Assembly: GCA_963827615.1 (NCBI GenBank)
Contig: CAWHCA010000003.1
Location: 13,367-77,366 of the forward strand
DNA length: 64,000 nt
Direction of reading: 5' to 3'
Origin: an uncultured Gammaproteobacteria bacterium
GTDB taxonomy: Bacteria; Pseudomonadota; Gammaproteobacteria; Steroidobacterales; Steroidobacteraceae
Shown here: piece after piece, positions 1 through 64,000 of the stretch
How positions within the stretch are numbered: the first letter of the stretch is position 1
Layout: the number at the start of each line of letters is the position of its first letter
Notes under the pieces: model-generated
What the model was told of the DNA's origin: nothing
The model's input: only the letters and a program-made list of their open reading frames with translations
Database searches by the model: none
Translations under genes and position numbers: made by a program

Positions 1-1907
1 CCGGTCGTGCTGTCCGCCGCATGCTCCTCGGTGTTCATGCGCACGTAGCGCGCCGCGTTCCACAGCTTGTTGCAGAAATTGCGGTAGCCCTCGACCCGGC
101 CGAGGTCGAAGCGGATGTCACGGCCCATGGTCGCAAGCGCGGCGAAGGTGAAGCGCAACGCATCGGTGCCGAAAGACGGAATACCCTGTGGAAACTGCTT
201 GCGCGTCGCCTTCTCGATCGCGTTACGCATCTGCGGCTGCATCAGGCCGGTGGTGCGCTTGGCGACCAGCGCCTCGACGTCGATGCCGTCGATGAGGTCG
301 AGCGGATCGATGATGTTGCCCTTCGACTTCGACATCTTGTTGCCGTGCTCGTCGCGGATGAGCCCGGTGATGTAGACCTCGCGGAAGGGCACGTCGTCCT
401 GGAACCTGAGTCCCATCATGATCATCCGGGCGACCCAGAAGAAGATGATGTCGAAGCCCGTGACCAGCACGGACGTCGGGTAGAAGGCCGCGAGTTCCGG
501 CGTCCGCTGCGGCCAGCCGAGCGTCGAAAACGGCCACAGCGCCGAACTGAACCAGGTGTCGAGCACGTCCTCGTCCTGGCGCAGCGCGACGGGCCTGCCG
601 TGGTGCCGGGTTGCGGCGACCTGCGCGTCCGCTTCGCTGCGCGCGACGAAGATGTTGCCGTCGTCGTCGTACCACGCAGGAATGCGATGCCCCCACCAGA
701 GCTGCCGGCTGATGCACCAGTCCTGGATGTTGCGCATCCACTGGAAGTAAGTCTTGGACCAGTTGTCCGGGACGAAGCGGATGCGTCCATCTGCAACGGC
801 ATCGATGGCCGGCGCCGCCAGCGGCGCGATGCGCACGTACCACTGGTCGGTGAGCCACGGCTCCAGCACCGCGCCGCTGCGGTCGCCGCGCGGCACGGGC
901 AGCGTGTGCGGGTCGACTTTCTCGAGCAACCCGGCGGCTTCGAGGTCGGCGACCACGCGCTTGCGTGCCTCGAATCGGTCCAGGCCCCGGTATTGCGGCG
1001 GCACTTCGTCGTTGAGCGCCGCATCGGCCGTGAGGATGTTGATCATCGGCAGCGAGTGACGCTTGCCGATTTCGTAGTCGTTGAAGTCGTGCGCCGGCGT
1101 GATCTTGACGCAGCCGCTGCCGAACGCGGGATCGCAGTAGTCGTCGGCGATGATCGGCACGAGACGGCCGGTCAGCGGCAACCGGACTTGCTGGCCGACG
1201 AGCTGCTGGTAGCGCTCATCTGCCGGATTCACGGCGACGGCCGTGTCACCGAGCATCGTCTCCGGACGCGTCGTCGCGACGATCATGTGGCCGCTGCCGT
1301 CCGCAAGCGGATAACGCAAGTGCCACAGGCTGCCGGCTTCGGGCTCCGAGATCACTTCGAGGTCGGACAGTGCCGTGTGCAGCACCGGGTCCCAGTTCAC
1401 GAGACGCTTGCCGCGATAGATCAGCCCGTCCTCGTGCAGGCGCACGAAGACTTCGAGCACGGCGGCGGAGAGTCCTGCGTCCATCGTGAAGCGGTCGCGC
1501 GACCAGTCGACCGAATTGCCGAGCCGGCGCATCTGGCGCGTGATCGTGCCGCCCGATTCCTCTTTCCACTGCCACACGCGCTCGAGGAATTTCTCGCGGC
1601 CCAGATCGTGCCGTGTCCTGCCCTCGGCGGCCAGCTGGCGCTCGACGACCATTTGCGTCGCGATGCCCGCGTGGTCGGTGCCCGGTTGCCAGAGGGTGCG
1701 ATCGCCGTCCATGCGGTGCAGCCGGGTCAGCACGTCCATCAGCGTGTGCTGGAAGGCATGCCCCATGTGCAGCGTGCCCGTGACGTTCGGCGGCGGGATG
1801 GCGATGCAGTAGGGTGGGCCCTCGCCGGCGGGCGCAAACCCGCCGGCCGCTTCCCAGGCAGCGTAGATGCGGGATTCGATGTCTCGGGGGGAGTAGCTCT
1901 TGTCCAT
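1..1907 (-). CDS. valS: Valyl-tRNA synthetase, N-terminal ~635 codons (3' part lies beyond the window edge)
   Basis: Hand translation of the minus strand from the ATG at 1907 gives [24 protein letters not shown]...[15 protein letters not shown] (HIGH motif). KMSKSKGN (KMSKS motif) follows further on. It sits in the classic pepA-holC-valS position. It is absent from the ORF track because it runs off the window edge. Confidence 0.93.
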
Positions 1908-1962
1908 CGACGGCCTCGTGCTCGAACCGTCGATTATAGCGGCAGTCCCGCGCCTGGCCGTC

Positions 1963-2250
1963 TCAGTTCGAGAGACCCGGCCCTCGGAAATGCTCGGCGA
2001 TGACCCGCGAGATCAGCCGCGGCAACTCGGCCTTGAGGCGGTCCGAGACCTGCTCGAGCAGCAGGGCCTCCATTTCGCGCAGCGCGTTGTGGACCAGTTC
2101 GTCGGCATGTTCGTGGACCACAGCCGTCAGGTGCGCTTCGAGCTCGCCCAGGAACCGGCTGGTGTCGTTGATGAAGGCCGAGGCTGAACCGATGTTCGGC
2201 TCGACGATGTCCGTCAGGACTGGGATCTGGTCGATGGGCAGGTTGTCCAT
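1963..2250 (-). CDS. Small acidic hypothetical protein between holC and valS
   Basis: 95-aa ORF on the same strand as, and tightly spaced between, holC and valS. No recognisable motif. Confidence 0.45.
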
Positions 2251-2268
2251 GGTGCAGCGGAGCCTCGC

Positions 2269-2706
2269 TCAGAGCGGATGCGCCTCGGGCACGCAGCCTG
2301 CGTCACGGTACGTTCGCCAGCGGAGGCGGCCCGCCTTCCTGGCGTCTTCGTCGCCGCCGACCACTTCGCAGATTCGAGCATAGGCGGAAAAGTCTGCGGG
2401 TGCATCGGGCGCGAGGTTGATCAGCACGTCGCGGTGAGTGGCAGGAAGGTTGGCGCTGCCCACCACGACCGGGGTCGCGGCAACCACGTCCGGCTCGGTC
2501 GGCCAGACGACGTGCGGCACGAAGCTGCGGTCGGAAAAGGTCCACAGCAATTCGTCGAACTCCGCGGTCTCCGCGGCACTGGCGGTGCGTACGGCCACCC
2601 GCAAGCCCTGATCGTACGCTTTCTCGGCGAGGCGGCACGCCGTGACGAGGCGAGCCCGGCGGTCTGGTTCGCCGAGCGGGTAGAAGTCGACCTTGATCGT
2701 GCCCAC
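2269..2706 (-). CDS. holC: DNA polymerase III chi subunit
   Basis: 145 aa lying 18 nt downstream of pepA. Size and sequence (VDFYPL..., ELLWTF...FVPH) are typical of HolC, and the pepA-holC-valS synteny is conserved. Confidence 0.85.
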   Translation of the reverse strand: MGTIKVDFYPLGEPDRRARLVTACRLAEKAYDQGLRVAVRTASAAETAEFDELLWTFSDRSFVPHVVWPTEPDVVAATPVVVGSANLPATHRDVLINLAPDAPADFSAYARICEVVGGDEDARKAGRLRWRTYRDAGCVPEAHPL

Positions 2707-2724
2707 GGTTCGTGCAGGGCGGCG

Positions 2725-4209
2725 TCAGGCCCGGCCGAGCAGGAAATCCATCAGCAGGGGCACCGGGCGACCGGTGCTGCCCTTGTGCGATCCTGTCAGG
2801 TACGCCGTGCCCGCAATGTCCAGGTGGGCCCAGTGCAGGCCTTCGGTGAACTTGGCGAGGAAGCACGCAGCGGTAATGGCGCCGCCGTCGCGACCGCAGG
2901 CATTGGCGAAATCCGCGAAATTGCTCTTCAGCTGCTCGTGGTATTCCTCGGCCATCGGCATGTGCCAGCAGCGGTCCTCCGCGCGCAGGCCGGCCGCGGT
3001 GAGCTCGCCCGCGAGTTCGTCATCGTTGCTCATGACGGCGCTCAGGTGCGCGCCGAGTGCGATCACGCAGGCGCCCGTGAGCGTCGCGATGTCGACGACC
3101 GCCGCCGGCTTGAACCGGCGCGCGTAGGTGAGCGCATCGCACAGGATCAGGCGGCCTTCGGCGTCGGTGTTGATCACCTCGATGGTCTGGCCCGACATGC
3201 TGCGGACGATGTCGCCCGGCTTCGTCGCGCGGCCGCTCGGCATGTTCTCGCAGGATGGAACGATGCCGACGACGTTGAGCTTGAGGCCCATTTCGGCCGC
3301 GGCCTTGATCGCGCCGAAGACGCTGGCAGCGCCCGTCATGTCGAACTTCATCTCGTCCATGCCCGGCGGCTGCTTCAGCGAGATGCCGCCGCTGTCGAAC
3401 GTGACGCCCTTGCCGACGAGCGCGACGGGCGCCTGTCCCGCGCGACCGCCGTCGTAGCGCATGACGATCAGCTTGGCCGGCTCGTCGGTGCCGTTGGTGA
3501 CGGACAGGAACGAACCCATCTTGAGCCGCTTCAGGTCGCGTTCCTCGAGTACCTGCGTCCGCACCGACTTGTACGACCGGGCGAGTTCCTTCGCCTGCTG
3601 CGCGAGGTGGCCCGGCGTGCAGACGTTGGCCGGGAGGTTGGCGAGATCGCGCGTCAGGGCGGAGCCCGCGGCAATCGCCTGGCCATGGTCCAGGCCACGT
3701 TGGGTGGCCGACTTCTGGCTGGCCTCGGAGATGGCGATGCCGAACGATTTCAACGCTGGATCCGCTGGCTTGCGCGCGCTGCGGATGGCGGGGACACGGT
3801 AGAGTGCAGCGCCCACCGCCTCGGCGGCGAGGCGGGCGTCGTAATAGGCGTCGGGCTCAGCGACCGATTCCGCGAGGTAACTTACGGCGTCACGGGCGCC
3901 CGTCCGGGCGATCGCGCCAAGCGCGGCCAGCAGCGCCTTGCGGTACTGCTTGCGGCCAAAGGCACCCTTCTTGCCGAGTCCGACCACCAGGATGCGTTCG
4001 CAGGCGGCGCCTTCCGTATCGATGAGGCGCAGTTCGCCAGTCTTGCCATGCACGTCGCCGCGCTTGATCAACCGGCTCAGGCGTCCTGCCAGGGCGGAGT
4101 CGAGCGCGGCCGCCGCGCCGGTCAGCCCGCCACCGCCTTCGTGCAGGCCGACGATGGCGCAATCGGTCTTCTGGCGTTGCGGGGCGGCGGTGGCGACGAA
4201 TAGACGCAT
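2725..4209 (-). CDS. pepA: Leucyl (cytosol) aminopeptidase, M17 family
   Basis: 494 aa with M17 catalytic-region motifs (VGKGVTFDSGGISLK, NTDAEGRL). It is divergent from lptF, as in other gammaproteobacteria. Confidence 0.95.
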   Translation of the reverse strand: MRLFVATAAPQRQKTDCAIVGLHEGGGGLTGAAAALDSALAGRLSRLIKRGDVHGKTGELRLIDTEGAACERILVVGLGKKGAFGRKQYRKALLAALGAIARTGARDAVSYLAESVAEPDAYYDARLAAEAVGAALYRVPAIRSARKPADPALKSFGIAISEASQKSATQRGLDHGQAIAAGSALTRDLANLPANVCTPGHLAQQAKELARSYKSVRTQVLEERDLKRLKMGSFLSVTNGTDEPAKLIVMRYDGGRAGQAPVALVGKGVTFDSGGISLKQPPGMDEMKFDMTGAASVFGAIKAAAEMGLKLNVVGIVPSCENMPSGRATKPGDIVRSMSGQTIEVINTDAEGRLILCDALTYARRFKPAAVVDIATLTGACVIALGAHLSAVMSNDDELAGELTAAGLRAEDRCWHMPMAEEYHEQLKSNFADFANACGRDGGAITAACFLAKFTEGLHWAHLDIAGTAYLTGSHKGSTGRPVPLLMDFLLGRA

Positions 4210-4324
4210 CGGTCAGTCCTTTATCCGTAAGGCGTCCAGCGCGGGTCGACTTTGTACCCGGTCGCCGGTTCGCCCGTTAAACTGAACGCGCGAGTTTACC
4301 GATTCCCGCCGAGGCCCGCGAACT

Positions 4325-5440
4325 TTGCTCAATCGCCTGGACCGCTACCTGCTGCGCGAAGTGACCGTGACCTTCGTCGCGGTCACCGGCGTGCTGCTGA
4401 TCGTGCTGCTTTCCAACCAGTTTGCGCGGGTGCTCGGGCAGGCGGCAGCCAACGGGTTTCCCGCCAGCATCGTGCTGACGCTGATCGGCCTGACCACGCT
4501 GCAGCAGCTCACCGTGCTCGTGCCGATCGGCCTGTTCCTCGGCATCGTGCTGGCGCTCGGCCGCCTGTACCACGAGAGCGAAATGACGGCGATGACGGCC
4601 TGCGGCGTCGGGCCGTTGCGGATTTACCGGCCGATTGCGCTGCTGGCGGTGGTCGTGGCAGCCCTGCTCGCGGTGCTTTCCTACCGGATCGTGCCGGCTG
4701 CCTGGATCAAATCGAACGATCTTCGGGTCGAGGCGACGCGGGCTGCACAGTTCGGCGCGCTCACGCCGGGACGATTCCGCAGCTTCGCCGGCGGCGATGC
4801 CGTCTTCTATGCCGAGCGCGTCGAGAAGTCGGGTGAGCTGTACGGCGTGTTCGTGCAGCGCAGTGTCGGTGACAAGATCGAGGTTGCAATGGCCGAAAGG
4901 GCAGTGCAACGTGGGGCGGGCCAGCCCGAGCAGATGTTCATCCTGTTCGACGGGCGTCGCTACGAGGGCGTGCCCGGGATGCCGAACTGGCGCATCGTGG
5001 AATTCCGCGAGCACGGGATCCCGGTACGCCTGCCCGAGGCGAAGGCGGGCAAGGACAAGATCGAGGCGAAGAGCACGGCGACGCTGATGGCGTCGGACGA
5101 GCCGAAGGATCGCGCCGAACTGGCGTGGCGCACGGCGGTGCCCGTCATGGCGCTCGTGCTGATGGTGCTCGCGGTGCCGCTCGCCCGCCTGCGCCCGCGC
5201 CAGGGACGGTTCGCCCGGGTTGCCTACGCGGTGCTCGCGTACTTCATGTATTCGAACCTGCTGGCGGCGGTGCGGGTCTGGATCCAGAAGGATGCTGCGG
5301 GCGGACAACTGGGCCTCTGGTGGGTCCATCTCGTGCCGCTCGCGCTCGCCGCATGGCTGCTCTGGAGTGAAATCCATCCCGGCAAACCATGGCGCGTTCG
5401 CTGGCAGCGACGTCCAGCCAGCGCCGCCGCGGCTGGCTGA
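4325..5440 (+). CDS. lptF: LPS export ABC permease LptF
   Basis: 371 aa with N-terminus MLNRLDRYLLREV and a multi-TM YjgP/YjgQ-type profile. Divergent from pepA and followed by lptG. TTG start. Confidence 0.9.
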   Translation: MLNRLDRYLLREVTVTFVAVTGVLLIVLLSNQFARVLGQAAANGFPASIVLTLIGLTTLQQLTVLVPIGLFLGIVLALGRLYHESEMTAMTACGVGPLRIYRPIALLAVVVAALLAVLSYRIVPAAWIKSNDLRVEATRAAQFGALTPGRFRSFAGGDAVFYAERVEKSGELYGVFVQRSVGDKIEVAMAERAVQRGAGQPEQMFILFDGRRYEGVPGMPNWRIVEFREHGIPVRLPEAKAGKDKIEAKSTATLMASDEPKDRAELAWRTAVPVMALVLMVLAVPLARLRPRQGRFARVAYAVLAYFMYSNLLAAVRVWIQKDAAGGQLGLWWVHLVPLALAAWLLWSEIHPGKPWRVRWQRRPASAAAAG

Positions 5441-5454
5441 GGCCGATCGTCGTG

Positions 5455-6528
5455 ATGGGAGTTCTCAGCCGTTACCTGATCCGCACCGTGCTCGGTTATA
5501 CCGCGCTGGTCATGATCGTGCTGCTCGCGCTCGGCGCGCTGTTCATGTTCATCGGCCAGCAGGACGACATCGGCGTCGGCAACTACACGGCTACGCAGGC
5601 ATTGCTGTTCGTCGCCCTGAACCTGCCGAGCTACCTGTTCCAGTTGCTGCCCGTGGCGGCATTGATCGGCTCGCTGCTCGGCCTCGGCAACCTGGCGCGA
5701 GGCAGTGAGCTCATCGTCATGCGTTCCGCGGGCGTGACGACGCTGCGTTTCTGCCTGTGGCTCGGCACGGCCGGCCTGATCCTGTCGTCGCTGATGTTCG
5801 TCATCGGTGAATACGTCGCTCCGCCGCTCGGGCAGTACGCGCGGCAGCTCAAGGTCTTTGCCAAGTTCGACGAGTTCGCCCTCGCAGGCAACCGCGCGAC
5901 GTGGGTGCGTGACGGCGACACCATCATCAGCGTCGACCAGCAGTCTGCCAGCACGCGCTTCGGCGGCATCAAGGTGTTCCAGGTCGATCGCGATCGCCGG
6001 CTCGTGAGCGTCGGCCGCGCCGAGTCGGCGAGCGTCAAGGGCGGCAATGTCTGGCGGCTGGAGAAATACGTCGGCACGTCGTTCGAGCGGGATTCGCTCA
6101 CGGCCGCCGTCGATCGAGCCGGCGAGCGCGACGTGCGCACGTCGTTGTCGTCGGAGTTCCTCGGTCTTGCGATCGCGGAACCCGACACGATGGGATTGCG
6201 TGACCTGCGGGACTACATCGCGCACCTGCAGCGCAACGCACTGCAGTCGGACCGGTTCGAGATGGCTTACTGGTCTCGCCTCGCGCGGTTCGTCGCCGTG
6301 CTGCTGGTGATCATGCTGGCGCTGCCGTTCTGCGTGGGGTCGTTGCGCAATTCGGGGCAGGGCGCGCGCACCGTGGTCGGCGTGCTGATCGGTGCTGGAT
6401 TCGTGCTGCTGAGCCAGACGCTCGAGAGCAGCGGGGAGTTGTTCGGCCTGCCGCCCTGGGTGGTGGGCTGGCTGCCGACGGCGTTGCTCGGTGCGGTGAC
6501 GGGGACGCTGCTCTGGCGTAACCGCTGA
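5455..6528 (+). CDS. lptG: LPS export ABC permease LptG
   Basis: I chose the internal ATG at 5455 (MGVLSRYLIRTVLGY), which lies just after the lptF stop at 5440. The upstream part of the ORF-track ORF overlaps lptF. Confidence 0.9.
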   Translation: MGVLSRYLIRTVLGYTALVMIVLLALGALFMFIGQQDDIGVGNYTATQALLFVALNLPSYLFQLLPVAALIGSLLGLGNLARGSELIVMRSAGVTTLRFCLWLGTAGLILSSLMFVIGEYVAPPLGQYARQLKVFAKFDEFALAGNRATWVRDGDTIISVDQQSASTRFGGIKVFQVDRDRRLVSVGRAESASVKGGNVWRLEKYVGTSFERDSLTAAVDRAGERDVRTSLSSEFLGLAIAEPDTMGLRDLRDYIAHLQRNALQSDRFEMAYWSRLARFVAVLLVIMLALPFCVGSLRNSGQGARTVVGVLIGAGFVLLSQTLESSGELFGLPPWVVGWLPTALLGAVTGTLLWRNR

Positions 6529-6611
6529 GTCGCAGGTTCGATTCCGCAGCTGCCGCTTCGATGCGGTGTGTTCGTGCGACTTTATCGGGCCGACGGATTT
6601 TTCTGGCAAGG

Positions 6612-7112
6612 CGCGGGTTGCAGGGCGCCCGTTCCGGGTCTTCTCCGGGCGAGCGGAAAGGCAGACACGCTCGCCCGGAGAAGACCCCGAACGAACGCCT
6701 GATCGACGGCGCCTGAGCGAATTTTCGGCGGACCGAAAATTCGCACGGCGCAGAGGCGTCGAAGCGGTGCCGGGAATCGATTTCGATGTGCCGATGGCAC
6801 CGCCGATTATCCCAGGTGACAGCATCAACCACGGTGGGGCATCACCCCGGTCAGGCAACGATCGTGAAAGCTGGAATCGGGTCGCGCCGCAACCTTCAGG
6901 TTGTCTCGTCGGATGTCGCGTGTCTCGATGGGTGTGCGCAGGCCTCGAAGCGGAACGCCGTCTTTACTGCGTGAATCTACTTGCGCCGTGCGGGTCGTTC
7001 GGTCCGCCGAACGGCTCGCTCAGGCGCGGCGTGTCGAGCGTTTGATTCGGTTGATTGTCCGAATCGCGTGTCTGCCTTTCCGCGATTCGGACAATCAACC
7101 GAATCGAACGCC
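6612..7112. repeat. Pair of ~130-140 nt imperfect inverted repeats, each holding one long and one short hairpin, enclosing ~230 nt
   Basis: Long hairpin 1 (6631-6692) has a 20+4 bp stem and the loop GAAAGGCAGACA. Long hairpin 2 (7044-7105) has a perfect 25 bp stem and the loop TGTCTGCCTTTC, the exact reverse complement. Short hairpins lie at 6717-6744 (loop CGGA) and 6990-7019 (loop TCCG). The flanks share GCGCCTGAGCGA, TTCGGCGGACCGAA and CGCACGGCGCA in inverted orientation. Confidence 0.85.
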
Positions 7113-7114
7113 TG

Positions 7115-7618
7115 TCACTTCCCCGCCTTCCGCCCCTTCGGCAGCACCACCACCCGCGAATGCGAAAGGGAGTCATGCCAGGTCCGTCGCTCACGATCGA
7201 ACAGCGCCCACACCCAGCCGAGACCCGCCGGCAGCCACGAAAGGACACTCGCGCCCAGCCGCACGGCCACGTCCCGCCACGTCAGCAGGAACCCGTCGTC
7301 GCGCTGCACGCGCAACCGCCAGGTTGCCATGCCCAGCGTCTGCCCTCGCTGGGTCCAGGGCAGGCCGAAGTAGACGACGATGGCGATCGCGAGCGCCGCC
7401 CAGTACGGCAATACGAGCAGCGGGAAGCGATCCCAGGTCACGGCCTCGCCACCCGTGAATGGCAGGAAGCCTGCAGTGACGATCATCAGCACGGCCAGCA
7501 CCAGCAATCCGTCGTAGACCATAGCCGCAAGTCGTCGCAGCAATCCAGCCGGGGGCAGCTCCACCGCAGCAGGAGCAGGGTCGGGGGGATTCACGGAATC
7601 GTCGGCAGGGCTGTTCAC
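7115..7618 (-). CDS. RDD-family membrane protein
   Basis: 167 aa with three hydrophobic segments. It carries the family-typical LRRLAAMVYDGLL and an RDD tripeptide (VQRDDG). Confidence 0.75.
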   Translation of the reverse strand: MNSPADDSVNPPDPAPAAVELPPAGLLRRLAAMVYDGLLVLAVLMIVTAGFLPFTGGEAVTWDRFPLLVLPYWAALAIAIVVYFGLPWTQRGQTLGMATWRLRVQRDDGFLLTWRDVAVRLGASVLSWLPAGLGWVWALFDRERRTWHDSLSHSRVVVLPKGRKAGK

Positions 7619-7640
7619 GGCAGCGAGCGCGGCGGCAAAT

Positions 7641-7922
7641 TCAGAACTTGTCGGATCGCAGCACGCTCACGTCCTGCATGAACAGGATCATCGCGTAGTG
7701 ATCGTAGAATTTCTCGCGCACCCGCGCGGCGATACGGTCCGCGACAGCCGGGTCGCAGATGACCTCGACGCGGATGTTGCCTTCCTGCGCCCAGTCGGAC
7801 TGGCGCAGCCCGCGGCTGCCCTTGCCACGGACATCGGTAATCGTGAAGCCGCGAACGCCGAGCGCTTCCAGCTCGGTGACCAGCGCGCGCTCGAGCGCGG
7901 ATTCGGTGACGATCGTGACCAT
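7641..7922 (-). CDS. P-II-like signal protein (SbtB-like)
   Basis: I chose the internal ATG at 7922 (MVTIVTESALERALVTELEALGVRGFTITDVRGKGSRG...). It has a P-II-like beta-alpha-beta start and a T-loop-like GKGSRG. It lies 31 nt downstream of the SbtA-like permease. The upstream 80 codons of the ORF-track ORF are Arg/Ser-rich and overlap that gene. Confidence 0.6.
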   Translation of the reverse strand: MVTIVTESALERALVTELEALGVRGFTITDVRGKGSRGLRQSDWAQEGNIRVEVICDPAVADRIAARVREKFYDHYAMILFMQDVSVLRSDKF

Positions 7923-7953
7923 GCGTCGCGTGTAGTGCTGCACCGGGGTGGTC

Positions 7954-8895
7954 TCAGAAGGAGGCGACCAGGGTCGCCAGCCGTTGGTAGATCGGAATGC
8001 CGATAATGATGTTGAAGGGGAAGGTGACGGCGAGCGACGCCGTGAGCGAGAGCGCCGGATTGGCCTCGGGCACGGCCGTGCGCATCGCGGTCGGCGCGGC
8101 GATGTATGAAGCACTCGCCGCGAGCGTCGCGAGGACGAAGATGCCACCCGGCGAGAGGCCAATCGCGCGGCCGAGCAGGGCGCCGACGGAGGCGCCGAAC
8201 AACGGCATCAACGTGCCAAACAACACCAGGAACGGGGCGTTGCGTTTCAGCGCGCCGAGTTGCGTTGCGGCGATCAACCCCATCTCGAGCAGGAACAGCG
8301 CAAGGATGCCCTTGAACAGGCCGAAGAACAGTGGCTGGATCGATGCCGTACCTTCGGGCCCGCTGATCCAGCCAATCGCGAGGCCGCCCAGCAGCAGGAC
8401 GATGCTGCGGCCGAGCAGCAGTTCGCGCAGCAGCGGCTTCCAGGCGACGTCACCGCCGAAACCACGTGCCAGCACGATGCCTGCGAGAATTGCCGGCACC
8501 TCGAGTACCACGACCCACACCGGGGCGCGCGCTTCGTACGGAATTCCCTGCACCGCAAGGTGGCCGATGAGGACCGCAAACGTACCGACGCTCACCGAGC
8601 CATAATGCGCGCCGAGGGACGCCGCGTCGGCGCGGCCGAGCCGGCCGAGGAAGCGCGCGACGAGAAAGACGGGGATCGGCAGGCCGAAACCGAGGACCAG
8701 CAGGGCTGCGAGTTCGACGGGGGGAAAGCCTTCACCGGCACGCGCGAGTTCGACGCCGCCTTTCAGGCCGATCGCGAGCAGCAGCAGGGTGCTGACGAAA
8801 TCGTAAATCGATGCAGGCAGGCGCAGTTCGGCTTTGGCCAGGCCCGCGAAGGCACCGAGCAGGAAGAACAGGATGACGGGATCCAGGGTCGGCAT
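7954..8895 (-). CDS. Sodium-dependent bicarbonate transporter-like permease (SbtA/DUF897-type)
   Basis: 313-aa polytopic membrane protein (MPTLDPVILFFLLGAFAGLAKAELRLP..., GLKGGVEL). It is paired with a downstream P-II-like gene, as in sbtA-sbtB. Confidence 0.65.
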   Translation of the reverse strand: MPTLDPVILFFLLGAFAGLAKAELRLPASIYDFVSTLLLLAIGLKGGVELARAGEGFPPVELAALLVLGFGLPIPVFLVARFLGRLGRADAASLGAHYGSVSVGTFAVLIGHLAVQGIPYEARAPVWVVVLEVPAILAGIVLARGFGGDVAWKPLLRELLLGRSIVLLLGGLAIGWISGPEGTASIQPLFFGLFKGILALFLLEMGLIAATQLGALKRNAPFLVLFGTLMPLFGASVGALLGRAIGLSPGGIFVLATLAASASYIAAPTAMRTAVPEANPALSLTASLAVTFPFNIIIGIPIYQRLATLVASF

Positions 8896-9018
8896 GAATA
8901 TTCATTTGCGGGACGAAGGTCCGGTGCGCCCGGAGCGCAACGATAGGCGAAGATGCCATGCGCGTCACGGTGTTCAAGGGTGGAACCCGGCTCCTGCCCA
9001 GCGACGAACGAGGCGACG

Positions 9019-9723
9019 ATGAGTTCGGTTCCAGTTCACGATTCGACGACTGCGACTGCGACTGCGACAGCGCTGGTCTGGGACTGGCCGCTGCGTGCGT
9101 TTCACTGGTCGCTGGTGGTTGCCGTCGCCGGTTCGTTCGCGACGCACTATGCAGGGATAGAGTGGTTCGACTGGCATCGCCGTTGCGGCTATGCCGTTGC
9201 AGTGCTGGTGGGATTCCGGCTCGCGTGGGGTTTCGTGGGTCCGCGGTACTCGCGGTTCTCGTCGTTCCTGCGCGGGCCAGGCGTGGTGATCGAACACTTG
9301 CGTGGCCGGCAACCGTACCCGACGGCGGGCCACAATCCCCTCGGTGCGGTCAGTGTGCTGGCGTTCGTGGGGTCGCTGGCGATGCAGGTGGGCACGGGAC
9401 TGTACGCCAACGACGAGATCGCGAATGCCGGACCATTCTATGGCTGGGTTACGCAGGCAACCAGCAATCGCCTTACTGCGCTGCACGATCTCAATTCCAA
9501 CGTCCTGCTGGCGTTGATCGTCGCGCATCTCGTCGCCATCGCGTGGTACGACGGGCGGCGACGGCTTGGCCTGGTGCGCGCGTTCTGGACGGGCCGCAAG
9601 GCAGGGGCGGAGGGCATTCGTTCCTCTCGCGGTGAACTCGCGATCGTTATCGTGGTGGCGTTGAGCGTCGCCCTGGCGCTCGCGATCCGTGCGGCGCCAG
9701 AGGCGTCGGTCAGCTTCTTCTAG
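9019..9723 (+). CDS. Cytochrome b561 / Ni-Fe-hydrogenase b-type cytochrome family membrane protein
   Basis: Start chosen at the ATG at 9019. It has four TM segments with conserved His residues (RAFHWSL, GHNPLGA, VAHLVAI). Confidence 0.8.
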   Translation: MSSVPVHDSTTATATATALVWDWPLRAFHWSLVVAVAGSFATHYAGIEWFDWHRRCGYAVAVLVGFRLAWGFVGPRYSRFSSFLRGPGVVIEHLRGRQPYPTAGHNPLGAVSVLAFVGSLAMQVGTGLYANDEIANAGPFYGWVTQATSNRLTALHDLNSNVLLALIVAHLVAIAWYDGRRRLGLVRAFWTGRKAGAEGIRSSRGELAIVIVVALSVALALAIRAAPEASVSFF

Positions 9724-9770
9724 GGCGCGGGTCGTTTCAGGGAACGATGCCGGCGCTGAAGAGTAGCTGG

Positions 9771-10238
9771 TCAGTCGTTCTTGTATTTGTCGTGACAAGC
9801 CTTGCACGTGTTCGCCGTGTCGAAGAACGCCGCCTTGCTTTTCGCAAAGTCGCCTGACTTCGCCACCGTCGCCAGGGTTGCACTGCGCTCGACGAGGTCT
9901 TTCATCTTCGCGTCGAAGTCCGCGCGGTTGGCCCACATTTCGGGCTTCAGCTCCGAGTGCGGCAGGCCCTTGGTTTCGGCCGGGAAGCCTTCACTGAGCA
10001 TCGGTGCGATCAGGGCGACGCGTTCGGCGCGCTTCGCGAATTCGGCCGCGTCGTAAGGCGCCTTGCCCTGGGCCATTGCGCCCAGCGGGCCGAAGTTCCA
10101 GGCCATCACCTGGTACAGCGACTTGCGGTACTTGAGCGCCTGCTCGCCCTTCGATGGCGGGTCGTCGGCCTGCGCCGCGCCGGCGAACAGGCACGAGGTC
10201 GTGAGCAAGGCAACTGCAAACGAACGTGAAAACGTCAT
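9771..10238 (-). CDS. Cytochrome c-prime (class II cytochrome c)
   Basis: 155 aa with a signal peptide and a four-helix-bundle-like sequence. The single haem motif lies near the C-terminus (CKACHDKYK), which is the class II signature. Confidence 0.85.
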   Translation of the reverse strand: MTFSRSFAVALLTTSCLFAGAAQADDPPSKGEQALKYRKSLYQVMAWNFGPLGAMAQGKAPYDAAEFAKRAERVALIAPMLSEGFPAETKGLPHSELKPEMWANRADFDAKMKDLVERSATLATVAKSGDFAKSKAAFFDTANTCKACHDKYKND

Positions 10239-10328
10239 GGGTCGGGCGCTCCTTCAAGCGGCAGTCCTCGGGGGAACCGCGAAGGTACCGCAGCCCGCGT
10301 GACGGTGTCACGACGGCAATGCCGTCAA

Positions 10329-11078
10329 TCAACCCGTGCGACGCGAAGTGGCGAGGATGTCGGCGCGATAGGCGCGCAGGATCTTCCAGATCTCGGTCTC
10401 GGACGGGCGATCGGCCATGCGGGCGATCAGGCCTGCGAGCGCAGGCCATTCGCGGCCCCACTCGAGCATGCGAACCGCATCGGCGATCACCTGCTGCGTC
10501 ATGGCGTCCTTGGCCCTGGGTGTGGACGGCGACGCCGTGGCGGGTCCAGGACGAGCGGCGGGCTTCGGTGCCGGTGCCGACACCGGGGTTGTCCGTGGCC
10601 GTGCCGGCCGCTTGTGTGATCCGGTGACGGACTTGTGGGTGGCGTCGGTATGCGCTGCTTGCGCCGCGGCGGGCGCGGCAGTGGTGCGTGCTTGCTCGGG
10701 GGCGGCCTTGGTCCCGGCGCGAATTCGTGGCTGCTCCACCGTCGCAGACACGCTCGAATCCGGCGCTTTGCCGCTTGCCAGCGGAATGAAGCGTTCGATG
10801 TGCTCCGAGCCGAGCAGGCTCGTCAGGAACGACATCAACTCGAGCGACTCGGCAAATTTCGCGTCGCCTGCGTCACGGCGTTCGTTGAGGTGCCGTTTCA
10901 GGTCCAGCAGGCGGGTGCGGGCGAGATTGACGACCAGCGCATTCGGACGCTGGTGCTTCGGCCAGCTCTCGGCGCGTGCGTACGCGGCGTCGTCCAGTTT
11001 CAGGTAACGCAGGTGCAGGTCAACGCTCGCCAACCAGCGATCGAGCAACTCCTCCACGCGCTTGTCCGTCGTCGACAT
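10329..11078 (-). CDS. Hypothetical protein
   Basis: 249-aa ORF with normal composition at both ends and an Ala/Pro/Thr-rich middle linker. No motif recognised. Confidence 0.55.
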   Translation of the reverse strand: MSTTDKRVEELLDRWLASVDLHLRYLKLDDAAYARAESWPKHQRPNALVVNLARTRLLDLKRHLNERRDAGDAKFAESLELMSFLTSLLGSEHIERFIPLASGKAPDSSVSATVEQPRIRAGTKAAPEQARTTAAPAAAQAAHTDATHKSVTGSHKRPARPRTTPVSAPAPKPAARPGPATASPSTPRAKDAMTQQVIADAVRMLEWGREWPALAGLIARMADRPSETEIWKILRAYRADILATSRRTG

Positions 11079-11215
11079 CGTGCCTGAACCCCGTCCTGTA
11101 GGCGGAGTCTAGCGTGCGGGCGGGGGTCTGCCGTGACCTCGTGCACCAGGCTGTGACCCGCCTCGCAGTTCGAGTCCGGGCGAGGCCTGGTCGGCAAAGG
11201 GTTGTCAAGTATCCG

Positions 11216-11240
11216 TATATGGGACATACTGTCCCATATA
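11216..11240. promoter_or_regulatory. AT-rich palindromic operator candidate TATATGGGACA-tac-TGTCCCATATA overlapping the start codon
   Basis: Perfect 11-bp arms with a 3-bp spacer, in an otherwise GC-rich region. A -35-like TTGTCA lies at 11202-11207, and a -10-like CATACT at 11225-11230 sits inside the palindrome. Both candidate ATGs (11219, 11240) lie in the arms. Confidence 0.4.
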
Positions 11241-12076
11241 TGGCATTACAGTCTCAGCGCTCCATCGTCACCGCCAGCCTGCGCTGGCTGCGGCCAATCG
11301 CGCGCTGGCTGTTGAAGTCCGGCGTCACCTGGAAGGAATTCGCCGAGCTGTCGCGCGGCGTCTTCGTCAGCGTCGCGGCCGAGGAATTCGGCCTGCGAGG
11401 GCGCCCCACCAACGTGTCGCGCATCGCGCTGCTCACGGGCATGACTCGGCGTGAGGTGCGCCGCTATCGCGAATCCGGGGTCGCGACACCAGTCGACGAC
11501 GTGCGAGCGGAGGACGACCTCAATCACGCGAGCCGCGTGCTGGCGGGCTGGCACCTCGACGCCGAATTCATCGACGAGATCGGCAAGCCGCGTGCACTGG
11601 AGGCCAAGGGCGACGGCGCGACTTTCGAACAGCTCGTGCGCCGCTACGCGGGCGACATCCCGGTGACGGCACTGATCAAGGAACTCGTGCGTTCGAGCTC
11701 GATCGAGCGCACGACGGACGGCCGCTATCGAGCGCTCCGTCGCTTCTACATGCCGCGGGCGATGGACGGGCAGGCCGTCGAGCGCGCAGGCGCGGTGATC
11801 GCCGACCTTGCGACCACGGTCGAACACAACCTGACGCGTGATGCTGCCGAGCCGCCGCGTTTCGAAGGCCGCGCCCAGAACCGTCACGTCGATCCGCGCC
11901 AGCTGCCCGCCTTCCGCGCGTTCATGGAGCGCGAGGGCCAGGCATTCCTCGAGCGCTGCGACGAATGGCTGAGCGCGCATGAAGCACAACAAGTCGATGG
12001 GGCGCCGGTGGCGACCCTGCGGTTGGGCGTAGGGGTCTTTGCAATTCAGGAACGGATGGTCGGAGAAGAATCATGA
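11240..12076 (+). CDS. Hypothetical cytoplasmic protein, first gene of the lipoprotein operon (possibly DUF6502-type; family name from memory, unverified)
   Basis: ORF from the ATG at 11240 (MALQSQRSIVTASLRWLRPIARWLLKSGVTWKEFAELSRGVF...). Its stop overlaps the next start (ATGA at 12073-12076). Confidence 0.55.
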   Translation: MALQSQRSIVTASLRWLRPIARWLLKSGVTWKEFAELSRGVFVSVAAEEFGLRGRPTNVSRIALLTGMTRREVRRYRESGVATPVDDVRAEDDLNHASRVLAGWHLDAEFIDEIGKPRALEAKGDGATFEQLVRRYAGDIPVTALIKELVRSSSIERTTDGRYRALRRFYMPRAMDGQAVERAGAVIADLATTVEHNLTRDAAEPPRFEGRAQNRHVDPRQLPAFRAFMEREGQAFLERCDEWLSAHEAQQVDGAPVATLRLGVGVFAIQERMVGEES

Positions 12077-13512
12077 TGCAAGCTGACACGGCGCTGGGCC
12101 GCTGGATGACGTTCGGTGTCGCGTTCCTGGTGGCTGCCTGTGGCGGCGGAGGCGGCAGCAGCTCGGACGGCGTCACCGCGGGCATCGATCGCGGCGGCAT
12201 CGTCACGGCCACGGGTTCCATCACCGGCTTCGGCAGCGTGCACGTCAATGGCGTGCACTACGTGACGACGGGCGCCACCATCACGCTCGACGACAACCCT
12301 GGCGCCGAATCGGACCTGCGCGTCGGCCAGGTCGTGCGAATCGAAGGTCGCATCGACCAGGATGGCGTCAACGGCACGGCAACGCGCGTCATCTTCGACG
12401 ACGAAGTCGAAGGCCCGGTGCAGAGCATCGATCGCGTGAATTCGCGCCTGGTCGTGCTCGGACGCACGGTCCAGGTCCGCACGCAGACGTCGTTCGACGA
12501 CAGCATCTCGCCGCGCAGCCTCGAAGGCGTCGCCGTCGGCGACCGCATCGAAGTCAGCGGGCTCGTGGCGACGACGGGCATCGTCGAAGCGACGCGCATC
12601 GAGCGGAAGACGGCGCAGTCGAGCGTCGAAGTGAAGGGCACCATCTCCGCGCTCGACACGAACGCACGCACCTTTGCGCTGAGCCAGCTGACGGTCTCGT
12701 ATGCGAGTGCGCAGCTGAACGGCTTCGCCAGCGGGCAGCCGGCAAATGGCGACCGCGTCGAGGCCTTCGGCTCGGTCGACGGCAATGGCGTGCTGGTCGC
12801 GACCCGGGTCGAGCGAGAAAGCGGTGGCACCGCCGGCAACGCCGACGAACAGGCGGACTATGAAGGCCTGATCACGAGCTTCGTGTCGGCAACGGATTTC
12901 GCGGTGGCCGGGCAGCGCGTCACGACGACGGCGTCGACCGCCTATGAAGGCGGCACGGCGTCGAACCTGGCCCTCGACGTGCCAGTCGAGGTCGAGGGCC
13001 GCTTCAACGCGTCGGGCGTCATCGTCGCGACCAAGGTGCAGTTCCGCCGCGGCAGCGACACGGAATTCTCGGGTCGCGTCGACTCGGTGGATGCGGCAGG
13101 CAACAGCCTGGTGGTCTTCGGCGTCACGATCCGTGTGAACTCGCTCACGCGCTTCGAGGACCACAGTGGCGCCGACGTGCAGCGGTTCAGCCTCACCAGC
13201 ATCGCCGTCGGCGACTACGTGGAAGTCGACGCCTACAACGACGGCAGCGGCCTGCTCGCGACGAAGCTCGAACGCGACGACGACCAGGGCGAGGTCCAGC
13301 TCGAGGGCGTCGCCCAGAACGTGGCCGCGCCGAATTTCACGGTCGGCGGCGTCGCCGTCACGACCGATGGCAATACCGAATTCAGGGATACCAATGGCGT
13401 GACCGTCAACGCCGCGGCGTTCTTCCAGGCGGCCCCGGGCCGCCAGGTCAAGGCGCGCGGCACGCTGGTGGGCAACGTCGTGCTGGCCACGAGGGCCGAA
13501 CTCGAAGACTGA
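12073..13512 (+). CDS. Lipoprotein built from repeated DUF5666-like beta modules
   Basis: It has a lipobox (FLVAAC followed by GGGGG). The internal module G.I.GFGSV.VNGV...T...DD.....L.VG..V.V.G recurs several times. It is a paralogue of the next gene. Confidence 0.65.
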   Translation: MMQADTALGRWMTFGVAFLVAACGGGGGSSSDGVTAGIDRGGIVTATGSITGFGSVHVNGVHYVTTGATITLDDNPGAESDLRVGQVVRIEGRIDQDGVNGTATRVIFDDEVEGPVQSIDRVNSRLVVLGRTVQVRTQTSFDDSISPRSLEGVAVGDRIEVSGLVATTGIVEATRIERKTAQSSVEVKGTISALDTNARTFALSQLTVSYASAQLNGFASGQPANGDRVEAFGSVDGNGVLVATRVERESGGTAGNADEQADYEGLITSFVSATDFAVAGQRVTTTASTAYEGGTASNLALDVPVEVEGRFNASGVIVATKVQFRRGSDTEFSGRVDSVDAAGNSLVVFGVTIRVNSLTRFEDHSGADVQRFSLTSIAVGDYVEVDAYNDGSGLLATKLERDDDQGEVQLEGVAQNVAAPNFTVGGVAVTTDGNTEFRDTNGVTVNAAAFFQAAPGRQVKARGTLVGNVVLATRAELED

Positions 13513-13589
13513 CCGGAGTTCCGGGGTAAAGACGGGCCTGCAATGACGGGTCCGATACCGATCAGTACCGAGCTGTGCAGAGGTGTGAG

Positions 13590-15626
13590 ATGAATCCAGT
13601 GCAGAACTTTTTAGGAATGACGGCAGTGGCCCTGCTGGTTGCCGGATGCGGTGGCGGGGGAGGCACGGCCGATGGCGGCGCGGCCTCGAACCCGCCGCCT
13701 GCGACCGGCTCGACCACGACCACGACGACGTTTGTCACCGGCGCGATCGCCGGCTTCGGCAGCGTCATCGTCAATGGCGTGCGTTACGACACGGACTCGG
13801 CGCAGGTCAGCATCGAGGACAAGCCGGCGACGGCGGGCGAGCTGAAGGTCGGTGAAGTCATTCACCTGACGGCAGAGGTCGATGCGCAGGGTGTCGCGCG
13901 CGCGAAGTCGATCCAGCAGGATCACCTGATCCAGGGCACCGTTCAGGCGCTGGACACGGTGGCGGGAACACTCACGATCGCCGGGCAGGTGGTCATCGTC
14001 GACAACGAGACCATGTTCGACGACTCGATCCCCACACGCTCGCTGGCCGGCATTGCGGTGGGCGACAGGATCGAGGTGCACGGCTTTGCGAGCGCCGGGG
14101 GCACGGCACGTGCGACTCGCATCGAGAAGGCAGGTGCGGGCGAGACCGAGGTCGAAGTGACCGGCGTGGTCAGCAACCTCGACACCGGCCTGAAGCGCTT
14201 CGACATCGGCACCCTCGTCGTCGACTACTCGGCGGCCACGCTCGAGGATTTCGGCTCGACGGGCCCTGCCGCCGGCAACCTTGTCGAGGTCAAGGGCACG
14301 TCGTTCCTGGCGGACGGCGCTTTGCGTGCCACGAAGGTGGAACGAGAGGGCCACAATTCTGACGGCCGCAGCGGCGACGACAGCGAAGTCGAGGGTCTCG
14401 TCACCCGGTTCGGTTCCGTGACGGACTTCGACGTCGCCGGCCAGAAGGTCATCACCAATTCCGCGACGATCTTCGTCAACGGCACTGCGACCGACCTGCA
14501 ACTCAACGTGAAGGTGGAAGTCGAAGGCAGGTTCGACTCGTCCAATGCGCTGGTTGCGGCCAAGGTCGCGTTCAAGCGGCAGTCGACGGCTCGCCTTGCG
14601 GCCATGGTCGAAAGTGTCGACGCGGCCGGCGGCAGTTTCCGCGCGCTGGGCGTGACTGTCGTGGTGTCCTCCACCACGCGCAAGGAGGACCACGAGAGCG
14701 ACGATCACTTCTTCAGCCTGGACGACCTCCGCGTCGGCGACTGGGTCGAAGTGGGCGGCTACGTCGATCCGGCCGGTACCGGCAAGCTGATCGCGACCCG
14801 GCTCGAGCGTGACGAACCGGAAGACGAAGTCGAACTGCGTGGCCCGGCGACCGACGTCGCAGCAACGAGCCTCAAGGTCCTGGGCGTCAGCGTCGAACTG
14901 CTGCCGGGCACCGAGTACGAGGACGAAGACACCCGAATCACCGCCAGCGAGTTCCTTGCGCGCGCGGTCGGCCAGACGGTCGAAGTCGATGGCAGCTGGA
15001 ACGGCACGTCGCTGCTCGCCGACAAGGCGGAGATCGAGCGTGAGGGCGGCGGTGTCGTCACACCTCCGGTCACGCCGCCGGTCACACCCCCGGTGACACC
15101 TCCGGTCACGCCGCCGGTGGGCGGCAACCAGCCGCCGGTTGCCAATGCGGGCACTCCGCGCAGCGTTACGACGGGCGCCACGGTCGCGCTCAATGGCACT
15201 GCCAGCACCGATCCGGAAGGCGCGGCACTCACTTATGCGTGGGTGCTGCAGGTTCCGGGCGGCAGCAAGGCGAGCCTGTCGAGCGCCACGAGCAGCCAGC
15301 CGAGTTTCGTAGCCGACGTCGCCGGGTCGTATACCGCGACGTTGACCGTGAGCGACGGTGCACTCACGTCGTCGGCCAGCGTTGCGATCACGGCGCAGGC
15401 GCCGACGCCGCCACCGCCGCCGTCACTCGACGGTGCGGCGCTCTATACGGCGAAGTGCCAGAGCTGCCACGGTGCGATCAAGCCGATCTTCAGCCGCAAC
15501 GCGCGTGACGCAGCGAGGATCCAGACTGCGATCGACAACAACAAGGGCGGCATGGGCTTCCTCTCGTCGCTGACCGCGGCCGAGGTGCAGGCCATTGCCG
15601 CGGCCGTCACGGCAGCGAATCCGTAA
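13590..15626 (+). CDS. Lipoprotein: DUF5666-like repeats + (TPPV)5 linker + PKD-like domain + C-terminal mono-haem cytochrome c domain
   Basis: The ATG at 13590 is preceded by GAGG, and the lipobox is LLVAGC. The PKD-like segment reads PVANAG...TVALNGTASTDPEG..LTYAW...GSYTATLTVSDG. The c-type haem motif CQSCH lies about 60 residues from the C-terminus. Confidence 0.7.
   Translation: MNPVQNFLGMTAVALLVAGCGGGGGTADGGAASNPPPATGSTTTTTTFVTGAIAGFGSVIVNGVRYDTDSAQVSIEDKPATAGELKVGEVIHLTAEVDAQGVARAKSIQQDHLIQGTVQALDTVAGTLTIAGQVVIVDNETMFDDSIPTRSLAGIAVGDRIEVHGFASAGGTARATRIEKAGAGETEVEVTGVVSNLDTGLKRFDIGTLVVDYSAATLEDFGSTGPAAGNLVEVKGTSFLADGALRATKVEREGHNSDGRSGDDSEVEGLVTRFGSVTDFDVAGQKVITNSATIFVNGTATDLQLNVKVEVEGRFDSSNALVAAKVAFKRQSTARLAAMVESVDAAGGSFRALGVTVVVSSTTRKEDHESDDHFFSLDDLRVGDWVEVGGYVDPAGTGKLIATRLERDEPEDEVELRGPATDVAATSLKVLGVSVELLPGTEYEDEDTRITASEFLARAVGQTVEVDGSWNGTSLLADKAEIEREGGGVVTPPVTPPVTPPVTPPVTPPVGGNQPPVANAGTPRSVTTGATVALNGTASTDPEGAALTYAWVLQVPGGSKASLSSATSSQPSFVADVAGSYTATLTVSDGALTSSASVAITAQAPTPPPPPSLDGAALYTAKCQSCHGAIKPIFSRNARDAARIQTAIDNNKGGMGFLSSLTAAEVQAIAAAVTAANP
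15060..15119 (+). repeat. Five tandem 12-nt units encoding (TPPV)5
   Basis: ACA CCT CCG GTC-type units were read directly. The synonymous third positions vary between units. Confidence 0.9.
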
Positions 15627-15669
15627 CAGGATCGACTAACAGAACCCCGGACCTCCCGGTCCACCCCTT

Positions 15670-15705
15670 GGGCGGGACGGCGCAAGCCTCCCGCCCTATT
15701 TTTTT
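15670..15705 (+). terminator. Rho-independent terminator after the lipoprotein operon
   Basis: GGGCGGGA-(11 nt loop)-TCCCGCCC followed by TATTTTTTT. The T-run also encodes the last codons (KK-stop) of the convergent solute-binding gene. Confidence 0.7.
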
Positions 15706-17270
15706 GTCTCGAAGCGCAGGTGACGCGTCGCGAGGTGACCGAGGGGGTTGACCGCGACGCCTGCGACGTCCGGCTTGGCGAGCAGCTTCGAGACGCGATG
15801 AAACACCGGGATGACCGGCGAGTCCGCGAGCAGCCACTGTTCGGCAAGGACCATGGATGACGCACGCTGCGCTGCGTCCCGCGCAAGCCGCGATTCGGCC
15901 AGCAGCGCGTCGTAGCGGGCGCTCTTGTATCCCGGAACGTTCTGCGCGTGGCCGGACTCGAACAGTGCGAGAAACGCCTCGGCGTCGATGAAGTCGGCGG
16001 ACCAGCCGAACCGTAGCAAATCGCAATCACCCGGATCCTCGCGCAGCGCGAGGTACGCCTTCCACTCGATCTCGACCAGCTCGACTTCGACACCGAGCGT
16101 GCGACGCCATTGATCGACAAGTGCGACCGCGGTTCGGTGGTGATTGGCACTCGCGTCCGAGCACAGTCGCAACCGATCAGGCGCGGCACCGCGTCCGCGT
16201 GCTTCGCGCCACAGCCTTCGCGCCTCGTCGATACGCTCAACCGCGGGAAGCGGAGTCCACGTGAACTGCGCCGGCGTGTAACCGGGTACGCCTGCGGGAA
16301 CCCAACCGTAGGCGGGTTGCTCTCCCGCGCCGGTCACTTGCCGGGTGATCTGCCCGCGATCGACTGCCATGGATAGCGCCACGCGCGCATCCCGGTCACG
16401 CATGCGCGCAAGATTGAACGCGTAGCCATACGTGCTCAGGTACGGCGCAATGTGCAGTTCATCGGCAAGGTTCTGCTGCAACCAGCTGACCTGCGTGTTC
16501 GGCACTTCGCTCGTAACGTCGAGCGCGCCCGAGCGGTAGAGGTTCAGCTCGGTGTTGAGGTCCTCGAGTGTCAGGTAGGTCACGCGCTCGACCGCCACCG
16601 CCTCCGCGGCGTGATAGTGGGGGTTGCGCTCGAGTTCGATCTTCTCGCCTGGACGACGCAGGAGTAGCCGGTAAGGGCCGTTGCCGATGAAGGATGCCTC
16701 AGCGCTGGCCGCGAATCGTTGCGGCGCGGCGACCGGCAGCGCCAGCACGGCAGGAAGGTAGGGCACAGCGCGCGCCATCTCGAGCACGACGGTCCGGGAA
16801 TCCGTCGCGTGGACGGAAGTGACGTCTTGCAGCAACGCGGAATAGGGTGCCTGCGAGTCCTTAACTCTTGCTGCATCCAGGCCAGCGACAAACTGCGCGG
16901 CGTTCAGCGGGGTGCCGTCGGACCAGCGCAGATTCTCACGCAACGTGAAGGTCCAGGTGCGGCCGTCGTCCGACACGCTCCATGTCTCCGCCGCTCCGGG
17001 GACGATGCGGCCGTCGGCAGCCTCCGTCGTCAGTCCTTCGAACAGTTCCTGTGACAGCGCCAGTGCCGGGTTGTCCTCGGCGAGGCGTGGGTCGAGAGTG
17101 GCGGGTTCGCCGCCCAAGGCGCGGGTGAGGGTACGGTGCGGGTCCGCAGTCACAGGCAGGTTTGCGTCCTGTGGGGATGGATGCCGATCCGATCCGCAAG
17201 CGGCGATCGCCAGCGTTACCAGTGCTACGACGCAGCGCAATAAGGCTGTCAACGTGTTTCCCGTCTGCAT
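15696..17270 (-). CDS. ABC transporter substrate-binding protein, family 5 (peptide/nickel type), lipoprotein
   Basis: I chose the ATG at 17270 (MQTGNTLTALLRCVVALVTLAIAAC lipobox). The body is OppA/DppA-like. No cognate permease or ATPase genes are adjacent. Confidence 0.8.
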   Translation of the reverse strand: MQTGNTLTALLRCVVALVTLAIAACGSDRHPSPQDANLPVTADPHRTLTRALGGEPATLDPRLAEDNPALALSQELFEGLTTEAADGRIVPGAAETWSVSDDGRTWTFTLRENLRWSDGTPLNAAQFVAGLDAARVKDSQAPYSALLQDVTSVHATDSRTVVLEMARAVPYLPAVLALPVAAPQRFAASAEASFIGNGPYRLLLRRPGEKIELERNPHYHAAEAVAVERVTYLTLEDLNTELNLYRSGALDVTSEVPNTQVSWLQQNLADELHIAPYLSTYGYAFNLARMRDRDARVALSMAVDRGQITRQVTGAGEQPAYGWVPAGVPGYTPAQFTWTPLPAVERIDEARRLWREARGRGAAPDRLRLCSDASANHHRTAVALVDQWRRTLGVEVELVEIEWKAYLALREDPGDCDLLRFGWSADFIDAEAFLALFESGHAQNVPGYKSARYDALLAESRLARDAAQRASSMVLAEQWLLADSPVIPVFHRVSKLLAKPDVAGVAVNPLGHLATRHLRFETKK

Positions 17271-17410
17271 GGATGCGAAGTCCGAGGCATATGGTCGTCG
17301 CAAATCAGGCGTATGACAAAAAGTGTGTCGGGTAAGGTCCGAACTGCGTTTTGACAGAACCCGGCAGGCTGGGTGACTATCCCCGCCGCTGTGCGTTTGG
17401 AGCGCGACGA

Positions 17411-19636
17411 ATGGATTCCGAGTTCAAGTACCGCGCTTTCATAAGTTACAGTCACAGCGACGAGTCCTGGGCCAAGTGGCTGCACAAGTCGCTCGAGACG
17501 TACTCGGTGCCGAAGCGCCTCGTCGGCAGACAGACCGAGTTTGGCCCCGTGCCTGCACGATTCGCGCCGGTGTTTCGTGACCGGGACGAACTTGCGACGG
17601 CGACCAACCTGGGCGAGACCCTGACGCGAGCACTGGAGCAGTCTGCGTTCCAGGTGGTGATCTGTTCGCCGGCCGCCGCGAAGTCACGTTGGGTGAACGA
17701 GGAAATCCTCGCATTCAAGCGCCTGGGCCGCGAGCACCGGATTTTTTGTCTGATCGTAGGCGGTGAGCCGGGCGCGTCCCTTGTGGAAGCCACCACGGAG
17801 CAGGAGTGTTTCCCGAACGCGCTCATCTATACGATGGGTGCGGACGGACAACTCACCTCGACGCGCGGCGAGCCGATCGCCGCCGACGCCCGGCCACAGA
17901 AGGACAGTAAGCAGGACGTCCGGCTGAAGCTGGTCGCCGGGATGCTCGGCGTCGGTCTCGACGAGTTGAAGCAGCGCGAGGCCCACCGGCGGCAGCGGCG
18001 CATGATGGCGCTGGTCACTGCGTCCGTCGTCGGTATGGCGATCACCTCGGGCCTTGCCGCCGCCGCCTGGATCGCCCGCAACCAGGCCGAGCGCGAGCGC
18101 GTCCGCGCGGAGACCGAAGCCGAAACCGCCCGGCAGACCACGAACTTTCTCGTCGGCCTGTTCGCCGTCTCCGACCCGAACGAGGCTCGCGGCAACTCCA
18201 TCACCGCGCGCGAGATCCTCGACAAGGGCTCGCAGCGCATCAAGTCGGAATTGGTCACGCAGCCGGCGATCCAAGCCACGCTGATGGAGACCATGGGGAC
18301 GGTGTACACGAGCCTGGCGCTTTACCCTCCGGCTGCGTCGCTGCTCGACAGCGCACTGCAGAAGCGTCTCGAACTCTATGGCGCGGACAGCCTCGAGGTG
18401 GCGCAATCGGCGGAGAAGCTCGGCGGGGTGCTGACGCTGACCGCGGAGTACGACAAAGCGGAGTTGATGTACCGCAAGGCGCTGGGCTTGCGACAGCAAC
18501 AGCTCGGACCCGAGCACGTCGACATCGCGCGCAGCCAGTACCTGCTTGCCGATCTTCTCTCTCGCAAGGGCGAGTACGATGCGGCCGAGCCGTTGTTTCG
18601 CGAGTCGCTGGCGATGCGGCGCAAGTTGCTCGGCGGCAACACCGTCGAGGTGGCCAAGAGCCTCGAAGGGCTGGCGATGAATCTCTATAACCAGGGCAAA
18701 TACGACGAGGCCCTGCCCGCGATGCGACTTGCGGTTGAGTTGCAGAGGGGACTGCACCATGCGCCGCACACCGACCTGGCCGAGGCGCTGAGCAATCTCG
18801 GCCTGGTGCTGAGCGACATGGGTGAGTACGGCGAGTCTGAAAAGCTGTATCGGGAGTCGTTGCAGATGAAACGCGTCCTGCTGGGTGACACGCACCCGGA
18901 GATCGCGCTGGGCCTCAACAACATCGCATACGCTTTGACCGACCAGAAGAAATACGACGAGGCGGCGTCGATGTACCGTCAGGCCATAGCCATGCAGCAC
19001 AAGCTGCTCGGCGACGACCACCCGGACATTGCGGCCGCGCTGAACAACCTGGCATTCGTGCTGCACGACAAGGGCGATGCCGAGGGTGCCCGCAGGATGA
19101 TGCAGCAATCGCTCGACATGTACCGACGCACGGTCGGGTCCGAGCATCCGTCGATTGCCCGCGGCATGGGCAACCAGGCGATGTGGCTGATGCAGGCGGG
19201 TGATTACAAGTCGGCCGAACCTCTGTTGCGCGAGGCGCTGCAGATGCGCAGAAAGCTGCTCGGCAATGAGCACACGGACGTCGCCGGCACGCTGACGCTG
19301 CTCGCCAGTCTGCTGGTCGAGACCGGGCGGTTCGAGGAGGCGCGGGCGGCCGCCGCGGAAGCCCGGGCGATTTGCCTGCCCGCCCTGGGGGCGGCCCACT
19401 GGCGGACGGCGGCCGCCACCAGCACCGAAGGCGCGGCGTTGGTCGGTTTGGGGCAAACCGCGCAGGGTGCCAAGTTGTTGATCGAGGGGTTGGCCGCGCT
19501 GCGCGCCGACACGGGGGCATTGCCCTTTTTCCTGGACAACGCGACCCGCTGGGCTGAGGAATACAGCCGCAAGCGGACCGGCGCGCAGGATGCGGTCAAG
19601 CAAACTGCCATGTTGCTAGGCAACAAGGACCGCTGA
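17411..19636 (+). CDS. TIR domain - single TM - TPR repeat protein
   Basis: ATG at 17411. The N-terminal TIR signature is YRAFISYSHSDESWAKWL...FRDRDEL...VVICSPAAAKSRWVNEEILAF. One hydrophobic helix follows (MMALVTASVVGMAITSGLAAAAWIA), then about 9 TPR_12-like repeats (...YDEA...A..L...LG..HP..A..LNNLA...). Confidence 0.85.
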   Translation: MDSEFKYRAFISYSHSDESWAKWLHKSLETYSVPKRLVGRQTEFGPVPARFAPVFRDRDELATATNLGETLTRALEQSAFQVVICSPAAAKSRWVNEEILAFKRLGREHRIFCLIVGGEPGASLVEATTEQECFPNALIYTMGADGQLTSTRGEPIAADARPQKDSKQDVRLKLVAGMLGVGLDELKQREAHRRQRRMMALVTASVVGMAITSGLAAAAWIARNQAERERVRAETEAETARQTTNFLVGLFAVSDPNEARGNSITAREILDKGSQRIKSELVTQPAIQATLMETMGTVYTSLALYPPAASLLDSALQKRLELYGADSLEVAQSAEKLGGVLTLTAEYDKAELMYRKALGLRQQQLGPEHVDIARSQYLLADLLSRKGEYDAAEPLFRESLAMRRKLLGGNTVEVAKSLEGLAMNLYNQGKYDEALPAMRLAVELQRGLHHAPHTDLAEALSNLGLVLSDMGEYGESEKLYRESLQMKRVLLGDTHPEIALGLNNIAYALTDQKKYDEAASMYRQAIAMQHKLLGDDHPDIAAALNNLAFVLHDKGDAEGARRMMQQSLDMYRRTVGSEHPSIARGMGNQAMWLMQAGDYKSAEPLLREALQMRRKLLGNEHTDVAGTLTLLASLLVETGRFEEARAAAAEARAICLPALGAAHWRTAAATSTEGAALVGLGQTAQGAKLLIEGLAALRADTGALPFFLDNATRWAEEYSRKRTGAQDAVKQTAMLLGNKDR

Positions 19637-19742
19637 GAAACCGTTTTGGGCCAGGCCTTTCGTCACAATCCGATCGCGACGCTCTGCCCTCCCGGTTGAC
19701 ATAATCGTCCGGCCTCGGCCGCGGCAGTGCAAGCGACTGAAT

Positions 19743-19758
19743 TGTGATACGTTTCACA
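19743..19758. promoter_or_regulatory. CRP/CLP-type binding site candidate TGTGA-N6-TCACA
   Basis: TGTGATACGTTTCACA is an exact match to both half-sites of the CRP consensus core. It lies about 145 nt upstream of the first lectin gene start. Confidence 0.4.
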
Positions 19759-19895
19759 CATTCAAGACGCTTGCGCTCGGTCTGGCCTTGAAGCGCCGCC
19801 TGCAAGTCGAGCCGGCCGAGCAATTCGACTCGCTTTAAGAATAAGAAAGACACCGCAAGGGTCCCTGGCCTTGCGCGCACGCAGGAGTGAACAAG

Positions 19896-21380
19896 GTGGG
19901 TAAGGGAATCAGTCTGTTTGCCGGTCTGACCGCATTGTTTGCCATGGGTTCGGCGGGAGCGGCTTGTCCCGGCACGCCGACGCAGGCAGATACCAATCCG
20001 GAAACCGGGCACTATTTTGAGGTCTACGCGGCCACGGGCATCACCTGGGACGATGCCAAGGCGTGCGCCGATGCCAGCACCAGCAACGACATTCCCGGGC
20101 ACCTTGCGACCATTACGTCGTCCAGCGAGGACGAATGGGTCGATAGTTTGAGAAACAGCTCAGGGCTCGGCCAGGTCTGGGTTGGCGGTTACCAGGTGCC
20201 GGGCTCGACGGAGCCGGGTGGCGGGTGGCGTTGGGAAAACAACGAGGGCCCCTTTTCAGGCGTGAACAACGACCCCGGTCTGCCTGGATACACGAACTGG
20301 GCCGCTGCCGAGCCGAACAATGACGGGGGCGTCGAGAGCCACCTGACGCTTGGTCGGTACGGCCTGGGCGGCGGCTGGAACGACGAAGGCAGTGCTCTCG
20401 GTTCAATCGGCGGCTTCATCGTCGAGTACGATGTGCCGCGCACCGCCGAGTGCACTGTCGGTGTCGATTGCCAGACTATCAACGGCCAGACGCTGCAGTT
20501 TCCGCCGGGATCGTTCCAGGCCGGCGACAAGGTCAAGTTCACGGCCTATGAGTTCACGGATCCGCGCGTCGTCGCCGGCAAGTGCACGACACGTGGGCCA
20601 CTGACATTGTTCACGGATCCCGCCTTCGGATCCAATGCGCAGCTGAAGATTCCGCCGTACCTGTGCGGTTCGCCCAGGTTTGTCGTCGTCAAGGTGGACT
20701 CGAGCGATCTCGACATACTGAAGGGGACCGTGCTGGTCGAGAACCAGACCACTGAGGTGGTCCTGCCGACCAACCTGTACAAGTGCTTTGACCCGATCAT
20801 TGGCAGCGCGCTAGAGGGTGTGGATTCGCGGTGGAAAAAGGATCCGCAGTACCAGGACGTGGTCGTGTGGCAGTCCACCAACCCGCTCGACATGCTCGAA
20901 AATATGACCACGACTCCGCTCGACTTCGTTGGCGCTGCGACCGAAGCCACGAATGGATGTGGCAGTACCGTGGCGAAGGTCCGCGGCGCGTCCTATTTCA
21001 TCGTCGGCATGCACATCGATTTCGGCCCGGGCTACGAGTTGTCGTCCAACTCGCTGGCGAACTACGGCAAATTCGTGAGCCTGACCCGGTACAAGCTGAC
21101 GCTACTGCGCAAGTCTATTGTGGCGGCGAGGTCGGCGGGATCACTCAGACCGGCCGTCTCCACGGCGATGGACGCATTGATCGCGCTCGCGATCTACCGG
21201 CTCGACCGGGGCAATCCCGCGGGCGCGTTGGTCCAGGTCAGGCAGTTCCTCTGGCTCGCCAACGCGGCGACATACACGCCAATAGCTGGCGCCAACTACA
21301 ACGGTGATCATGTCATGCGCGGCGAGAACATTGCGTTCATGCTGCGGGTCAAGGTCATACCCTACCCGGTCGCGCCTTGA
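19896..21380 (+). CDS. Secreted C-type lectin domain protein, paralogue 1 (CTLD + ~300-aa Cys-rich domain of unknown function)
   Basis: The GTG at 19896 lies 8 nt after AGGAG; the ORF-track start at 19887 overlaps the RBS. It has a signal peptide. CTLD landmarks are GHLATITSSSEDEWV, VWVGG, WRWENNEGPF, NWAAAEPNNDGG (EPN) and GGGWNDEG (WND). Confidence 0.8.
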   Translation: MGKGISLFAGLTALFAMGSAGAACPGTPTQADTNPETGHYFEVYAATGITWDDAKACADASTSNDIPGHLATITSSSEDEWVDSLRNSSGLGQVWVGGYQVPGSTEPGGGWRWENNEGPFSGVNNDPGLPGYTNWAAAEPNNDGGVESHLTLGRYGLGGGWNDEGSALGSIGGFIVEYDVPRTAECTVGVDCQTINGQTLQFPPGSFQAGDKVKFTAYEFTDPRVVAGKCTTRGPLTLFTDPAFGSNAQLKIPPYLCGSPRFVVVKVDSSDLDILKGTVLVENQTTEVVLPTNLYKCFDPIIGSALEGVDSRWKKDPQYQDVVVWQSTNPLDMLENMTTTPLDFVGAATEATNGCGSTVAKVRGASYFIVGMHIDFGPGYELSSNSLANYGKFVSLTRYKLTLLRKSIVAARSAGSLRPAVSTAMDALIALAIYRLDRGNPAGALVQVRQFLWLANAATYTPIAGANYNGDHVMRGENIAFMLRVKVIPYPVAP

Positions 21381-21453
21381 ATGAGCCACGGACCGGGCAT
21401 GCGGCTCGCCGCAGTCCACGGTCCCTGGCCTTGCACGCACGAAGGAGTGGAGA

Positions 21454-23007
21454 ATGAATATGGACAAGGGAATCGGTCTATTTGTCGGCTTGGCAGCGGT
21501 GTTTGCCATGGGGTCCGCGCAGGCCGCGTGCCCCGGAACTCAGGTGCTGGTGTATTCGGACATCAATGACGCCACCGGCCACGTTTTCGAGGTTTACAGG
21601 GCGAACGGGATTTCCTGGGCCGACGCGGCGGACTGCGCCGACAACATCACCACCACCGGCGCCACGGGGCACCTCGCAACCATCACGTCATCCAGCGAGA
21701 ACCAGTGGGTCATCGACTCCCTGTTGATCCCTTCGCTGACCACGTCGGTAGAAGTTCCCTCGCCGCTGACGCAAAGCCAGGTCTGGGTGGGCGGTGTGCA
21801 AGACGCGTCGGCGACGGGAATCGGCGATGGCTGGCGTTGGGTGAATAGCGAAGGGCCGTTTTCCGGCACGAACAACAATCCCGCGATGCCGGGCTTCACC
21901 AATTGGGCCGGCAGCGAGCCGAACGATGGTGACGGTTTCGAGAACGGGCAAGAGAATCATTTGACGGTCGGCCGGTACCCCGGGAATTACTATGTCTGGA
22001 ACGACGAAGGTGCCGCTCCGGGCTCGATTGGTGGATTCATCGTCGAATACGACGTGCCGCGTACGGCCCAGTGTACCGTCGGTGTTAATTGCGAAACCAT
22101 CGACGGTCAGACGCTGGTTTTTCCGACTGGATCGTACACGACCGGCGACACGATCAAGTTCACGGCCTATGAATTCAACGATCCGCGCGTCGTCGCCGGC
22201 AAGTGCACGACGCGGGCGCCGCTGACGTTGTTCATGGATACTGCCGCTTTCGGGTCCAATGCGCAGCTGAGAATCCCACCGTACCTTTGCGGTTCCCCCA
22301 AGTTTGTCGTCGTCGCGGTGGACTCAAGTCAGCTCGACATCCTCAAGGGCACCGTGTTCGTCGAAAACCAGACGACCGAGAAGGTGCTGCCCAGTAACCT
22401 TTACAAGTGTTTTGACCCGATCCTCGGCAGCCTGCTGACGGGGGATTCGCGTTACTCCCCGGATCCGCAGTACCAGGACGTGGTCGTGTGGCAATCCACG
22501 AATCCCACAGGCATGCTCGAAAACGCGACCACGGCGCCGCCCGACTTCGTTGGCGCAGCGACTGAAGCCACGAACGGTTGCGGCAGCACCGTCGCGAAGG
22601 TCCGGGGTGCTTCCTACTTCGTGGTCGGCATGCACATCGACTTCGGTACAGGTTTCGAATATGCGACAAACCCGTTGCAGAACTATCAGCAGTTCGTCGC
22701 GTTGACCCAGTACAAGCTCTCGCTGCTACAGAAGTCCGTGGCCAATGCGCGATCGGTCGGCTCGGTGAAGAATCCGGACGGGCAGGCCATGGCCTCGCAG
22801 GTGAAGAACGCGATCAGCAAGCTCAACGCGGGTGATCCCGCCGGCGCGCTAACGTCGATCAACCAGTTCATCAACAAGGTGAATTCGTCCACGTACTACT
22901 TTCCCACGAGCGTGACGTTCAACTACAACGGCGATCACCTGATGCGCGGCGAGAACATCAGGTTCATGCTGCGGGTCAAGGTGATCCCCTACAAGCCAGT
23001 GCCTTAA
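21454..23007 (+). CDS. Secreted C-type lectin domain protein, paralogue 2
   Basis: Same architecture as paralogue 1: GHLATITSSSENQWV, VWVGG, WRWVNSEGPF, NWAGSEPNDGDG (EPN), YVWNDEG (WND). The 5' leader is duplicated too (GGTCCCTGGCCTTGC.CGCACG.AGGAGTG before both genes). Confidence 0.8.
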   Translation: MNMDKGIGLFVGLAAVFAMGSAQAACPGTQVLVYSDINDATGHVFEVYRANGISWADAADCADNITTTGATGHLATITSSSENQWVIDSLLIPSLTTSVEVPSPLTQSQVWVGGVQDASATGIGDGWRWVNSEGPFSGTNNNPAMPGFTNWAGSEPNDGDGFENGQENHLTVGRYPGNYYVWNDEGAAPGSIGGFIVEYDVPRTAQCTVGVNCETIDGQTLVFPTGSYTTGDTIKFTAYEFNDPRVVAGKCTTRAPLTLFMDTAAFGSNAQLRIPPYLCGSPKFVVVAVDSSQLDILKGTVFVENQTTEKVLPSNLYKCFDPILGSLLTGDSRYSPDPQYQDVVVWQSTNPTGMLENATTAPPDFVGAATEATNGCGSTVAKVRGASYFVVGMHIDFGTGFEYATNPLQNYQQFVALTQYKLSLLQKSVANARSVGSVKNPDGQAMASQVKNAISKLNAGDPAGALTSINQFINKVNSSTYYFPTSVTFNYNGDHLMRGENIRFMLRVKVIPYKPVP

Positions 23008-23016
23008 GTAGGCGCC

Positions 23017-23052
23017 AGACAAAGCCCGTGACTCGCGGCACGGGCTTTGTCT
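23017..23052 (+). terminator. Hairpin terminator after lectin paralogue 2
   Basis: AGACAAAGCCCGTG-(8 nt)-CACGGGCTTTGTCT is a perfect 14-bp stem. Only a weak T-tract follows. Confidence 0.55.
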
Positions 23053-23104
23053 ATCTGAAGGTCCGGTGTGCTGGGGCGGCTAGCCCCGGCGTACCGGCGC
23101 AGAC

Positions 23105-24298
23105 GTGATCGGCGGCCGGCTCGACAAGCGACTGTACGGCGCCATGTTCCTGATGGCCACGAGCGCCATCGGCCCCGGCTTCATCACCCAGACGACTCAG
23201 TTCACCGCCCAACTCGGCGCGGCCTTCGCTTTTGCGATCCTGGTCTCGATCCTCATCGACGTCGCGCTGCAGTTGAACGTGTGGCGCGTGATCGGCGTGT
23301 CGGGATTGCGGGCGCAGGAACTCGGGAATAGCGTAGCGCCGGGCGTCGGGCATGTGTTCACGGTCTTCGTGGTGCTCGGTGGTTTCGTCTTCAACGTCGG
23401 CAATATCGCGGGCGCCGGGCTTGGTCTCGAGGCGCTGCTGGGACTCGAGCCGAAGTGGGGCGGGGCGGCTTCGGCTTTGCTGGCGATCGCGGTCTTTTTG
23501 TCGCGCCGGGCCGGAGTCACGATGGACCGGATCGTCGTCGTGCTCGGCTTCGTCATGATCGCGCTGACAGCGTACGTGGCCTTCGTCTCCCAGCCTCCGC
23601 TCGGCGCCGCGCTGCGTAACGCGGTGCTGCCCGAGCGAGTCGACTTCCTCGCGATCACGACGCTGGTCGGTGGCACGGTGGGCGGCTACATCACTTATGC
23701 CGGCGCGCATCGGCTGCTCGACGCCGGTGTGCACGGTCCTGACCGTGTGGCGGAGATTTCCCGGGCCTCAGTTATCGGCGTGCTGGTGACCGGCCTGATG
23801 CGTGTCCTGCTGTTTCTCGCCGTGCTCGGCGTGGTCGCGGCAGGCGTGCGGCTGGATCCGTCCAACCCAGCCGCCTCTGCCTTCGAGGCGGCCGCCGGCG
23901 GAGTGGGCAGGCGCGTGTTCGGCCTGATCCTGTGGGCTGCCGCAATCACCTCGGTCATCGGTGCTTCGTACACGTCGGTGTCGTTCCTTGTCGGCGCGTC
24001 GGCGCGGCTTGCGCGACGCCGGAGCATTCTCGTAGTGGCTTTCGTCGGCCTGTCGGCAACCGTGTACCTGATGGCGGGTGCGGCGCCTGTGCCACTGCTG
24101 GTGTTCGCGGGTGCCTTCAATGGCCTGATCCTGCCGATCGGCATCGCCGTCCTGCTGTGGGTGGCGATCCGCCGGCCCTATCTAATGGGCGGTTACGCCT
24201 ATCCCCGTCACCTTGCTGCGTTGGGTTTCGTGGCATGGCTGGTCACGATCTACCTTGGCTGGGAATCGCTCGACAGGCTGGCGACGCTGTTCATTTAA
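23105..24298 (+). CDS. Nramp-related membrane transporter (divergent; lacks the canonical DPGN motif)
   Basis: 397 aa with about 11 TM segments. The N-terminal segment MATSAIGPGFITQTTQF resembles Nramp-family TM1. Confidence 0.55.
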   Translation: MIGGRLDKRLYGAMFLMATSAIGPGFITQTTQFTAQLGAAFAFAILVSILIDVALQLNVWRVIGVSGLRAQELGNSVAPGVGHVFTVFVVLGGFVFNVGNIAGAGLGLEALLGLEPKWGGAASALLAIAVFLSRRAGVTMDRIVVVLGFVMIALTAYVAFVSQPPLGAALRNAVLPERVDFLAITTLVGGTVGGYITYAGAHRLLDAGVHGPDRVAEISRASVIGVLVTGLMRVLLFLAVLGVVAAGVRLDPSNPAASAFEAAAGGVGRRVFGLILWAAAITSVIGASYTSVSFLVGASARLARRRSILVVAFVGLSATVYLMAGAAPVPLLVFAGAFNGLILPIGIAVLLWVAIRRPYLMGGYAYPRHLAALGFVAWLVTIYLGWESLDRLATLFI

Positions 24299-24385
24299 CG
24301 GATACGGTGGGCGGCCCGCCTGCCGCCCGCCGCCGATCGCAGCAATCGACGCGCCCGGTGCGGTGGATGGGTATCATCCCCGCGC

Positions 24386-26188
24386 ATGGCGACCGCACCC
24401 GAGCACGCAGCGCCCGCTGAGACTCCCTTCACCGCCGGTCCGGACCGCCGGACGGGCGCGCGCAGCTACGCCGTTCCTTTCATCGTGGCCGTCACGGGCC
24501 ATCGCGACCTCGTCCCCGACGAGATTCCGATCATCCGGTCCCGCGTGCGCGACTGCCTGTTCAGCCTGCGCTACGAGTACCCCAGCCGCATCATCGTCGT
24601 GATGTCCTCGCTGGCCGACGGCGCGGACCGCCTCGTGGCGGAAGAGGCGTTGCAGCTCGGCATGCCGCTCAGCGTCGTCTTGCCGATGCCGCGGGTGATG
24701 TACGAGGAAGACTTCACGCCGGAGTCCCTCGAGCAGTTCGCGGAACTCTGCGACAAGGCCGCAGAGATCTTTGAACTGCCCCTGCTGCCGGGTGCGACGC
24801 CACGGTCCATCGCGGAAAGTGGGCCGAACCGCACCCGCCAGTATGCCCAGCTCGGCGTGTTCCTGAGCGCGCACTGCCACGTGCTGCTCGCGCTCTGGGA
24901 TGGCAAAGGCAGTGACCTTCTTGGCGGCACGGCGGCCACGATCCAGTTCCATCACCACGACGTGATGCCCGGCTACACGCCGCGCGTGACCTCGAGCAAG
25001 CTCAACCTGACCGAAGACGAGAGCGACCTCGTTTATCACATCGTCTGTTCGCGGGACCGGCCGGACGGCGAGCCTGCGCCCGGGTTGAAGCCCTTGGAGA
25101 CGTCATGGTTCACGACGGACGAGGAGAATCCGCGGACGGCCGAGATTTCCGCGCGGCACCGCAAGGTGTTCGAGTACACCAACGAGTTCAGCCGCGAAGC
25201 GCAGAACAACGCGGCCGCGATCGACAAGGAACGCTACTCGCTGTTGACCGGCGAGCAGGCAGCGACGTTGCCGGCCGGTCTCTGGGACATCAACCAGGCG
25301 TTCTGCGCGGCCGACTGGCTGGCCATCCACTACCAGAAGAAGGTCGTGAAGACGCTGCAGGGGGGCCACGTGGCAGCCTTCCTGACCGCCGTGGGCTACC
25401 TGACGTACACCGACCTGCTATCCACGCCGTTGATGATCGGCGGCATCATCTCGTTGATGCTTTTCGCCGTCGTGAACAACGCACTCGCGGTGCGCGGCAG
25501 CTGGCAACGCAAGTACCTCGACTATCGCACGCTGGCGGAAGGCCTGCGGGTCCAGTTCTACTGGGCTGCGGCCGGCGTCACCAGCGGCAGCGTTTCGAAG
25601 TACGCGCACGACAACTTCCTGCAGATGCAAGACACCGAGCTTGGCTGGATCCGCAACGTCATGCGCGTCGCCGGCATGGAGTGCGACGTGGCGCCAAACC
25701 TCGATCCGCATGGCGTGCAGTTCGCGGTGCAGGAGTGGATCGGCGACGACAAGTCCGGCCAGCTCGGTTATTACCGCAAGAAGTCCGCCCAGCGCATCGT
25801 CGAGCACGACTCCACGTTGCGCATCGGGCGGCTCGGGATCTGGACCACGATCATCGCGCTCACGACATTGCTGTTCGTTGGTTCGGCGCTATCGGACGAA
25901 GTGCGGACCCCGGTCGTCTACCTGATGGGTATCGTCATGCTGATGGTGGGCGTGCGGCAGGCGTACGCAAAGACCACGGCCGAGGCCGAACTGATCAAGC
26001 AGTACGAGTTCATGCATCGCATCTTCCGCAACGCGCGCAAGCGTATCGACGATGCCGACAACGACGGTGACAAGCGGCGTATCCTGAAGATCCTCGGGGA
26101 TGCCGCGCTGGAAGAACACGCGCAGTGGATCCTGATCCACCGCGAGCGGTCGATCGACGAGAAGGAGGGGATCAAGCTCGGCGGCTGA
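24386..26188 (+). CDS. SLOG-like (LOG/YpsA-type Rossmannoid) domain fused to two 2TM SLATT-like modules
   Basis: The N-terminal ~200 aa carry FIVAVTGHRDL, SSLADGADRLVAEEAL and a LOG-like glycine motif LLGGTAATIQF. Two hairpin TM pairs follow (about aa 335-380 and about aa 480-525). The second pair is preceded by GQLGYYRKKSAQRI, typical of SLATT/DUF4231-type modules. Confidence 0.6.
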   Translation: MATAPEHAAPAETPFTAGPDRRTGARSYAVPFIVAVTGHRDLVPDEIPIIRSRVRDCLFSLRYEYPSRIIVVMSSLADGADRLVAEEALQLGMPLSVVLPMPRVMYEEDFTPESLEQFAELCDKAAEIFELPLLPGATPRSIAESGPNRTRQYAQLGVFLSAHCHVLLALWDGKGSDLLGGTAATIQFHHHDVMPGYTPRVTSSKLNLTEDESDLVYHIVCSRDRPDGEPAPGLKPLETSWFTTDEENPRTAEISARHRKVFEYTNEFSREAQNNAAAIDKERYSLLTGEQAATLPAGLWDINQAFCAADWLAIHYQKKVVKTLQGGHVAAFLTAVGYLTYTDLLSTPLMIGGIISLMLFAVVNNALAVRGSWQRKYLDYRTLAEGLRVQFYWAAAGVTSGSVSKYAHDNFLQMQDTELGWIRNVMRVAGMECDVAPNLDPHGVQFAVQEWIGDDKSGQLGYYRKKSAQRIVEHDSTLRIGRLGIWTTIIALTTLLFVGSALSDEVRTPVVYLMGIVMLMVGVRQAYAKTTAEAELIKQYEFMHRIFRNARKRIDDADNDGDKRRILKILGDAALEEHAQWILIHRERSIDEKEGIKLGG

Positions 26189-27400
26189 TCAGTTCTTCTT
26201 CGGTGGCACCTTCGAATACTCGCCGCGCCCCTCGAGCACGGGATCCGTCGACAGGTTCCAGCCCAGGTTGCGCGCTTCGTTCGGGTCGACGGGTTCGCTC
26301 GAGATCCAGACGACGAGGCGCATGCCGTCGGTGATGTAGGGGTCGCCCGTGAGGTTGTAGCGCGGTTTTTCATGCGTGGCTTCGCCGACGCCGCGCACGA
26401 AGGCGAACCGGCTGACGGCGTCGTGGTGCAGCAGGCTGTGCAGCAGGTATTCGCGCGACTCGTCGATGACCGGGTCGATCACGTGCGTCGTCAGCGTGGG
26501 CGACTTCGTGGTCCCCTTGACGCCGATGTCGCGGCTGACCTGGCCGAACCAGACCGGACGGCCCTCGCTGCGGAAAGGGGCCAGCCACAGGCGCATGTGG
26601 TTGCGCTGGGCAATGGTCGCCCTGCCGCGCTGCAACGCGACGTCCTGCTTGCGGCCGAAGGCGTGCAGCGAGCTGACTGGAGCGGTCAGGAACGACTTTT
26701 CCGCAATTGCCGCGCCCACCATGCGCCGCACGCTGTCTGCGGTGATCGCCTCGGTGAAACTCCAGCCACTCGCGGCAAGTGCAGAGATGACTTCTTCGCC
26801 TGCGCCGACGATGACGACGTTGAGTGGATCGCCTTCGCCGTCACCGGCCGTGCTCGTCGTGCAGCACGGCAACTCCCGCAGTCGTGCGCGAAGCTCATCG
26901 GGCGCGAGATCCGGAAATTCGTTCACCTTCTCGTAGAGCGCCTTGAGCGACGATCGCTCGTAGTCGAAGCCCTCCGTGGGCAGCATCACGGCGAACCGCA
27001 TGCGGATGCCTCGCTGGTTGCCCGTCATGCGGATGTCGACGAAGCGGCCTCCACGCATGTGCGACGCATAGACGTAGCCTTCATTCGTGGACCTGGCCGC
27101 GGAGAAAAAGGGCAGGGCATGCTGGCGGAACCGGTCCGCGTGGGCGGCACGCTGGTCCTTCGGCACCTTCTTCAGCGTGACCAGCGCAACCTCGTCGGCC
27201 GAGTAGTAGTCGGGATCGATCGAGACCGGCAGCAACCAGTAATCGTGGTCACTGGTGTTTTCGATGCGCAGCCAGATCGGCTGGATGCCGGCTGCGGCCA
27301 GCGGCACGCCGAAGAATTTCGCTGCCTGTTCCTCGGTCGGGATCGCAAGATGGACGGTGACGCCGTCCTGCTGCAGTGTCCGCAGGCGTCCGAGATGCAA
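26189..27400 (-). CDS. LssY_C-domain protein (as called, from a TTG; the N-terminal signal peptide appears to be in another frame)
   Basis: The C-terminal half resembles the LssY C-terminal domain (GDPLNVVIVG...ALAASGW...RNHMRLW). A signal-peptide-like ORF start (ATG 27596, MTCWSWPRRASSATASVLAIAAVAL) joins this frame only after a 1-nt shift near 27515-27525. Confidence 0.6.
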   Translation of the reverse strand: MHLGRLRTLQQDGVTVHLAIPTEEQAAKFFGVPLAAAGIQPIWLRIENTSDHDYWLLPVSIDPDYYSADEVALVTLKKVPKDQRAAHADRFRQHALPFFSAARSTNEGYVYASHMRGGRFVDIRMTGNQRGIRMRFAVMLPTEGFDYERSSLKALYEKVNEFPDLAPDELRARLRELPCCTTSTAGDGEGDPLNVVIVGAGEEVISALAASGWSFTEAITADSVRRMVGAAIAEKSFLTAPVSSLHAFGRKQDVALQRGRATIAQRNHMRLWLAPFRSEGRPVWFGQVSRDIGVKGTTKSPTLTTHVIDPVIDESREYLLHSLLHHDAVSRFAFVRGVGEATHEKPRYNLTGDPYITDGMRLVVWISSEPVDPNEARNLGWNLSTDPVLEGRGEYSKVPPKKN

Positions 27401-27720
27401 GGGCAGGCCGGCGGTCTCGGCGTCGATCGCCGCGGCCGACTGGACGCCTAGGGGAGTCTGCGCCTCGGCGCTCGCTGCCGCGGCCGGAACCTCCGCAGCG
27501 GCGCCAGCCAGCGTCAGGCATCAGTGCGACAGCAGCTATCGCGAGCACGCTCGCGGTGGCGCTCGACGCGCGCCGTGGCCAGGACCAGCATGTCATGCGT
27601 TTGAATCCCCAGGGCGCTGGCGATCCTTGGGGCAGGGATACCGGCCCGTGCCTGTCGCTCGCGCATGAGTTGGACTGTAACTTATATTCCGGGGATCGCG
27701 GTCCGGACCGATCATCGACA

Positions 27721-29298
27721 ATGCGTATTCCATGCAGGTTACTGCTCGCAGCGGCCACGGCGCTGATGACAGGCTGCGCGTCATCCCCGCCAGCCGATGC
27801 GCCGGCAGGAACCAGCGCACCCAGGGCATTCGTCGAGGAAGCCAGTGCCACGTCGGTGCTGGGGCCGGATAGCGTATTCGTCGGCAGTCCGTACGAGGAA
27901 GTCGGTGCGTCGGGGCTCTTTCCGCCGCGCGGCCCCGCCGACTGCAGTCTCGCGGTGCTCGCCAATGGCGAGGATTCCCTCGCCGTGCGCCTGGACGTGC
28001 TGAAGGCGGCGCAGAAATCGATCCGCATCCAGGCGCTCGTGTTCAAGGGCGACGAATCCGGTCTGCGCGTCGCGGAGATCCTGAAGCAGAAGAAGGCCGC
28101 GGGTCTCGACGTACGAATCATCGTCGACGCATTCTCGAATCCGTGGTTGCAGACCCAGTGGATGTATTTCGACCTGAAGCAGCACGGCATCGAGGTCGAA
28201 GGGTACGAGGCCATGGCGTTGCAGTGGCTCAACGAGGTGCCCGTGCCGCACCTCACGCCGCACTACGACCCGCAGCAGCCGGACAAGCGGTTCCACGAGA
28301 AGATGTGGATCGTCGACGGGGAAACGGATGCCGCCGTGGCGGTGACCGGCGGCCTCAACATCGGCAACGAGTATTTTCGCGCCAACCCGGCCGATCCCGA
28401 CGCCACCTGGCGCGACCAGGACGTGGTCGTGCGCGGCGCGATCGTGCGCGACCTGGTCACCGCATTCGACCGCAATTTCGATTACTTCGTCGGCGTCAAG
28501 AAGAGCCGCGGCATCTTCAATACCAACCTGTACTGGGACGCGACTCGCCACTTGCTCGACAAGACCGGCAAGGTGCCGGTGAAGTTCACGACGAATCCCG
28601 ACGTGGCGGCGCACGTGGCCGGGATCGAGGCGCGCCGGCCGGCGCTCGCGTATTCGGGCGCGACTTGCCGGTTTTTCCAGAGCCGCCCCCGATTCAGGGA
28701 AACCTACATTCAGCAGGCCTACGTCAAGCTGATCGAGCGCGCGAGGTCCGAGGTACTGATCGCGAACGCGTACTTCGTGCCGACTGCAACGATCAAGCTC
28801 GCACTGCAGGACGCGGCGAGGCGCTGCGTGGCCGTGCGGCTGATCTCCAACAGCCCCGAGACCAACGATCTGCCTGAGATCAGCCTGGTGGGACGCGGGC
28901 ATTACAAGGACCTGCTGGCGGTGAACCAGGCGCCCGAGGTGGTCGCCTGCAAGAGCGCCGAGCCGGGGCTGCGAATCTGGGAATGGGTGGGGCAGGCGGC
29001 CACCGAGGCCGAGCGCCGGCAGGGCACGATGCACTCCAAGTACGCCGTGATCGACGGCCGCCGCAGCCTGGTCGGTTCCTACAATCTCGACCCGCGCAGC
29101 GAGAAACTGAACAGCGAGTCGGCGTTGGTTTTCGAACAGCCCGAGTTGTCAGGCCAGCTGCGCGATGCGTTCTTCAGCAACGACCTCAGTTACAGCCGCG
29201 AGGTGACGCCGGCGCAGGCGGCGGAATTCGAGGCACCCGAGGACGTAATCGAACGCTTCCGCAAGTCGATCGGGCACCTGTTCGAGCAGCACTTGTAA
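27721..29298 (+). CDS. Phospholipase D / cardiolipin-synthase-like lipoprotein with two HKD motifs
   Basis: I chose the ATG at 27721 (MRIPCRLLLAAATALMTGC lipobox). HKD motif 1 is FHEKMWIVDGE and HKD motif 2 is MHSKYAVIDGRRSLVGSYNLDPRS. Confidence 0.85.
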   Translation: MRIPCRLLLAAATALMTGCASSPPADAPAGTSAPRAFVEEASATSVLGPDSVFVGSPYEEVGASGLFPPRGPADCSLAVLANGEDSLAVRLDVLKAAQKSIRIQALVFKGDESGLRVAEILKQKKAAGLDVRIIVDAFSNPWLQTQWMYFDLKQHGIEVEGYEAMALQWLNEVPVPHLTPHYDPQQPDKRFHEKMWIVDGETDAAVAVTGGLNIGNEYFRANPADPDATWRDQDVVVRGAIVRDLVTAFDRNFDYFVGVKKSRGIFNTNLYWDATRHLLDKTGKVPVKFTTNPDVAAHVAGIEARRPALAYSGATCRFFQSRPRFRETYIQQAYVKLIERARSEVLIANAYFVPTATIKLALQDAARRCVAVRLISNSPETNDLPEISLVGRGHYKDLLAVNQAPEVVACKSAEPGLRIWEWVGQAATEAERRQGTMHSKYAVIDGRRSLVGSYNLDPRSEKLNSESALVFEQPELSGQLRDAFFSNDLSYSREVTPAQAAEFEAPEDVIERFRKSIGHLFEQHL

Positions 29299-29345
29299 AA
29301 AAATCATTGACTTATTAGTAAGTTACGGCAAATACTTAATGTGGA
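29299..29345 (+). promoter_or_regulatory. AT-rich island with TTGACT; candidate promoter for the biosynthetic locus
   Basis: AAAAAATCATTGACTTATTAGTAAGTTACGGCAAATACTTAATG stands out against GC-rich surroundings. TTGACT is followed about 17-19 nt later by AATACT/TACTTA. Confidence 0.3.
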
Positions 29346-29510
29346 TGCCGTGCCCAGGTTGCTGCCCGAGCGTTGCAGAAACTGTGATGCAGGTCCGCAG
29401 TGGGCAGTCCGATGACGACTAGCATTTGTGTCTCATGAGGGTCCGGCAAGGCAGCGATCCGCTTCGAGTCGGCCTGGGCTGGAAGGCCGGGCCCGAGGAA
29501 CCTGGCGAAC

Positions 29511-30725
29511 ATGCCGAAAATTGGGCCGCGGATCCTGCTGCTGGGAGGCGACGCCGACTACAACGTCGGTGACCGCGCCATCGTGTCGGCACTGAGTCAA
29601 TGCATCGTGTCGCACGACCCATCCGCCGAGGTCTCGATCGTCGCCAGTCAAGTCGCGGGCCCACCGATTCGCGGTGTTGCCCGGATGATCCCCCGTGGCA
29701 CGGCCGGAGTCGCCGGGTTGTGTCGGGCCGCCGCCGCCGCGGATCGCGTCCTCATTGCCGGCGGCGGACTGTTCCAGGACGACGACAGTCGCGCCAAGAT
29801 GCCCTATTGGGCGGCACGAATTTCCCTGCTGAAAAGCCTGAATCCAAGCATCGCTGGTCATTCGATCGGTGCGGGTCCGTTGCGACACGTCGAGAGCCGG
29901 GCGGCCGCAGGAATCGCCTGTGCTGCGTTGACGACGATTTCCGTGCGCGACCGTTTCGCGCAGGCGGCGCTGGCAGCCTGCACGTCCCGCTCGATCGACG
30001 TCGTACCCGATCCGGCATTCATGCTCGAGGCGGCGCCACGAGGGGACGCGACCGACCTGCTGCGCAGCCTCGATCTCGAACCCGGTCGACCCCTGATCGT
30101 CGTCGCGGCCAGGCACTGGTTTCACAGCCGCGGCGGTTTCATACCCAACGTCGTCAAGGCCAGGACCGGCATCGGTGTCGCGCGCGACGAGCAGCGATTC
30201 GAACGGCTGCTCGACGTGCTCGTGGACGGCCTGACGCACCTGGCCCGGCGTCTCGAGGCCGCGGTGCTGCTGCTGCCGAGCTACAACGTCGCGCACGAGG
30301 GGGACGATGTCGTGTGCGAAGCGCTGGCCCGGCGACTGCGCGACGTCACCGTCCGGATGGCGCGGATCGTCGATCCCCGGTTGTACAAGGCCGTACTGGG
30401 CCACGCAGCGCTGATCATTTCGTCGCGGATGCATCCGCTCATCCTCGGGGCCGGCATGGGCGTGCCACTGGTGGGCCTGTCCTACAACGACAAATTCCGT
30501 GGATTGTTCGATCAACTCGGCTTGGACACGAGCCTGCTGCCGCTCGACGACTTTCCCGCTCGATGGGGTGCGCGGGAATTGATCGCCGCCGCCGAAGCGG
30601 CGCTCGACGGACGGGACGACCTGCAGCATCGCGCCGAGTTGCTTGGAACTGCCGTACAGCGACGCACGCTCGAAGTCGCCTTTGCCGACCTGCGCGAGCG
30701 AACGCCGGAAGTGGTCGATGCGTGA
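29511..30725 (+). CDS. Polysaccharide pyruvyl transferase family protein
   Basis: 404 aa with N-terminal ILLLGGDADYNVGDRAI and GGGLFQDD motifs typical of CsaB/WcaK-type enzymes. Confidence 0.75.
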   Translation: MPKIGPRILLLGGDADYNVGDRAIVSALSQCIVSHDPSAEVSIVASQVAGPPIRGVARMIPRGTAGVAGLCRAAAAADRVLIAGGGLFQDDDSRAKMPYWAARISLLKSLNPSIAGHSIGAGPLRHVESRAAAGIACAALTTISVRDRFAQAALAACTSRSIDVVPDPAFMLEAAPRGDATDLLRSLDLEPGRPLIVVAARHWFHSRGGFIPNVVKARTGIGVARDEQRFERLLDVLVDGLTHLARRLEAAVLLLPSYNVAHEGDDVVCEALARRLRDVTVRMARIVDPRLYKAVLGHAALIISSRMHPLILGAGMGVPLVGLSYNDKFRGLFDQLGLDTSLLPLDDFPARWGARELIAAAEAALDGRDDLQHRAELLGTAVQRRTLEVAFADLRERTPEVVDA

Positions 30726-31938
30726 CGCGCTGCGTGTCATGAGCCCGGGCACACCGACTGCATCGTCGCAGCCTGCGGCGAGCATGCGACTCCAGCGCCT
30801 GCTGACCGACGCAGGTCGGCACGTCCCGTTGTATCGCCGCCTGTGGACAGAGTCGGGTATCGACGTCGATGAACTGCAGGTCGCCGGGGATTTCCCGCGA
30901 TTGCCGTGGCTCGACAAAGCGGCCCTGCGGTCTTGCCGTCCCGAGGACAGGATTCACGGCAAGCGCCGTGGCATTCACCTCGCGGAGGAGCTTTCGAGCG
31001 GCTCGAGCGGCGAGCCCCTGGCGGTCTTCAAGGACCGAGCTGCCCAGCTGCGGCGCCGCTGGGCATTCCTGCGTGCGCTGCTCGCATGTGGATACCGACC
31101 GGGACAGCGATGCCTGCTGCTGACGAGCCGGCGATCAGCAAAGTGGCCGACGGTCGCGCGCTGGTCCTACGCCAGCATCGGCGAGGACACGGCCACGCTC
31201 GCGTCCCGTCTCGATGCCCTGCAGCCGGACGTGCTGTACGGCCCGCTCTCGACACTGGAACTGCTGGCCGCGCAACGCACTCAGCGGACGCCGCGACCGG
31301 CTGGGCCGCGCCTCGTCATCTCGACGGCGGAGCAGTTGACGCGACAGCGACGCGCAACGCTCGAGCGGGGATTCGGCGCACCCGTCGCCGATTTCTACGG
31401 CCTGTCCGAGCTCGGCCTGGTCGCATACCGTACTCCAGGGAATCCGCGATTCACGCCGGCTCGGTCCAGCCTGATCCTTGAATTCTTTCCCATCGCAGGC
31501 GAGCCGTCGGTCGAGCGCCTGGTCGTCACCGACCTGGCCGAGCGCACGTCGCCGTGGATCCGTTACGACACCGGGGATCTCGTCAGGCGCGACCCGCAGC
31601 TTGCCGGTCGCCCGATCGTCGAACTCGCCGGTCGGTCGGTGGACTGCATCGTGCTGCCGGACGGCGGCCTGGTTTCTCCCTACCGCATCGACGTCCTGCT
31701 CGAGCAAGTGCCCGGCCTGAAGGCGTTCGAGGTCCTGCAGCATGCCGACCTGACCCTGGACGTGACGCTCGACATGGCGCCTGGCACCGGCGAGCAAGCC
31801 TGCTCGAACGTCCGTCGCGGACTCGAGTCCATCCTGGGCACCACCGCGGCGATACGGATACGGACAGGCGCGATCCATAGAGACCCGACGGGCACGAAGT
31901 TCCGCCCGATCCGGTCACTCGTCGGGAGCACGGCTTGA
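30718..31938 (+). CDS. CapK / phenylacetate-CoA-ligase-like adenylate-forming enzyme
   Basis: I chose the ATG at 30718, which overlaps the upstream stop (ATGCGTGA). It has the AMP-binding P-loop SSGSSGEP and PaaK/F390-synthetase-like organisation. Confidence 0.7.
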   Translation: MRDALRVMSPGTPTASSQPAASMRLQRLLTDAGRHVPLYRRLWTESGIDVDELQVAGDFPRLPWLDKAALRSCRPEDRIHGKRRGIHLAEELSSGSSGEPLAVFKDRAAQLRRRWAFLRALLACGYRPGQRCLLLTSRRSAKWPTVARWSYASIGEDTATLASRLDALQPDVLYGPLSTLELLAAQRTQRTPRPAGPRLVISTAEQLTRQRRATLERGFGAPVADFYGLSELGLVAYRTPGNPRFTPARSSLILEFFPIAGEPSVERLVVTDLAERTSPWIRYDTGDLVRRDPQLAGRPIVELAGRSVDCIVLPDGGLVSPYRIDVLLEQVPGLKAFEVLQHADLTLDVTLDMAPGTGEQACSNVRRGLESILGTTAAIRIRTGAIHRDPTGTKFRPIRSLVGSTA

Positions 31939-33104
31939 AGATCCTGTCCCTGACCTACGAGTACCCCCCGATCGGCGGCGGCGGCAGCGTTGTCGCAGCA
32001 GCGGTCAACGAGGAGCTGGTCCGGCTCGGTGACGAGGTGACCGTGCTGACCTCGGGGATGAAGGGGCTACCGGCCGAGGAAACGGTCGAAGGTGTGGCCG
32101 TGCACCGGACCGCCTGCATCCGGCGGCATCGTCATTACACGAGCACCGCCGAGTTGCTCACGACCCTCCTGCCCACGTACCGGCGCGGAGCGCAGTTGAT
32201 CCGCGCCATCAAGCCGGACGTCATTCATGCACACTTCATCCTGCCTTCAGGGCCGGTGGCTCGTGCACTGTCCGAGCGCTTCGACGTGCCGTATGTCCTG
32301 ACGGCGCACGGCTCCGACGTCCCGGGCTACAACCCGGACCGGTTCGGGCTGATGCACCGGATGCTCAAGCCCGCCTGGCGACAGATCGTCGAGGGCGCTT
32401 CGTCGGTGACCTCACCTTCGCGTTTCCTGGCCGGGTTGATGCGGGCGCAGGGTTGCGCGGTGCCGATTTCGATCGTGCCGAATGGCCACCGTCCGCATCC
32501 GGGCCTCGGGACCGTGCGGCGCAACCGGGTACTGGTCGTCGCGCGGATGTTCCCCCGCAAGGGCATCCAGCATTTCATCGATGCCGTCGCTGGCGTGGAA
32601 GGCGAATGGGAGTTCGTCATCGCCGGTGACGGCCCCTTCAGGGACCAGCTCGAGGCACAGGCGCGCAGCGTCGCACCGAACGTGCAATTCGTCGGCTTCG
32701 TCAACCGCGAGACCCTGCGGTCCCTGTACGAGTCTTCGCAGATCCTGGTGTTTCCATCGATCCAGGAAAACTTCCCGATGGTGCTGCTCGAGGCGATGGA
32801 CGCGGGCTGCGCCATCGTGACCACCAATGCCGAGGGTTGCGCGGAGGTGGTCGGCGACGCGGGTCTCGTCGTGCCCACGGGCGACCCGCAGGGCATTCGT
32901 GCGGCGCTCGACAAGCTCATGCATGAACCTGAACTCGTGCGTAACCTCGCTGGCCGCGCGCGCGCGCGCGCCGCGAGGCTGACCTGGCCCAACATCGTGG
33001 GACGGTACCGCGAGGTCCTGCAGGCGGCGATCTCGCAACGGTCGCCCACCACCACGCGCACGATAGAAGTGCCCACCGCATCGACGCCGCAAGCCCTGCG
33101 TTGA
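31935..33104 (+). CDS. Glycosyltransferase family 4 (GT-B, group 1)
   Basis: MKILSLTYEYPPIGGGGSVV at the N-terminus, plus C-terminal FPSIQENFPMVLLEAMDAGCAIV (E-x7-E region). TTG start overlapping the upstream stop. Confidence 0.85.
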   Translation: MKILSLTYEYPPIGGGGSVVAAAVNEELVRLGDEVTVLTSGMKGLPAEETVEGVAVHRTACIRRHRHYTSTAELLTTLLPTYRRGAQLIRAIKPDVIHAHFILPSGPVARALSERFDVPYVLTAHGSDVPGYNPDRFGLMHRMLKPAWRQIVEGASSVTSPSRFLAGLMRAQGCAVPISIVPNGHRPHPGLGTVRRNRVLVVARMFPRKGIQHFIDAVAGVEGEWEFVIAGDGPFRDQLEAQARSVAPNVQFVGFVNRETLRSLYESSQILVFPSIQENFPMVLLEAMDAGCAIVTTNAEGCAEVVGDAGLVVPTGDPQGIRAALDKLMHEPELVRNLAGRARARAARLTWPNIVGRYREVLQAAISQRSPTTTRTIEVPTASTPQALR

Positions 33105-33125
33105 CCGATCGCTCATCGCTTCTTG

Positions 33126-34088
33126 ATGCCATGGAGACATGTAAAGACGATCGCCTCACTGGCCGCGCCCATCGTGCTGCCGGTGCAACGCCTCGTTGGC
33201 AGACTGCCGGGGTCGGCTGATCCAGTCACGATGATCTGCGCCGGTGCGCCGTCGACCGCGGACTTCGTGGCCGGCGCACTGCTCGAAGTCGAGGAGCGAG
33301 TCGTCGTCGGCAGGCTCGCCAGTCCGCTCGAGTTGCGTGGCGCTGCATTCCGCAGGATGTGTTCGGATGCAGATCTCGTGGCGGCGGAAGTCCCGCGTGC
33401 CTGGCAGGTTTGCCTTCCGACAGGCGCTCAACTGCGCATGCCGGCCTGGGTATCGCAGGAACTGCTGGCGGCCGGAGCATCGCCGGTCACGCTGCCCGCG
33501 CCGATGCTCAAGGAAGTCAGGCGCCAGACCAGGCGCAATGCCTACGAACTTCGCTTTTCAACGGACGTGCGCGACGTCAGGCGCTTCTACGCCACTTTGT
33601 ATCGCCCGTACGTCACGGCACGTTTCGGCTCGGGCGCGGTCCTCGTGGACGAGACGCAGTTCCTCGCCGTCAGTCGAGGAATGACGCTGGCCATGCTGAT
33701 GGCCGCCGGGGAGTGGGTTGCCGGCATGTTGCTCCAGCAACGCGGCGAGACCCTGCACCTGGGATGGTTCGGCTCGACGACGGTGCCGCCACGGGCAGGC
33801 GCGAGCGAAGTCCTCGACGCGGGCAGCATCGCGTGGGGTGTCGCGAAAGGCGTCCGCCGCGTCGTGATGGGACATTCGCGGCCGAGCCTTGCTGACGGAG
33901 TCGTCCGCTACAAGAGTCGATTCGGCGCGAGCGTGCGGCCAACACGGTTCCCGCAACGAACCGTCGGGCTGTGGGTGCAGCGCTGGTCTCCCGCGCTCGT
34001 CGCGCGTCTCAATGCAGCAGCATTCGTCAGCTTTCGCGATGGCCTGACTTGCGTGTACGAGGCGCAGCCCGACGTCGCGGCAACTTGA
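33126..34088 (+). CDS. FemAB / Acetyltransf_6-like GNAT-fold protein
   Basis: The segment FYATLYRPYVTARFGSGAVLVDETQF parallels FYDEMYVPHLTNRFGSAAYIEPEWKV in the 36050 gene. LHLGWFG and RYKSRFGA motifs are present. Confidence 0.5.
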   Translation: MPWRHVKTIASLAAPIVLPVQRLVGRLPGSADPVTMICAGAPSTADFVAGALLEVEERVVVGRLASPLELRGAAFRRMCSDADLVAAEVPRAWQVCLPTGAQLRMPAWVSQELLAAGASPVTLPAPMLKEVRRQTRRNAYELRFSTDVRDVRRFYATLYRPYVTARFGSGAVLVDETQFLAVSRGMTLAMLMAAGEWVAGMLLQQRGETLHLGWFGSTTVPPRAGASEVLDAGSIAWGVAKGVRRVVMGHSRPSLADGVVRYKSRFGASVRPTRFPQRTVGLWVQRWSPALVARLNAAAFVSFRDGLTCVYEAQPDVAAT

Positions 34089-34103
34089 GGCCGCTGCGAC
34101 TCG

Positions 34104-35412
34104 TCAGCCAGCGTCGTCCACCCGGTCGGTGCGGGGCTTGGTCGGCAGACGGATGCCGAATCGCGACAGCAGCCCTTTCAATCGCGGCTTGACGACGAAG
34201 AAATACAGGTACGCGACGACGAGTGCCGGTTGCCGCTGGTACAGGTGCACCTCGACGGTGTCCCTGGCGTGCGTCGCCCAGCGGACCTTGTTCTTGAGGA
34301 AGCCGCCGAGAAAGTCGTATTCCTCCAGGCCGCTCCGGAAGCATTCCTCGAGCTCGAGCGACTCGAGGAACGTGCCGGGCGAGCAGCCCGAATAGGCAGC
34401 GTCATGAGCAATGTGCAGGGAATAGAACCGACGCTCGTGCACAAGGCCGAAGGTCGCCGCCACCAGGTGGCCATCGACGCGCAGGCAGCGGAAGACGAAC
34501 TGTCCGCTGTCGCCGAAGGCGTGGATCAAGTGCCGGTAGAATCGCAGGTGTTCCACGCTCTGCGACACGCCCACTCCTTTCCTGGCTTTCCAGCCGCGGC
34601 TTTCGAGCACTTCGTACTCGCCGAAGAGTTGCTGCAGCCGCTGCTCGTCGCCCGGCGCAACTCGTGTACTCGAGTTGCCCTGCGCCCTGCAGTTTCCTGC
34701 GGGCACTCTTCAGGTTCTTGCGGAACTTCTGCGACTTCGTCGCCAGCAGTTGCTCCCAGGTGCCAGCGAAGGTCAGGTACGGACAATGCGAACTCGGGAC
34801 CCTGCCGTGCAGCATCCCGTGCCTGGATAGCGTGGTGCAGAACGTCTCCAGCGCAGGGTCCGCAGCATCCTGTTCATGAAACCAGATGACGTCCCACTGG
34901 TCGCGTAGTGCCAGCAGAGCGTGGGCGGTGGCTTCAGCGCAGTCGCGTCGATCGCGGCTGAACAGGAAGGCCGGCCGGTCGACCTGCCACGGTGCCCCGA
35001 GGAAGGTCAGCTGTCGGCGCACCTTGCCGTGCATCCGTAGCAGCGAGACCTGGAACGGTGCAATGCCGATCATCTCGTCGCCGTCGTGGATGCAGACGAT
35101 CATGAGCTTGAGGTCGACCGCGAAGCTGCGCACCCAGGCCGCCTGGTAGCGGTGCGTCTGGAACACGGTCAGTCCCGGCACGGCCTGCTCGATGCTCTGC
35201 CAGTGTTCCTGGAGACCGAGGAGACCGTCTTCATCGGTGACCAGGCTCGTTCGAAGCGCCTTGCCGGACGACGTACGGACAGGTTCACTCGCGTGCGAAG
35301 CATCGACGGGTCGCCTGCGATCCGTGCAGCGCCCTGCAGCGAGCGGCTCCCACACGACCAACGGCGCAGCCTGGCCCGCTCGCGTGGTGTCGTCGCCGAG
35401 TTCGGCAGCCAA
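34104..35412 (-). pseudogene. CelD/BcsL-like GNAT (Acetyltransf_6) gene split by a frameshift near 34660-34670
   Basis: Two overlapping ORFs (34402-35412 and 34104-34706) together align collinearly with the intact paralogue at 43439-44605: ...KSQKFRKNLKSARRKLQGAGQLEY / RVAPGDEQRLQQLFGEYEVLESRGWKARKG...EEYDFLGG. The junction is TAC-A-CGA, with one extra nucleotide. Confidence 0.6.
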
Positions 35413-35842
35413 CGCGAAGCCGAGCTTGCGGAAGACCGGCCTGGTGTCGCTTCCACATCTTTCCGGTCTCCCGGATCGCGTGGGCGACGATCGGCAGGCC
35501 GGGATACTCGAGGCGGGCCTCGCGTGAAAACGCAGTGAGCAGCTTGATCAAGTGACGCTGGTAGCCTGGCAGGACCGCCATGTCCGCCACGTAGACATTG
35601 TCCCCGATCGCCTGTCCCGGAATCTCCGCACCGTCGTCCAGGTGCGCCAGGACATATCCCACCAGCTCATCGCCGGCGAACAGGCCGAGGTTCAGCGACC
35701 CGTAGTGATCGTCTTCATACCGCAGGCGGGCTTCGATCAGGTGTTGCGGTTCTTGATATTCGCGGCTGTATACCCGACGCTCCACGGCGACGACGGCCGC
35801 GCGGTCCATCGCGGAAAGCCGCCTGACTTCTAGGTATCGCAT
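35285..35842 (-). CDS. Small GNAT N-acetyltransferase, C-terminus apparently frameshifted near 35440-35455
   Basis: ATG at 35842 (MRYLEVRRLSAMDRAAVVAVERRVY...VYVADMAVLPGYQRHLIKLL). After ...AIRETGKMWKR the called frame turns Arg-rich. The adjacent frame reads RPVFRKLGFALAAELGDD, a typical GNAT C-terminal strand, and runs on into the CelD-like ORF. Confidence 0.55.
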   Translation of the reverse strand: MRYLEVRRLSAMDRAAVVAVERRVYSREYQEPQHLIEARLRYEDDHYGSLNLGLFAGDELVGYVLAHLDDGAEIPGQAIGDNVYVADMAVLPGYQRHLIKLLTAFSREARLEYPGLPIVAHAIRETGKMWKRHQAGLPQARLRVGCRTRRRHHASGPGCAVGRVGAARCRALHGSQATRRCFARE

Positions 35843-36049
35843 CGTGGCAGGAATGGGGGCGTGCGCCGCATGGAAAGGGATTCTGACATCCGCGTGAAGT
35901 CGTGAACTGTGCGTCCGTTCACAACCGCCCGGCCCATGGCCTGTGAGCATGTCGCTTCACACGGAGCCACTTTGCATTCCCAAGGACCCAGACAGGTTCG
36001 TGCCGCGGGCGTGACGCTGCCCGAACCCCGTTCGCCGATCCGCCCCGCC

Positions 36050-37249
36050 ATGATCGGGCAGCCGGGCGGGTTCGCGCGCGTGCGTGCCGGGACCGAGCGG
36101 CTCTACTGGCAGTGGCAGGAATACCGGGAATCGGCTGCGACCCGCGAGGCCAGCGCGCTGCTGGTCTCCGGTCCCGAAAAGCATTCCGGAGCACCCCTCC
36201 GGTCGCTTTATTTTGGATCGGGCAACAACCTGTCGTACGTGCTCGGACTTCTCTACGACGAGTACCGCATCGAAGAGGAGCATCGACACCTGCATGCCTG
36301 GCAGGTGAAGAACTGGGTGGAGCGTTATCGCGACAAGGTCGATTTCGTGAGTGCGGATCTGCCCTGGCCCTATCACCATTTGCTGGCGGATCGCGGACTC
36401 CTGGAGACCCCCGCCTGGGTGGACCAGAAACTGTCGCTGCCGGAACGCTGGGAGGATGTGCTGGCGCAATTGCGCGGTTCGGCGAGGGGCGAGGACTTGC
36501 GCAAGATCCGCAAGCACGGCCTCCAGTACCGGATCGTCCGCGACGAGGAAGCGATTCGGCGGTTCTATGACGAGATGTACGTGCCGCACCTGACCAACCG
36601 ATTCGGCAGCGCGGCGTACATCGAGCCGGAGTGGAAAGTCCATTATTGCGCCGAGAACGGCGCGTTGATGGAGATCCTGCGCGACGGGGAGATCGTGGCG
36701 GGCCAGGTCCTGTTCGGGGACCGGCAGGACATGCAGTTGCTCTGGGCGGGAACGTCCCGCGGAGAGTTCGGGCAGCAGTCGCAAGGCGTGTTCCCGGCCC
36801 TGTACTACTTCGGCATCCTGTATGCCTTCGAACTCGGCTGTCACGCGGCGGATTACTGTGGCAGCAGGCCTCTGCTGTCGGACGGCATCTTCCAGCTGAA
36901 GCGACGCTGGGGCGGGCACGTCTACGACGGCTGGAGCCGGGACTCCCTTTTCTTCCTGCCCATCAACCTGGGGCAGGCCAATCTCGGTTTCCTGACCCGG
37001 CACCCGCTGATCGCCCGGTGCCGCCAAGGTCTCGTCGGCAAGGTCTTCCTCGGCACCGAACCCATCCAACCCGACGACGTCGCGCGTGCCGAGCTGGTGT
37101 ATGCGACCGCCGGTCTGCAGGCGATCAGGTTGTACTCGTTGCAGCGGCCGGGTTCGGCAGCACTTGATGCAGCGCGCGCAACACCGGGGATCGAACTCGT
37201 GGACCTGAGCTGCGAGGCGCAGCCCGCGGCGGCCTACTGCCGGTGCTGA
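36050..37249 (+). CDS. FemAB / Acetyltransf_6-like GNAT-fold protein, paralogue of 33126-34088
   Basis: I chose the ATG at 36050. It shares motifs with 33126-34088 (see that entry) and also has LLWAGTS and FQLKRRWGG. Confidence 0.5.
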   Translation: MIGQPGGFARVRAGTERLYWQWQEYRESAATREASALLVSGPEKHSGAPLRSLYFGSGNNLSYVLGLLYDEYRIEEEHRHLHAWQVKNWVERYRDKVDFVSADLPWPYHHLLADRGLLETPAWVDQKLSLPERWEDVLAQLRGSARGEDLRKIRKHGLQYRIVRDEEAIRRFYDEMYVPHLTNRFGSAAYIEPEWKVHYCAENGALMEILRDGEIVAGQVLFGDRQDMQLLWAGTSRGEFGQQSQGVFPALYYFGILYAFELGCHAADYCGSRPLLSDGIFQLKRRWGGHVYDGWSRDSLFFLPINLGQANLGFLTRHPLIARCRQGLVGKVFLGTEPIQPDDVARAELVYATAGLQAIRLYSLQRPGSAALDAARATPGIELVDLSCEAQPAAAYCRC

Positions 37250-37293
37250 CGTTGCGCGCAGATTCATTGCAGGCTGGAGGAGGGCAACGCCCG

Positions 37294-37992
37294 ATGGAGA
37301 TCCGCATAGAGCCCGGCAGGTTTGCCTTGTCGCTGCTGCTGATAGCGATCGCGCTGCTCATCGCCCACGTCACCGGAGCGGTCGCGAGTCACGTCTTCCA
37401 CCACCAGCAGGTATTCGGCCTGGTCGATTCCTTCGACATGAACGTCGAGAACAACGTGCCGACGTTTTTTTCCGCGTTCATACTCGTGACGAGCGCGGTC
37501 CTGCTGACCGTCATCACCAGCCAGTCGACCGCCGATCGCTATGCGGGCCACTGGAAATGGCTGGTCATCATCTTCACTTTCATGGCGATCGACGAGGATG
37601 CCGCGCTGCATGAACTGCTGATCGAGCCGGTTCGTGACCTGCTGCCAGTGACGGGGCCGTTGTACTTCGCGTGGGTGATCCCGTACGGCCTGGCGGTGCT
37701 GGCCATCGGCGTGCTGTACCTGAGGTTCGTGTGGTCGCTGACCGCGCGCACGCGCGGGTTGTTCATCGCTGCCGGCAGCCTCTATCTCGCCGGCGCGCTC
37801 GGCTTCGAGTCCATCGGCGGCTGGTACTTTTCCCGGCACGGGGAAATGGAAGACCTGCGGTACTCGCTGCTGGTCGCGACCGAGGAATTCCTCGAGATGT
37901 CCGGGATCATCCTCTTCATCTACGCCTTGCTGGACTACCTGCGCGACCGGCTCGCGGGCGACCCCCTGCGGATCTTCATGGCCAGGTCCTGA
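37294..37992 (+). CDS. Polytopic membrane protein of unknown function
   Basis: About 6 hydrophobic segments. I chose the ATG at 37294 (MEIRIEPGRFALSLLLIAIALLIAHV). Confidence 0.5.
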   Translation: MEIRIEPGRFALSLLLIAIALLIAHVTGAVASHVFHHQQVFGLVDSFDMNVENNVPTFFSAFILVTSAVLLTVITSQSTADRYAGHWKWLVIIFTFMAIDEDAALHELLIEPVRDLLPVTGPLYFAWVIPYGLAVLAIGVLYLRFVWSLTARTRGLFIAAGSLYLAGALGFESIGGWYFSRHGEMEDLRYSLLVATEEFLEMSGIILFIYALLDYLRDRLAGDPLRIFMARS

Positions 37993-37995
37993 CGG

Positions 37996-39780
37996 TCAGG
38001 TTTCCTGCAGCAGGGCGCGGTGCCGGCTGCCGGGAGCCGTGAGTTCGTCGTAGCTGCCTTGCGCCGCGATGCGCCCGCCTTCCAGCACGACGACCTCGTC
38101 GCAGAACGTCGCAACAGATGGCTTGTGCGACACGAAGACGATCGTCCTGCCCCCGAGCGCCCGCAGTGAAGCCAGGATCCTGGCCTCCGTGGCGAGATCC
38201 AGTTCGTTGGTCGCCTCGTCCATGATCAACACCGCCGGGTCGTGATAGAGCGCCCTGGCGATGCCGATTCTCTGCCGCTGGCCTCCGCTAAGCCTGGCGC
38301 CGCGCTCGCCGACGACGGTCAGATACCCGGCCTCGAGTTCGTTGACGACGAAGTCATGCAACTCCGCAATGCGCGCGGCCCGCTCGAGCCTGGGGTAGTC
38401 GATGTCGCCGGGTTCGATGCCCAGCGCGATGTTGCTGGCGATCGTGTCGTCGATCAGGTAGATGACCTGTGGCACGTACCCGATGTTGTCCTGCCAGGCA
38501 CGCACGTTGCCTGGCGTCAACAGCGTGCCATCGACAGTGATCCCGCCGGCCGACGGCGGCAGGAGTCCGAGCAGCAGGTCCACGGTCGTCGACTTGCCGG
38601 CGCCCGTAGGCCCCGCCAGGCACACGGACCGACCCACAGGAATCGCCAGGCTCAACCCGGGCAAGGTGTCCTGACGGCTGTCCGGATAGCGGAAGGAGAC
38701 GTTTTCCAGCCTGATCGAGTTCCGCGGAACCATCGCGTCACCCGTCGCGACTGCCGGCTCCGTGCAGGGATCGGAGTAGTCCTGCCACAGTCCGTCCAGC
38801 GCCGCAGTCTTGTAACGGATGGCCTCGATACCGTCGAAGAGTCCCTGCAGCGCCGGGATGAGCCGGTACGCGGCATAGGCGAGCATCGCGATTACAGGCA
38901 GTATCTCGCCCGCATACCCGGTATCGCCGATCAGGTAGACCGTCGCGAAAACGAGTCCGCCGAAAGCGACCAGTTCGAGACTCTGGGCCGGGACGATGTC
39001 CAGGGTGCTGTAGGTGATGGCATTCCTGGACGAGCGCAGCAGCGGCCTCGCGAAACGCTCCACGAAATGCGCCTCGCGCCCGAGCACCTTGATGGCCTTG
39101 GCTGCGCCGATCGCCTCGTGGGCATTCTTGTAGATCTCGGTATTCAGGGTCGCGAACTCCGCTCCGAGCCGCGTGACCCTGGGCATGATCAACAGGTAGA
39201 TCAACAGGTACGCCACCGCCAGCACGACCAGCGTGACGGTCATGACCCACGGCTGGATCACCACGAGCAGCACGACGATGAACAGCGTCGTGACGGCATC
39301 CGAGAATACGTTGATGCCCGCCATCAGCGTGCCGATGGCCACCCGGTCGATCTCGGCCACCACCATCTTGACGAGTTCCGACGAGTTCCGCTGCACGAGG
39401 AAAAGGTAGGGACGCGCCAGGTACCGGCTCATGAGCCGGCGCGCCAGGTTGTATTCGCCGAGGTGGCAGACCCGGAAAGTCAGCCACGCGTTGATACCTA
39501 CGAGGAGATTGGTCGCCAGCAGCATGCTGAATGCGGTCAGGCCGAGGAATTTCAGAAAGGCATTCGTGCTGGTAAACCCGAGGGCGCCGTAGGCCCAGGC
39601 CAGGTAATGATTCTCCGTCACGAGGGTCGGGTCGGTGACGACGGCGATGAACGGCATGATGGATGCGACCCCGACGGCCTGCACCAGCCCGCTGACCGTT
39701 GTGCTCAGCAGCAGCAGCAGGAGCTGGCGCTTCTCTCCGGCCGAGAAGAAAGACAGGAGTTTTCGCCAGTCGTCGATCAT
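37996..39780 (-). CDS. ABC exporter, fused permease-ATPase (MsbA/type I exporter-like)
   Basis: I chose the ATG at 39780 (MIDDWRKLLSFF...). It has an N-terminal 6-TM domain, Walker A GPTGAGKST, the signature LSGGQRQR and Walker B VLIMDEAT. Confidence 0.9.
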   Translation of the reverse strand: MIDDWRKLLSFFSAGEKRQLLLLLLSTTVSGLVQAVGVASIMPFIAVVTDPTLVTENHYLAWAYGALGFTSTNAFLKFLGLTAFSMLLATNLLVGINAWLTFRVCHLGEYNLARRLMSRYLARPYLFLVQRNSSELVKMVVAEIDRVAIGTLMAGINVFSDAVTTLFIVVLLVVIQPWVMTVTLVVLAVAYLLIYLLIMPRVTRLGAEFATLNTEIYKNAHEAIGAAKAIKVLGREAHFVERFARPLLRSSRNAITYSTLDIVPAQSLELVAFGGLVFATVYLIGDTGYAGEILPVIAMLAYAAYRLIPALQGLFDGIEAIRYKTAALDGLWQDYSDPCTEPAVATGDAMVPRNSIRLENVSFRYPDSRQDTLPGLSLAIPVGRSVCLAGPTGAGKSTTVDLLLGLLPPSAGGITVDGTLLTPGNVRAWQDNIGYVPQVIYLIDDTIASNIALGIEPGDIDYPRLERAARIAELHDFVVNELEAGYLTVVGERGARLSGGQRQRIGIARALYHDPAVLIMDEATNELDLATEARILASLRALGGRTIVFVSHKPSVATFCDEVVVLEGGRIAAQGSYDELTAPGSRHRALLQET

Positions 39781-40090
39781 TCGTTCGCTGCTCTTCGCCG
39801 TTTGCCGACCAGGGCCCGATGCATCGGAGGCATCCTGGAAAGGGTAGCGTCCGGATGCACCAGGCATGCGTGACGCGATACCAGAATATCCTACCGGGTT
39901 GTGGCCGCACGGACCGTGCGGCATCCCGCCGCGAACGCAGTGCGCCAGTCATCCCGCAGCGATCCGGCAATGGCGGACGGGAGAGAGGAGAGAAGGGCGC
40001 GGCCTCTTCAATAATGTGAACTGCATTGCCTCGCGATTTTCCGCGACGACCTAGCATGCGTGACGTCCCACAGGAGGTTCCGACGTCACC

Positions 40091-40909
40091 ATGGACCAGG
40101 CAGCGCACACCTCGGCCGCCGAACTGCGTTTTTCCGACGCACGTTCCGCACGCAAATGGGCCGACATGTACGACTCCGACACGGACTCGCTGCAGGAAGC
40201 GAGTTTCCGGGCCCGGTGCGATGCGGCCGTGAACTACGTGCTCCGCGTCCTGCCGGTGGATGGCCGCGTGCTCGATCTTGGGTGCGGCTCCGCGCCTGTT
40301 CTCAGCCGGCTCAGGCAGCAGGGCGCTTCGTGCACGGGGCTCGAGTACTCCGAGGACATGCTGCGGCACGCCAAGGCGCGGTTGCAGTCGATGCAACTGG
40401 ATGTCGGTGACCTGCACCGCGGCGACTGCCGCGAGACTCCGTTCGCAGCGGCATCATTCGATGTCGTCGTTTGTCTCGGCGTGATCAGCTACGTCGAGGA
40501 CTACGCCGTCGTGCTCAGCGAGATCAAGCGCATCCTGAAGCCTGATGGTTACGCGCTCGTCAGCTTTCGCAACCGGTTCAATCCGATCCTCTGGGACCCG
40601 GCCGTGGGACTGAAGACCCTCGCCCGGGCCGCCACCGGTCGCGTGCGCCCAGAGCCGTACAAGATCGGGCGTTTCATGGACTTCCGGGAGTTCCGGCGCA
40701 AGATGGACGAGGCCGGCTTCGAGTATCGCCATTTCGTCGGCATCGGCCTAGGGCCGGTCAAGTTCAACCGGCGCGCGCTGCTGGCCGAGCGGGTCTCGAT
40801 CAGGCTCAGCGATTCCCTGACGGCCGTCCTGCGTCGCCTGGGCTGGCAGGCGCCGATACGCTGGCTCGCCGACGTCAGCCTGTGGGTCTACAGCAAACCG
40901 GCGGCATAG
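40091..40909 (+). CDS. Class I SAM-dependent methyltransferase
   Basis: Motif I VLDLGCGSA, with post-I and motif II/III spacing (FDVVVCLGVISYV, LKPDGYALVSF). Confidence 0.85.
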   Translation: MDQAAHTSAAELRFSDARSARKWADMYDSDTDSLQEASFRARCDAAVNYVLRVLPVDGRVLDLGCGSAPVLSRLRQQGASCTGLEYSEDMLRHAKARLQSMQLDVGDLHRGDCRETPFAAASFDVVVCLGVISYVEDYAVVLSEIKRILKPDGYALVSFRNRFNPILWDPAVGLKTLARAATGRVRPEPYKIGRFMDFREFRRKMDEAGFEYRHFVGIGLGPVKFNRRALLAERVSIRLSDSLTAVLRRLGWQAPIRWLADVSLWVYSKPAA

Positions 40910-40946
40910 GCCGGAGCGCCGACTGCCTTTTCCCTGTCGAGTGACG

Positions 40947-42233
40947 CTATTGCGCGGTGCGGGGCTGCTGCACCGTCCGCAGACCGCGGGAGATTCGCGA
41001 CGAGACGTGCTCGCGAACCACGTCGCGGTAATGGTGCCACGCGGGACGCCAGTCGTCCCGGGCGTACGCGGCCTCGATCCTGGGGCCGTGCAAGGAACGC
41101 AACCACTCAAAATACGATGGGCCGCCTTTGCCACCCAATTGCTTGACCGCCATGAGGTCTGCGTAGAGCCGGTACCAGGTCACGCCGTCCCGCCAGGTGG
41201 TGACCGGTTCGACGCGATCGCCGATGAGGTCGCGATAGGCGATGTAGGGAATGTCGACACCGCAGGCCGGCGCGAGCCCGATGGTATTCACCGGGCGCGG
41301 ATTGATCTCGATGAGCTTGTATTCGCCCGTCGCCGCGTCGAACTTGTACTCGACGCCGCAGATTCCCGAGAAGCCGGTGCCCTGCAGCAACCGCAGTGAC
41401 TGGCGGACGACCACGTCGTCGTGGCAGGACACCGTCATCGTGCAATAGCCGAAGTCGACCGGCAGCTGGCGTATCTTGCGCCGCACGCAATAGGCAAGCG
41501 GGACTCCGTCATCGTTAAGGTAGGCCAGGAAGGTGAACAGCTGTTCGTCCCGGCCGCCGATGACCTCCTGCAGCATGACGTCCCTGGAGTCGTCGCCCAT
41601 CGACAACCAGGCGCCGCGCAGTTCGTCCGGCGTGCGTACCAGGAGCGCCTTGCGGCCCTGCGAGACCCGTTGCATCGAGGCGAGGCGCCACGTGTGGGCG
41701 ACCAGTGGCTTGATGATGTACGGATAGTTGTGGATCGTCGCAGCCAGTCGTTCGATGTCGCTGCGACTCTCGGGGAAGTACGTCTCCGGAATCGGAATCC
41801 CGAGCCGCTCGGCCTGCTCGTACTGTCGTCGCTTGTTGACGACGTGCTGCATCACCTCGGGGCGTGCGGCGCAGACTCGGAAGGCGTGTTCCAGGACGGG
41901 CCGGTGGGCACCGAGAAATTCCGCGCAATCGTCGCTCGCGGGGATCAGGACGCGTTTGCCGGAATACCGGGACGCGAGTTGCAGCAGGTACTCCACCAGC
42001 GCAGGCCCCGACTGGTACATGTCGGGACACAGGGCGACCTCGCTGCAGTACTTTGAATGCAGGCTGTGATCGAGCCGGTTCGGGTGAACACGAACGACCG
42101 GCACGCCCTGGCGGCCGAGCGAGCGCGTCACCGCCAGCGCGATCAGGCTCGTGCTGCTGGTACGCCGGTTGGGGTCCGGTTCATGGCTGATGACGAATGC
42201 GGTGCCAGGAGTTCTCTGCTCCGGGCGAGTCAT
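40947..42233 (-). CDS. ATP-grasp domain carboxylate-amine ligase-like protein
   Basis: 428 aa with ATP-grasp landmarks (YPYIIKPL, VMLQEVIGG, GVEYKFDAATGEYKLIEINPRP). Confidence 0.8.
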   Translation of the reverse strand: MTRPEQRTPGTAFVISHEPDPNRRTSSTSLIALAVTRSLGRQGVPVVRVHPNRLDHSLHSKYCSEVALCPDMYQSGPALVEYLLQLASRYSGKRVLIPASDDCAEFLGAHRPVLEHAFRVCAARPEVMQHVVNKRRQYEQAERLGIPIPETYFPESRSDIERLAATIHNYPYIIKPLVAHTWRLASMQRVSQGRKALLVRTPDELRGAWLSMGDDSRDVMLQEVIGGRDEQLFTFLAYLNDDGVPLAYCVRRKIRQLPVDFGYCTMTVSCHDDVVVRQSLRLLQGTGFSGICGVEYKFDAATGEYKLIEINPRPVNTIGLAPACGVDIPYIAYRDLIGDRVEPVTTWRDGVTWYRLYADLMAVKQLGGKGGPSYFEWLRSLHGPRIEAAYARDDWRPAWHHYRDVVREHVSSRISRGLRTVQQPRTAQ

Positions 42234-43423
42234 GGGACGAGTACCCCGGCCGATACGAAGACGTTGCCGTCCATGATGCGGCGCGCGGTGCGGTCGATCC
42301 GTATCGAGTGAATGGTGGGCCGTCCGGAGTCGAAGCCATGGACGATCTCGGACGCGATCACGCCGGAGGGGTGACCGATCCTGAACACGCCGCGTCCGTC
42401 CGTCAGCGGCCGGCGCAAGAGGTCAGCCACGACGGTCCCGGGGATGCTGGCTGCCGCCGTCAGGCACATCGCACCTGTCACCGCGAATGCCTTGTGCACC
42501 CGCTCCGGATTGACGATGCGGGCGACGAGATCGAGCGCACGGCGCGCACCCGTGGCGTCCGTCGGCGACACGTCCTGCGGTGCCGAGCCGACGATCGCGA
42601 TCTTCAATCGCGCCGCCCGCCGCGTGCCGCGTGACGTGCGATCCGCATCCTGCAGGTAACGCTCGGCGATCGACTCGCGGATCTCCTCGATTTCCTGTCG
42701 CAGGCCCGGCACCAACTCGAGTTCGCACGGGCTCTCAGACCCGCTGAGCCCCCAGGTGTGCGCGGGAATGATCGCGTACAGGTTGCCGCAGTCGACGAGC
42801 GAAAACTGCACGACGGTGCCGCGGGTCGTGTGCATCTCGTCCTGGGGAGATCCGGACGGGAGGAGGTGACCGGTGTCGCCGCCGGCCGGGTCGATGAATT
42901 CGAGACTGACCTGTGCATCGGGACTCGGGACGACCGGCCCTCGTGCATCGCGGTTGCCGGGCGGCAGGCCGCTGGTGGTCGAAACGGTTGCGACGATCTG
43001 CTTGCCGTTGTTGGTGCAATGGATTCGAACGCGGGCCGGGCCGTCCGCAACGCGCACGAGCCGCTCGTGAATCGCGTAGAGGGCCACGGCTGCGGCGGTG
43101 TTGCCGCAACTCACCGCGTAGTTAACGGTTGCCGAGGCGATGCCGACCTGGCCGAAGCAGTAGTCGACGTCGACGTCGGGTCGCGTGGCTCGTCCGACGA
43201 TCGCGACCTTGCTGGTCAGTGGATCGGCACCGCCGAGTCCGTCGATCTGGCGTGGATCCGGACTGCCGAATGCCGCGAGGATCAGCTGGTCCCGCGATCG
43301 TGGATCCGCCGGCAGGTCGGCTGCCGCGAAGACGATGGCCTTGCTGGTTCCGCCGCGCATGATCGCGCAGTGCACCGAGTGGATCGTGGATTTGTCCGTG
43401 ATGGCGGACAGTAAGGCGGACAT
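42230..43423 (-). CDS. PrpF-family (2-methylaconitate isomerase / 4-oxalomesaconate tautomerase-like) protein
   Basis: N-terminal CAIMRGGTSKAIVF, then DGLGGADPLTSKVAIV and SCGNTAAAV, typical of the PrpF/DapF-like fold. Its stop overlaps the ATP-grasp start. Confidence 0.8.
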   Translation of the reverse strand: MSALLSAITDKSTIHSVHCAIMRGGTSKAIVFAAADLPADPRSRDQLILAAFGSPDPRQIDGLGGADPLTSKVAIVGRATRPDVDVDYCFGQVGIASATVNYAVSCGNTAAAVALYAIHERLVRVADGPARVRIHCTNNGKQIVATVSTTSGLPPGNRDARGPVVPSPDAQVSLEFIDPAGGDTGHLLPSGSPQDEMHTTRGTVVQFSLVDCGNLYAIIPAHTWGLSGSESPCELELVPGLRQEIEEIRESIAERYLQDADRTSRGTRRAARLKIAIVGSAPQDVSPTDATGARRALDLVARIVNPERVHKAFAVTGAMCLTAAASIPGTVVADLLRRPLTDGRGVFRIGHPSGVIASEIVHGFDSGRPTIHSIRIDRTARRIMDGNVFVSAGVLVP

Positions 43424-43438
43424 CTGGCGGCGCCTGCC

Positions 43439-44605
43439 TTATATGACCTGGCTGTCCGTCACGGCTGGACCCGGCTTTCGGGCGGGGACCTCCGGGCTCC
43501 TCGCCTTCGAACTGGCGGGACGAAGGTAGGCACCCCGCGGCCAGACTCCCATCCGGATCGGGATGCTCCTGAGTCCAGGCGTGAAAGCCAGCAGGTCCAT
43601 CCCGGTGCGCTCGACCGCGAGCCAGCGCCTCTTGTGCTCGGAATGGCCGCCGAGAAAATCGTATTCGGTCAGGCCCTGCGCGATGCAGTCCTGGATGACC
43701 CACGTGCGCAACGCGTTGCCGACGTGCGGCGAGTAGTCCGGGTCGAAACCCTCCTGCAGCTGCAGGAACGCGCGCCCATAGACATATCCGATCTGGACGG
43801 CCTTGGGTTCCGATCCGTCGAACAGGGTATAGACTGCGAGCCAGCCGCGCGCCAGCGCCTCCGGCGCGAAGCATTCGTAGAATTCCCTCTCCTTGACGTT
43901 GCGGTCGAAGACGCCGTCCTGGCCCACGGCCCTCCAGCGCTTGCCGTGCAACCGGAACAGTGCGTCGAGCGCCGGACCCAGTTCGTCATGAGTCGTCACC
44001 TTACGCACCTCGACGCCGGGCTTCGACAGGATCTTTTTCGTGTTGCGCCGGATCTGCTGCCGCCGGTTGGTCGACATGCTCGCGAGGAACGCGTGGTAGT
44101 CCGCGGGCAATGTCACCGTCGAGAAGTCCCTGGGGCGGCTGCGGATGCCGAGCCGTCCCGCGCGCAGCGCCCGGACCATCGGCTCGTGTGCGCCCGACCA
44201 GGATTCGAGGTTGGGGATCCAGAGCAGGTCCCATTCCGACCGCAATGCGTGCATTGCGCGGACGATCACCTCGCAGACGCGGTCTTCGTCCGACGTGCGC
44301 GCGAGCCAGGTCTGGTATTCGGCGCCGGAGTCGACGTCGCCGATCATTCGCAGCATGCGGTACGGCAGGATGTCCAGCAGCCGATAGTTGGCGACATAGA
44401 ACGGCGCGACACCGAGCAGCTCGCCGCCGGTCCCGCGCACGCAGATGATTCTCAGGTCGGTGACCGAGCGCTGCACCCGCAGCCAGCAGTCCAGCCACTC
44501 CCAGGTCATGAACAGCTGGTCAGCCTTGCTGTCGGCGAGCAGGGTATTCCATTGCCCGCGCAACCCATGCCATTGCGCCAGGCTGCGAATGACCTCGTAC
44601 TTCAT
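43439..44605 (-). CDS. CelD/BcsL-like GNAT (Acetyltransf_6) protein, intact paralogue
   Basis: 388 aa (...STNRRQQIRRNTKKILSKPGVEVRKV...LFRLHGKRW...TEYDFLGG). First gene of the minus-strand operon 44605-40947. Confidence 0.65.
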   Translation of the reverse strand: MKYEVIRSLAQWHGLRGQWNTLLADSKADQLFMTWEWLDCWLRVQRSVTDLRIICVRGTGGELLGVAPFYVANYRLLDILPYRMLRMIGDVDSGAEYQTWLARTSDEDRVCEVIVRAMHALRSEWDLLWIPNLESWSGAHEPMVRALRAGRLGIRSRPRDFSTVTLPADYHAFLASMSTNRRQQIRRNTKKILSKPGVEVRKVTTHDELGPALDALFRLHGKRWRAVGQDGVFDRNVKEREFYECFAPEALARGWLAVYTLFDGSEPKAVQIGYVYGRAFLQLQEGFDPDYSPHVGNALRTWVIQDCIAQGLTEYDFLGGHSEHKRRWLAVERTGMDLLAFTPGLRSIPIRMGVWPRGAYLRPASSKARSPEVPARKPGPAVTDSQVI

Positions 44606-44803
44606 CCAGCTGTCCTCGGCCGGGATGCCCGACCGTCAGAGTGTCCGCGATAGCGGCACCGTATGTGGTCACGGCCGCCCGTTCCGTGATTCGCATCACA
44701 GGTTGTCGGTTCGCGGTGAGCCGCCCAGGGAAGCGCCACGGGCGCAGGTTCGCCGCGCTGGCCCGTAGCAGGGCCAGTTGCTGCAGCTAAACCATTGATT
44801 GGA

Positions 44804-44825
44804 TGGCGCTCCCAGAGGGATTCGA
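44804..44825. repeat. 22-nt direct copy of the 3' end of tRNA-Glu (att-like)
   Basis: TGGCGCTCCCAGAGGGATTCGA is identical to 45884-45905, the tRNA 3' acceptor/T-arm. The upstream flanks are also similar (CCATTGATT / CCATGATTT). Confidence 0.75.
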
Positions 44826-45864
44826 GCGAGACTGGTGAACCAGTGTTCGTTCAGGCACTCGTCCCGGAACCGTCCGTTGAACGACTCGACGTAGGCGTTC
44901 TGGTTCGGCTTGCCGGGCTCGATCAGCCGCAGCTGCGATCGCCTTGGCGATGCGCCCAGTTCAGCATCGCCTTGCCCGTGAACTCGGCACCGTTGTCGGT
45001 TCGGATCATGGCCGGCGTTGCCGCGCTGCGCACAGATGCCATCGAGGATGCGCGTCAGGTGATCGCCGCCGATCGCGTGCTCCGGCAACGATCGCGACGG
45101 CCTCGTGCGTGGCGTCGTCCACGATCACCAGGCACTTGATCGTGCGGCCCGAGGCCACGCGGTCGAACACGAAGTCCATCGACCAGACCTCGTTGGCACG
45201 GCCGGGCCGAATCAGCGGCTGGCGATCGCTCACCGGGATCTTCTTGCGCCGCCGGCGCCGGATATGCAGCTTCTCGAGCCGGTACAGCCGCTCGACCCGC
45301 TTGTAGTTGACGATGCTCGCCGGCCTGCCGCAGCTTCAGGTGGATCATGCCGACGCCGTAGCGCCGATGCCGCTGCGCCAGCGCCACGATCCGCGTTCGC
45401 AATGCCGACGTTGCGGTCCGGCCGCGGCTGGTAACGCAGCGAGCTCGCGCTCATGCCCGCGATCGCCAGGCAGCGCCGTTCCGTCAGTCCCTCGCGCTTG
45501 CATCCACCGCACCAGCTCGCGACGTGCCGGGGCGGTTACCATTTTTTTCGAAGCGCTTCCTTGGTCACTTCGTTCTCGAGCAGCGCCTCGGCCAGCAGCT
45601 TCTTCAGCTTCGCGTTCTCCGCCTCGAGCGCCTTCAGCCGCCTGGCGTCGGAGACATCCATGCCGCCGAACTTGCTCCGCCACAGGTAGTAGCTCGCCTC
45701 CGAGAACCCGTGCTTGCGGCACAGCTCCTTCACCGGCACGCCCTTATCGGCCTCCCGCAGGAACCCGATGATCTGCTCTTCACTGAATCGCTTCTTCACG
45801 TCCAACCTCCCGGCCGGGGTTAGACTCTAAACCGCTCCGCTACTCAAAAGCGGGGGGACTGTCA
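44826..45864 (-). mobile_element. Degraded, 3'-truncated IS3-family (IS407-group-like) insertion sequence
   Basis: The left end is TGACAGTCCCCCC... at 45864. OrfA is intact. An A-rich slippery run (CGAAAAAAATGG) sits at the OrfA end. OrfB survives as three out-of-frame pieces (RYGVGMIHLKLRQAG; NEVWSMDFVFD...VIVDDATHEAVAI; GKPNQNAYVESFNGRFRDECLNEHWF). It stops abruptly at the tRNA-fragment repeat, and no right inverted repeat is present. Confidence 0.85.
45536..45799 (-). CDS. IS3-family transposase OrfA (HTH + leucine zipper)
   Basis: The GTG at 45799 gives (M)KKRFSEEQIIGFLREADKGVPVKELCRKHGFSEASYYLWRSKFGGM...LKALEAENAKLKKLLAEA. Confidence 0.85.
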   Translation of the reverse strand: MKKRFSEEQIIGFLREADKGVPVKELCRKHGFSEASYYLWRSKFGGMDVSDARRLKALEAENAKLKKLLAEALLENEVTKEALRKKW

Positions 45865-45883
45865 CCGAAGTCCATGATTTAAG

Positions 45884-45959
45884 TGGCGCTCCCAGAGGGA
45901 TTCGAACCCTCGTACCAGCCTTGAGAGGGCTGTGTCCTGGGCCTCTAGACGATGGGAGC
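45884..45959 (-). tRNA. tRNA-Glu (anticodon CUC), 76 nt with encoded CCA
   Basis: Folded by hand. The acceptor stem is GCTCCCA/TGGGAGC and the D-arm is GTCTAGAGGCCCAGGAC, identical to the E. coli tRNA-Glu D-arm. The anticodon stem is CAGCC/GGCTG with loop CTCTCAA (anticodon CTC). The T-arm is GAGGG-TTCGAAT-CCCTC, with discriminator G and CCA. Confidence 0.9.
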
Positions 45960-46050
45960 GTGTGGCGGACCGGTTTGGACTAACCGGGTCCTGAGGAAGC
46001 CGCGTATTATACCCGGCTGTTTTCCACGGTCCAGCAGAAGCTCCCTGCCC

Positions 46051-47721
46051 TTGTTTTCGTTCACTAAACTCTTCCGGTCGCGCGATGCCAAGGCCGCAGC
46101 GGCTGCCGAGGCCCCCGCGGGTCCACCCCAACCGACGATCTACGCGCGCGCGGACCACCCGGTGTCGCGCTCGAACATCTCGCCGGCCGCGCTCAAGGTG
46201 CTCTATCGCCTCAAGGACTCCGGCTACCAGGGTTTCCTGGTGGGCGGTGCCGTGCGCGACCTGCTGCTCAACGTGCAGCCGAAAGACTTCGACATCGCGA
46301 CCGATGCGCATCCGGAGGACGTGCGCCGGACCTTCCGCAACTGCCGCCTGATCGGACGGCGCTTTCACCTCGCGCACGTGCGTTTCGGCCAAGAGATCAT
46401 CGAGGTCGCGACGTTTCGCGCCGCGCACACCGAGATCGACGAAGACCACGGCGTCGACGAAGTGGAGCACCGCGCGATCGACGAGCACGGCCGCATCCTG
46501 CGCGACAACCTCTACGGCACGATCGAAGAGGACGTGTGGCGCCGCGACTTCACGGCCAACGCGCTCTACTACAACATCGAGGACTACTCGATCTGGGATT
46601 ACGTGGGCGGCGTCGAAGACGCGCGCAACCGCGTCCTGCGCCTGATCGGCGATCCGGCGACGCGTTATCGCGAAGACCCGGTGCGCATGCTCCGCGCAGC
46701 GCGGTTTGCCGCGAAGCTCAATTTCACGCTGCACCCGGGCACGGAAGCGCCGATCGGCGAACTCGCCTACATGCTCGACCGCATGCCGGCAGCGCGCCTG
46801 TTCGACGAAACGCTGAAGTTGATGCTTTCGGGTCATGCCGAAGCCTCGCTCGAATGGCTGATCCGGCTCGAGTTGCTGCCGCACCTGATGCCGGACGTCG
46901 CCGCTGCGCTCGAAGCCGCACCGGAGTCCGCCGGTGCCCGCCTGGTGCAACTCGGCCTCGAAGACACGGACGATCGCGTCCACGACGACAAATCGGTGAC
47001 GCCGACGTTCCTGTTCGCCGTGCTGCTGTGGCCCGCCATCCTGCGCGCGCTGGGCACGCCGGACGGACCGCTGCCGGACGATCCGCAGCGACTGCTCGAC
47101 GCCAGCGACAAAGTCATCGGGCGCCAGTTGCAGCGCATCGCGTTGCCGAAGCGTTTCTCGCTGCCGATGCGCGAACTGATCATGCTGCAGACGCGGTTCG
47201 AGCGACGCTCGGGCCGCCGTGCGCTGCGCCTGCTCGAGCATCCGCGGTTCCGCGCGGCATACGATTTCCTGCTGCTGCGCGCCGAGTCCGGCGAAGCCGA
47301 TCCGGAACTGGCGCAGTGGTGGACCGACCTGCAGGAAGCCTCGGACGAGGATCGTCTCGCGATGGTCGAGAACCGTCCGGTGTCGGAGCAGGGAGCGAGG
47401 CCACCAAGAGTGCAGCCTCGCGCCGGCGTCGTCGTCCGCGGCGGCGTCGCAAGCCGTCCGGTCCGGCACCGACGCCGTGACGGCAAGTCATGCGCCTCCA
47501 CCCCCCGCGTCCGCAAAGCCGCGCTGGGTGCCGGCGTACGTCGCGCTCGGCAGCAATCTCGCGCAACCCCTGCGCCAGGTCGAACGCGCGCTCGAAGCAC
47601 TGGACGCATTGCCCGGAACGCGGCTCATGCTGCGTTCTTCAGCCTATCGCTCGCGTCCCATGGGACCGGTCGAACAACCCGATTTCGTCAATGCCGCGGC
47701 TGCGCTGCTGACGCAACTTGA
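46051..47721 (+). CDS. pcnB: Poly(A) polymerase I; C-terminal tail probably misread after ~47392 (the true stop is likely 47478-47480 in the +1 frame)
   Basis: Core motifs are FLVGGAVRDLLL, KDFDIATDA and RLIGRRFHLAHV. I propose a TTG start at 46051, because the ORF-track ATG at 45952 overlaps the tRNA. The adjacent frame encodes the expected Arg-rich tail ...SRRRRRPRRRRKPSGPAPTP-stop. Confidence 0.88.
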   Translation: MFSFTKLFRSRDAKAAAAAEAPAGPPQPTIYARADHPVSRSNISPAALKVLYRLKDSGYQGFLVGGAVRDLLLNVQPKDFDIATDAHPEDVRRTFRNCRLIGRRFHLAHVRFGQEIIEVATFRAAHTEIDEDHGVDEVEHRAIDEHGRILRDNLYGTIEEDVWRRDFTANALYYNIEDYSIWDYVGGVEDARNRVLRLIGDPATRYREDPVRMLRAARFAAKLNFTLHPGTEAPIGELAYMLDRMPAARLFDETLKLMLSGHAEASLEWLIRLELLPHLMPDVAAALEAAPESAGARLVQLGLEDTDDRVHDDKSVTPTFLFAVLLWPAILRALGTPDGPLPDDPQRLLDASDKVIGRQLQRIALPKRFSLPMRELIMLQTRFERRSGRRALRLLEHPRFRAAYDFLLLRAESGEADPELAQWWTDLQEASDEDRLAMVENRPVSEQGARPPRVQPRAGVVVRGGVASRPVRHRRRDGKSCASTPRVRKAALGAGVRRARQQSRATPAPGRTRARSTGRIARNAAHAAFFSLSLASHGTGRTTRFRQCRGCAADAT

Positions 47722-48016
47722 ACCAGTGACGCTGCTGCGCGAGTTGCAAGCGCTCGAAGCCCGGCTCGGGCGCGAAGTCCCGGTCGTGCGCTGGGGGCCG
47801 CGCCTGATCGACCTCGACCTGCTCGTGCATGGTCAAACTCGCTGCAACGATGCCGAACTGACCTTGCCGCATCCCGGTATCGCCGAACGCGACTTCGTAC
47901 TCGTGCCCCTGGCCGAGATCAGCCCATCCCTCGACGTGCCTGGCGTTGGTAGAGTGGACGCATTGCTGCAACGCCTCGCCCCGCCTGCCCTGGAACGCAT
48001 TCCCGGATCGGATTGA
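47528..48016 (+). CDS. folK: 2-amino-4-hydroxy-6-hydroxymethyldihydropteridine diphosphokinase (HPPK)
   Basis: The GTG at 47528 gives (M)PAYVALGSNLAQPL..., matching the usual distance of GSN from the N-terminus. Also present are DQPDFVNAA, RWGPRLIDLDLL and LTLPHP. An alternative GTG at 47477 would overlap the corrected pcnB stop (GTGA). Confidence 0.88.
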   Translation: MPAYVALGSNLAQPLRQVERALEALDALPGTRLMLRSSAYRSRPMGPVEQPDFVNAAAALLTQLEPVTLLRELQALEARLGREVPVVRWGPRLIDLDLLVHGQTRCNDAELTLPHPGIAERDFVLVPLAEISPSLDVPGVGRVDALLQRLAPPALERIPGSD

Positions 48017-48019
48017 CGC

Positions 48020-48715
48020 ATGACTTTCGACCGCACTCCCGGCGACGACGAGGTTGCCGAGCCTGCCGTGCCGACGCCGCACCGCTACGTCGTGATCGAA
48101 GGCCCGATCGGCGTCGGCAAGACCAGCCTCGTGCGCCGCCTCGGCCGCAGTTTTGGCAGCGAACTGGTGCTGGAGCAGGATTCGGAGAACCCGTTCCTCG
48201 AGCGCTTTTACCGCAACCCGCGCGCCGCCGCGTTCCAGACGCAGCTGTACTTCCTGTTCCAGCGCTCGCGGCAGTTGCAGGATTTGCGCCAGTCCGACCT
48301 GTTCGAAAACGTACGTGTCGCCGACTACATGCTCGAGAAAGACCGGCTGTTCGCGCGGCTCACGCTCGACGACGAGGAATTCGCGCTGTACGAGCAGGTC
48401 TACGAGCGGCTCTCGATCGACGCGCCGTCGCCCGACCTCATCGTCTACCTGCAGGCCCCGGTCGACGTCCTGCTCGAGCGCATCGCGCGTCGCGGCATCG
48501 AATACGAACAGCAGATCGAGCGCCGCTACCTCGAGCGACTGACCGAAGGCTACGCGCGGTTCTTCCTCGAGTACGACGCGGCCCCGGTGCTGATCGTGAA
48601 CGCCGCGGAGATCGATCCGATTGGCAACGAGGCGGACTACCAGGCCCTGCTGGCCGAAATCGTCCGGCCCCGCAAGGGACGCCATTACTTCAACCCGCTC
48701 AAGAACTTGCTGTAG
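48020..48715 (+). CDS. Deoxynucleoside kinase family protein
   Basis: P-loop IEGPIGVGKTS, plus ENPFLERFY and FQTQLYFLFQR motifs. Confidence 0.85.
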   Translation: MTFDRTPGDDEVAEPAVPTPHRYVVIEGPIGVGKTSLVRRLGRSFGSELVLEQDSENPFLERFYRNPRAAAFQTQLYFLFQRSRQLQDLRQSDLFENVRVADYMLEKDRLFARLTLDDEEFALYEQVYERLSIDAPSPDLIVYLQAPVDVLLERIARRGIEYEQQIERRYLERLTEGYARFFLEYDAAPVLIVNAAEIDPIGNEADYQALLAEIVRPRKGRHYFNPLKNLL

Positions 48716-48787
48716 ATCCCGGCATCATCCGGCGTTGATGTTTCGGGGCCGCTCCGTCATTCTTGCGGCCTCGCACGAGGCGGCCCT

Positions 48788-49615
48788 ATGTACACCCAAT
48801 TGCAACTGCGGGATTCGGCGCGTCCGCCCGTCACCGTGGCCTCGCTGGGCCGCATGAAGGAGCAGGGCGAGAAGATCTCCTGCATCACCTGTTACGACGC
48901 CAGCTACGCGGCCCTCGTCGATGCGGCCGATCTCGACGTCGTGCTCGTCGGTGATTCGCTCGGCATGGTGATCCAGGGTTACGACACGACCGTGCCGGTG
49001 ACGTTGAACGACGTCATCTATCACTGCCGCTCGGTCGCGAAGGGACTGGTCCGGCCGTTCCTGATGGCGGACATGCCGTTCATGACCTACACGTCGAAGG
49101 ACGAAGCGCTGAAGAACGCCGTGCGACTGATGCAGGAAGGCGGCGCCAAGATGGTGAAGCTCGAGGGCGGCGCCGGCCAGGCGGAGATCGTCGAATTCCT
49201 CGCGAGTCACGACATCGCGGTCTGCGCGCACCTCGGCCTGCGGCCGCAGTCCGTGCACAAGACGGGCGGGTTCCGCGTGCAGGGGCGCGAGGAGGCGGCG
49301 GCAGAGCAGATGCGCCGCGATGCCAGGTTGCTGCAGGATTCCGGCGCGGATGTCGTGCTGCTCGAGTGCATCCCGTCGCACCTCGGCAAGGAGATCACGG
49401 CGGAGTTGCACGTGCCGGTCATTGGCATCGGCGCGGGTCCTGACACAGACGGCCAGATCCTCGTGCTCTACGACGTGCTCGACATCACGCCGGGACGCAA
49501 GCCCAGGTTCGTGCAGAACTTTCAGCAGGGCCGTGACAGCCCGCTGGCCGCGATCCGGGCTTACGGCGAGGCCGTGAAAAGCCGCGCATACCCCGCGCCC
49601 GAGCATTGTTTCTGA
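48788..49615 (+). CDS. panB: 3-methyl-2-oxobutanoate hydroxymethyltransferase
   Basis: 275 aa: ITCYDASYAALVDAADLDVVLVGDSLGMV..., GGAKMVKLEGG. Confidence 0.95.
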   Translation: MYTQLQLRDSARPPVTVASLGRMKEQGEKISCITCYDASYAALVDAADLDVVLVGDSLGMVIQGYDTTVPVTLNDVIYHCRSVAKGLVRPFLMADMPFMTYTSKDEALKNAVRLMQEGGAKMVKLEGGAGQAEIVEFLASHDIAVCAHLGLRPQSVHKTGGFRVQGREEAAAEQMRRDARLLQDSGADVVLLECIPSHLGKEITAELHVPVIGIGAGPDTDGQILVLYDVLDITPGRKPRFVQNFQQGRDSPLAAIRAYGEAVKSRAYPAPEHCF

Positions 49616-49653
49616 GCACGTCAGCACCAACGCCACCAGGGACTGCCCGACCG

Positions 49654-50514
49654 ATGCAAACGATCACGCGGATCGCGGAACTCCGCGAAACCGTCACGCG
49701 CTGGCGGCTCGCCCGCGAGAGCATCGCGTTCGTGCCCACCATGGGCAACCTGCACATGGGGCATGCGAGCCTCATGTCGGCTGCGCACCTGCACGGCAGG
49801 CGCGTCATCTCCAGCATCTTCGTCAACCCGATGCAGTTCGGACCGTCCGACGATTTCAGTGCGTATCCGCGCACCCCGGACGACGATTCCAACCTGCTGG
49901 GCGAATACGGCGTCGATGCGCTCTTTCATCCGACCGTCGAGGAAATGTACCCCTCGGGCAGCGTCGGCAGCACCGTCGTCGACGTACCCGGCCTCACGGA
50001 CATTCTCTGCGGCGTGTTCCGCCCCGGGCATTTCCAGGGGGTCGCGACCGTGGTCGTCAAGCTGCTGTGCCTGGTACAGCCGGACGTTGCGATCTTCGGC
50101 GAAAAGGACTTCCAGCAGCTCACGGTGATCCGACGCGTCGTCGACGACCTGAACCTGCCGGTAAAGATCGTCGGCGCGCCCACGGTGCGCGCGGATGACG
50201 GACTCGCGCTCAGTTCGCGCAATCGCTACCTGTCCGAATCCGAGCGGGCGGCAGCGCCTGCACTGTATCGCGCGCTCGACAAGGCGCGGCGTCGGCTCGA
50301 AGCGGGCGACATGGATTACGCAGGCATGCAGGCCGAAGGGCTCGGCGAGCTCGCGCATGCGGGCTTCCGCCCAGAGTATTTCGAAGTACGCACTGCGGAT
50401 CGTCTTGCGATCCCGACGGCAAACGACGTAAACATCGTCGTGCTCGCGGCGGGCCGGATCGGCAGGGCGAGGCTGATCGACAACCTCCAGTGCACCGCTC
50501 CAAGAAGGGGATAG
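49654..50514 (+). CDS. panC: Pantoate-beta-alanine ligase
   Basis: ATG at 49654, with FVPTMGNLHMGHASLM (HIGH-like) and FGEKDFQQ motifs. The stop codon lies inside the GGGGATA repeat. Confidence 0.95.
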   Translation: MQTITRIAELRETVTRWRLARESIAFVPTMGNLHMGHASLMSAAHLHGRRVISSIFVNPMQFGPSDDFSAYPRTPDDDSNLLGEYGVDALFHPTVEEMYPSGSVGSTVVDVPGLTDILCGVFRPGHFQGVATVVVKLLCLVQPDVAIFGEKDFQQLTVIRRVVDDLNLPVKIVGAPTVRADDGLALSSRNRYLSESERAAAPALYRALDKARRRLEAGDMDYAGMQAEGLGELAHAGFRPEYFEVRTADRLAIPTANDVNIVVLAAGRIGRARLIDNLQCTAPRRG

Positions 50515-50644
50515 GGGATAGGGGATAGGGGTTAGTCGGAGGTTCGTAGTAAACCGACACTCCATCGCGCCGCGGCAGGCGCTGAACCCATCTTTCCGGC
50601 TTCGACCACCTCCGACTATCCCCCAACCCCTATCCCCTAACCCC
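50507..50644. repeat. Large imperfect hairpin with GGGGATA-repeat arms (G-quadruplex-capable) filling the panC/queG convergent gap
   Basis: The left arm is GGGGATAGGGGATAGGGGATAGGGGTTAGTCGGAGGT (50507-50543). The right arm is ACCTCCGACTATCCCCCAACCCCTATCCCCTAACCCC (50608-50644). 33 of 37 positions are complementary by hand count, and the loop is 64 nt. The plus strand has four GGGG tracts separated by ATA. Confidence 0.85.
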
Positions 50645-51712
50645 TTAGCTGGGCGCGCGGCGTCCAGCGTCCAGTGCCCAGCGGACATGCTCGCGCACCA
50701 ACTCGCTCGGGTCGTCCAAGCGTGATTCGAGTGCAGCGACAACCGCCGGCGTCGCCGGCGCATTGCCGAGCGCCACCGCGACGTTGCGTAACCACCGCTC
50801 GTAACCAATGCGTCGAATTGCGCTGCCTGCGGTCAGCGCGAGAAACTGCTCTTTGCTCCAGCGGAACAAGTCGACCAGGCTTGGCGCGTCGAGTCCGTGT
50901 CGCGTCCGGAAATCGGGCTCGGCCGTGACCTTGGCATAACGGTTCCAGGGGCACACGAGCTGGCAATCGTCGCAGCCATAGATGCGGTTGCCCATCGCAG
51001 TGCGAAACTCCTGCGGAATCGGGCCGTCGTGCTCGATCGTCAGGTACGAGATGCAGCGTCGCGCGTCCAGTTCATAGGGCGCGACGATCGCCCGCGTCGG
51101 ACACACGTCGATGCAGGCCGTGCACGAGCCACAGTGCGAGCTCACCGGCTCGTCGATGGGCAGCGGCAGGTCGGTGTAGATCTCACCGAGGAAGAACCAG
51201 GAGCCATCGTGACGGTCGAGCAGGTTCGTGTGCTTGCCGATCCAGCCGAGCCCGGCGTCACGGGCCAGCGCCTTCTCCAGCACGGGCGCGCTGTCCGTGA
51301 AGGCCCGGAAACCTGCGGTGCCCGCAGCGGCGGCGATGCGCCCAGCCAGTTGCGCGAGACGGTGACGCAGCACTTTGTGGTAGTCGCGACCGAGCGCGTA
51401 GCGGGAAACGTAACCCAACAACGGGTCGTTCAGCACGGTCTCCGGGTCCGTTGCTTCGACCCGGTAATCCATGCGCGCGCTCACGACGCGAATCGTGCCC
51501 GGGATCAGTTCGGCGGGTCGCGTGCGCCGGGTACCGTGCCGTTCCATGTACTGCATCGTGCCGTGACGCCGTTGCGCCAGCCACGCATCCAAGCGCTGCT
51601 CGTCCTCGGCGAGGTCGACACCAGCAATGCCGACCTTCTGGAAGCCGAGTTCACGACCCCATTCCTTGATCAAGAGCGCGAGCGACACAACGGGTTGCAT
51701 TGAGGGCTGCAT
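50645..51712 (-). CDS. queG: Epoxyqueuosine reductase
   Basis: I chose the ATG at 51712 (or 51700). Two 4Fe-4S motifs are present (CGSCTACIDVCP, CDDCQLVCPWN), with a HEAT-like C-terminal region. The upstream part of the 569-aa ORF is antisense to nnr. Confidence 0.9.
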   Translation of the reverse strand: MQPSMQPVVSLALLIKEWGRELGFQKVGIAGVDLAEDEQRLDAWLAQRRHGTMQYMERHGTRRTRPAELIPGTIRVVSARMDYRVEATDPETVLNDPLLGYVSRYALGRDYHKVLRHRLAQLAGRIAAAAGTAGFRAFTDSAPVLEKALARDAGLGWIGKHTNLLDRHDGSWFFLGEIYTDLPLPIDEPVSSHCGSCTACIDVCPTRAIVAPYELDARRCISYLTIEHDGPIPQEFRTAMGNRIYGCDDCQLVCPWNRYAKVTAEPDFRTRHGLDAPSLVDLFRWSKEQFLALTAGSAIRRIGYERWLRNVAVALGNAPATPAVVAALESRLDDPSELVREHVRWALDAGRRAPS

Positions 51713-51757
51713 GGGACGGCACGGACCGGGCGAGAAGGCTGGCAGTATAATCGTCTG

Positions 51758-53236
51758 ATGCACCCGCTCCCCGCCGGTCTCTTCTCTGCCGCCGAAGTGC
51801 GCGAACTCGATCGTCGGGCCATCGAGCGCTGCGACCTTCCCGGCTACGAACTCATGACGCGCGCGGGTCACGCGACCCTCAACGCGCTGCGTCAGCGCTG
51901 GCCGGACGCACGCTCGATCGTCGTGCTGTGCGGGCCGGGCAACAACGGCGGCGACGGTTACGTGGTTGCCCGCATTGCCCGTGCACAGGGGCTCAGGGTG
52001 CACGTCGTTGCCATCGCGAATCCATCCAGCCTGACGGGAGACGCACTTCGCGCACACGACGAATTCGTCGCGGCAGGTGGGCAACTCGAGCCCTGGCAGC
52101 CGCAGGTGGTGCGCGCGGGCGAAGTCATCGTCGACGCGATCTTCGGCACGGGACTCACCCGCGGCGTCACTGGCGCGGCGGCAGACTGCATTCGCGCCAT
52201 CAACGAAGCGAACCGGCCCGTCGTCGCCGTCGACATTCCATCCGGGCTGCAGTCGGACAGCGGCCACGTGCTGGGTTGCGCCGTGCGCGCCGATCTCACC
52301 GTCACGTTCATCGGGCGCAAGGTGGGCTGCTATCTCGGTGCCGGGCCCGACCATGCGGGCAGGATCGTGTTCGACGACCTCGAGGTGCCGCTGAGTGCCT
52401 ACGAAGGGTCGAAACCCACGTTGCGTCTGCTCGACGAGTCAGTCGTGCAGGCTGCGCTGCCCGTGCGCGGACGCACCGCGCACAAGGGGCGTCACGGCCA
52501 CGTACTCGTGATCGGCGGTGCCGCGGGCATGGGTGGCGCAGTGCACCTCGCGGCGACAGCCGCGCTGCGCGCGGGCGCGGGCCTCGTCACCGTGGCGGCG
52601 CATCCGCAGAGCCTCGGAGCGCTCATCTCGCGGCCCGAATTGATGTCGCTCGCCGCTGGCGGTCGCGCCGATATAGAGCGCGGCCTCGGGCGCGCGACCG
52701 TGCTCGCTCTCGGACCCGGCCTCGGCCTGACGCCGTGGGCAATGGAGATTTTCGACTCGGCGCTCGCTGCGCAAAAACCTGTCGTGGTCGATGCCGACGC
52801 GCTCAACCTGCTGGCGCTCAATCCGCGTAAGTGCGAACACTGGGTGCTGACGCCGCATCCTGGCGAGGCCGCGCGCCTGCTGGGCGTCACCACGGACGAC
52901 ATCCAGCGCGATCGTTTGGCGGCCGCTGCCGCCCTGCAGCAGCGTTACGGCGGCGTGATCGTGCTGAAGGGTGCGGGCTCGATCGTGCGGGTGCAGGCGG
53001 GTACGGGCTGGCTCTGCGATCGCGGCAATCCGGGCATGGCCGTTGCCGGCATGGGCGATGTTCTCACGGGTGTGATCGCGGGCATCGCCGCACAGTGCGG
53101 CGACCTCGCGCTTGCCGCGATGGCCGGCGTGTTCGTTCACGCCTGCGCGGGCGATCGCGCGGCTGCGACAGGTGAACGCGGCTTGCTGGCGACCGACGTC
53201 ATCGACCAGGTGCGAAGCTGCGTGAACCCGCGGTGA
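51758..53236 (+). CDS. nnr: Bifunctional NAD(P)H-hydrate epimerase / ADP-dependent dehydratase
   Basis: YjeF_N (GPGNNGGDGYV) plus a C-terminal carbohydrate-kinase-like domain (GHVLVIGG, GNPGMAVAGMGDVLTG). Confidence 0.9.
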   Translation: MHPLPAGLFSAAEVRELDRRAIERCDLPGYELMTRAGHATLNALRQRWPDARSIVVLCGPGNNGGDGYVVARIARAQGLRVHVVAIANPSSLTGDALRAHDEFVAAGGQLEPWQPQVVRAGEVIVDAIFGTGLTRGVTGAAADCIRAINEANRPVVAVDIPSGLQSDSGHVLGCAVRADLTVTFIGRKVGCYLGAGPDHAGRIVFDDLEVPLSAYEGSKPTLRLLDESVVQAALPVRGRTAHKGRHGHVLVIGGAAGMGGAVHLAATAALRAGAGLVTVAAHPQSLGALISRPELMSLAAGGRADIERGLGRATVLALGPGLGLTPWAMEIFDSALAAQKPVVVDADALNLLALNPRKCEHWVLTPHPGEAARLLGVTTDDIQRDRLAAAAALQQRYGGVIVLKGAGSIVRVQAGTGWLCDRGNPGMAVAGMGDVLTGVIAGIAAQCGDLALAAMAGVFVHACAGDRAAATGERGLLATDVIDQVRSCVNPR

Positions 53237-53703
53237 TGACGGAGTACGTCGCCCACGGTCCGGACGAGATGCGGGCGTTCGGCGCCCGTCTGGCGCGGGC
53301 GCTGCTGGCCGCGCCTGCCGAGGAGTCGTTGCTCGTCACGCTCTCCGGCGAACTCGGCGCCGGCAAGACGACGCTGGTGGGCGGGTTGCTGGCAGAGCTG
53401 GGACACGTCGGTGCGGCTCGCAGCCCCACGTACACATTGCTCGAACCGTACCGTTTGCAGGGGCGCGACATCACGCACTGTGACCTGTACCGGCTGCGTC
53501 ATCCGGATGAACTCGATGACCTGGGTCTGCGCGACCTGCGAGTCGCGGGCTCGGTGCTGCTCGTGGAGTGGCCGGAGAAAGCGGAGGGCAGGCTGAACGC
53601 GGCCGATCTTGCGCTGACCTTCGACTACTCTGGCCCGGATGCGCGCAAGCTCGTTGCAGCGGCGCGGTCACCGGCGGGCCAGGCCGTGCTCATGCGGCTA
53701 TGA
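53233..53703 (+). CDS. tsaE: tRNA t6A biosynthesis ATPase TsaE
   Basis: LSGELGAGKTTLVGGL and SPTYTLLEPY...HCDLYRL, with a 4-nt overlap with nnr. Confidence 0.9.
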   Translation: MMTEYVAHGPDEMRAFGARLARALLAAPAEESLLVTLSGELGAGKTTLVGGLLAELGHVGAARSPTYTLLEPYRLQGRDITHCDLYRLRHPDELDDLGLRDLRVAGSVLLVEWPEKAEGRLNAADLALTFDYSGPDARKLVAAARSPAGQAVLMRL

Positions 53704-53777
53704 CGGCACGTGATAAACATCCCGTATCCTTATAATTTTATTGAAATATCTGGCTCCGGCGCGGTAGATTACGCGCC

Positions 53778-55121
53778 ATGCTGACCCGCGGAACCCGCTC
53801 AACCGCTCTGCGACTGGCCTGGCTGGTGCTGTCGCTGGCCTGGTTGCCCGCGTGGGCGAGCCCCGCACACGTCACAGACGTCAGGTTGTGGTCCGGTCCG
53901 GAAGGCACGCGACTCGTCATCGAATTGTCGGCGCCCGTCGAGTACGACGTATTTGCGCTCGACGACCCTGACCGTATCGTCGTCGATCTCGCGAACACGA
54001 CTCTGCCAGCGAACGAGTCGCTTCCGCCGGGACAGGGCCCGGTGAAGTCGCTGCGTTCGGGTCCGCAGCAAGGGCAGGGCTTGCGCTTCGTCCTCGACGT
54101 GACCGAGGCGCTGAAGCCGCGCAGCTTCGTGGTCGGTCCTGACGGCAGCGCTGGGCATCGCCTGGTCGTCGAACTGCCCGGTTCGCCAGTGGTCGTCGCG
54201 GCGCCGATGAATGCTGCACGCACTTCGCCTGCGGGCAACGAGGTGCTCGCCATGGTCGCCGACACATCGCGCGCAGTGGCTGCGCCCGCGGTGCCGAAGG
54301 TTACCGAGCCGACTCCGTTGCCGACGAAGGTGGCGAGTCCGGCCGTCAAGGGCCGCGACCTGGTCATCGCGATCGACGCGGGCCACGGTGGACAGGATCC
54401 TGGCGCGATCGGCCGGGGCGGCACGCGCGAGAAGGACGTCACGCTCGCGATCGCACGCAAGCTTGCTGCGGAGATCAATGCGGAAGACGGCATGAAGGCC
54501 GTCCTGATCCGTGAAGGCGACTACTTCATCACCCTGGGTGGCCGCACGCGCAAGGCGCGCCAGCTCGGCGCCGACATGTTCGTCTCGATTCACGCCGACT
54601 CCGTGCAGAACCGTGCCGTGAGCGGTTCGTCGGTCTACGTGTTGTCGCTGCGTGGCGCCAGCGACGAGGCGGCGAAGTGGCTGGCGGATACCGAAAACGC
54701 GGCCGACCTGAAGGGTGGCGTCTCGCTCGACGAGAGCGACGACGTGCTGGCGTCGGTGCTGCTCGACGTCACGCAGAAGGAGTCGATCAGCGACAGTGTC
54801 GAAGCAGCCGACAGCGTCCTGACCGCGCTGCGCGGCGTAAGCAATACGCACGGCACGCCGCGTGTCCGGCACGCGGGCTTCATCGTGTTGAAGTCGCCGG
54901 ACATTCCTTCGATGCTGGTCGAGACAGCCTTCATCTCGAACGCGACCGACGAACGGCGCCTGCGCGATCCCGAGCACCAGTCACGCATTGCCGCTGCCGT
55001 GCGCACGGGCGTGCGCAACTACTGGTACGACAACCCGCCGCCCGGCTCGAAACTCGCAGCCATCGTGGCTGCGCAGCGAGGCGGCACGGCGGACGCCGGC
55101 ACGGCCGTCGCAGGACGCTGA
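53778..55121 (+). CDS. amiB: N-acetylmuramoyl-L-alanine amidase (AMIN domain + Amidase_3)
   Basis: Signal peptide, AMIN-like VTDVRLWSGPEGTRLVIEL, and amidase_3 motifs IAIDAGHGGQDPGA and FVSIHAD. It sits in the nnr-tsaE-amiB-mutL position. A perfect TATAAT at 53731-53736 lies upstream. Confidence 0.9.
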   Translation: MLTRGTRSTALRLAWLVLSLAWLPAWASPAHVTDVRLWSGPEGTRLVIELSAPVEYDVFALDDPDRIVVDLANTTLPANESLPPGQGPVKSLRSGPQQGQGLRFVLDVTEALKPRSFVVGPDGSAGHRLVVELPGSPVVVAAPMNAARTSPAGNEVLAMVADTSRAVAAPAVPKVTEPTPLPTKVASPAVKGRDLVIAIDAGHGGQDPGAIGRGGTREKDVTLAIARKLAAEINAEDGMKAVLIREGDYFITLGGRTRKARQLGADMFVSIHADSVQNRAVSGSSVYVLSLRGASDEAAKWLADTENAADLKGGVSLDESDDVLASVLLDVTQKESISDSVEAADSVLTALRGVSNTHGTPRVRHAGFIVLKSPDIPSMLVETAFISNATDERRLRDPEHQSRIAAAVRTGVRNYWYDNPPPGSKLAAIVAAQRGGTADAGTAVAGR

Positions 55122-55182
55122 TTCCCTTCGCTTTGCTATGCTCGCGCACCCGGCGCGAGCCGCCACGACTCTCCTGCCTGCC

Positions 55183-57030
55183 ATGACGATCCGGGTCCTG
55201 CCCGAGCAACTCGTTCACCAGATCGCTGCCGGCGAGGTGGTCGAGCGCCCGGCGTCCGTGATCAAGGAACTGGTCGAGAACAGCCTCGATGCCGGCGCGC
55301 TGGCGATCGACATCGAAGTCGAGAAGGGCGGCGCAGAGCTGTGTCGTGTGCGGGACGACGGCATCGGGATCGCCGCGGACGAGTTGCTGCTCGCCCTGGC
55401 CCGTCACGCCACCAGCAAGATCGGCAGCATCGATGACCTGGAGGCGGTGCGCACGCTGGGTTTCCGCGGCGAGGCCTTGCCGAGCATCGCGTCCGTCTCG
55501 CGCATGCGGATGATTTCGCGTCCGCGCGCCGCTGAGACGGCGCACATGGTTGCCGCCGTCGACGGTGCGCTGACGGGACCGGTGCCGCACCCGCATCCGC
55601 CCGGCACGACGGTCGAGGTCCGCGATCTGTTCTTCAACGTGCCCGCGCGGCGCAAGTTCCTGCGCTCCGAGCGCACGGAACTGGCGCAGATCGAACGGCT
55701 CGTGGAACGGCTCGCGCTCAGTCGTTTCGACGTCGGTTTCCGGCTGTCGTCTGCACGCAAGGTGCTCGCCGATCATCCGCCGGCGCGCGACGAACGCTCG
55801 CGCGATGCCCGTGTCGCGGCGATGCTGGGCGAGGACTTCATCGCCAACGCGATGAAGCTCGATCACGAAGGGTCGGGCCTGCGGCTGCACGGCTGGTTCT
55901 GCCTGCCGACATACGCGCGCAGCCAGGCCGACCAGCAGTACTTCTTCCTCAACGGCCGGCCGCTGCGCGACAAGCTCATCGCGAGCGCAGTGCGGCTCGC
56001 GTATCGCGACGTCCTGTTCCATGGCCGCCATCCAGCGTACGTGCTGTTCCTCGAGATGGACCCCGTGCGTGTCGACGTGAACGCGCACCCGCAGAAACTC
56101 GAGGTGCGTTTTCGCGAACCCGGCCTGATCCACGATTTCCTGTTTCGCACGCTCGAGCGCGCGCTCGCCGAAACGCGGCCGACCCAGTCCGCTGCCGATG
56201 CGATTCCCGCCGCTCGCGCCGACTGGTCATTGCCCGGCAGCGCGTCGCTCGACTGGTCGCGCGGCAGCGCCGGCGACGTCAGCGGTTCGTACCAGGCGCG
56301 CCGCGCCTTTCCGACTATCCCCTATCCCCTATCCTCCAACCCCTCGGTGGCTGGCGCACAAACCGCGGCGACGGATATGTATCGCGCGTTTGACCAGGTG
56401 CGCGAAATCGCAGCATCTGACGCCGCCGCCGCCGCTACGCCCGCCGCCGAACATCCCCTGGGCTACGCCATTGCGCAGCTGCACGGCGTTTACATCCTCG
56501 CGCAGGCGCGAGGGGGCCTCGTGCTGGTCGACATGCATGCCGCGCACGAGCGCACCACGTACGAGCGGCTGAAGGCCGCGATGCAGTCCGACCGCTTGCC
56601 GGCGCAGCCGCTGCTGGTGCCGATTGTGGTCCACGTTGCGGTCGCCGACGCGGACGAGGCGGAATCGCACGCCGGGTTGTTCGCGAGCCTCGGCCTTGCA
56701 ATCGATCGCAGCGGACCTGCGTCGTTGCTGGTGCGATCGACGCCGGCATTGCTGCCCAACATCGATCCCGCCACCTTGCTGAAGGACATGATTGCGGACC
56801 TGCGTGAGCAGGGAAGTGCCGCGACGACGGCGGCCTTCGACCGCGCGCTCGGCACCATGGCCTGCCACCAGGCCGTCCGCGCCAACCGCCGGCTGACCGT
56901 ACCCGAGATGAATGCTCTGCTGCGGGAAATGGAGCAGACGGTGCGCAGTGATCAGTGCGTGCACGGACGTCCGACCTGGTCGTTCGTCAGCATGGACGAT
57001 CTCGACCGGCTGTTCCTGCGCGGACGATGA
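55183..57030 (+). CDS. mutL: DNA mismatch repair endonuclease MutL
   Basis: ATG at 55183: MTIRVLPEQLVHQIAAGEVVERPASVIKELVENSLDAG, plus the C-terminal ACHQAVRANRRL and CVHGRPT motifs. Confidence 0.95.
   Translation: MTIRVLPEQLVHQIAAGEVVERPASVIKELVENSLDAGALAIDIEVEKGGAELCRVRDDGIGIAADELLLALARHATSKIGSIDDLEAVRTLGFRGEALPSIASVSRMRMISRPRAAETAHMVAAVDGALTGPVPHPHPPGTTVEVRDLFFNVPARRKFLRSERTELAQIERLVERLALSRFDVGFRLSSARKVLADHPPARDERSRDARVAAMLGEDFIANAMKLDHEGSGLRLHGWFCLPTYARSQADQQYFFLNGRPLRDKLIASAVRLAYRDVLFHGRHPAYVLFLEMDPVRVDVNAHPQKLEVRFREPGLIHDFLFRTLERALAETRPTQSAADAIPAARADWSLPGSASLDWSRGSAGDVSGSYQARRAFPTIPYPLSSNPSVAGAQTAATDMYRAFDQVREIAASDAAAAATPAAEHPLGYAIAQLHGVYILAQARGGLVLVDMHAAHERTTYERLKAAMQSDRLPAQPLLVPIVVHVAVADADEAESHAGLFASLGLAIDRSGPASLLVRSTPALLPNIDPATLLKDMIADLREQGSAATTAAFDRALGTMACHQAVRANRRLTVPEMNALLREMEQTVRSDQCVHGRPTWSFVSMDDLDRLFLRGR
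56311..56344. repeat. Solo in-frame copy of the GGGGATA-hairpin arm inside the mutL linker
   Basis: CCGACTATCCCCTATCCCCTATCCTCCAACCCC shares CCGACTATCCCC plus CCCCTATCCCC-type units with the right arm at 50608-50644. It encodes ...FPTIPYPLSSNPS... in the variable MutL linker. Confidence 0.7.
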
Positions 57031-58001
57031 CTGCCGCGGCGAGTACCATCGACGACGCGCCCGACGCTGTCTGCCTGATGGGGCCGACGTGCACGGGCAA
57101 GACCGCGCTGGCCCTGCAACTGGCGCAGCGGTTTCCGCTCGAGATCGTCAGCGTCGATTCGGCGCTGGTCTATCGCGGCATGGACATCGGCACGTCGAAG
57201 CCGTCGCCGGCCGAACGCGCGGCCGTGCCGCATCACCTCATCGACATCTGTGATCCGTCGCAGCCGTATTCCGCCGGACGGTTCCTGCGCGACGCCCTCC
57301 AGTGCATCGCTGAAATTCGTGCTCGCGGCCGGGTCCCCCTGCTGGTTGGCGGCACGATGCTGTACTACCGCGCGCTGACCCACGGGCTCGCGCCCTTGCC
57401 CGCAGCCGACCCCCAGGTGCGCGCTGCCCTGGACCTGGTCGCGCAAGCGACCGGCTGGCCCGCCATGCATGCCGAGCTCGCTGCGCGCGATCCAGTTGCA
57501 GCAAGCCGGATTCAACCCGCGGATGCCCAGCGAATCCAGCGGGCGCTCGAAGTCCTGCAGCTCACCGGCGAACGACTGTCAGACCTGCAGCAGCAGTCCG
57601 AACCCCCTGCGGTCCGTCTCGCGCGGTTCGCCCTGATGCCCGTTTCGCGGCCGGAGCTGTACGTCCGGATCAATGCGCGGTTCGACCAGATGGTCGCGGC
57701 CGGACTGGTGGACGAGGTCAGGTCGCTGCGGGCCCGGGGCGACCTCGACCCGGACCTGCCCAGCCTGCGGGCCGTTGGTTACCGCCAGATCTGGCGGTAT
57801 CTCGATGGCGAGTGCAGCCTGGAGGACGCCCTGGCGGCCGCCCGGCAGGCGACCCGCAACCTGGCCAAGCGCCAGCTGACGTGGCTCCGTGGCGATCCGG
57901 CCATTGCCTGGGTGCCGTCCCTTGTAGAACGCGATCTCGTCCCGATATACGACGCCGTATCCAGCGCGGCCGGGAAAATTGGCGCGAAACCCGTGTGCTA
58001 G
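57027..58001 (+). CDS. miaA: tRNA dimethylallyltransferase
   Basis: The ATG at 57027 overlaps the mutL stop (ATGA). Motifs are [10 protein letters not shown] and [18 protein letters not shown]. Confidence 0.95.
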
Positions 58002-58105
58002 ACTGGCCCCGTTCTTGCTGGGAGCCTGGGGCATCCAGGCGGGCCGTTTCACGGAAGAAGCTGTGCAGGAACGAACGGCACCAGAGAAAAAAGGAGACGA
58101 TAACA

Positions 58106-58366
58106 ATGGCCAAGGGCCAGTCCCTGCAGGATCCATTCCTGAACGCTCTGCGCAAGGAGCGCATCCCTGTTTCCATCTATCTGGTCAACGGCATCAAGCT
58201 GCAGGGCCAGATCGACTCGTTTGACCAGTTCGTGGTCCTGCTGCGCAATAGCGTGAGCCAGATGGTCTACAAGCACGCAATCTCGACGATCGTGCCGGCC
58301 CGCAACGTGCGCCTGCCGGCGGGCGATGATGACCTGCCGCCGCTCGAGGACGCCCCCGCGGGCTGA
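58106..58366 (+). CDS. hfq: RNA chaperone Hfq
   Basis: [64 protein letters not shown]. An AAGGAG RBS lies at 58091-58096. Confidence 0.97.
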
Positions 58367-58392
58367 GCCGGACCAGGCGAGGGCAGGGAGCA

Positions 58393-59739
58393 TTGTTCGA
58401 AAGGCCGGCCAGCGGCGAACGCGCGATCCTGGTCTGTGTGGGGCTCGGTCGAGCCCCTGAGCCCGATCGCGTCGAGGAATTCGGCGCGCTCGCGCGTTCG
58501 GCCGGCGCGCAGGTGCTCGAAGTGCTGGCGCCCACCCGCAAGGCCGCCGATCCCCGCTTCCTGATCGGGTCCGGCAAGGTCGAAGAGCTGCGCGCGCGCG
58601 TCAAAGCCCTCGCCGCCGATCTCGTCGTCATCGACGGCGCGCTGAGCCCCAGCCAGGAACGCAATCTCGAAAAGGAACTGCAGTGCCGCGTGCTCGATCG
58701 CAGCGGCCTGATCCTCGACATCTTCGCGCAACGCGCGCGCACGTTCGAAGGCAAGTTGCAGGTTGAACTCGCACAGCTGCAGCACATGTCGACGCGTCTC
58801 GTGCGCGGCTGGACCCATCTCGAGCGCCAGCGCGGCGGCGGCATCGGCCTGCGCGGACCGGGTGAAACCCAGCTCGAAACCGACCGCCGACTGATCGGCA
58901 AGCGCATCAAGACCCTCAACGATCGCATCGAGAAGGTGCTGCAGCAGCGTGAGACCACGCGGCAGGAGCGCAAGCGGCAGGAGGTTCCGACCATCGCGCT
59001 GGTCGGTTACACGAACGCTGGCAAGTCGACCCTGTTCAATCGGCTCACGCGCTCCGACGCGTATGCAGCCGACCAGTTGTTCGCGACGCTCGATCCGACG
59101 GTACGACGCCTGCACCTGGCGCCCGGCCTCGAGACGGCGCTCGCCGATACGGTCGGATTCGTGCGCGACCTGCCGCACGAACTGGTCGCCGCATTCCGCT
59201 CGACGCTGCAGGAAGCCCGCGAAGCCGACCTGCTGCTGCACGTCATCGATGCGTCCGATCCCGAGCGCAACGACCGCATCGCGCAGGTCGACGAGGTGCT
59301 CGAGTCGATCGGCGCGCGGGGCGTGCGGCAGATCGCGGTGTACAACAAGATCGACCGCACGGGTGAACCGCCGCGGTCGGAAACCGGCGCGGACGGTCGC
59401 ATCGACCGGGTCTGGCTTTCGGCGCACAGTGGTGCGGGAATCGACCTGTTGCTGCAGGCATTGCATCAGGCGCTCGGCGCCGACCTCTGCCGGTGTACCC
59501 TGCGCCTTCCGCCCCAGGCTGGACGCGCCAGGGCCCGGCTCTTCGCGGCGGGAGCGGTCATTTCGCACAAGACCCTGGCGGACGGCGTCGTCGAGGCCGA
59601 GATCAGCCTGCGCCGGCAGGACCTCGAACGAATCTGCCGTGAGGACGGGATCGAGCTGCCAACGACAAACGAGCCTTGTGCCGACACGGGGCGGTTTCTA
59701 CAATCCAGCGAATCTTTGGCGACCCGGGGTGCGGCATGA
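58393..59739 (+). CDS. hflX: GTPase HflX
   Basis: MFERP start (TTG), G1 motif GYTNAGKST, and DTVGF and NKID motifs. Confidence 0.95.
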   Translation: MFERPASGERAILVCVGLGRAPEPDRVEEFGALARSAGAQVLEVLAPTRKAADPRFLIGSGKVEELRARVKALAADLVVIDGALSPSQERNLEKELQCRVLDRSGLILDIFAQRARTFEGKLQVELAQLQHMSTRLVRGWTHLERQRGGGIGLRGPGETQLETDRRLIGKRIKTLNDRIEKVLQQRETTRQERKRQEVPTIALVGYTNAGKSTLFNRLTRSDAYAADQLFATLDPTVRRLHLAPGLETALADTVGFVRDLPHELVAAFRSTLQEAREADLLLHVIDASDPERNDRIAQVDEVLESIGARGVRQIAVYNKIDRTGEPPRSETGADGRIDRVWLSAHSGAGIDLLLQALHQALGADLCRCTLRLPPQAGRARARLFAAGAVISHKTLADGVVEAEISLRRQDLERICREDGIELPTTNEPCADTGRFLQSSESLATRGAA

Positions 59740-59816
59740 CGGCCGACGCCCGCAAGCAACGCCCGGGATTCGCTTTCAAGTCCCTGAAAAACCAAGCATC
59801 CGGAGCACTCCCACCC

Positions 59817-61003
59817 ATGGCCTGGAACGACCCGGGCAAGAATCGCAATCCCTGGGGCAACCGCCCCGACAAGGGAGCGGCCGACCTTGACGAGGCCCTG
59901 CGCAACTTGCAACGCAAACTGTCCCAGATGTTCGGGGGCAAAGGTGGAGGTGGCGACGACGGCGGCCGTGAAGACGGTGGCGGCGGTTTCGGCGGTGGCA
60001 GCAATGCCATGCGCGGTTTCGGCTTCAGCACCGTCGCGCTGGTGCTGGTCGGCGTCTGGGCGCTTACCGGTTTCTACGTGGTCGACGCCGCCGAACGCGG
60101 CGTGGTCACGCGCTTCGGACGGTTCGTCGCGGCGACCGAACCCGGCCTGCGGTGGCACATTCCGTGGCCCGTCGAGGCGCGCCAGATCATCAACGTCGAG
60201 ACCGATCGAGGGCGTGAACGATCAGACGCGCATGCTCACCGCGGACGAAAACCTCGTCGACATCAACATCGCCGTGCAGTACCGGCGTGCGGAGCCGGTG
60301 GCGTACGCGTTCAACGTGCGCGATCCCGACCAGACGTTGAAGGAAGTCGCCGAGAGCGCCATCCGCGAGATCGTCGGTCGCAGCCAGCTCGACTTCGTGC
60401 TCGAGCAGGGCCGCCAGGAAATCACGGCCAAGACCAAGGAACTGATCCAGCGCACGCTCGATGCCTACAAGACCGGCATCGAGGTGACGACGGTCAACCT
60501 GCAGGGCGTCAGCGTGCCGGAGCAGGTCCAGAGTTCGCAGCGCGACGCCATCAAGGCGCGTGAAGACCGCGAACGTCTCGCCCTGGAGGCGCAGGCCTAC
60601 GCCAACGACATCCTGCCGAAAGCCAAGGGCTCGGCCGCACGCCAATCCGGAGGACGCAGCGGCCTACAAGGCACGTATCGTCGCCGACGCCGAAGGTGAA
60701 GCGCAGCGCTTCTCGCAGCTGCTGGCGAGCTACCTGCGGGCGCCAAGCGTCACGCGCCAGCGCCTGTACTTCGAGACCCTGGAAGTGGTGCTGGGCAACA
60801 CGAACAAGGTGCTGGTCGACACCAAGGGCACGGGCAACATGATTTACCTGCCGCTCGACAAGCTGACCGAGGGGCGCACCCGCACACTGACGCTCGACGA
60901 GCAGCGCCAGGTCCCTGACACTGTCCAGCCCCGGGCTGAGGCTGGCGGGGCCGCCCCCGTCGAAGCTGCGCCCGATGCCAACCGCGAGCGGGGGTCACGC
61001 TGA
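59817..61003 (+). pseudogene. hflK: HflK, reading frame broken twice (near 60198-60212 and 60638-60650); possibly assembly indels
   Basis: MAWNDPGKNRNPWG... runs to ...RQIINVETD in frame 1. Frame 2 then reads IEGVNDQTRMLTADENLVDINIAVQYR...ILPKAKGSAAR. Frame 3 reads PEDAAAYKARIVADAEGEAQRF...LYFETLEVVLGN... through to the stop at 61003. The three pieces are collinear with E. coli HflK as I recall it. Confidence 0.85.
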
Positions 61004-61872
61004 TGCCAAACCGTGGTTACCTGCCGTTGATCCTGGTCGGCGCCGCCCTGCTGCTGTTCTCGATGGCGGCGTTTACCGTGCGCGAAACCGAGCTCGCGCT
61101 CAAGTTCCGCTTCGGCGAGATCGTGCGCGCCGACTACAAGCCCGGCCTGCATTTCCTGACGCCGTTCGTGAACAACGTGATCAAGTTCGACAGGCGGATC
61201 CTGACCGAGGATTACCCGGCCGAACAGTTCCTGACCAGCGAAGGCAAGATCCTGCGCATCAACTTCTTCGTGAAGTGGCGCATCAGCGACGTCTCCCGCT
61301 TCTACACCTCCACCTCGGGTGGCAGCGAGGAAGTCGCGAACCGTCGCCTTGGTGAAATCATCAAGGACGGCATCAAGACCGTCATCGCGCGCCGCACCAT
61401 CCAGCAGGTCGTGGCGGCGGACCGCAGCGAGTTCCTCGGCGAAGTGCTCGAGATTGCCGGCAAGAACGTCGGCAACCTGGGCATCGCGCTGGTCGACGTG
61501 CGCGTGAAGAACATCGAGTTGCCGGAGGAGGTCAGCGAGTCGGTGTTCAACCGCATGCGGCAGGACTTCGCACGCCAGGCGGCGCAGCTGCGAGCCGAGG
61601 GTTCCGCGGTGTCGGAACGCACGCGCGCCGAGGCGGATCGCCAGCGCACGGAAATCCTGGCCAACGCCTATCGCGAGGCCGAGATCATCAAGGGCCAGGG
61701 CGACGCGGCGGCGGCCGACATCTACGGCAAGGCGTACGGCGCGAACCCTGAGTTCTTCGCGTTCCACCGCTCAATGCAGGCCTATCGCCGGTCGCTCGGC
61801 AAGCAGGGCGACGTGCTCGTGATCGCGCCCGACGGCGAGTTCTTCGAGTACCTGAAGGAATCCGGGCGCTGA
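61003..61872 (+). CDS. hflC: HflC (SPFH/band 7) protease modulator
   Basis: 289 aa. The start overlaps the hflK stop by 1 nt (TGATG). It has an N-terminal TM segment and the SPFH domain. Confidence 0.9.
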   Translation: MPNRGYLPLILVGAALLLFSMAAFTVRETELALKFRFGEIVRADYKPGLHFLTPFVNNVIKFDRRILTEDYPAEQFLTSEGKILRINFFVKWRISDVSRFYTSTSGGSEEVANRRLGEIIKDGIKTVIARRTIQQVVAADRSEFLGEVLEIAGKNVGNLGIALVDVRVKNIELPEEVSESVFNRMRQDFARQAAQLRAEGSAVSERTRAEADRQRTEILANAYREAEIIKGQGDAAAADIYGKAYGANPEFFAFHRSMQAYRRSLGKQGDVLVIAPDGEFFEYLKESGR

Positions 61873-61900
61873 CCACAGCGCCCGGCAACCCCGCTCGTCG

Positions 61901-63438
<1,538 letters not shown>

Positions 63439-63440
<2 letters not shown>

Positions 63441-63665
63441 GGAAGGGGAGGAAGGGCAGGAAGGGCAGGAAGGAGAGGAAGGGCAGGAAGGAGTCAGCAC
63501 GGACAACTTCTGTACCTCCAACTAATCCCTATGCCGGAATCCATCGTCCCGCCCTAGTATCCGCAGGTATCCGGCGTACTAGCCTGCGGACACGCTTTCC
63601 GCCAACACTTCCGATACCTTCCTTGCCTTCCTCCCCTTCCTCCCTTCCTCCCTTCCTCCCCTTCC
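63439..63665. repeat. Large hairpin with a polypurine GGAAGG-repeat left arm and a polypyrimidine right arm, filling the purA / acyl-CoA dehydrogenase gap
   Basis: The left arm is GAGGAAGGGGAGGAAGGGCAGGAAGGGCAGGAAGGAGAGGAAGGGCAGGAAGGAG (63439-63493). The right arm is CCTTCCTTGCCTTCCTCCCCTTCCTCCCTTCCTCCCTTCCTCCCCTTCC (63617-63665). The ~120-nt loop holds an inner 7-bp hairpin, CCGCAGG...CCTGCGG. Confidence 0.85.
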
Positions 63666-63666
63666 A

Positions 63667-64000
63667 ATGAAACCCTACGAATCCCCCTGGATGGACGACG
63701 ACCTCCGCATGCTGCGCGAGGCGATTTCCCGTTATGTCGACGCCGAGATGCTGCCGCTGGACGCGAAGTGGCGGGCGGAGCATCGAGTGGACAAGGAATC
63801 GTGGCGCAAGATCGGCGCGGCTGGATTCCTGCTGATGGACGTGCCCGCGGAATACGGTGGCGGCGGTGGCGATTTCCGTCACGAGACGCTGCTGTACGAG
63901 GAACTCAACCGGCGCGGCGTTTCCGGCTTCGGCCAGGGCGTGCACAGCATCGCGGCGCACTACGTGCTCAATTACGGCACCGAGGAGCAGAAGCAGCGCT
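63667..64000 (+). CDS. Acyl-CoA dehydrogenase, N-terminal 111 codons (continues beyond the window)
   Basis: Hand translation from the ATG at 63667 gives MKPYESPWMDDDLRMLREAISRYVDAEMLPLDAKWRAEH...GFLLMDVPAEYGGGGGDF...HYVLNYGTEEQKQR, a typical ACAD N-terminal domain. It is absent from the ORF track because it is open at the window end. Confidence 0.8.
   Translation, partial: MKPYESPWMDDDLRMLREAISRYVDAEMLPLDAKWRAEHRVDKESWRKIGAAGFLLMDVPAEYGGGGGDFRHETLLYEELNRRGVSGFGQGVHSIAAHYVLNYGTEEQKQR

Follow-up and report, generated by a model that had tools for sequence, protein, structure and literature searches.

An intergenic hairpin repeat with an invariant loop and exchangeable stems in an uncultured lineage of Steroidobacteraceae

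Between lptG and the gene of an RDD-family membrane protein, in the genome of an uncultured gammaproteobacterium of the family Steroidobacteraceae, lie two inverted segments that each fold into a long and a short hairpin. Their loops are reverse complements of each other and their long stems differ, yet each stem is internally paired. What kind of element is this, and how does it come to keep its loop and its pairing while changing its stem? An earlier note on this DNA, made from the letters of the window (the whole stretch of 64,000 nucleotides analysed here), read the pattern as compensatory divergence under selection on a fold, and offered three candidates: a MITE-like element with structured ends, a pair of small RNAs, or a REP/BIME-type element with a dedicated binding protein. 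The flanking genes converge, lptG lying at 5389-6528 on the forward strand (Pfam LptF_LptG, E = 2e-71; also in the open reading frame list) and the RDD gene at 7115-7618 on the reverse strand (Pfam RDD, E = 2.6e-20).

The inverted segments, their shared blocks and their reverse-complement loops, including the CGGA/TCCG pair of the short hairpins, are all in place as the earlier note had described them. Its two segments, placed together at 6612-7112, are units whose limits are now corrected to 6609-6752 and 6978-7118; in a blastn comparison of 6530-7114 with the genome, only about 6609-6752 and 6978-7113 are covered by repeats. The left unit begins 80 nt downstream of the lptG stop codon. Its long hairpin, module H1 (6609-6714, forward strand; delimited by the inverted repeat, the MFE fold, covariance model CM R1 and the repeat coverage profile), runs from a 5' GGCGC clamp with a stretch X (GGTTGCAGG) through a left arm (6624-6654), the loop GGAAAGGCAGACAC (6655-6668), a right arm (6669-6699) and a linker to a closing GCGCC; in the MFE fold 6609-6614 pairs with 6709-6714. 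Module H2 (6709-6752, forward strand) consists of GCGCCTGAGC, a variable stem-loop (GAATTTTCGG CGGA CCGAAAATTC) and GCACGGCGCA, and its closing stem, GCGCC/GGCGC, carries a conserved bulge and a mismatch. The right unit lies on the reverse strand, with H2 at 6982-7027 (46 nt, from inverted repeats) and H1 at 7023-7118 (arms 7031-7067 and 7082-7118, from the inverted repeat, the fold and CM R1); its H1 loop reads GTGTCTGCCTTTCC on the forward strand (7068-7081). CM R1 scores the left and right H1 at 87.6 and 89.5 bits. An inverted-repeat search places the long arms at 6624-6655/6668-6699 (32 nt, 91% complementary, 12-nt gap) and 7031-7068/7081-7118 (38 nt, 89% complementary, 12-nt gap), and the short hairpins lie at 6717-6744 (loop CGGA) and 6990-7019 (loop TCCG). 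Across the two units an 18-nt block, GCGGAAAGGCAGACACGC, is exactly inverted (6653-6670 against 7066-7083; with up to three mismatches its chance expectation is 0.09 per window), as are TTCGGCGGACCGAA (6724-6737/6998-7011) and CGCACGGCGCA (6742-6752/6982-6992). The long stems agree at about 12 of 25 left-arm positions on our recount, close to the 11 counted before. The RDD stop codon (TCA on the forward strand, 7115-7117) is part of the right unit's 5' end (gTGAcaggcg), so that this unit starts at the stop codon itself.

The further copies that the earlier note had left to a genome-wide covariance-model search exist in number. The genome to which the window belongs (2.58 Mb in 57 contigs, 71% complete) holds 69 copies of the 14-nt loop, 61 exact and eight with one mismatch, against none of the reversed 14-mer, and CM R1 finds 58 complete hairpins; 49 of the hairpins fall into 31 stem clusters, the largest with 12 members. 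A complete unit is about 140 nt long and combines H1, a long hairpin with a stem of about 31 bp and the loop GGAAAGGCAGACAC, with H2, in which GCGCCUGAGC...GCACGGCGCA surround a variable top. H1 has the order GGCGC-X(GGTTGCAGGCG)-left arm-loop-right arm-linker-GCGCC and H2 the order GCGCC-UGAGC-(variable stem-loop)-GCAC-GGCGC-A, with a total length of 43-80 nt, and the middle GCGCC is common to both. H2 is present in about 35 units, the remainder being H1 only.

Pairing within this family is extensive. In the 31-pair H1 stem 95.1% of cells are paired, and both sides change at 29 of the 31 pairs (294 cells), with up to four pair types per position; these figures come from 41 gap-free copies preselected for at least 28 of 31 pairs, and without this selection pairing is clear in 59 of 68 copies. 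The observed value is not attained in any of 500 shuffles, and slid registers give 33-48%. In H2 the frame GCGCCTGAGC...GCACGGCGCA recurs in 35 units around inner stems that are wholly different yet paired, and the closing stem itself has compensatory variants (GCACC/GGTGC and GCGGC/GCCGC). The exact 14-mer loop is carried by 34 of the 35 units that were located through H2 alone, and its invariance is therefore not an artefact of the search. In half-units that lie unpaired upstream of complete ones, the exact loop survives in only five of 25, with a mean of 1.9 mismatches.

The family has a narrow host range. Among 25 sampled species of the genus (G000 included) ten carry the exact loop, seven of them in 31-113 copies and three in one or two. 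The loop is absent from 16 other families of the order, the H1 covariance model gives weak matches only in 100 genomes from 40 genera of the family, and a scan of genomes from about 185,000 species returns almost exclusively a clade of Steroidobacteraceae metagenome-assembled genomes (MAGs), plus scattered single matches. Carriage by phage was considered and rejected: viral contigs hold 64 single matches, an estimated chance level for a 16-mer, with no pairs and no arrays. The nearest lptG and yidC loci all come from MAGs of uncultured Steroidobacteraceae or Gammaproteobacteria from soil, lake sediment and wastewater; a search for orthologues of a Lon flank returned distant taxa only. Variants of the loop occur on the same architecture and H2 frame: GCGAAGAAGACAT in 33 of 61 genomes within the genus (1-10 copies each), some of them without the main type, TGGAATGCCGACAAG in genome G130, and GGAAAGGCAGAAAC, on a shorter stem, in another genus. 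In another genus of the family, two loci (L049 in G110 and L051 in G080) have tandem hairpin repeats with GC-rich stems whose conserved loop, attcgctccccgatactcgctc, is a different one; this sister genus may have an analogous family of its own. All genomes compared are MAGs; however, one of them, G174, is a long-read assembly and the units have unique flanks on both sides, which makes assembly artefacts unlikely. A full-text literature search found nothing relevant on the 14-mer, on REPs with conserved loops or compensatory stems, or on repeats of Steroidobacter. The two hairpin segments are thus copies of a previously undescribed repeat family of one uncultured soil and wastewater lineage.

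The units tend to follow genes closely and in the same sense. For 33 of 54 complete hairpins away from contig ends, a gene in the same sense has its end 33-149 nt ahead of the loop (median 83); with orientation flipped this holds for 14 of 54. By a cruder gene call, 50 of 65 units have an upstream gene in their own orientation and one of 69 falls in a divergent-promoter context, and none of the 69 copies is convincingly intragenic. Since units are sense to the upstream gene, convergent gene pairs carry a forward and a reverse unit, as in the window, and no arrangement is commoner than such convergent pairs, of which there are at least 17, spaced 97-413 nt apart; many units are solitary, and only a few percent of genes carry one. 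The preference for gene ends and convergent gaps is what would be expected of a chromosomal protein-binding or topology site, acting as double-stranded DNA or as a cruciform in the manner of BIMEs, which bind IHF and gyrase, and absorbing supercoiling between convergent transcription units. Long palindromes can extrude cruciforms, and by eye the IHF consensus WATCAANNNNTTR is approached by bases in some right arms (GATCAATCGCTTG in C23:92664 is one case). However, this IHF-like stretch is not conserved and the left window unit lacks it, and neither a cruciform nor a gyrase site needs an asymmetric invariant loop or a fixed orientation. We consider this explanation improbable.

The frequency of convergent pairs could also be read as a sign that 6612-7112 is one MITE-like non-autonomous transposon, its structured ends of about 140 nt serving as terminal inverted repeats; that the fossil left arm of one unit can equal its partner's left arm points the same way. 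The space between the units speaks against it. This spacer (6753-6977, 225 nt) is locus-specific and lies outside the repeat family, being single-copy in the genome (from 6776 to 6976 its only blastn match is itself), and each unit is also found by itself elsewhere. No interior is shared between loci, spacing varies as given above, and the ends evolve independently: at the lptG locus the right loop is degenerate in L013, L017, L019, L023 and L031, and the left unit persists. Between more distant pairs of units there is no autonomous partner, and the genes found there are unrelated (a GST, an amidohydrolase, an IS5-like transposase once, and a RES-Xre pair). The transposon reading is contradicted by the single-copy interior and is left with only the slightest probability. 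The RES-toxin and Xre-antitoxin pair lies between two units at C24:52692-54215 of the genome. Within the spacer a 62-aa ORF has no Pfam match, and no promoter-like site was found. The spacer is conserved blockwise among orthologous loci (GGCGTCGAAGCGG, a hairpin of GATGTGCCGATGGCAC, and CGCAACCCTTGGGTTGTCTCGATGG) and includes the third motif of the earlier note, TCGAAGCGG, which is confirmed at 6759-6767 and 6945-6953 and, inverted, at 6552-6560; it may contain a locus-specific regulatory element or small RNA.

A position just past stop codons, in the sense orientation, invites a further explanation, namely that the host selects a structured RNA. The unit would form the 3' end of the upstream gene's transcript or a small RNA derived from the 3' UTR, its loop and the internal loop of H2 would bind a protein or RNA, and stem swaps would be neutral gene conversion. 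Both hairpins covary, the loop and bulge nucleotides are fixed, loops decay only once the hairpin is broken, and the folds are strong: the two window units reach -97.4 and -84.8 kcal/mol, with z = -8.7 each against shuffles. The position just past stop codons, with the long retention at lptG described below, makes a role of the RNA at the level of the host a serious rival. Against it, the antisense strands fold equally well or better, and wobble pairs are not enriched on the sense strand: transition-type stem mismatches number 32 G.T against 64 A.C, a two-to-one trend towards the antisense strand; sense-strand G.U enrichment was accordingly rejected as an RNA signature. The window units have no sigma-70-like promoter and no U-tract terminator, with no run of T after either H1 or H2, and a scan of Rfam, among the checks the earlier note had named, brings no family to its threshold even at a permissive E-value, the output being microRNA-hairpin noise and dauA, which scores 22.5 bits where 45 would be needed. 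Furthermore, few genes carry a unit, and closely related species do without the family.

Comparison of orthologous loci bears on this directly. In the lptG-RDD gap both units are present in species with 80-96% LptG identity, and in species at 63-78% the site is empty. Retention down to 80% identity fits a structured RNA or any other function that benefits the host. Across species the H2 of the left unit is nearly constant and the H1 stems are very different yet paired. Other lineages have different long hairpins in this convergent gap. At L018 (JADJOO01, about 4390-4500) the right unit keeps its outermost ends, and in place of its interior, which covers most of H2 and H1, stands an unrelated palindrome of about 30 bp (ggtaaattggggacgttcacctatttc...) that is richer in AT; at L032 (about 4050-4170), where a more distant species has an empty site, the gap is filled by a perfect palindrome of 29 bp (ggtgccgggtcgcagtttcgcagttattc and its reverse complement) with a loop of about 30 nt.

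The long-read genome G174 shares most unit loci with the window's genome, with flanks about 90-96% identical. At these loci H1 falls into two groups. In one, arm identity is 90-100% (both window units, the right H1 being 100% identical, C9:61622 and C20:15630, with units on C19 and C7 near that range); in the other it drops to about 70-73% (C9:66933, C9:67317, C20:15365, C25:36667 and C1:91205). H2 is 82-100% identical, and at C9:66933, a locus of the low group, it is 100% identical. At two of these loci, C9:66933 and C20:15365, G174 retains the left arm and loop of the hairpin now active in the window's genome as an unpaired relic with a mutated loop, directly followed by a new series of X, left arm, loop, right arm and linker that abuts the same H2; of the old right arm and linker nothing is left. 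One of the two, a permease locus, shows four states across G000, G001, G004 and G012, in addition to that of G174. In G001 the old left arm is kept (one change in 38) and the right arm and linker are foreign, giving a chimera whose stem is mismatched in places; a third H1 stands in G004 and a fourth in G012, both on an orthologous H2, and in G003 only the base of the left arm remains. Downstream of yidC, genomes whose YidC is 98-99% identical have five H1 stem types on two H2 types, only a right-arm remnant is left in L058, and the site is empty in L062, L065, L068 and L074. The best matches of replaced H1s are non-orthologous copies of the family, at 90-93%. The gene after yidC (C21, about 33900) is an Xre-like antitoxin homologue with an operator-like palindrome, GTTGCAAAAGCAACAAA, conserved across the clade.

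H1 is thus the dynamic module, replaced as a block between close relatives, and H2 stays. The replaced tract runs from the 3' edge of the loop (in G001 from just 5' of the loop) to the first GCGCC of H2, and the incoming piece is derived from a different family member. The former left arm and loop frequently stay behind as an unpaired relic, and repeated rounds build tandem arrays with a period of 57 nt, two to four units long, in which the upstream loops decay. Of 92 distinct hairpins, 25 have a loop-like sequence exactly one 57-nt period upstream, compared with 2% for random windows; since a recognisable loop remnant upstream accompanies no more than about a third of units, a relic need not form. 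Three other readings of these arrays and junctions were tried and dropped. Intermediates of nested insertion, with a displaced right arm downstream of a new H1, were not found, the few matches being the partner unit's arm; a universal ...CAGACAC target upstream of every unit is rejected by its presence at only about one unit in three; and a CRISPR-like reading fails since the 'spacers' are homologous left arms in arrays of so few units. At C1:105010-105474, where G174 has three normal units (C12:64677-65001), H1-like arms of 38 nt (gctcgtcgctggaggatccggctgtcttgccgcgctccg and its complement) enclose about 170 nt of other sequence instead of the 14-nt loop.

The claim that compensatory divergence reveals selection on a fold therefore stands only in part. 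The stems do covary massively around fixed loops. However, the two window copies belong to different stem sub-families of a family that has about 60-110 copies per genome, and have not diverged step by step from each other, and much of the covariation is block exchange among copies rather than compensatory substitution in place. Because H1 is exchanged blockwise, perfect pairing could arise by copying and quasipalindrome correction and not only by selection on the fold. Presence and absence, together with wholesale exchange of H1 at near-identical loci, would also be unusual for an RNA that the host needs. Weighing these points with those above, we regard the structured RNA as possible and as a reading to be taken seriously, though an unlikely one.

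Which of the known repeat systems does the family resemble? The third candidate of the earlier note, a REP/BIME-type element, comes closest of the three. Like REPs, BIMEs and REPINs (the 'REPtron'), these are high-copy, lineage-specific extragenic palindromes that mostly follow genes, are often paired in inverted orientation where genes converge, are built as modular mosaics and, if transcribed, should affect the 3' ends of mRNAs. In contrast, a REP is 20-40 nt long with a conserved stem and a 5' GT(A/G)G tetranucleotide, whereas the present repeat has a variable stem of about 31 bp, an invariant 14-nt loop and no GTAG at its foot. A REPtron has a cognate RAYT (Y1 HUH, PF01797); copy number of the present repeat is independent of a Y1_Tnp gene. 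No PF01797 match was found in the repeat-rich genomes G000, G001, G004 and G012 (the last 99% complete, with 113 copies), and many repeat-free genomes have one, so that the gene does not track the repeat. A second, classical-looking REP (CCTCTCCC..GGGAGAGG..GGGTGAGGG) coexists in genomes of the genus and may be the partner of their Y1_Tnp/RAYT genes. It adjoins some H1 units in the form CCTCTCCC-N4-8-GGGAGAGGTCG...GCGGGTGAGGG, in the window's genome at C48 (about 23550) and C36 (about 33990), and downstream of lptG or yidC at L026, L061, L063 and L077.

Other families share single traits. The BOX elements of Streptococcus pneumoniae (boxA-boxB(n)-boxC) are likewise modular and non-coding, with a variable tandem internal module and strong predicted secondary structure, but there is no sequence relation, and the tandem module here is a half-hairpin (left arm and loop) whose copies differ and decay with distance from H2. 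Correia (CREE/NEMIS), ERIC/IRU and YPAL elements are intergenic hairpin repeats of 100-170 nt, co-transcribed with their neighbours, and their long stems are RNase III targets in Neisseria; they are bounded by defined terminal inverted repeats, duplicate their target (TA in the case of Correia) and have an interior in common, none of which is seen here. A target-site duplication of the kind expected of a MITE was not recognisable in the comparison of filled and empty yidC sites, where the flanks are too diverged. We know of no description of a conserved loop on variable stems for Correia, ERIC/IRU or YPAL, and our literature search found none. H2 recalls integron attC sites in its conserved, imperfect basal stem with unpaired bases, its variable terminal structure (the 43-80 nt of H2) and the priority of structure over sequence, and new material is likewise added beside a fixed site with the older pushed away. 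However, RYYYAAC/GTTRRRY core sites are lacking, the units are dispersed rather than arrayed beside an intI, and the integrase is absent from most repeat-rich genomes: within the genus TIGR02249 scores above cut-off only in G006, G008, G018, G019 and G022, with no correlation with the repeat.

The ends of IS200/IS605 elements and the origins of HUH nucleases offer a functional parallel in one respect, an invariant single-stranded site on a hairpin with a variable stem and junctions at a fixed position beside it; the ...CAGACAC that often precedes new left ends stands as a target would. However, no TnpA/Y1 gene correlates with the repeat, and no nested insertions with a displaced right arm were found. 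Template-switch correction of quasipalindromes, known from E. coli, explains one-step repair of an arm mismatch or of a chimera like that in G001 without selection, but it is a mechanism rather than an element family, and leaves the invariant loop and the import of foreign arms unexplained. At both window units the hairpin lacks the U-tract of an intrinsic terminator. The family, then, works most like REP/BIME mosaics with BOX-like modular tandems, and by the tests applied it is not a REP, a MITE, an attC site, a terminator or a member of an Rfam family.

With moderate confidence we take the two segments of the lptG-RDD gap to be separate copies of a lineage-restricted, non-coding, modular DNA repeat, REP/BIME-like and independent of RAYT, in which the loop is a cis-acting site. 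As loops are exact only while they belong to a complete hairpin and are lost once the partner arm is gone, the invariant loop, presented single-stranded on a stem of about 31 bp, would be the site required for propagation, and complementarity of the arms would be retained since the hairpin is needed to present it. Pairing could be restored rapidly, either when one arm is copied from the other (quasipalindrome template switching) or when both arms are imported as a pair. As for the machinery, it might be a nuclease or recombinase specific for hairpins or single-stranded DNA, neither a RAYT nor an integron integrase, or the process might be enzyme-free, by short-homology copy-choice at the identical loop region of about 27 nt and at the GCGC junctions. 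When transcribed as part of 3' UTRs the 31-bp stems would be RNase III substrates or barriers to exonucleases, like those of REP and Correia elements, probably as a side effect. Several observations count against this explanation. First, no trans-acting enzyme that tracks the repeat was found, RAYT and integron integrase having been checked. Second, no clean pair of filled and empty sites with a target-site duplication was found, so that transposition in the strict sense is at most a possibility. Third, the persistence of both lptG-locus units described above would also fit a function that benefits the host. Fourth, as noted, a relic is left at a minority of units.

A bolder version of the propagating repeat is that H1 represents a new kind of mobile DNA, a hairpin cassette. 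A putative enzyme, neither a RAYT transposase nor an integrase of integrons, would recognise the 14-nt loop on extruded or single-stranded DNA, cut at its 3' edge and replace everything up to an H2 'anchor' with a copy from another locus. We put this forward as speculation that is more likely wrong than right by a wide measure. Were it true, each event would leave the previous left arm and loop in place, the 57-nt arrays would record past occupants in polar, temporal order, and the species-specific loops (GGAAAGGCAGACAC, GCGAAGAAGACAT and TGGAATGCCGACAAG) would reflect co-evolution with the enzyme.

Intergenic palindromes of bacteria such as REP, BIME, ERIC, Correia and BOX are usually recognised by conserved stems and, where the mechanism is known, are tied to a RAYT transposase. 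The present family inverts this pattern, with an invariant loop, free stems and no tie to RAYT. On a practical level, the units break short-read assemblies of the lineage, as many copies lie at contig ends, and they could serve as strain markers. A more general caution is that 'compensatory' covariation among repeat copies can stem from block copying and arm-to-arm correction, and is on its own no proof of a functional RNA. At orthologous MAG loci turnover is ordered, with one hairpin module swapped beside a stable second and relics accumulating on one side, and the family is thus a concrete, datable system for the spread of repeats and the persistence of perfect palindromes.

Follow-up and report, generated by a model that had tools for sequence, protein, structure and literature searches.

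Effectors that bear a SLOG domain are activated by the products of TIR proteins in types I, III and IX of Thoeris; in the validated type VII, which combines TIR and SLATT, the SLATT effector ThsH is switched on by canonical cADPR (bioRxiv 10.64898/2025.12.03.692087). The same 2025 preprint lists 'TIR + SLOG and 4TM' as a candidate, unvalidated Thoeris type (Tables S1/S2), with 'SLOG and 4TM' examples in Streptomyces sp. GKU 895 and Ca. Nitrospira nitrosa. When two 'SLOG and 4TM' operons were tested in E. coli, neither protected against phage.

In the window, the whole 64,000-nucleotide stretch of DNA analysed here, an initial annotation had singled out a TIR gene and a SLOG-membrane gene as a split, Thoeris-like pair in new architectures. 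These genes stand first and last in a single conserved cluster of five genes (17411-26188), which encodes, in order, a TIR-TM-TPR sensor, the lectins LecA and LecB, a protein of the Nramp fold and a SLOG-2xSLATT protein. As had been stated of the flagged pair, both genes lie on one strand; the whole cluster is on the + strand, with intergenic gaps of 250, 73, 97 and 87 bp, in gene order. The Thoeris-like pairing was supported by conserved linkage and by both domain assignments. The novelty is narrower than first described: the kind of system is known (Thoeris), 'TIR + SLOG and 4TM' being already a candidate type (bioRxiv 10.64898/2025.12.03.692087), and it is the present variant that is new.

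The surroundings had been described as an accessory patch, which they are not. Genes lptF and lptG lie ~11 kb upstream of the cluster, related genomes share the synteny of the locus, and the syntenic flanks consist of housekeeping genes (lptFG, cytochromes, pcnB-folK-panB). No known defence or mobile genes were found at this chromosomal site, no relatives were found on viral contigs, and PADLOC returned no Thoeris component, ThsA and ThsB included. Directly downstream, the module borders on an exopolysaccharide gene cluster. Metagenomes hold proteins 92% identical to the sensor, and the proteins in general are far more conserved than typical defence genes.

Domain architecture and predicted topology

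The putative sensor and signal generator (17411-19636) is a 741-aa protein whose start was placed at the ATG at 17411, in an ORF that opens at 17351. Its TIR assignment, made initially from sequence inspection, was confirmed with Pfam TIR_2 (E 6e-12, 46.5 bits against a cutoff of 28) and ThsB_TIR (E 2.7e-7). The domain, predicted to be cytoplasmic, occupies aa ~5-190 (17423-17980) and carries the invariant motifs AFISYSH, FRDRxEL, VICS, SxWxxEE and EPIAAD. Across the 22 orthologues of alignment A2, mean column identity was 75%, with W94, E97 and E98 of the SxWxxEE motif invariant; between families, TIR domains were 60-90% identical. A hydropathy scan placed a single hydrophobic helix, preceded by an RRQRR stretch, at aa 198-222 (18002-18076), between the TIR domain and a TPR_10/TPR_12 array (18410-19450; nine TPR_12 stretches, E 6e-99). 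The membrane-tethered TIR-TPR architecture that had been proposed is thus borne out.

Exactly one TM helix was found in 37/41 members of the sensor family. Mean net charge in family members was +3.2 on the N-side of this helix and +0.2 on the C-side, a positive-inside pattern that suggests a cytoplasmic N-terminus. In seven Woeseiaceae loci the TIR domain is replaced, on the N-side of the same helix, by a DUF4062-like part and an nSTAND1 NTPase. N-terminal signal-like hydrophobic segments were present in 18/19 Lec sequences and in 12/18 sequences of P805, which like Lec is a co-conserved partner. As the single helix, the charge pattern, the nSTAND1 swap and the signal-like segments agree, the TIR domain is predicted to lie inside the cell and the TPR array outside.

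The 600-aa putative effector (24386-26188) was modelled by AlphaFold with a pLDDT of 83 and a pTM of 0.84. Its N-terminal domain (aa ~30-245; 24473-25120) has a SLOG fold, as anticipated. The best Foldseek PDB matches were to SLOG-superfamily proteins (ShosA, DprA, MoCo carrier, TM1055 and the N-termini of TRPM2/TRPM4), and the GHRD, GxD, WxG and GGT columns were invariant in alignment A1. The LOG motif reads PGGxGTxxE; its Glu is absent from the sequence here, GGTAATIQF. Two membrane hairpins follow. The first, SLATT_3/DUF4231-like (aa ~299-395; 25280-25570), has model helices at 299-340, 347-371 and 373-395 and matched NCBIfam SLATT_3 at aa 305-387 (E 0.054). The second, SLATT_1-like, with C-terminal helices (aa ~458-587; 25757-26146), matched Pfam SLATT_1 over the entire profile model (E 0.046).

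No curated model, whether SLOG, SLATT or other, came up to threshold on the window protein. Of the profile searches proposed beforehand, TIR_2 was above cutoff, while SLOG, SLATT and DUF4231 were sub-threshold. The initial reading of a SLOG-like domain fused to 2TM modules was nevertheless sustained by the Foldseek matches, by family-wide profile matches and by hhalign. Sub-threshold matches recurred among 40 family members (DUF4231 in 34, SLATT_3 in 32, SLATT_1 in 15 and YAcAr in 19). A distant homologue on a Caballeronia plasmid reached 30.9 bits for DUF4231, above the Pfam cutoff of 24.7, and its N-domain aligned to the family of the window protein with an hhalign probability of 98.8% (E 6e-17). 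A further homologue, from locus L139, matched SLATT_1 with E 4.5e-5.

LecA (19887-21380) is a predicted secreted C-type lectin with a signal peptide, a CTLD, a beta-sandwich and a 4-helix bundle. Its AF2 model (pLDDT 82.7) matched the mannose receptor CTLD, lithostathine, CL-K1/CL-11 and dectin-1 in Foldseek (E 3e-6 to 1e-2). E142-P143-N144, E150 (+8) and W164-N165-D166 are invariant, and the neighbourhood of LecA to the sensor gene is conserved. LecB (21454-23007) is a tandem paralogue of LecA, with 66% identity; the EPN/WND sugar-binding motifs are intact in both. Judged by sequence identity to the window in locus L011 (Lec 57%, SLOG 90%, TIR 90%), the lectin evolves much faster than either TIR or SLOG. 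The Nramp-fold membrane protein (23105-24298; Pfam Nramp E 8e-20), as read from its sequence, has neither of the canonical metal-binding motifs, DPGN and MPH. Its gene occurs in 19-25 loci and takes various places with respect to the SLOG gene; it is retained in Steroidobacteraceae-type loci despite changes of order and is absent from Woeseiaceae loci.

Linkage of the sensor and SLOG genes

Co-occurrence of orthologues had been set beforehand as the test by which the pairing could be refuted. For 80 GTDB species-representative loci centred on the SLOG gene, together with the window (81 loci), all ORFs were clustered without prior labels. The TIR-TM-TPR family emerged as the top non-self family and the most frequent real neighbour (43/81 loci). 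When analysis was confined to the 46 species-level loci in which 7 kb or more flanked the SLOG gene on each side, the sensor gene was found within 5 kb in 28. All SLOG-centred sensor genes lay ≤4.9 kb away on the same strand, and the 5-10 kb shell held none. In an independent, TIR-centred metagenome scan, a SLOG gene was found within 6 kb in 38/80 loci, the remaining 42 all having too little two-sided flank to exclude one by the criterion used. These data strongly support co-localisation.

At least six arrangements of the pair were seen, often with the two genes side by side: SLOG->TIR (6-40 bp between them), TIR->SLOG, TIR->Lec->SLOG, TIR->P805->SLOG, SLOG->Nramp->TIR, and a divergent order with the two genes on opposite strands. 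Linkage persists where every other flanking gene differs. The system is not split, as had been suggested, the intervening lectin and Nramp-fold genes being conserved members of a same-strand cluster. The original caveat that the flagged genes are not adjacent holds for the window but not for many relatives, and the conserved linkage supports coupling. The linkage also extends to SLOG homologues of 26-43% identity (L151, L160, L164 and L166) and to the divergent 505-aa SLOG-4TM protein of L139. On the Caballeronia plasmid, the SLOG-DUF4231 gene is followed by genes encoding a TIR_2 and a WD40 protein. A gene of this SLOG subtype also stands third in the TIR-caspase operons of pTi and pBS72.

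In the remaining 18 well-flanked species, no sensor lay within 7-10 kb of the SLOG-4TM gene, whose neighbours there were unrelated and mostly on the opposite strand. Conversely, sensor and Lec pairs occur without a SLOG gene in L006 and L007, L110 has no SLOG gene, and P805->TIR loci have none in between. Between identical flanks, the sensor and lectin cassette is absent in L066 and L074 and present in L058, L063 and L069, and extra sensor (and lectin) copies lie beside or away from the SLOG gene in L009, L006 and L007. Of 599 candidate stretches drawn from the genomes of species representatives, at least 581 contained the SLOG gene. The SLOG-4TM gene is resident at a conserved chromosomal site, beside which sensor and lectin genes are gained and lost.

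Proposed mechanism and alternative readings

In view of the domains identified, the topology predicted and a linkage that survives reshuffling of gene order, the module probably follows Thoeris-type signal and effector logic with an outward-facing input. Each exported lectin would use a canonical Ca2+ site to bind a glycan of the mannose/GlcNAc/fucose type. The extracytoplasmic TPR array may read this glycan event, directly or via the lectin, whereupon the sensor would cluster. The cytoplasmic TIR domains, brought together, would turn NAD+ into an ADP-ribose-derived messenger, which the SLOG domain of the 600-aa protein would bind in the cytoplasm. The two SLATT hairpins might then open or assemble into a membrane-permeabilising structure, leading to depolarisation, growth arrest or death. 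The identity of the cue is conjectural, and the response may be abortive anti-phage defence or a reversible physiological one. Because the module is chromosomal, strongly conserved and outside any defence island, an anti-phage role is putative.

These last properties lend some weight to the same parts and relay serving a vertically inherited envelope or environment-sensing pathway with a reversible outcome, in which a glycan cue would lead, through a TIR messenger, to SLOG-gated ion flux. Such a pathway could report on biofilm or exopolysaccharide state, cell-cell contact or predators. The high conservation, with the SLOG gene in nearly all candidate stretches, the housekeeping flanks, the lack of defence-island neighbours and viral relatives, the exopolysaccharide cluster immediately downstream and the 'SLOG and 4TM' operons without defence in E. 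coli (bioRxiv 10.64898/2025.12.03.692087) would all fit. We consider it possible but rather unlikely, since cassette presence and absence between identical flanks, extra sensor copies and fast lectin evolution are conflict-like, and characterisation of SLATT and TIR domains has to date been confined to conflict systems.

It is improbable that the flagged genes adjoin through shared regional ancestry only, the TIR-TM-TPR protein and lectin forming a self-contained system with TIR as NAD+-depleting effector and the SLOG-4TM protein answering another nucleotide. Sensor and Lec pairs without a SLOG gene, and the SLOG genes that stand alone, would be expected in that case, and many bacterial TIR domains are NADase effectors (bioRxiv 10.64898/2025.12.03.692087). 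Against it, closeness is kept across shuffled orders and orientations with all other flanking genes different, reaches distant homologues and a betaproteobacterial plasmid, gives way to no sensors at all in the equally long 5-10 kb shell, and in L164 takes the form of a minimal two-gene operon bracketed by opposite-strand genes. Slightly less probable still is a LOG-like or YpsA-like SLOG enzyme on a mere membrane anchor that makes, trims or destroys what TIR produces, for instance as a sink that sets a threshold: the superfamily includes N-glycosidases, processing roles are predicted by Aravind's group (PMC9503650), small standalone homologues of the subtype occur in TIR-caspase operons, where a caspase is already the effector, and the invariant GHRD, GxD and GGT could be catalytic, but the LOG Glu is missing, the fusion to two SLATT modules is kept across thousands of family members, and SLATT is an effector domain in the validated type VII Thoeris and CBASS systems.

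Comparison with known systems

The 'SLOG and 4TM' candidate likewise has a TIR gene beside a gene for a SLOG and four-TM effector, the effectors being likened by description. Its TIR sequences are by eye unlike the window TIR, and neither a secreted partner nor a TM-TPR fusion is mentioned for it. Type VII Thoeris (ThsB TIR and ThsH) shares a TIR signal generator and a SLATT membrane effector. [quoted passage not shown] With type I (ThsB and the SIR2-SLOG effector ThsA; 3'cADPR) the common element would be a TIR product sensed by an effector SLOG domain. The window effector has no SIR2 and would use membrane helices rather than NAD+ depletion as output; its SLOG fold is nearest to DprA and ShosA, ThsA being absent from the top 50 Foldseek matches.

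Animal receptors and channels offer analogies only, with homology implied no further than the individual domains. Toll-like receptors also combine a repeat-array ectodomain, a single TM and a cytoplasmic TIR, but the window ectodomain is TPR rather than LRR and its TIR presumably acts as an enzyme and not as a scaffold. C-type lectin receptors similarly use an EPN/WND lectin as glycan reader. TRPM2, an ADP-ribose-gated channel, has a SLOG-fold N-terminus, but its six-TM TRP pore differs from the SLATT membrane part here. Lastly, STAND/nSTAND conflict systems (Aravind group, PMC7159879) join effector-like N-domains, including TIR types, to TPR_10/12 arrays that act as sensors. The module shares this layout, and its Woeseiaceae variant bears the DUF4062-like part and nSTAND1 where the TIR domain otherwise lies. 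The window protein is without the NTPase, and a TM helix separates its N-domain from the TPR array, so that the repeats are predicted to be placed outside the cell.

Domain architecture of the sensor and effector proteins

Analysis of the gene at 17411-19636 (+) bore out the initial annotation of a TIR-domain protein. The open reading frame spans 17351-19636, with the likely ATG at 17411, and encodes a 741-aa product, hereafter the sensor, on which the Pfam models TIR_2 (46.5 bits against a cutoff of 28, E = 6e-12) and ThsB_TIR (31.3 bits against 21.2, E = 2.7e-7) scored above their curated cutoffs. A long TPR_10/TPR_12 array was also identified with Pfam (E = 6e-99), separated from the TIR domain by one hydrophobic helix at aa 198-222. 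Across 22 orthologues from several family labels, the TIR domain showed 75% mean column identity, with the motifs AFISYSH, FRDRxEL, VICS, SxWxxEE and EPIAAD invariant, as were residues W94, E97 and E98. We take the glutamates of the WxxEE motif to occupy the site of the catalytic Glu in TIR NADases, as placed through the SARM1 WxxxE motif.

Exactly one transmembrane (TM) helix was found in 37 of 41 sensors, with a mean net charge of +3.2 on its N-terminal flank versus +0.2 on its C-terminal flank. The positive charge on the N-side of a single TM helix predicts that the TIR domain lies inside the cell and the TPR array outside. In seven Woeseiaceae loci (L069, L073, L075, L080, L082, L085 and L087; for example L073:4711-8292), the TIR domain was replaced by a DUF4062-like domain (E = 2e-4, sub-threshold) and an nSTAND1 NTPase (E = 8e-96), while the TM-TPR body behind it was unchanged. 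These loci keep the downstream lectin and SLOG-4TM genes, indicating a domain exchange inside a fixed module. Since the nSTAND1 ATPase must be cytoplasmic, the swap supports the predicted topology of the TM-TPR body.

The 600-aa protein encoded at 24386-26188 (+), here termed SLOG-4TM, reached the threshold of none of the curated models in Pfam, NCBIfam and PADLOC. Weak, sub-threshold matches were to SLATT_3 (E = 0.054), SLATT_1 (E = 0.046), DUF4231 (E = 0.24-0.34) and YAcAr, a SLOG family. Structure prediction and family-wide scanning were therefore used. The AlphaFold model, built on 40 homologues (pLDDT 83, pTM 0.84), predicted an alpha/beta domain (aa 32-242) ahead of two long helical hairpins. 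Its best structured Foldseek matches in the PDB were ShosA and three DprA entries (probability 1.0), the MoCo carrier protein and TM1055 (0.98), and the N-termini of TRPM2 and TRPM4. By these matches the modelled N-terminal domain belongs to the SLOG superfamily (relatives LOG, DprA, YpsA and MoCo carrier), whose alpha/beta fold is Rossmann-like and has a Gly-rich loop behind strand 1. Its GHRD, GxD, WxG and GGT motifs are invariant. PDB sequence searches with the single N-domain and with the family profile yielded nothing useful.

When family members were scanned one by one, sub-threshold matches recurred to DUF4231 (34/40), SLATT_3 (32/40), YAcAr (19/40) and SLATT_1 (15/40). SLATT modules are two-TM hairpins with a flanking helix; the first hairpin resembled SLATT_3/DUF4231 and the second SLATT_1. 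A distant homologue on Caballeronia plasmid pSBC2-4, annotated as a 'DUF4231 domain-containing protein', exceeded the Pfam cutoff for DUF4231 (30.9 versus 24.7 bits), and its N-domain aligned with the SLOG-4TM family in hhalign (probability 98.8%, E = 6e-17). One homologue carries the NCBI annotation DUF1273. Structural models, family-wide matches and the Caballeronia homologue thus agree with the initial assignment of a SLOG/LOG-like domain joined to membrane 2TM modules: as modelled, the protein is a SLOG domain followed by two SLATT-like 2TM modules, with all soluble parts predicted to be cytoplasmic.

The SLOG-4TM family is large: grouping at 90% identity leaves over 3,228 clusters, and its profile retrieved 8,951 representatives (50% identity clusters) at E ≤ 1e-3. 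No Pfam model covers it, and a scan of viral contigs found no relatives. Some members reach 824-858 aa through a tandem SLOG duplication ahead of the 4TM part (proteins P0108, P0116, P0118 and P0361; L076:10001-12487, L125:14005-16485 and L158:3929-6388).

Linkage of the sensor and SLOG-4TM genes

In the window, the two genes belong to a cluster of five on the + strand: sensor, LecA (19887-21380), LecB (21454-23007), an Nramp-fold gene (23105-24298) and SLOG-4TM, with gaps of 250, 73, 97 and 87 bp. No convincing + strand terminator was found between them; a promoter/terminator scan of the cluster found nothing promoter-like, and terminator-like sites were no more frequent than expected by chance.

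Conservation of this arrangement was surveyed from both ends. GTDB species representatives contained at least 581 stretches encoding SLOG-4TM, of which the best 80 loci were taken with 10-kb flanks. Submitter labels were mostly of Gammaproteobacteria metagenome-assembled genomes (MAGs), with families including Steroidobacteraceae, Woeseiaceae, Nevskiaceae, Lysobacterales and Rhodanobacteraceae. All open reading frames of these loci and the window were clustered without prior labels. With antisense shadow frames set aside, the commonest neighbour family was TIR-TM-TPR (43 of 81 loci), followed by P805 (22), an unannotated family of approximately 800 aa, the lectins (20) and the Nramp-like family (19). 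Where at least 7 kb was available on both sides of the SLOG gene, a sensor gene was present in 28 of 46 loci. The sensor genes in this set always shared the strand of the SLOG gene and lay no more than 4.9 kb away; the equally long 5-10 kb shell contained none. On the cluster-based maps, the genes recognised between sensor and SLOG belonged to the Lec, P805 or Nramp-like families, with unclustered reading frames there as well in a few loci.

For the reverse survey, metagenome contigs were scanned with an alignment of the TIR domain only, giving 80 loci. A SLOG-4TM gene lay within 6 kb in 38; none of the remaining 42 had enough flank (2.5 kb upstream plus 5 kb downstream) to exclude one. Gene order varied considerably. 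SLOG preceded TIR with gaps of 6-40 bp in 21 loci, and TIR directly preceded SLOG in six. The order TIR-Lec-SLOG occurred in five loci, plus one in which SLOG was encoded on the other strand, and TIR-P805-SLOG in two; SLOG was upstream on the opposite strand in three. In the SLOG-centred set, L037 had the order SLOG-Nramp-TIR.

The linkage was kept where all other flanking genes differed, and extended down to 26-43% SLOG identity (L151, L160, L164 and L166), L164 being a bare two-gene operon between opposite-strand genes. At L139, a divergent 505-aa SLOG-4TM protein is followed by a TIR-TM-TPR gene and then a P805-like gene. On pSBC2-4 of Caballeronia sp. SBC2 (L168:7226-10480), the SLOG-DUF4231 gene is followed by genes for a TIR_2 protein of 539 aa and a large protein of WD40 repeats; this set would be the same relay, its sensor being a separate WD40 protein and not a fused TPR array. 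Encoded nearby is a TPR protein that carries a cyclic-nucleotide-biosynthesis GO term.

Gene proximity that is kept despite repeated rearrangement is a classic signature of functional coupling. As proximity is conserved here through repeated rearrangement, the sensor and SLOG-4TM genes are very probably functionally coupled. Co-localisation of orthologues, set beforehand as a test of the pairing, was thus found from both directions. Given the linkage evidence, chance juxtaposition of the TIR and SLOG-4TM genes was rejected. The lectin and Nramp-like genes between them are as initially described, the lectins being paralogous. The suggestion that the system is split did not hold: the intervening genes are recognised neighbours in a same-strand cluster, and the two flagged genes are directly adjacent in many relatives.

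The association is not universal. The SLOG gene occurred without a sensor in 18 of the 46 well-flanked species, where no alternative conserved partner was found, the neighbours being unrelated and mostly on the opposite strand. Woeseiaceae loci L066 and L074 share their flanks with L058, L063 and L069 and do not have the sensor-Lec cassette. Sensor-Lec pairs without a SLOG gene occurred elsewhere, at L006 and L007. SLOG-4TM is thus the resident gene, and it is the sensor cassette that comes and goes next to it.

The stretch had been read as accessory but is not an accessory island; the cluster sits in conserved chromosomal synteny, with lptFG upstream, exopolysaccharide genes downstream and cytochrome genes also in the flanks. 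PADLOC found no defence-gene neighbours in this lineage, giving only weak DrmC-like matches on a cardiolipin-synthase-like PLD protein. Downstream (26189-29298), a - strand LssY_C gene ends exactly at the SLOG gene end (0-bp gap) and overlaps the start of the gene for this two-HKD PLD protein, whose weak matches are to DISARM DrmC; the pair stands behind the module in the closest relatives only. An upstream block (11114-17303), syntenic in many Steroidobacteraceae loci, encodes a DUF6502 protein, a pair of DUF5666 proteins, of which one (13575-15626) is fused to PKD and cytochrome c domains, and, in the opposite orientation, a solute-binding protein of the SBP_bac_5 family.

Partner proteins and a candidate relay

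LecA and LecB are tandem paralogues (66% identical) with N-terminal signal-like hydrophobic segments. The LecA model (pLDDT 82.7) predicted a C-type lectin-like domain (CTLD), a beta-sandwich and a four-helix bundle. Foldseek matched the CTLD to mannose-receptor CTLDs, lithostathine, collectins CL-K1 and CL-11, and dectin-1 (E from 3e-6 up), and against viral structures returned unnamed CTLD-like matches only. The Pfam model Lectin_C fell just under its cutoff (20.3 versus 22.6 bits). E142-P143-N144, E150 and W164-N165-D166 were invariant in 39 homologues, a set that we take to be the canonical Ca2+-site-2 ligands of mannose-type C-type lectins. The predicted protein thus combines the CTLD fold and the site-2 ligands (EPN/QPD, E(+8), WND) expected for C-type carbohydrate recognition. 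Lectins diverge much faster than their partners: relative to the window, identities for SLOG, TIR and Lec were 90%, 90% and 57% at L011, and 94%, 88% and 68% at L023. G+C content was 0.61-0.62 across both lectin genes (20000-23000) against about 0.66 elsewhere, the window as a whole being about 66%.

In many modules the lectin's place is filled by the Cys-rich P805 family, as P805-SLOG-TIR or TIR-P805-SLOG (L027:7549-9963, L059:2795-5140, L139:12265-14154 and about 20 other loci). Of 18 members, 12 start with a hydrophobic segment resembling a signal peptide, and no member of the family matched Pfam. BLASTP found no C-terminal domain common to P805 and Lec; hhalign gave a weak hint of a C-terminal helical domain present in both (E = 0.057, probability about 1%).

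The product of the Nramp-fold gene matched Pfam Nramp over its full length (71.6 bits), while NCBIfam Nramp_1 scored 23 bits against a cutoff of 50. Nramp divalent-metal transporters carry the metal-binding motifs DPGN in TM1 and MPH in TM6. By eye, neither was found, and AIGPGF and YAGAHR stand at the presumed sites, making a metal-transport role doubtful. The gene is nevertheless kept inside the cluster in Steroidobacteraceae-type loci through several order changes.

The most likely working of the module, in which we place moderate confidence, is a relay from a TIR-made messenger through SLOG to SLATT permeabilisation. While the domain identities, the predicted topology and the linkage come from the data, the steps themselves we infer: the exported lectin would bind a glycan, and that this event, or the ligand itself, would be sensed by the extracytoplasmic TPR array, which would cluster. 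Juxtaposed cytoplasmic TIR domains could then convert NAD+ to an ADPR-derived messenger, to be bound by the SLOG domain, upon which the SLATT hairpins would permeabilise the inner membrane.

The output may be abortive anti-phage defence. Gain and loss of the sensor cassette, additional sensor-gene copies and the fast evolution of the lectin favour conflict of this kind. Against it, the chromosomal synteny between lptFG and the exopolysaccharide genes is conserved, conservation of the module is very high, and neither defence neighbours (PADLOC) nor viral relatives (viral contig scan) were found. Alternatively, the output may be a reversible physiological response.

A bolder reading of the TIR-SLOG-SLATT relay, which we offer tentatively and consider rather unlikely, is a bacterial pathway laid out like animal innate immune receptors, and the first outside-in one of Thoeris type. 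A secreted EPN-type C-type lectin and the extracytoplasmic TPR array of a single-pass receptor would detect a glycan cue outside the cytoplasm. The signal would pass to the cytoplasmic TIR enzyme, whose nucleotide product would gate a SLOG-headed membrane channel, in analogy with TRPM2. Such a pathway would be vertically inherited and core-like, spread across Steroidobacteraceae-, Woeseiaceae- and Lysobacterales-labelled gammaproteobacterial MAGs, and not a mobile defence island.

If the module does couple the relay to an outward-facing receptor and a secreted lectin, bacterial TIR nucleotide signalling could report events at or beyond the envelope, phage adsorption, foreign polysaccharide and cell contact being candidates, and the very large unannotated SLOG-4TM family would acquire a testable ligand and partner. 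The outside-in topology and lectin partner would surprise specialists.

Comparison with Thoeris systems

Precedents come from Thoeris: SLOG-bearing effectors are switched on by TIR products in types I, III and IX, as is the SLATT effector ThsH of type VII, the validated TIR and SLATT pairing, by canonical cADPR (Sorek-laboratory preprint, bioRxiv 10.64898/2025.12.03.692087). The module shares with Thoeris an effector gene that lies in the TIR operon and encodes a putative ligand-sensing domain, as a same-strand cluster here and by direct adjacency in many relatives, and a TIR protein that, on its invariant W94, E97 and E98, would carry the catalytic glutamate. In type I, ThsA is SIR2 fused to SLOG, whereas SLOG-4TM is without SIR2, which was not found in Pfam, NCBIfam or PADLOC.

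The nearest listed configuration is 'SLOG and 4TM', a candidate Thoeris type (Tables S1/S2); two operons representing it conferred no protection in E. coli (bioRxiv 10.64898/2025.12.03.692087). An extracellular or host-specific trigger would explain that failure. PADLOC called no Thoeris component in the module, and the enrichment beside known defence genes by which the Thoeris types were discovered was not seen in this lineage. The module was therefore not assigned to a numbered type.

On the Agrobacterium Ti plasmid pTiCFBP5877 (L169:3642-5483) and on B. subtilis pBS72 (L170:3629-5483), TIR-caspase operons, which are type IV Thoeris-like, have a third gene for a small standalone protein of 149-162 aa (hypothetical at NCBI) homologous to the SLOG domain of SLOG-4TM (about 26-31% identity, E = 3e-7 to 4e-7). 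This small protein may act as a sink for the signal or as a regulator.

The literature searched contained no description of a TIR domain fused to a TM helix and extracytoplasmic TPR array, an interchangeable DUF4062-nSTAND1 head, a conserved secreted partner (EPN/WND C-type lectin or P805), or a chromosomal, vertically inherited distribution of such a module. The initial proposal of a Thoeris-like pair in new architectures is supported by the co-localisation test, subject to three corrections: the genes do not form a split system, the stretch is no accessory island, and the architecture is not wholly without precedent. Linkage, domains and the predicted membrane tethering of the TIR-TPR protein agree with it, and TIR-TM-TPR and the lectin partner appear new; SLOG with 4TM beside TIR was already a listed candidate, and the pair falls within no numbered type. 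In the literature covered, the Thoeris systems that have been characterised work in the cytoplasm, where infection is detected by a soluble TIR protein that signals from within. We file the module as one that works like Thoeris yet lies outside every numbered type: the relay from TIR to SLOG/SLATT is kept, and a predicted membrane-spanning receptor, outward-facing repeat array and secreted lectin are added.

Follow-up and report, generated by a model that had tools for sequence, protein, structure and literature searches.

Which role could secreted proteins with C-type lectin heads play beside a gene for a membrane-bound TIR protein? The question arises from a 64-kb stretch of gammaproteobacterial DNA (64,000 nt, hereafter the window), in which two tandem lectin-type genes follow a TIR-TM-TPR gene, an arrangement in which the initial annotation had speculatively seen a recognition module linked to a signalling module. 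The locus contains the following features:

17351..19636, plus strand: TIR-TM-TPR gene, probable true start ATG 17411 (MDSEFKYRAF...); TIR at ORF residues ~25-160, TM helix at ~218-242, juxtamembrane region and TPR_12/TPR_10 repeats at ~243-720
19743..19758, no strand assigned: CRP/Clp-type palindrome TGTGATACGTTTCACA, located ~150 nt before the start of copy 1
19854..19875, plus strand: inverted repeat in the leader, CGCAAGG-N8-CCTTGCG, immediately preceding the copy 1 Shine-Dalgarno sequence
19860..19889, plus strand: duplicated 30-nt leader, copy 1 version, with Shine-Dalgarno sequence AGGAG
19887..21380, plus strand: paralogue 1 ORF, 497 aa; probable gene-caller start GTG 19896, matching P0001 (494 aa)
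Within paralogue 1: signal peptide 19887-19961; C-type lectin domain (CTLD) 19962-20435, with EPN at 20310-20318 and WND at 20376-20384; Cys-rich beta domain 20436-21041; four-helix FIMAH-like bundle 21042-21377
21420..21449, plus strand: duplicated 30-nt leader, copy 2 version
21454..23007, plus strand: paralogue 2 ORF, 517 aa
Within paralogue 2: signal peptide 21454-21525; CTLD with subfamily insertion 21526-22056, with EPN at 21916-21924 and WND at 21997-22005; beta domain 22057-22662; helical bundle 22663-23004, of a sequence type differing from that of paralogue 1
24386..26188, plus strand: SLOG-fold multi-TM gene, 600 aa; SLOG-superfamily fold predicted at the N-terminus, plus a helical membrane part that has four or more hydrophobic helices

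Both paralogues are plus-strand ORFs with Sec-type signal peptides (..MGSAGA/ACPG and ..MGSAQA/ACPG), in agreement with their initial description as tandem duplicated secreted-protein genes, and both products are predicted to be exported. They share 66% identity over 514 columns (E = 0), and their coding sequences are 71.5% identical at the nucleotide level. The dN/dS ratio between them, calculated per domain as had been proposed, is low and uniform (0.19–0.41 across all domains), and purifying selection therefore acts on both copies. Gene copy number is one in 25/25 reference genomes, and the tandem duplication is special to the source genome of the window; P0013 is a near-identical orthologue of paralogue 2 (97%–99% per domain).

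The lectin domain had been regarded as the most divergent part of the pair, and the ~300-aa C-terminal domain as very similar between the copies. The per-domain identities give a different order, with the helical bundle lowest (52.7%; residues 408–466 drop to 39%), followed by the CTLD (62%) and the beta domain (80.5%). Because the beta domain and the bundle differ in this way, the C-terminal domain is not uniformly similar; it also consists of two structural units. The extra segment of copy 2, IDSLLIPSLTTSVEVPSPLTQSQ, is present as annotated and represents a subfamily-wide insertion (P0013, P0016, P0019, P0044, and others). The C-terminal Cys positions are likewise conserved, with six invariant in both paralogues and in 56 homologues (50%–90% identity to paralogue 1); in distant members, four of these six are still invariant and the other two at least 90% conserved.

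The landmark series GHLATITSS, VWVGG, WRW.N.EGP, NWA..EPN, and WNDEG, on which the assignment as a CTLD had been based, was found in both paralogues. In the AF2 model of paralogue 1 (pLDDT 82.6, pTM 0.74), with pLDDT mostly at 63–94 in the CTLD (residues 28–183), Foldseek matched this domain to lithostathine, CL-K1, and CL-11 (1qdd, 4yli, and 9srk; prob 1.0, TM(target) 0.70–0.78, rmsd 2.7–2.8 Å), and a search with the family profile finds 61 animal CTLDs in the PDB (E ≤ 0.01), in which the EPN, E, and WND positions align. Fold and family-level profile together identify both N-terminal domains as true CTLDs, as the structure prediction suggested initially was meant to establish. The EPN/WND Ca2+/sugar motif also stands: E142, P143, N144, E150, W164, N165, and D166 are invariant across the 56 homologues, and the same ligand residues align to mosGCTL-1 and CEL-I. 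Given the EPN motif in the lectin head, sugars of the Man/Glc/GlcNAc/Fuc type are the predicted ligands.

The term “canonical animal-type” fits the fold and the EPN/E/WND set but is overstated in other respects. The canonical disulfides C1–C4 and C2–C3 are absent: in the alignments, other residues stand in place of C2, C3, and C4, with no Cys following E-x in ESHLTL, none following WND in WNDEGSA, and none at the end of FIVEYD. Both copies are also below the gathering threshold of Pfam Lectin_C (PF00059, 22.6 bits), with 20.3 bits for copy 1 and no match for copy 2, whereas the full-length homologues P0030 and P0032 pass it with 31.6 and 30.3 bits. The only Cys within the CTLD are C27 and C60, and judging by co-variation, a Cys27–Cys60 N-terminal pair appears to replace the canonical disulfides. 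Animal collectin/MBP-type CTLDs (CL-K1/collectin-11, MBP-A, SP-D, CEL-I, and mosGCTL-1) share with the window CTLD the fold, secretion, and the Ca2+-site-2 set of EPN, Glu, and WND, and the EPN-to-Glu spacing is MBP-like in copy 1 and longer in copy 2. In contrast to these animal domains, the window CTLD has a bacterial host and lacks the C1–C4 and C2–C3 bonds, does not conserve the auxiliary Ca2+-site-1 residues as judged from sequence, and is fused to a beta domain and a helical bundle, a fusion unknown in animal lectins.

According to the AF2 model, the C-terminal region of paralogue 1 comprises a Cys-rich beta domain and a four-helix bundle. That no family had been recognised for this region remains true of the beta domain, which is novel and has no detectable relative, but not of the bundle, which is FIMAH-like. 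The bundle segments of the homologues P0034 (27.1 bits) and P0072 (25.7 bits) pass the gathering threshold of Pfam FIMAH (PF22888, 24.8 bits), and the model of paralogue 1 shows a helical bundle, although P0092 (19.9 bits) and P0007 (12.8 bits) are below the threshold and a Pfam search of both window C-terminal regions gave no FIMAH match. A literature search for an established FIMAH function found none and returned unrelated fimA-H papers only. Invariant polar residues of the module are E222, D225, Q321, D324, Q329, E353, H475, and R478, and H376 and D378 are at least 90% conserved.

The strongest result of this analysis concerns gene linkage. The TIR-TM-TPR gene lies directly upstream in 25/25 genome loci, though other flanking genes vary, so that the neighbourhood, whose co-occurrence in related genomes had been put forward as a check on the speculative link, is conserved. 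Across 60 non-redundant loci, this gene adjoins the gene for the C-terminal module in 47; of the other 13, 11 have upstream sequence shorter than 500 nt. The informative loci, drawn from genomes and metagenomes, thus number 49, and adjacency holds in 47/49. At the informative locus L030, no TIR-TPR gene was found beside the module gene. Distant members swap the lectin head for a DUF7948+SBBP propeller, DUF6923, Lcl_C, or BNR-like head, and the linkage is kept with all of these, in divergent orientation, and down to about 30% module identity. Since it survives both head replacement and divergent orientation, the constant module is the coupled part; thus, the C-terminal module and not the lectin head is the conserved partner of the TIR-TM-TPR gene. 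A mirror-tree comparison (n = 14) gave a weak signal in which TPR distances followed those of the beta and helical domains (partial r 0.38–0.49) more closely than those of the CTLD (partial r 0.16–0.31).

The partner protein matches Pfam TIR_2 (46.5 bits), ThsB_TIR (31.3 bits; cutoff 21.2 bits), and TPR_12 (325 bits). In phmmer alignments, its SRWVNEE segment corresponds to the plant TIR motif SxWCLxEL, with E118 aligned to the Glu of this motif, and S112, W114, N116, E117, and E118 are invariant in 30 sequences (19 orthologues and 11 partners of non-CTLD heads). Based on this alignment, Glu118 is the predicted catalytic-type Glu of the TIR domain, and the protein resembles Thoeris TIR proteins with a catalytic glutamate. 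A single hydrophobic segment with RRQRR on its N-terminal side predicts a cytoplasmic TIR and a periplasmic TPR. Conservation is unusually high (about 50%–92% identity across all loci), a pattern closer to that of a core signalling gene than to that of an immune gene with rapid turnover.

A third gene begins 1.4 kb downstream of paralogue 2 in the window. Foldseek searches with its AF2 model (pLDDT 78.5, pTM 0.81) returned ShosA (8zva, prob 1.0, E 1.9e-3), DprA (3uqz) and the Moco carrier (2iz7) (both prob 1.0), TM1055 (1rcu, prob 0.99), and TRPM4; the first four we take to be members of the SLOG superfamily (Burroughs et al. 2015). The model thus predicts a Rossmannoid SLOG/DprA/LOG fold. On mostly sub-threshold matches, the protein is also weakly SLATT-like: for the window copy, the E-values are 0.34 with DUF4231 and 0.054 with NCBIfam SLATT_3, and among nine homologues DUF4231 was matched in seven (best 0.033), SLATT_3 in three (4.3e-4), and SLATT_1 in one (8.8e-9), with YAcAr SLOG at 0.05. 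Of the 60 module loci, 32 carry this gene, with varying side and orientation, and it is absent from the 10-kb flanks of 12/25 genome loci. The SLOG-SLATT-like family is far larger (>3200 matches), and its members at L037 and L038 have no TIR-TPR gene nearby.

Taking these domain identities, the predicted topology, the residue invariance, and the gene linkage as its base, the reading that we prefer, at a probability of roughly 50%, is that the lectins serve as interchangeable subunits for ligand recognition in a Thoeris-like TIR/SLOG-SLATT signalling cassette that would sense outside the cytoplasm. The paralogues encode exported proteins of three parts, in which a head for ligand binding is joined to a beta domain with disulfide bonds and to a bundle of four helices, and their constant C-terminal module would dock on the periplasmic TPR of the adjoining TIR-TM-TPR protein. 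Capture of a ligand by the head would change TPR occupancy or oligomeric state, and this change would be passed along the one TM helix to the TIR in the cytoplasm, which would consume NAD+ or produce an ADP-ribose-derived signal. The SLOG domain of the SLOG-multi-TM (SLATT-like) protein would read this signal, and membrane permeability would be altered. We infer that the trigger may be phage, a competitor, or envelope or glycan status. In the source genome the recognition subunit is duplicated, and its two versions differ in their lectin loops and helical-bundle types.

A comparable signalling design has been validated for type VII Thoeris, which combines a TIR protein with the SLATT effector ThsH, and in type I Thoeris a SLOG domain is the signal sensor (10.64898/2025.12.03.692087). 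The window resembles these systems in having the gene for a TIR with a catalytic-type Glu near that for a SLOG-fold/SLATT-like membrane protein, and the logic of a TIR signal and a SLOG/SLATT reader would fit. It differs in that the TIR forms the cytoplasmic end of a predicted single-pass membrane protein with ~500 aa of periplasmic TPR and would be coupled to a secreted head-module protein, whereas described Thoeris TIRs act intracellularly. The window cassette is also strongly conserved and located outside a defence island, its flanks consisting of housekeeping genes. Searches of the three proteins against PADLOC and NCBIfam defence models gave generic TIR/TPR matches only (NCBIfam ThcB4, 16 bits vs. 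a cutoff of 220) and no system-specific match to curated Thoeris.

The arrangement suggests, by analogy, a bacterial system that senses from the outside inwards and has the layout of animal Toll-like receptors. More tentatively, it may be a Toll-like-receptor-type bacterial sensor proper, which we consider possible but doubtful. In this reading, a single-pass protein of the inner membrane, with a TPR solenoid in the periplasm and a catalytically competent TIR in the cytoplasm, would work with exchangeable secreted subunits whose lectin, beta-propeller, or other heads share a docking module. The subunits would detect extracytoplasmic glycans or particles (for example phage, competitor cells, or envelope damage), and a TIR-made nucleotide would carry the signal to a SLOG-SLATT membrane effector. 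The tandem duplication would then widen the recognition repertoire, giving a single receptor two lectin specificities and two types of docking bundle. The likeness is one of layout only, with extracytoplasmic solenoid repeats, one TM helix, and a cytoplasmic TIR, and Toll-like receptors are also aided in ligand recognition by separate secreted pattern-recognition proteins, including lectins. However, the polarity is reversed here, with the TIR at the N-terminus and the repeats, which are TPR and not LRR, at the C-terminus; the bacterial TIR is probably enzymatic and not an adaptor scaffold, and the likeness implies homology for the TIR domain at most. [quoted passage not shown] They likewise use a CTLD-superfamily fold as a variable recognition element that is genetically coupled to TIR-type and other effectors, but they belong to the FGE-sulfatase/Mtd branch without an EPN/WND Ca2+ site and are either fused to cytoplasmic STAND/NTPase machinery or encoded alongside it, whereas the Ca2+-type CTLD of the window (predicted site) belongs to a distinct, exported protein. 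The window region examined contains no DGR or NTPase.

Several other explanations were weighed against this cassette. Export, an intact EPN/WND site, a CRP/Clp-type site hinting at carbon-status regulation, the separate 250-nt intergenic region, and the housekeeping flanks would all suit stand-alone secreted or periplasmic lectins or adhesins that bind matrix or floc polysaccharide or nutrient glycans. The relatives all come from related environmental Gammaproteobacteria (Steroidobacteraceae, Woeseiaceae), and in that case the TIR adjacency might come from shared regulation or from synteny passed down in a single gammaproteobacterial order, with no coupling of signals. We regard this as unlikely, since the module/TIR pair persists while every other flanking gene changes and outlasts exchange of the head, changes of orientation, and divergence of the module to about 30% identity, which is rare for synteny alone, and the constant C-terminal module would have no obvious role in a simple adhesin.

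A structural envelope complex, in which the periplasmic TPR is a chaperone or anchor, assembling or tethering the head-module proteins at the inner membrane, and the TIR an oligomerisation scaffold producing no second messenger, seems similarly improbable. TPR domains often serve as docking or chaperone platforms, the TIR-TM-TPR conservation is high and housekeeping-like, and the SLOG-SLATT gene is missing at many loci, all in favour of such a complex; yet invariance of the catalytic-type Glu and its motif in 30/30 TIR-TM-TPR sequences would be unexpected for a pure scaffold, and the recurrent SLOG-fold partner suggests nucleotide-derived signalling. The smallest chance is given to secreted effectors or enzymes (toxin or glycan-active) with a catalytic beta domain, for which the TIR-TM-TPR protein would be a regulator or immunity-like partner. 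The invariant polar module residues could form an active or metal site, and variable targeting heads on a constant module do resemble polymorphic effectors, but Pfam, NCBIfam, PDB sequence, and Foldseek searches gave no enzyme or toxin family for the head-module proteins, the flanks contain no linked secretion-system genes, and dN/dS is low and uniform.

The preferred cassette also raises the question of how its genes are expressed. The gap of 250 nt between the TIR-TM-TPR gene and copy 1 carries its own regulatory palindrome, so that the lectin genes may be transcribed apart from the TIR gene. This palindrome, which the initial annotation had called a CRP-type site, is the sole exact TGTGA-N6-TCACA in the window and is conserved upstream of orthologues: in the corresponding intergenic region, L002, L003, L014, L015, and L023 have an exact match, and L001, L006, L008, L009, L011, L012, and L024 a match with one mismatch. 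No terminator-like site was found between copy 1 and copy 2, and co-transcription of the two is therefore likely; both are probably transcribed under the CRP/Clp-type site. As noted initially, the duplication takes in the 5' leader: the two 30-nt versions are identical at 28/30 positions including the Shine-Dalgarno sequence, above the identity of the coding sequence, and the copy 2 leader has neither a CRP site of its own nor the inverted repeat's 5' arm. The GCAA/TTGC core of this inverted repeat is invariant in 13 orthologous leaders, with little covariation, and the repeat might serve as an operator or form a hairpin in the RNA.

The initial annotation had speculated that the tandem lectin genes might be linked to the TIR-TM-TPR gene directly upstream (window 17351..19636, + strand), and relatives bear out the linkage of the genes. 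The two lectin paralogues (copy 1 and copy 2), the TIR-TM-TPR gene, and a third gene further downstream make up a small cassette of three or four genes, with the following features:

19854-19875, inverted repeat CGCAAGG-N8-CCTTGCG immediately 5' of the copy 1 Shine-Dalgarno sequence
19887..21380, + strand, copy 1 open reading frame, 497 aa
21454..23007, + strand, copy 2 open reading frame, 517 aa
24386-26188, + strand, SLOG-SLATT-like gene, 600 aa

A genome scan with one genome per species identified 25 full-length loci in Steroidobacteraceae, Woeseiaceae, and unclassified gammaproteobacterial MAGs, and all 25 encode a TIR-TM-TPR homologue (48-92% identity) directly upstream on the same strand, with variable other neighbours. 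In a set of 60 non-redundant loci, comprising contigs of the module-bearing representatives described below and 30 further metagenome loci from a search with a module-only alignment, the TIR-TM-TPR gene is adjacent in 47, four of them in divergent orientation. In 11 of the 13 remaining loci the sequence available upstream is shorter than 500 nt, and in one it spans 1.1 kb, leaving L030 as the sole informative negative locus. An exhaustive phmmer search with the C-terminal module (residues 184-497, copy 1 numbering) against 1.84 billion cluster representatives returned 139 proteins and no more, in which the lectin may be replaced by other N-terminal domains ("heads"), including DUF7948 with an SBBP beta-propeller, DUF6923 repeats, Lcl_C, a BNR-like head, a lactonase-type propeller, and unknown heads. 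As the linkage is kept across these different heads, it is the constant beta-plus-helix module that TIR-TM-TPR is consistently paired with, whereas heads can be exchanged. Searching for homologues of the TIR-TM part gave close orthologues alone among the matches listed. A genome syntenic with the window (L036:11813-14841) carries the SLOG-SLATT and TIR-TM-TPR genes followed by a 200-aa PEP-CTERM protein and no head-module protein; the PEP-CTERM protein may be an alternative exported partner. Several long-read MAGs (L017, L018, L021-L025) have frameshifts in the TIR-TPR, lectin, and SLOG-SLATT genes, which are probably assembly errors and not pseudogenes.

The TIR domain of the upstream protein is recognized by Pfam (TIR_2, 46.5 bits; ThsB_TIR, 31.3 bits). 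Its S-x-W-x-N-E-E motif lines up with the motif that contains the catalytic Glu in plant TIR domains, and it does not vary among 19 orthologues or among 11 proteins partnered with distant modules. Because the protein has a single hydrophobic helix (approximately residues 218-242) preceded by RRQRR and lacks an N-terminal signal peptide, the TIR domain is predicted to be cytoplasmic. This topology would put the juxtamembrane and TPR region of approximately 500 residues in the periplasm, where it would share a compartment with the exported lectins.

In an AlphaFold2 (AF2) model, the C-terminal region of the lectin proteins forms two units:

residues 185-377, beta-rich domain
residues 389-490, four-helix bundle, pLDDT 91-98

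The absence of a recognizable family, proposed for a single C-terminal domain of approximately 300 aa, holds for the beta domain, which has no match in Pfam, NCBIfam, PDB sequences, PDB folds, or BFVD. When the full model was compared with PDB and BFVD by Foldseek, no credible relative of this domain emerged (best hits a GH92 multidomain protein, probability 0.41, and CBM51-INT, 0.06), and the bundle gave only weak PMEI/invertase-inhibitor-like matches. Family members have bundles of at least three sequence types, and the bundle passes the Pfam FIMAH threshold in the homologues P0034 and P0072, a threshold reached by neither window copy. All 56 sequences of the family alignment share six cysteines (C189, C195, C233, C260, C300, and C358); four of them remain invariant in the most distant members, and C233 and C260 are at least 90% conserved, a pattern consistent with an oxidising, extracytoplasmic location of the module.

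The head of the window copies is a real C-type lectin domain (CTLD) of a bacterial, disulfide-poor variety. With Pfam Lectin_C, copy 1 is marginal (20.3 bits vs. a cutoff of 22.6) and copy 2 gives no match; full-length homologues exceed the cutoff (31.6 and 30.3 bits). A family profile built from 56 members and searched against solved structures matches 61 animal CTLDs (E <= 0.01; best mosGCTL-1, 1.5e-6, and CEL-I, 2.6e-6), with EPN, the downstream Glu, and WND aligned. The AF2 model from the family alignment (pLDDT 82.6, pTM 0.74) superposes at residues 28-183 on lithostathine, CL-K1, and collectin-11 (probability 1.0, TM 0.70-0.78, rmsd 2.7-2.8 A). No variation is seen at E142, P143, N144, E150, W164, N165, and D166 in 56 sequences with just 50-90% identity to copy 1. 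The domain is probably Ca2+- and sugar-competent, and the EPN-x5-E spacing of copy 1 is the same as in MBP-A (E185/N187/E193/N205/D206); the corresponding loop is longer in copy 2. The description as a full animal-type CTLD thus stands for the fold and the EPN/E/WND residues but not for the canonical disulfides, which are missing (ESHLTL, WNDEGSA, and FIVEYD stand at the aligned positions), nor for the Lectin_C scores of the window copies. Cys27 and Cys60 co-vary in presence and absence in the 56-sequence alignment. A candidate swap of the N-terminal domain in L022-L025 was ruled out, L022 being a frameshifted CTLD (NPVTGHYYQ.., EPNDN, GWNDEG).

The third gene was found in 32/60 loci, upstream of the TIR-TPR gene, downstream of the module gene, or convergent. 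In a fold search with its AF2 model (pLDDT 78.5, pTM 0.81), the alpha/beta domain at the N-terminus resembles ShosA, DprA, Moco-carrier/LOG-like proteins, and TRPM N-termini, all of them folds of the SLOG superfamily. Beyond this domain the protein consists of helices, at least four of them hydrophobic, and SLATT/DUF4231 Pfam matches are sub-threshold in most homologues. The family has more than 3200 matches of near-constant length with no Pfam annotation on record, and also occurs with TIR-TPR but no module (L036) or alone (L037, L038).

In Thoeris systems, a SLATT effector accompanies the TIR in type VII, and the sensor of type I is a SLOG domain (10.64898/2025.12.03.692087). By analogy, the most economical reading of the cassette would be a relay from docking through the TIR domain to the SLOG-SLATT-like protein: the exported head-module protein would dock via its constant module on the periplasmic TPR region, ligand capture by the head would be passed via the transmembrane helix to the TIR, and the SLOG-SLATT-like protein would read the TIR product. 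A mirror-tree comparison (n = 14, corrected for phylogeny by TIR distance only) gave partial r values of 0.38-0.49 for TPR distances with the beta and helical domains vs. 0.16-0.31 with the CTLD, a weak signal that fits docking through the module.

Several findings speak against a classical defence role: the cassette proteins matched no system or specific family in PADLOC and NCBIfam, the flanking genes are housekeeping genes, TIR-TM-TPR is highly conserved, and viral contigs scanned in IMG/VR carry no relatives. The state of the envelope or of glycans is an equally possible trigger. The family is also not obviously mobile, since a plasmid search returned CTLD-only matches alone (Clostridioides and Planctomycetes proteins). 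That the lectins serve as a stand-alone adhesin seems unlikely to us, we likewise doubt that the proteins build a structural, TPR-anchored complex, and a role of the head-module protein as a secreted effector appears more improbable still.

The relay reading would place known components in what appears to be a new arrangement. CTLD, TIR, TPR, and SLOG/SLATT are of already known kinds, and in the literature on FIMAH, bacterial CTLD/EPN, and membrane-anchored TIR-TPR we found no description of a pairing of lectin module and TIR-TM-TPR. A membrane-spanning TIR with periplasmic repeats and secreted, head-swappable subunits seems to be a novel form of TIR signalling, in a layout reminiscent of Toll-like receptors. 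Bacterial TIR signalling described to date, Thoeris types I to XI, is treated as intracellular infection sensing (10.64898/2025.12.03.692087). If true, the relay would extend it to extracytoplasmic sensing via periplasmic repeats and secreted lectin or propeller proteins, offer a prokaryotic parallel to the Toll-like receptor layout, and give a first functional context to canonical Ca2+-type CTLDs in bacteria, to the uncharacterised beta-domain/FIMAH-like module (139 representative clusters among 1.84 billion), and to the very abundant 600-aa SLOG-membrane protein family.

Copy 1 and copy 2 are 66% identical over their full length, and their domains have diverged unequally.

Divergence between copy 1 and copy 2 by domain
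CTLD: amino acid identity 62%, dN/dS 0.21, dS 1.44
beta domain: amino acid identity 80.5%, dN/dS 0.19, dS 0.65
helical bundle: amino acid identity 52.7%, dN/dS 0.41, dS 1.02

Contrary to the initial annotation, the copies differ most in the bundle and not in the lectin domain, and the C-terminal region is very similar only in its beta domain, identity falling to just 39% at bundle residues 408-466. Purifying selection acts on every domain of both copies. Because dS differs between domains, the copies may be mosaics or partly gene-converted, further supported by P0014 and P0016, homologues that join a copy-2-like CTLD to a copy-1-like bundle. The gene is single-copy in 25/25 reference genomes and resembles copy 1 in some of them (L001) and copy 2 in some (L002), so the window retains two old alleles in tandem. 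A contig with a copy-2-like gene (P0018; L039:1-1628) stops 98 nt upstream of the gene, the sort of assembly break expected if that genome too holds a tandem pair.

Both paralogues have a Sec-type signal peptide (cleavage AGA|A or AQA|A). Copy 1 has an identical database entry of 494 aa (P0001), which makes GTG 19896, 8 nt past AGGAG, the likely start. A 30-nt leader including the Shine-Dalgarno sequence precedes each copy (19860-19889 and 21420-21449) and is better kept (28/30 identical) than the coding DNA (71.5%). The copy 2 leader retains just the 3' arm of the inverted repeat, placing the duplication breakpoint inside it. The GCAA/TTGC core of this repeat is invariant in 13 orthologous leaders with almost no covariation, and an RNA structure is no better supported than a DNA operator; the repeat may be an operator and not an RNA hairpin. 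The CRP-type site suggested upstream of copy 1, TGTGATACGTTTCACA (19743-19758), is confirmed as the sole exact TGTGA-N6-TCACA in the window (five with at most one mismatch vs. 1.07 expected). Its recurrence 66-170 nt upstream of orthologues elsewhere (exact in five loci, one mismatch in seven more) identifies it as a conserved regulatory element. A sigma-70 promoter scan of 19500-23200 found nothing; directly past the TIR-TPR stop codon, TTGACATAAT (19697-19706) may be an extended -10 promoter of the lectin gene, and similar strings, TTGACATAA and TTTAACATAA, occupy the same position in other intergenic regions (L004, L018, L019). An Rfam scan of the window gave nothing but one tRNA (45887-45959, - strand).

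Among the surrounding genes, an Nramp-like transporter gene (23105-24298, + strand) between the lectin pair and the SLOG-SLATT gene is found in the closest relatives alone and is therefore probably outside the cassette. An LssY_C-domain protein (E 2e-45) is encoded at 26189-27400 (- strand), and in the relative L028, PLDc_2 genes and a polysaccharide pyruvyl-transferase/glycosyltransferase cluster come after the LssY_C gene. Finally, 13575-15626 (+ strand) encodes a lipoprotein-like 683-aa protein with six DUF5666 repeats, a (PPVT)n linker, PKD, and a C-terminal cytochrome-c domain, and the matching gene is tandem-duplicated in the relatives L002, L003, and L024.
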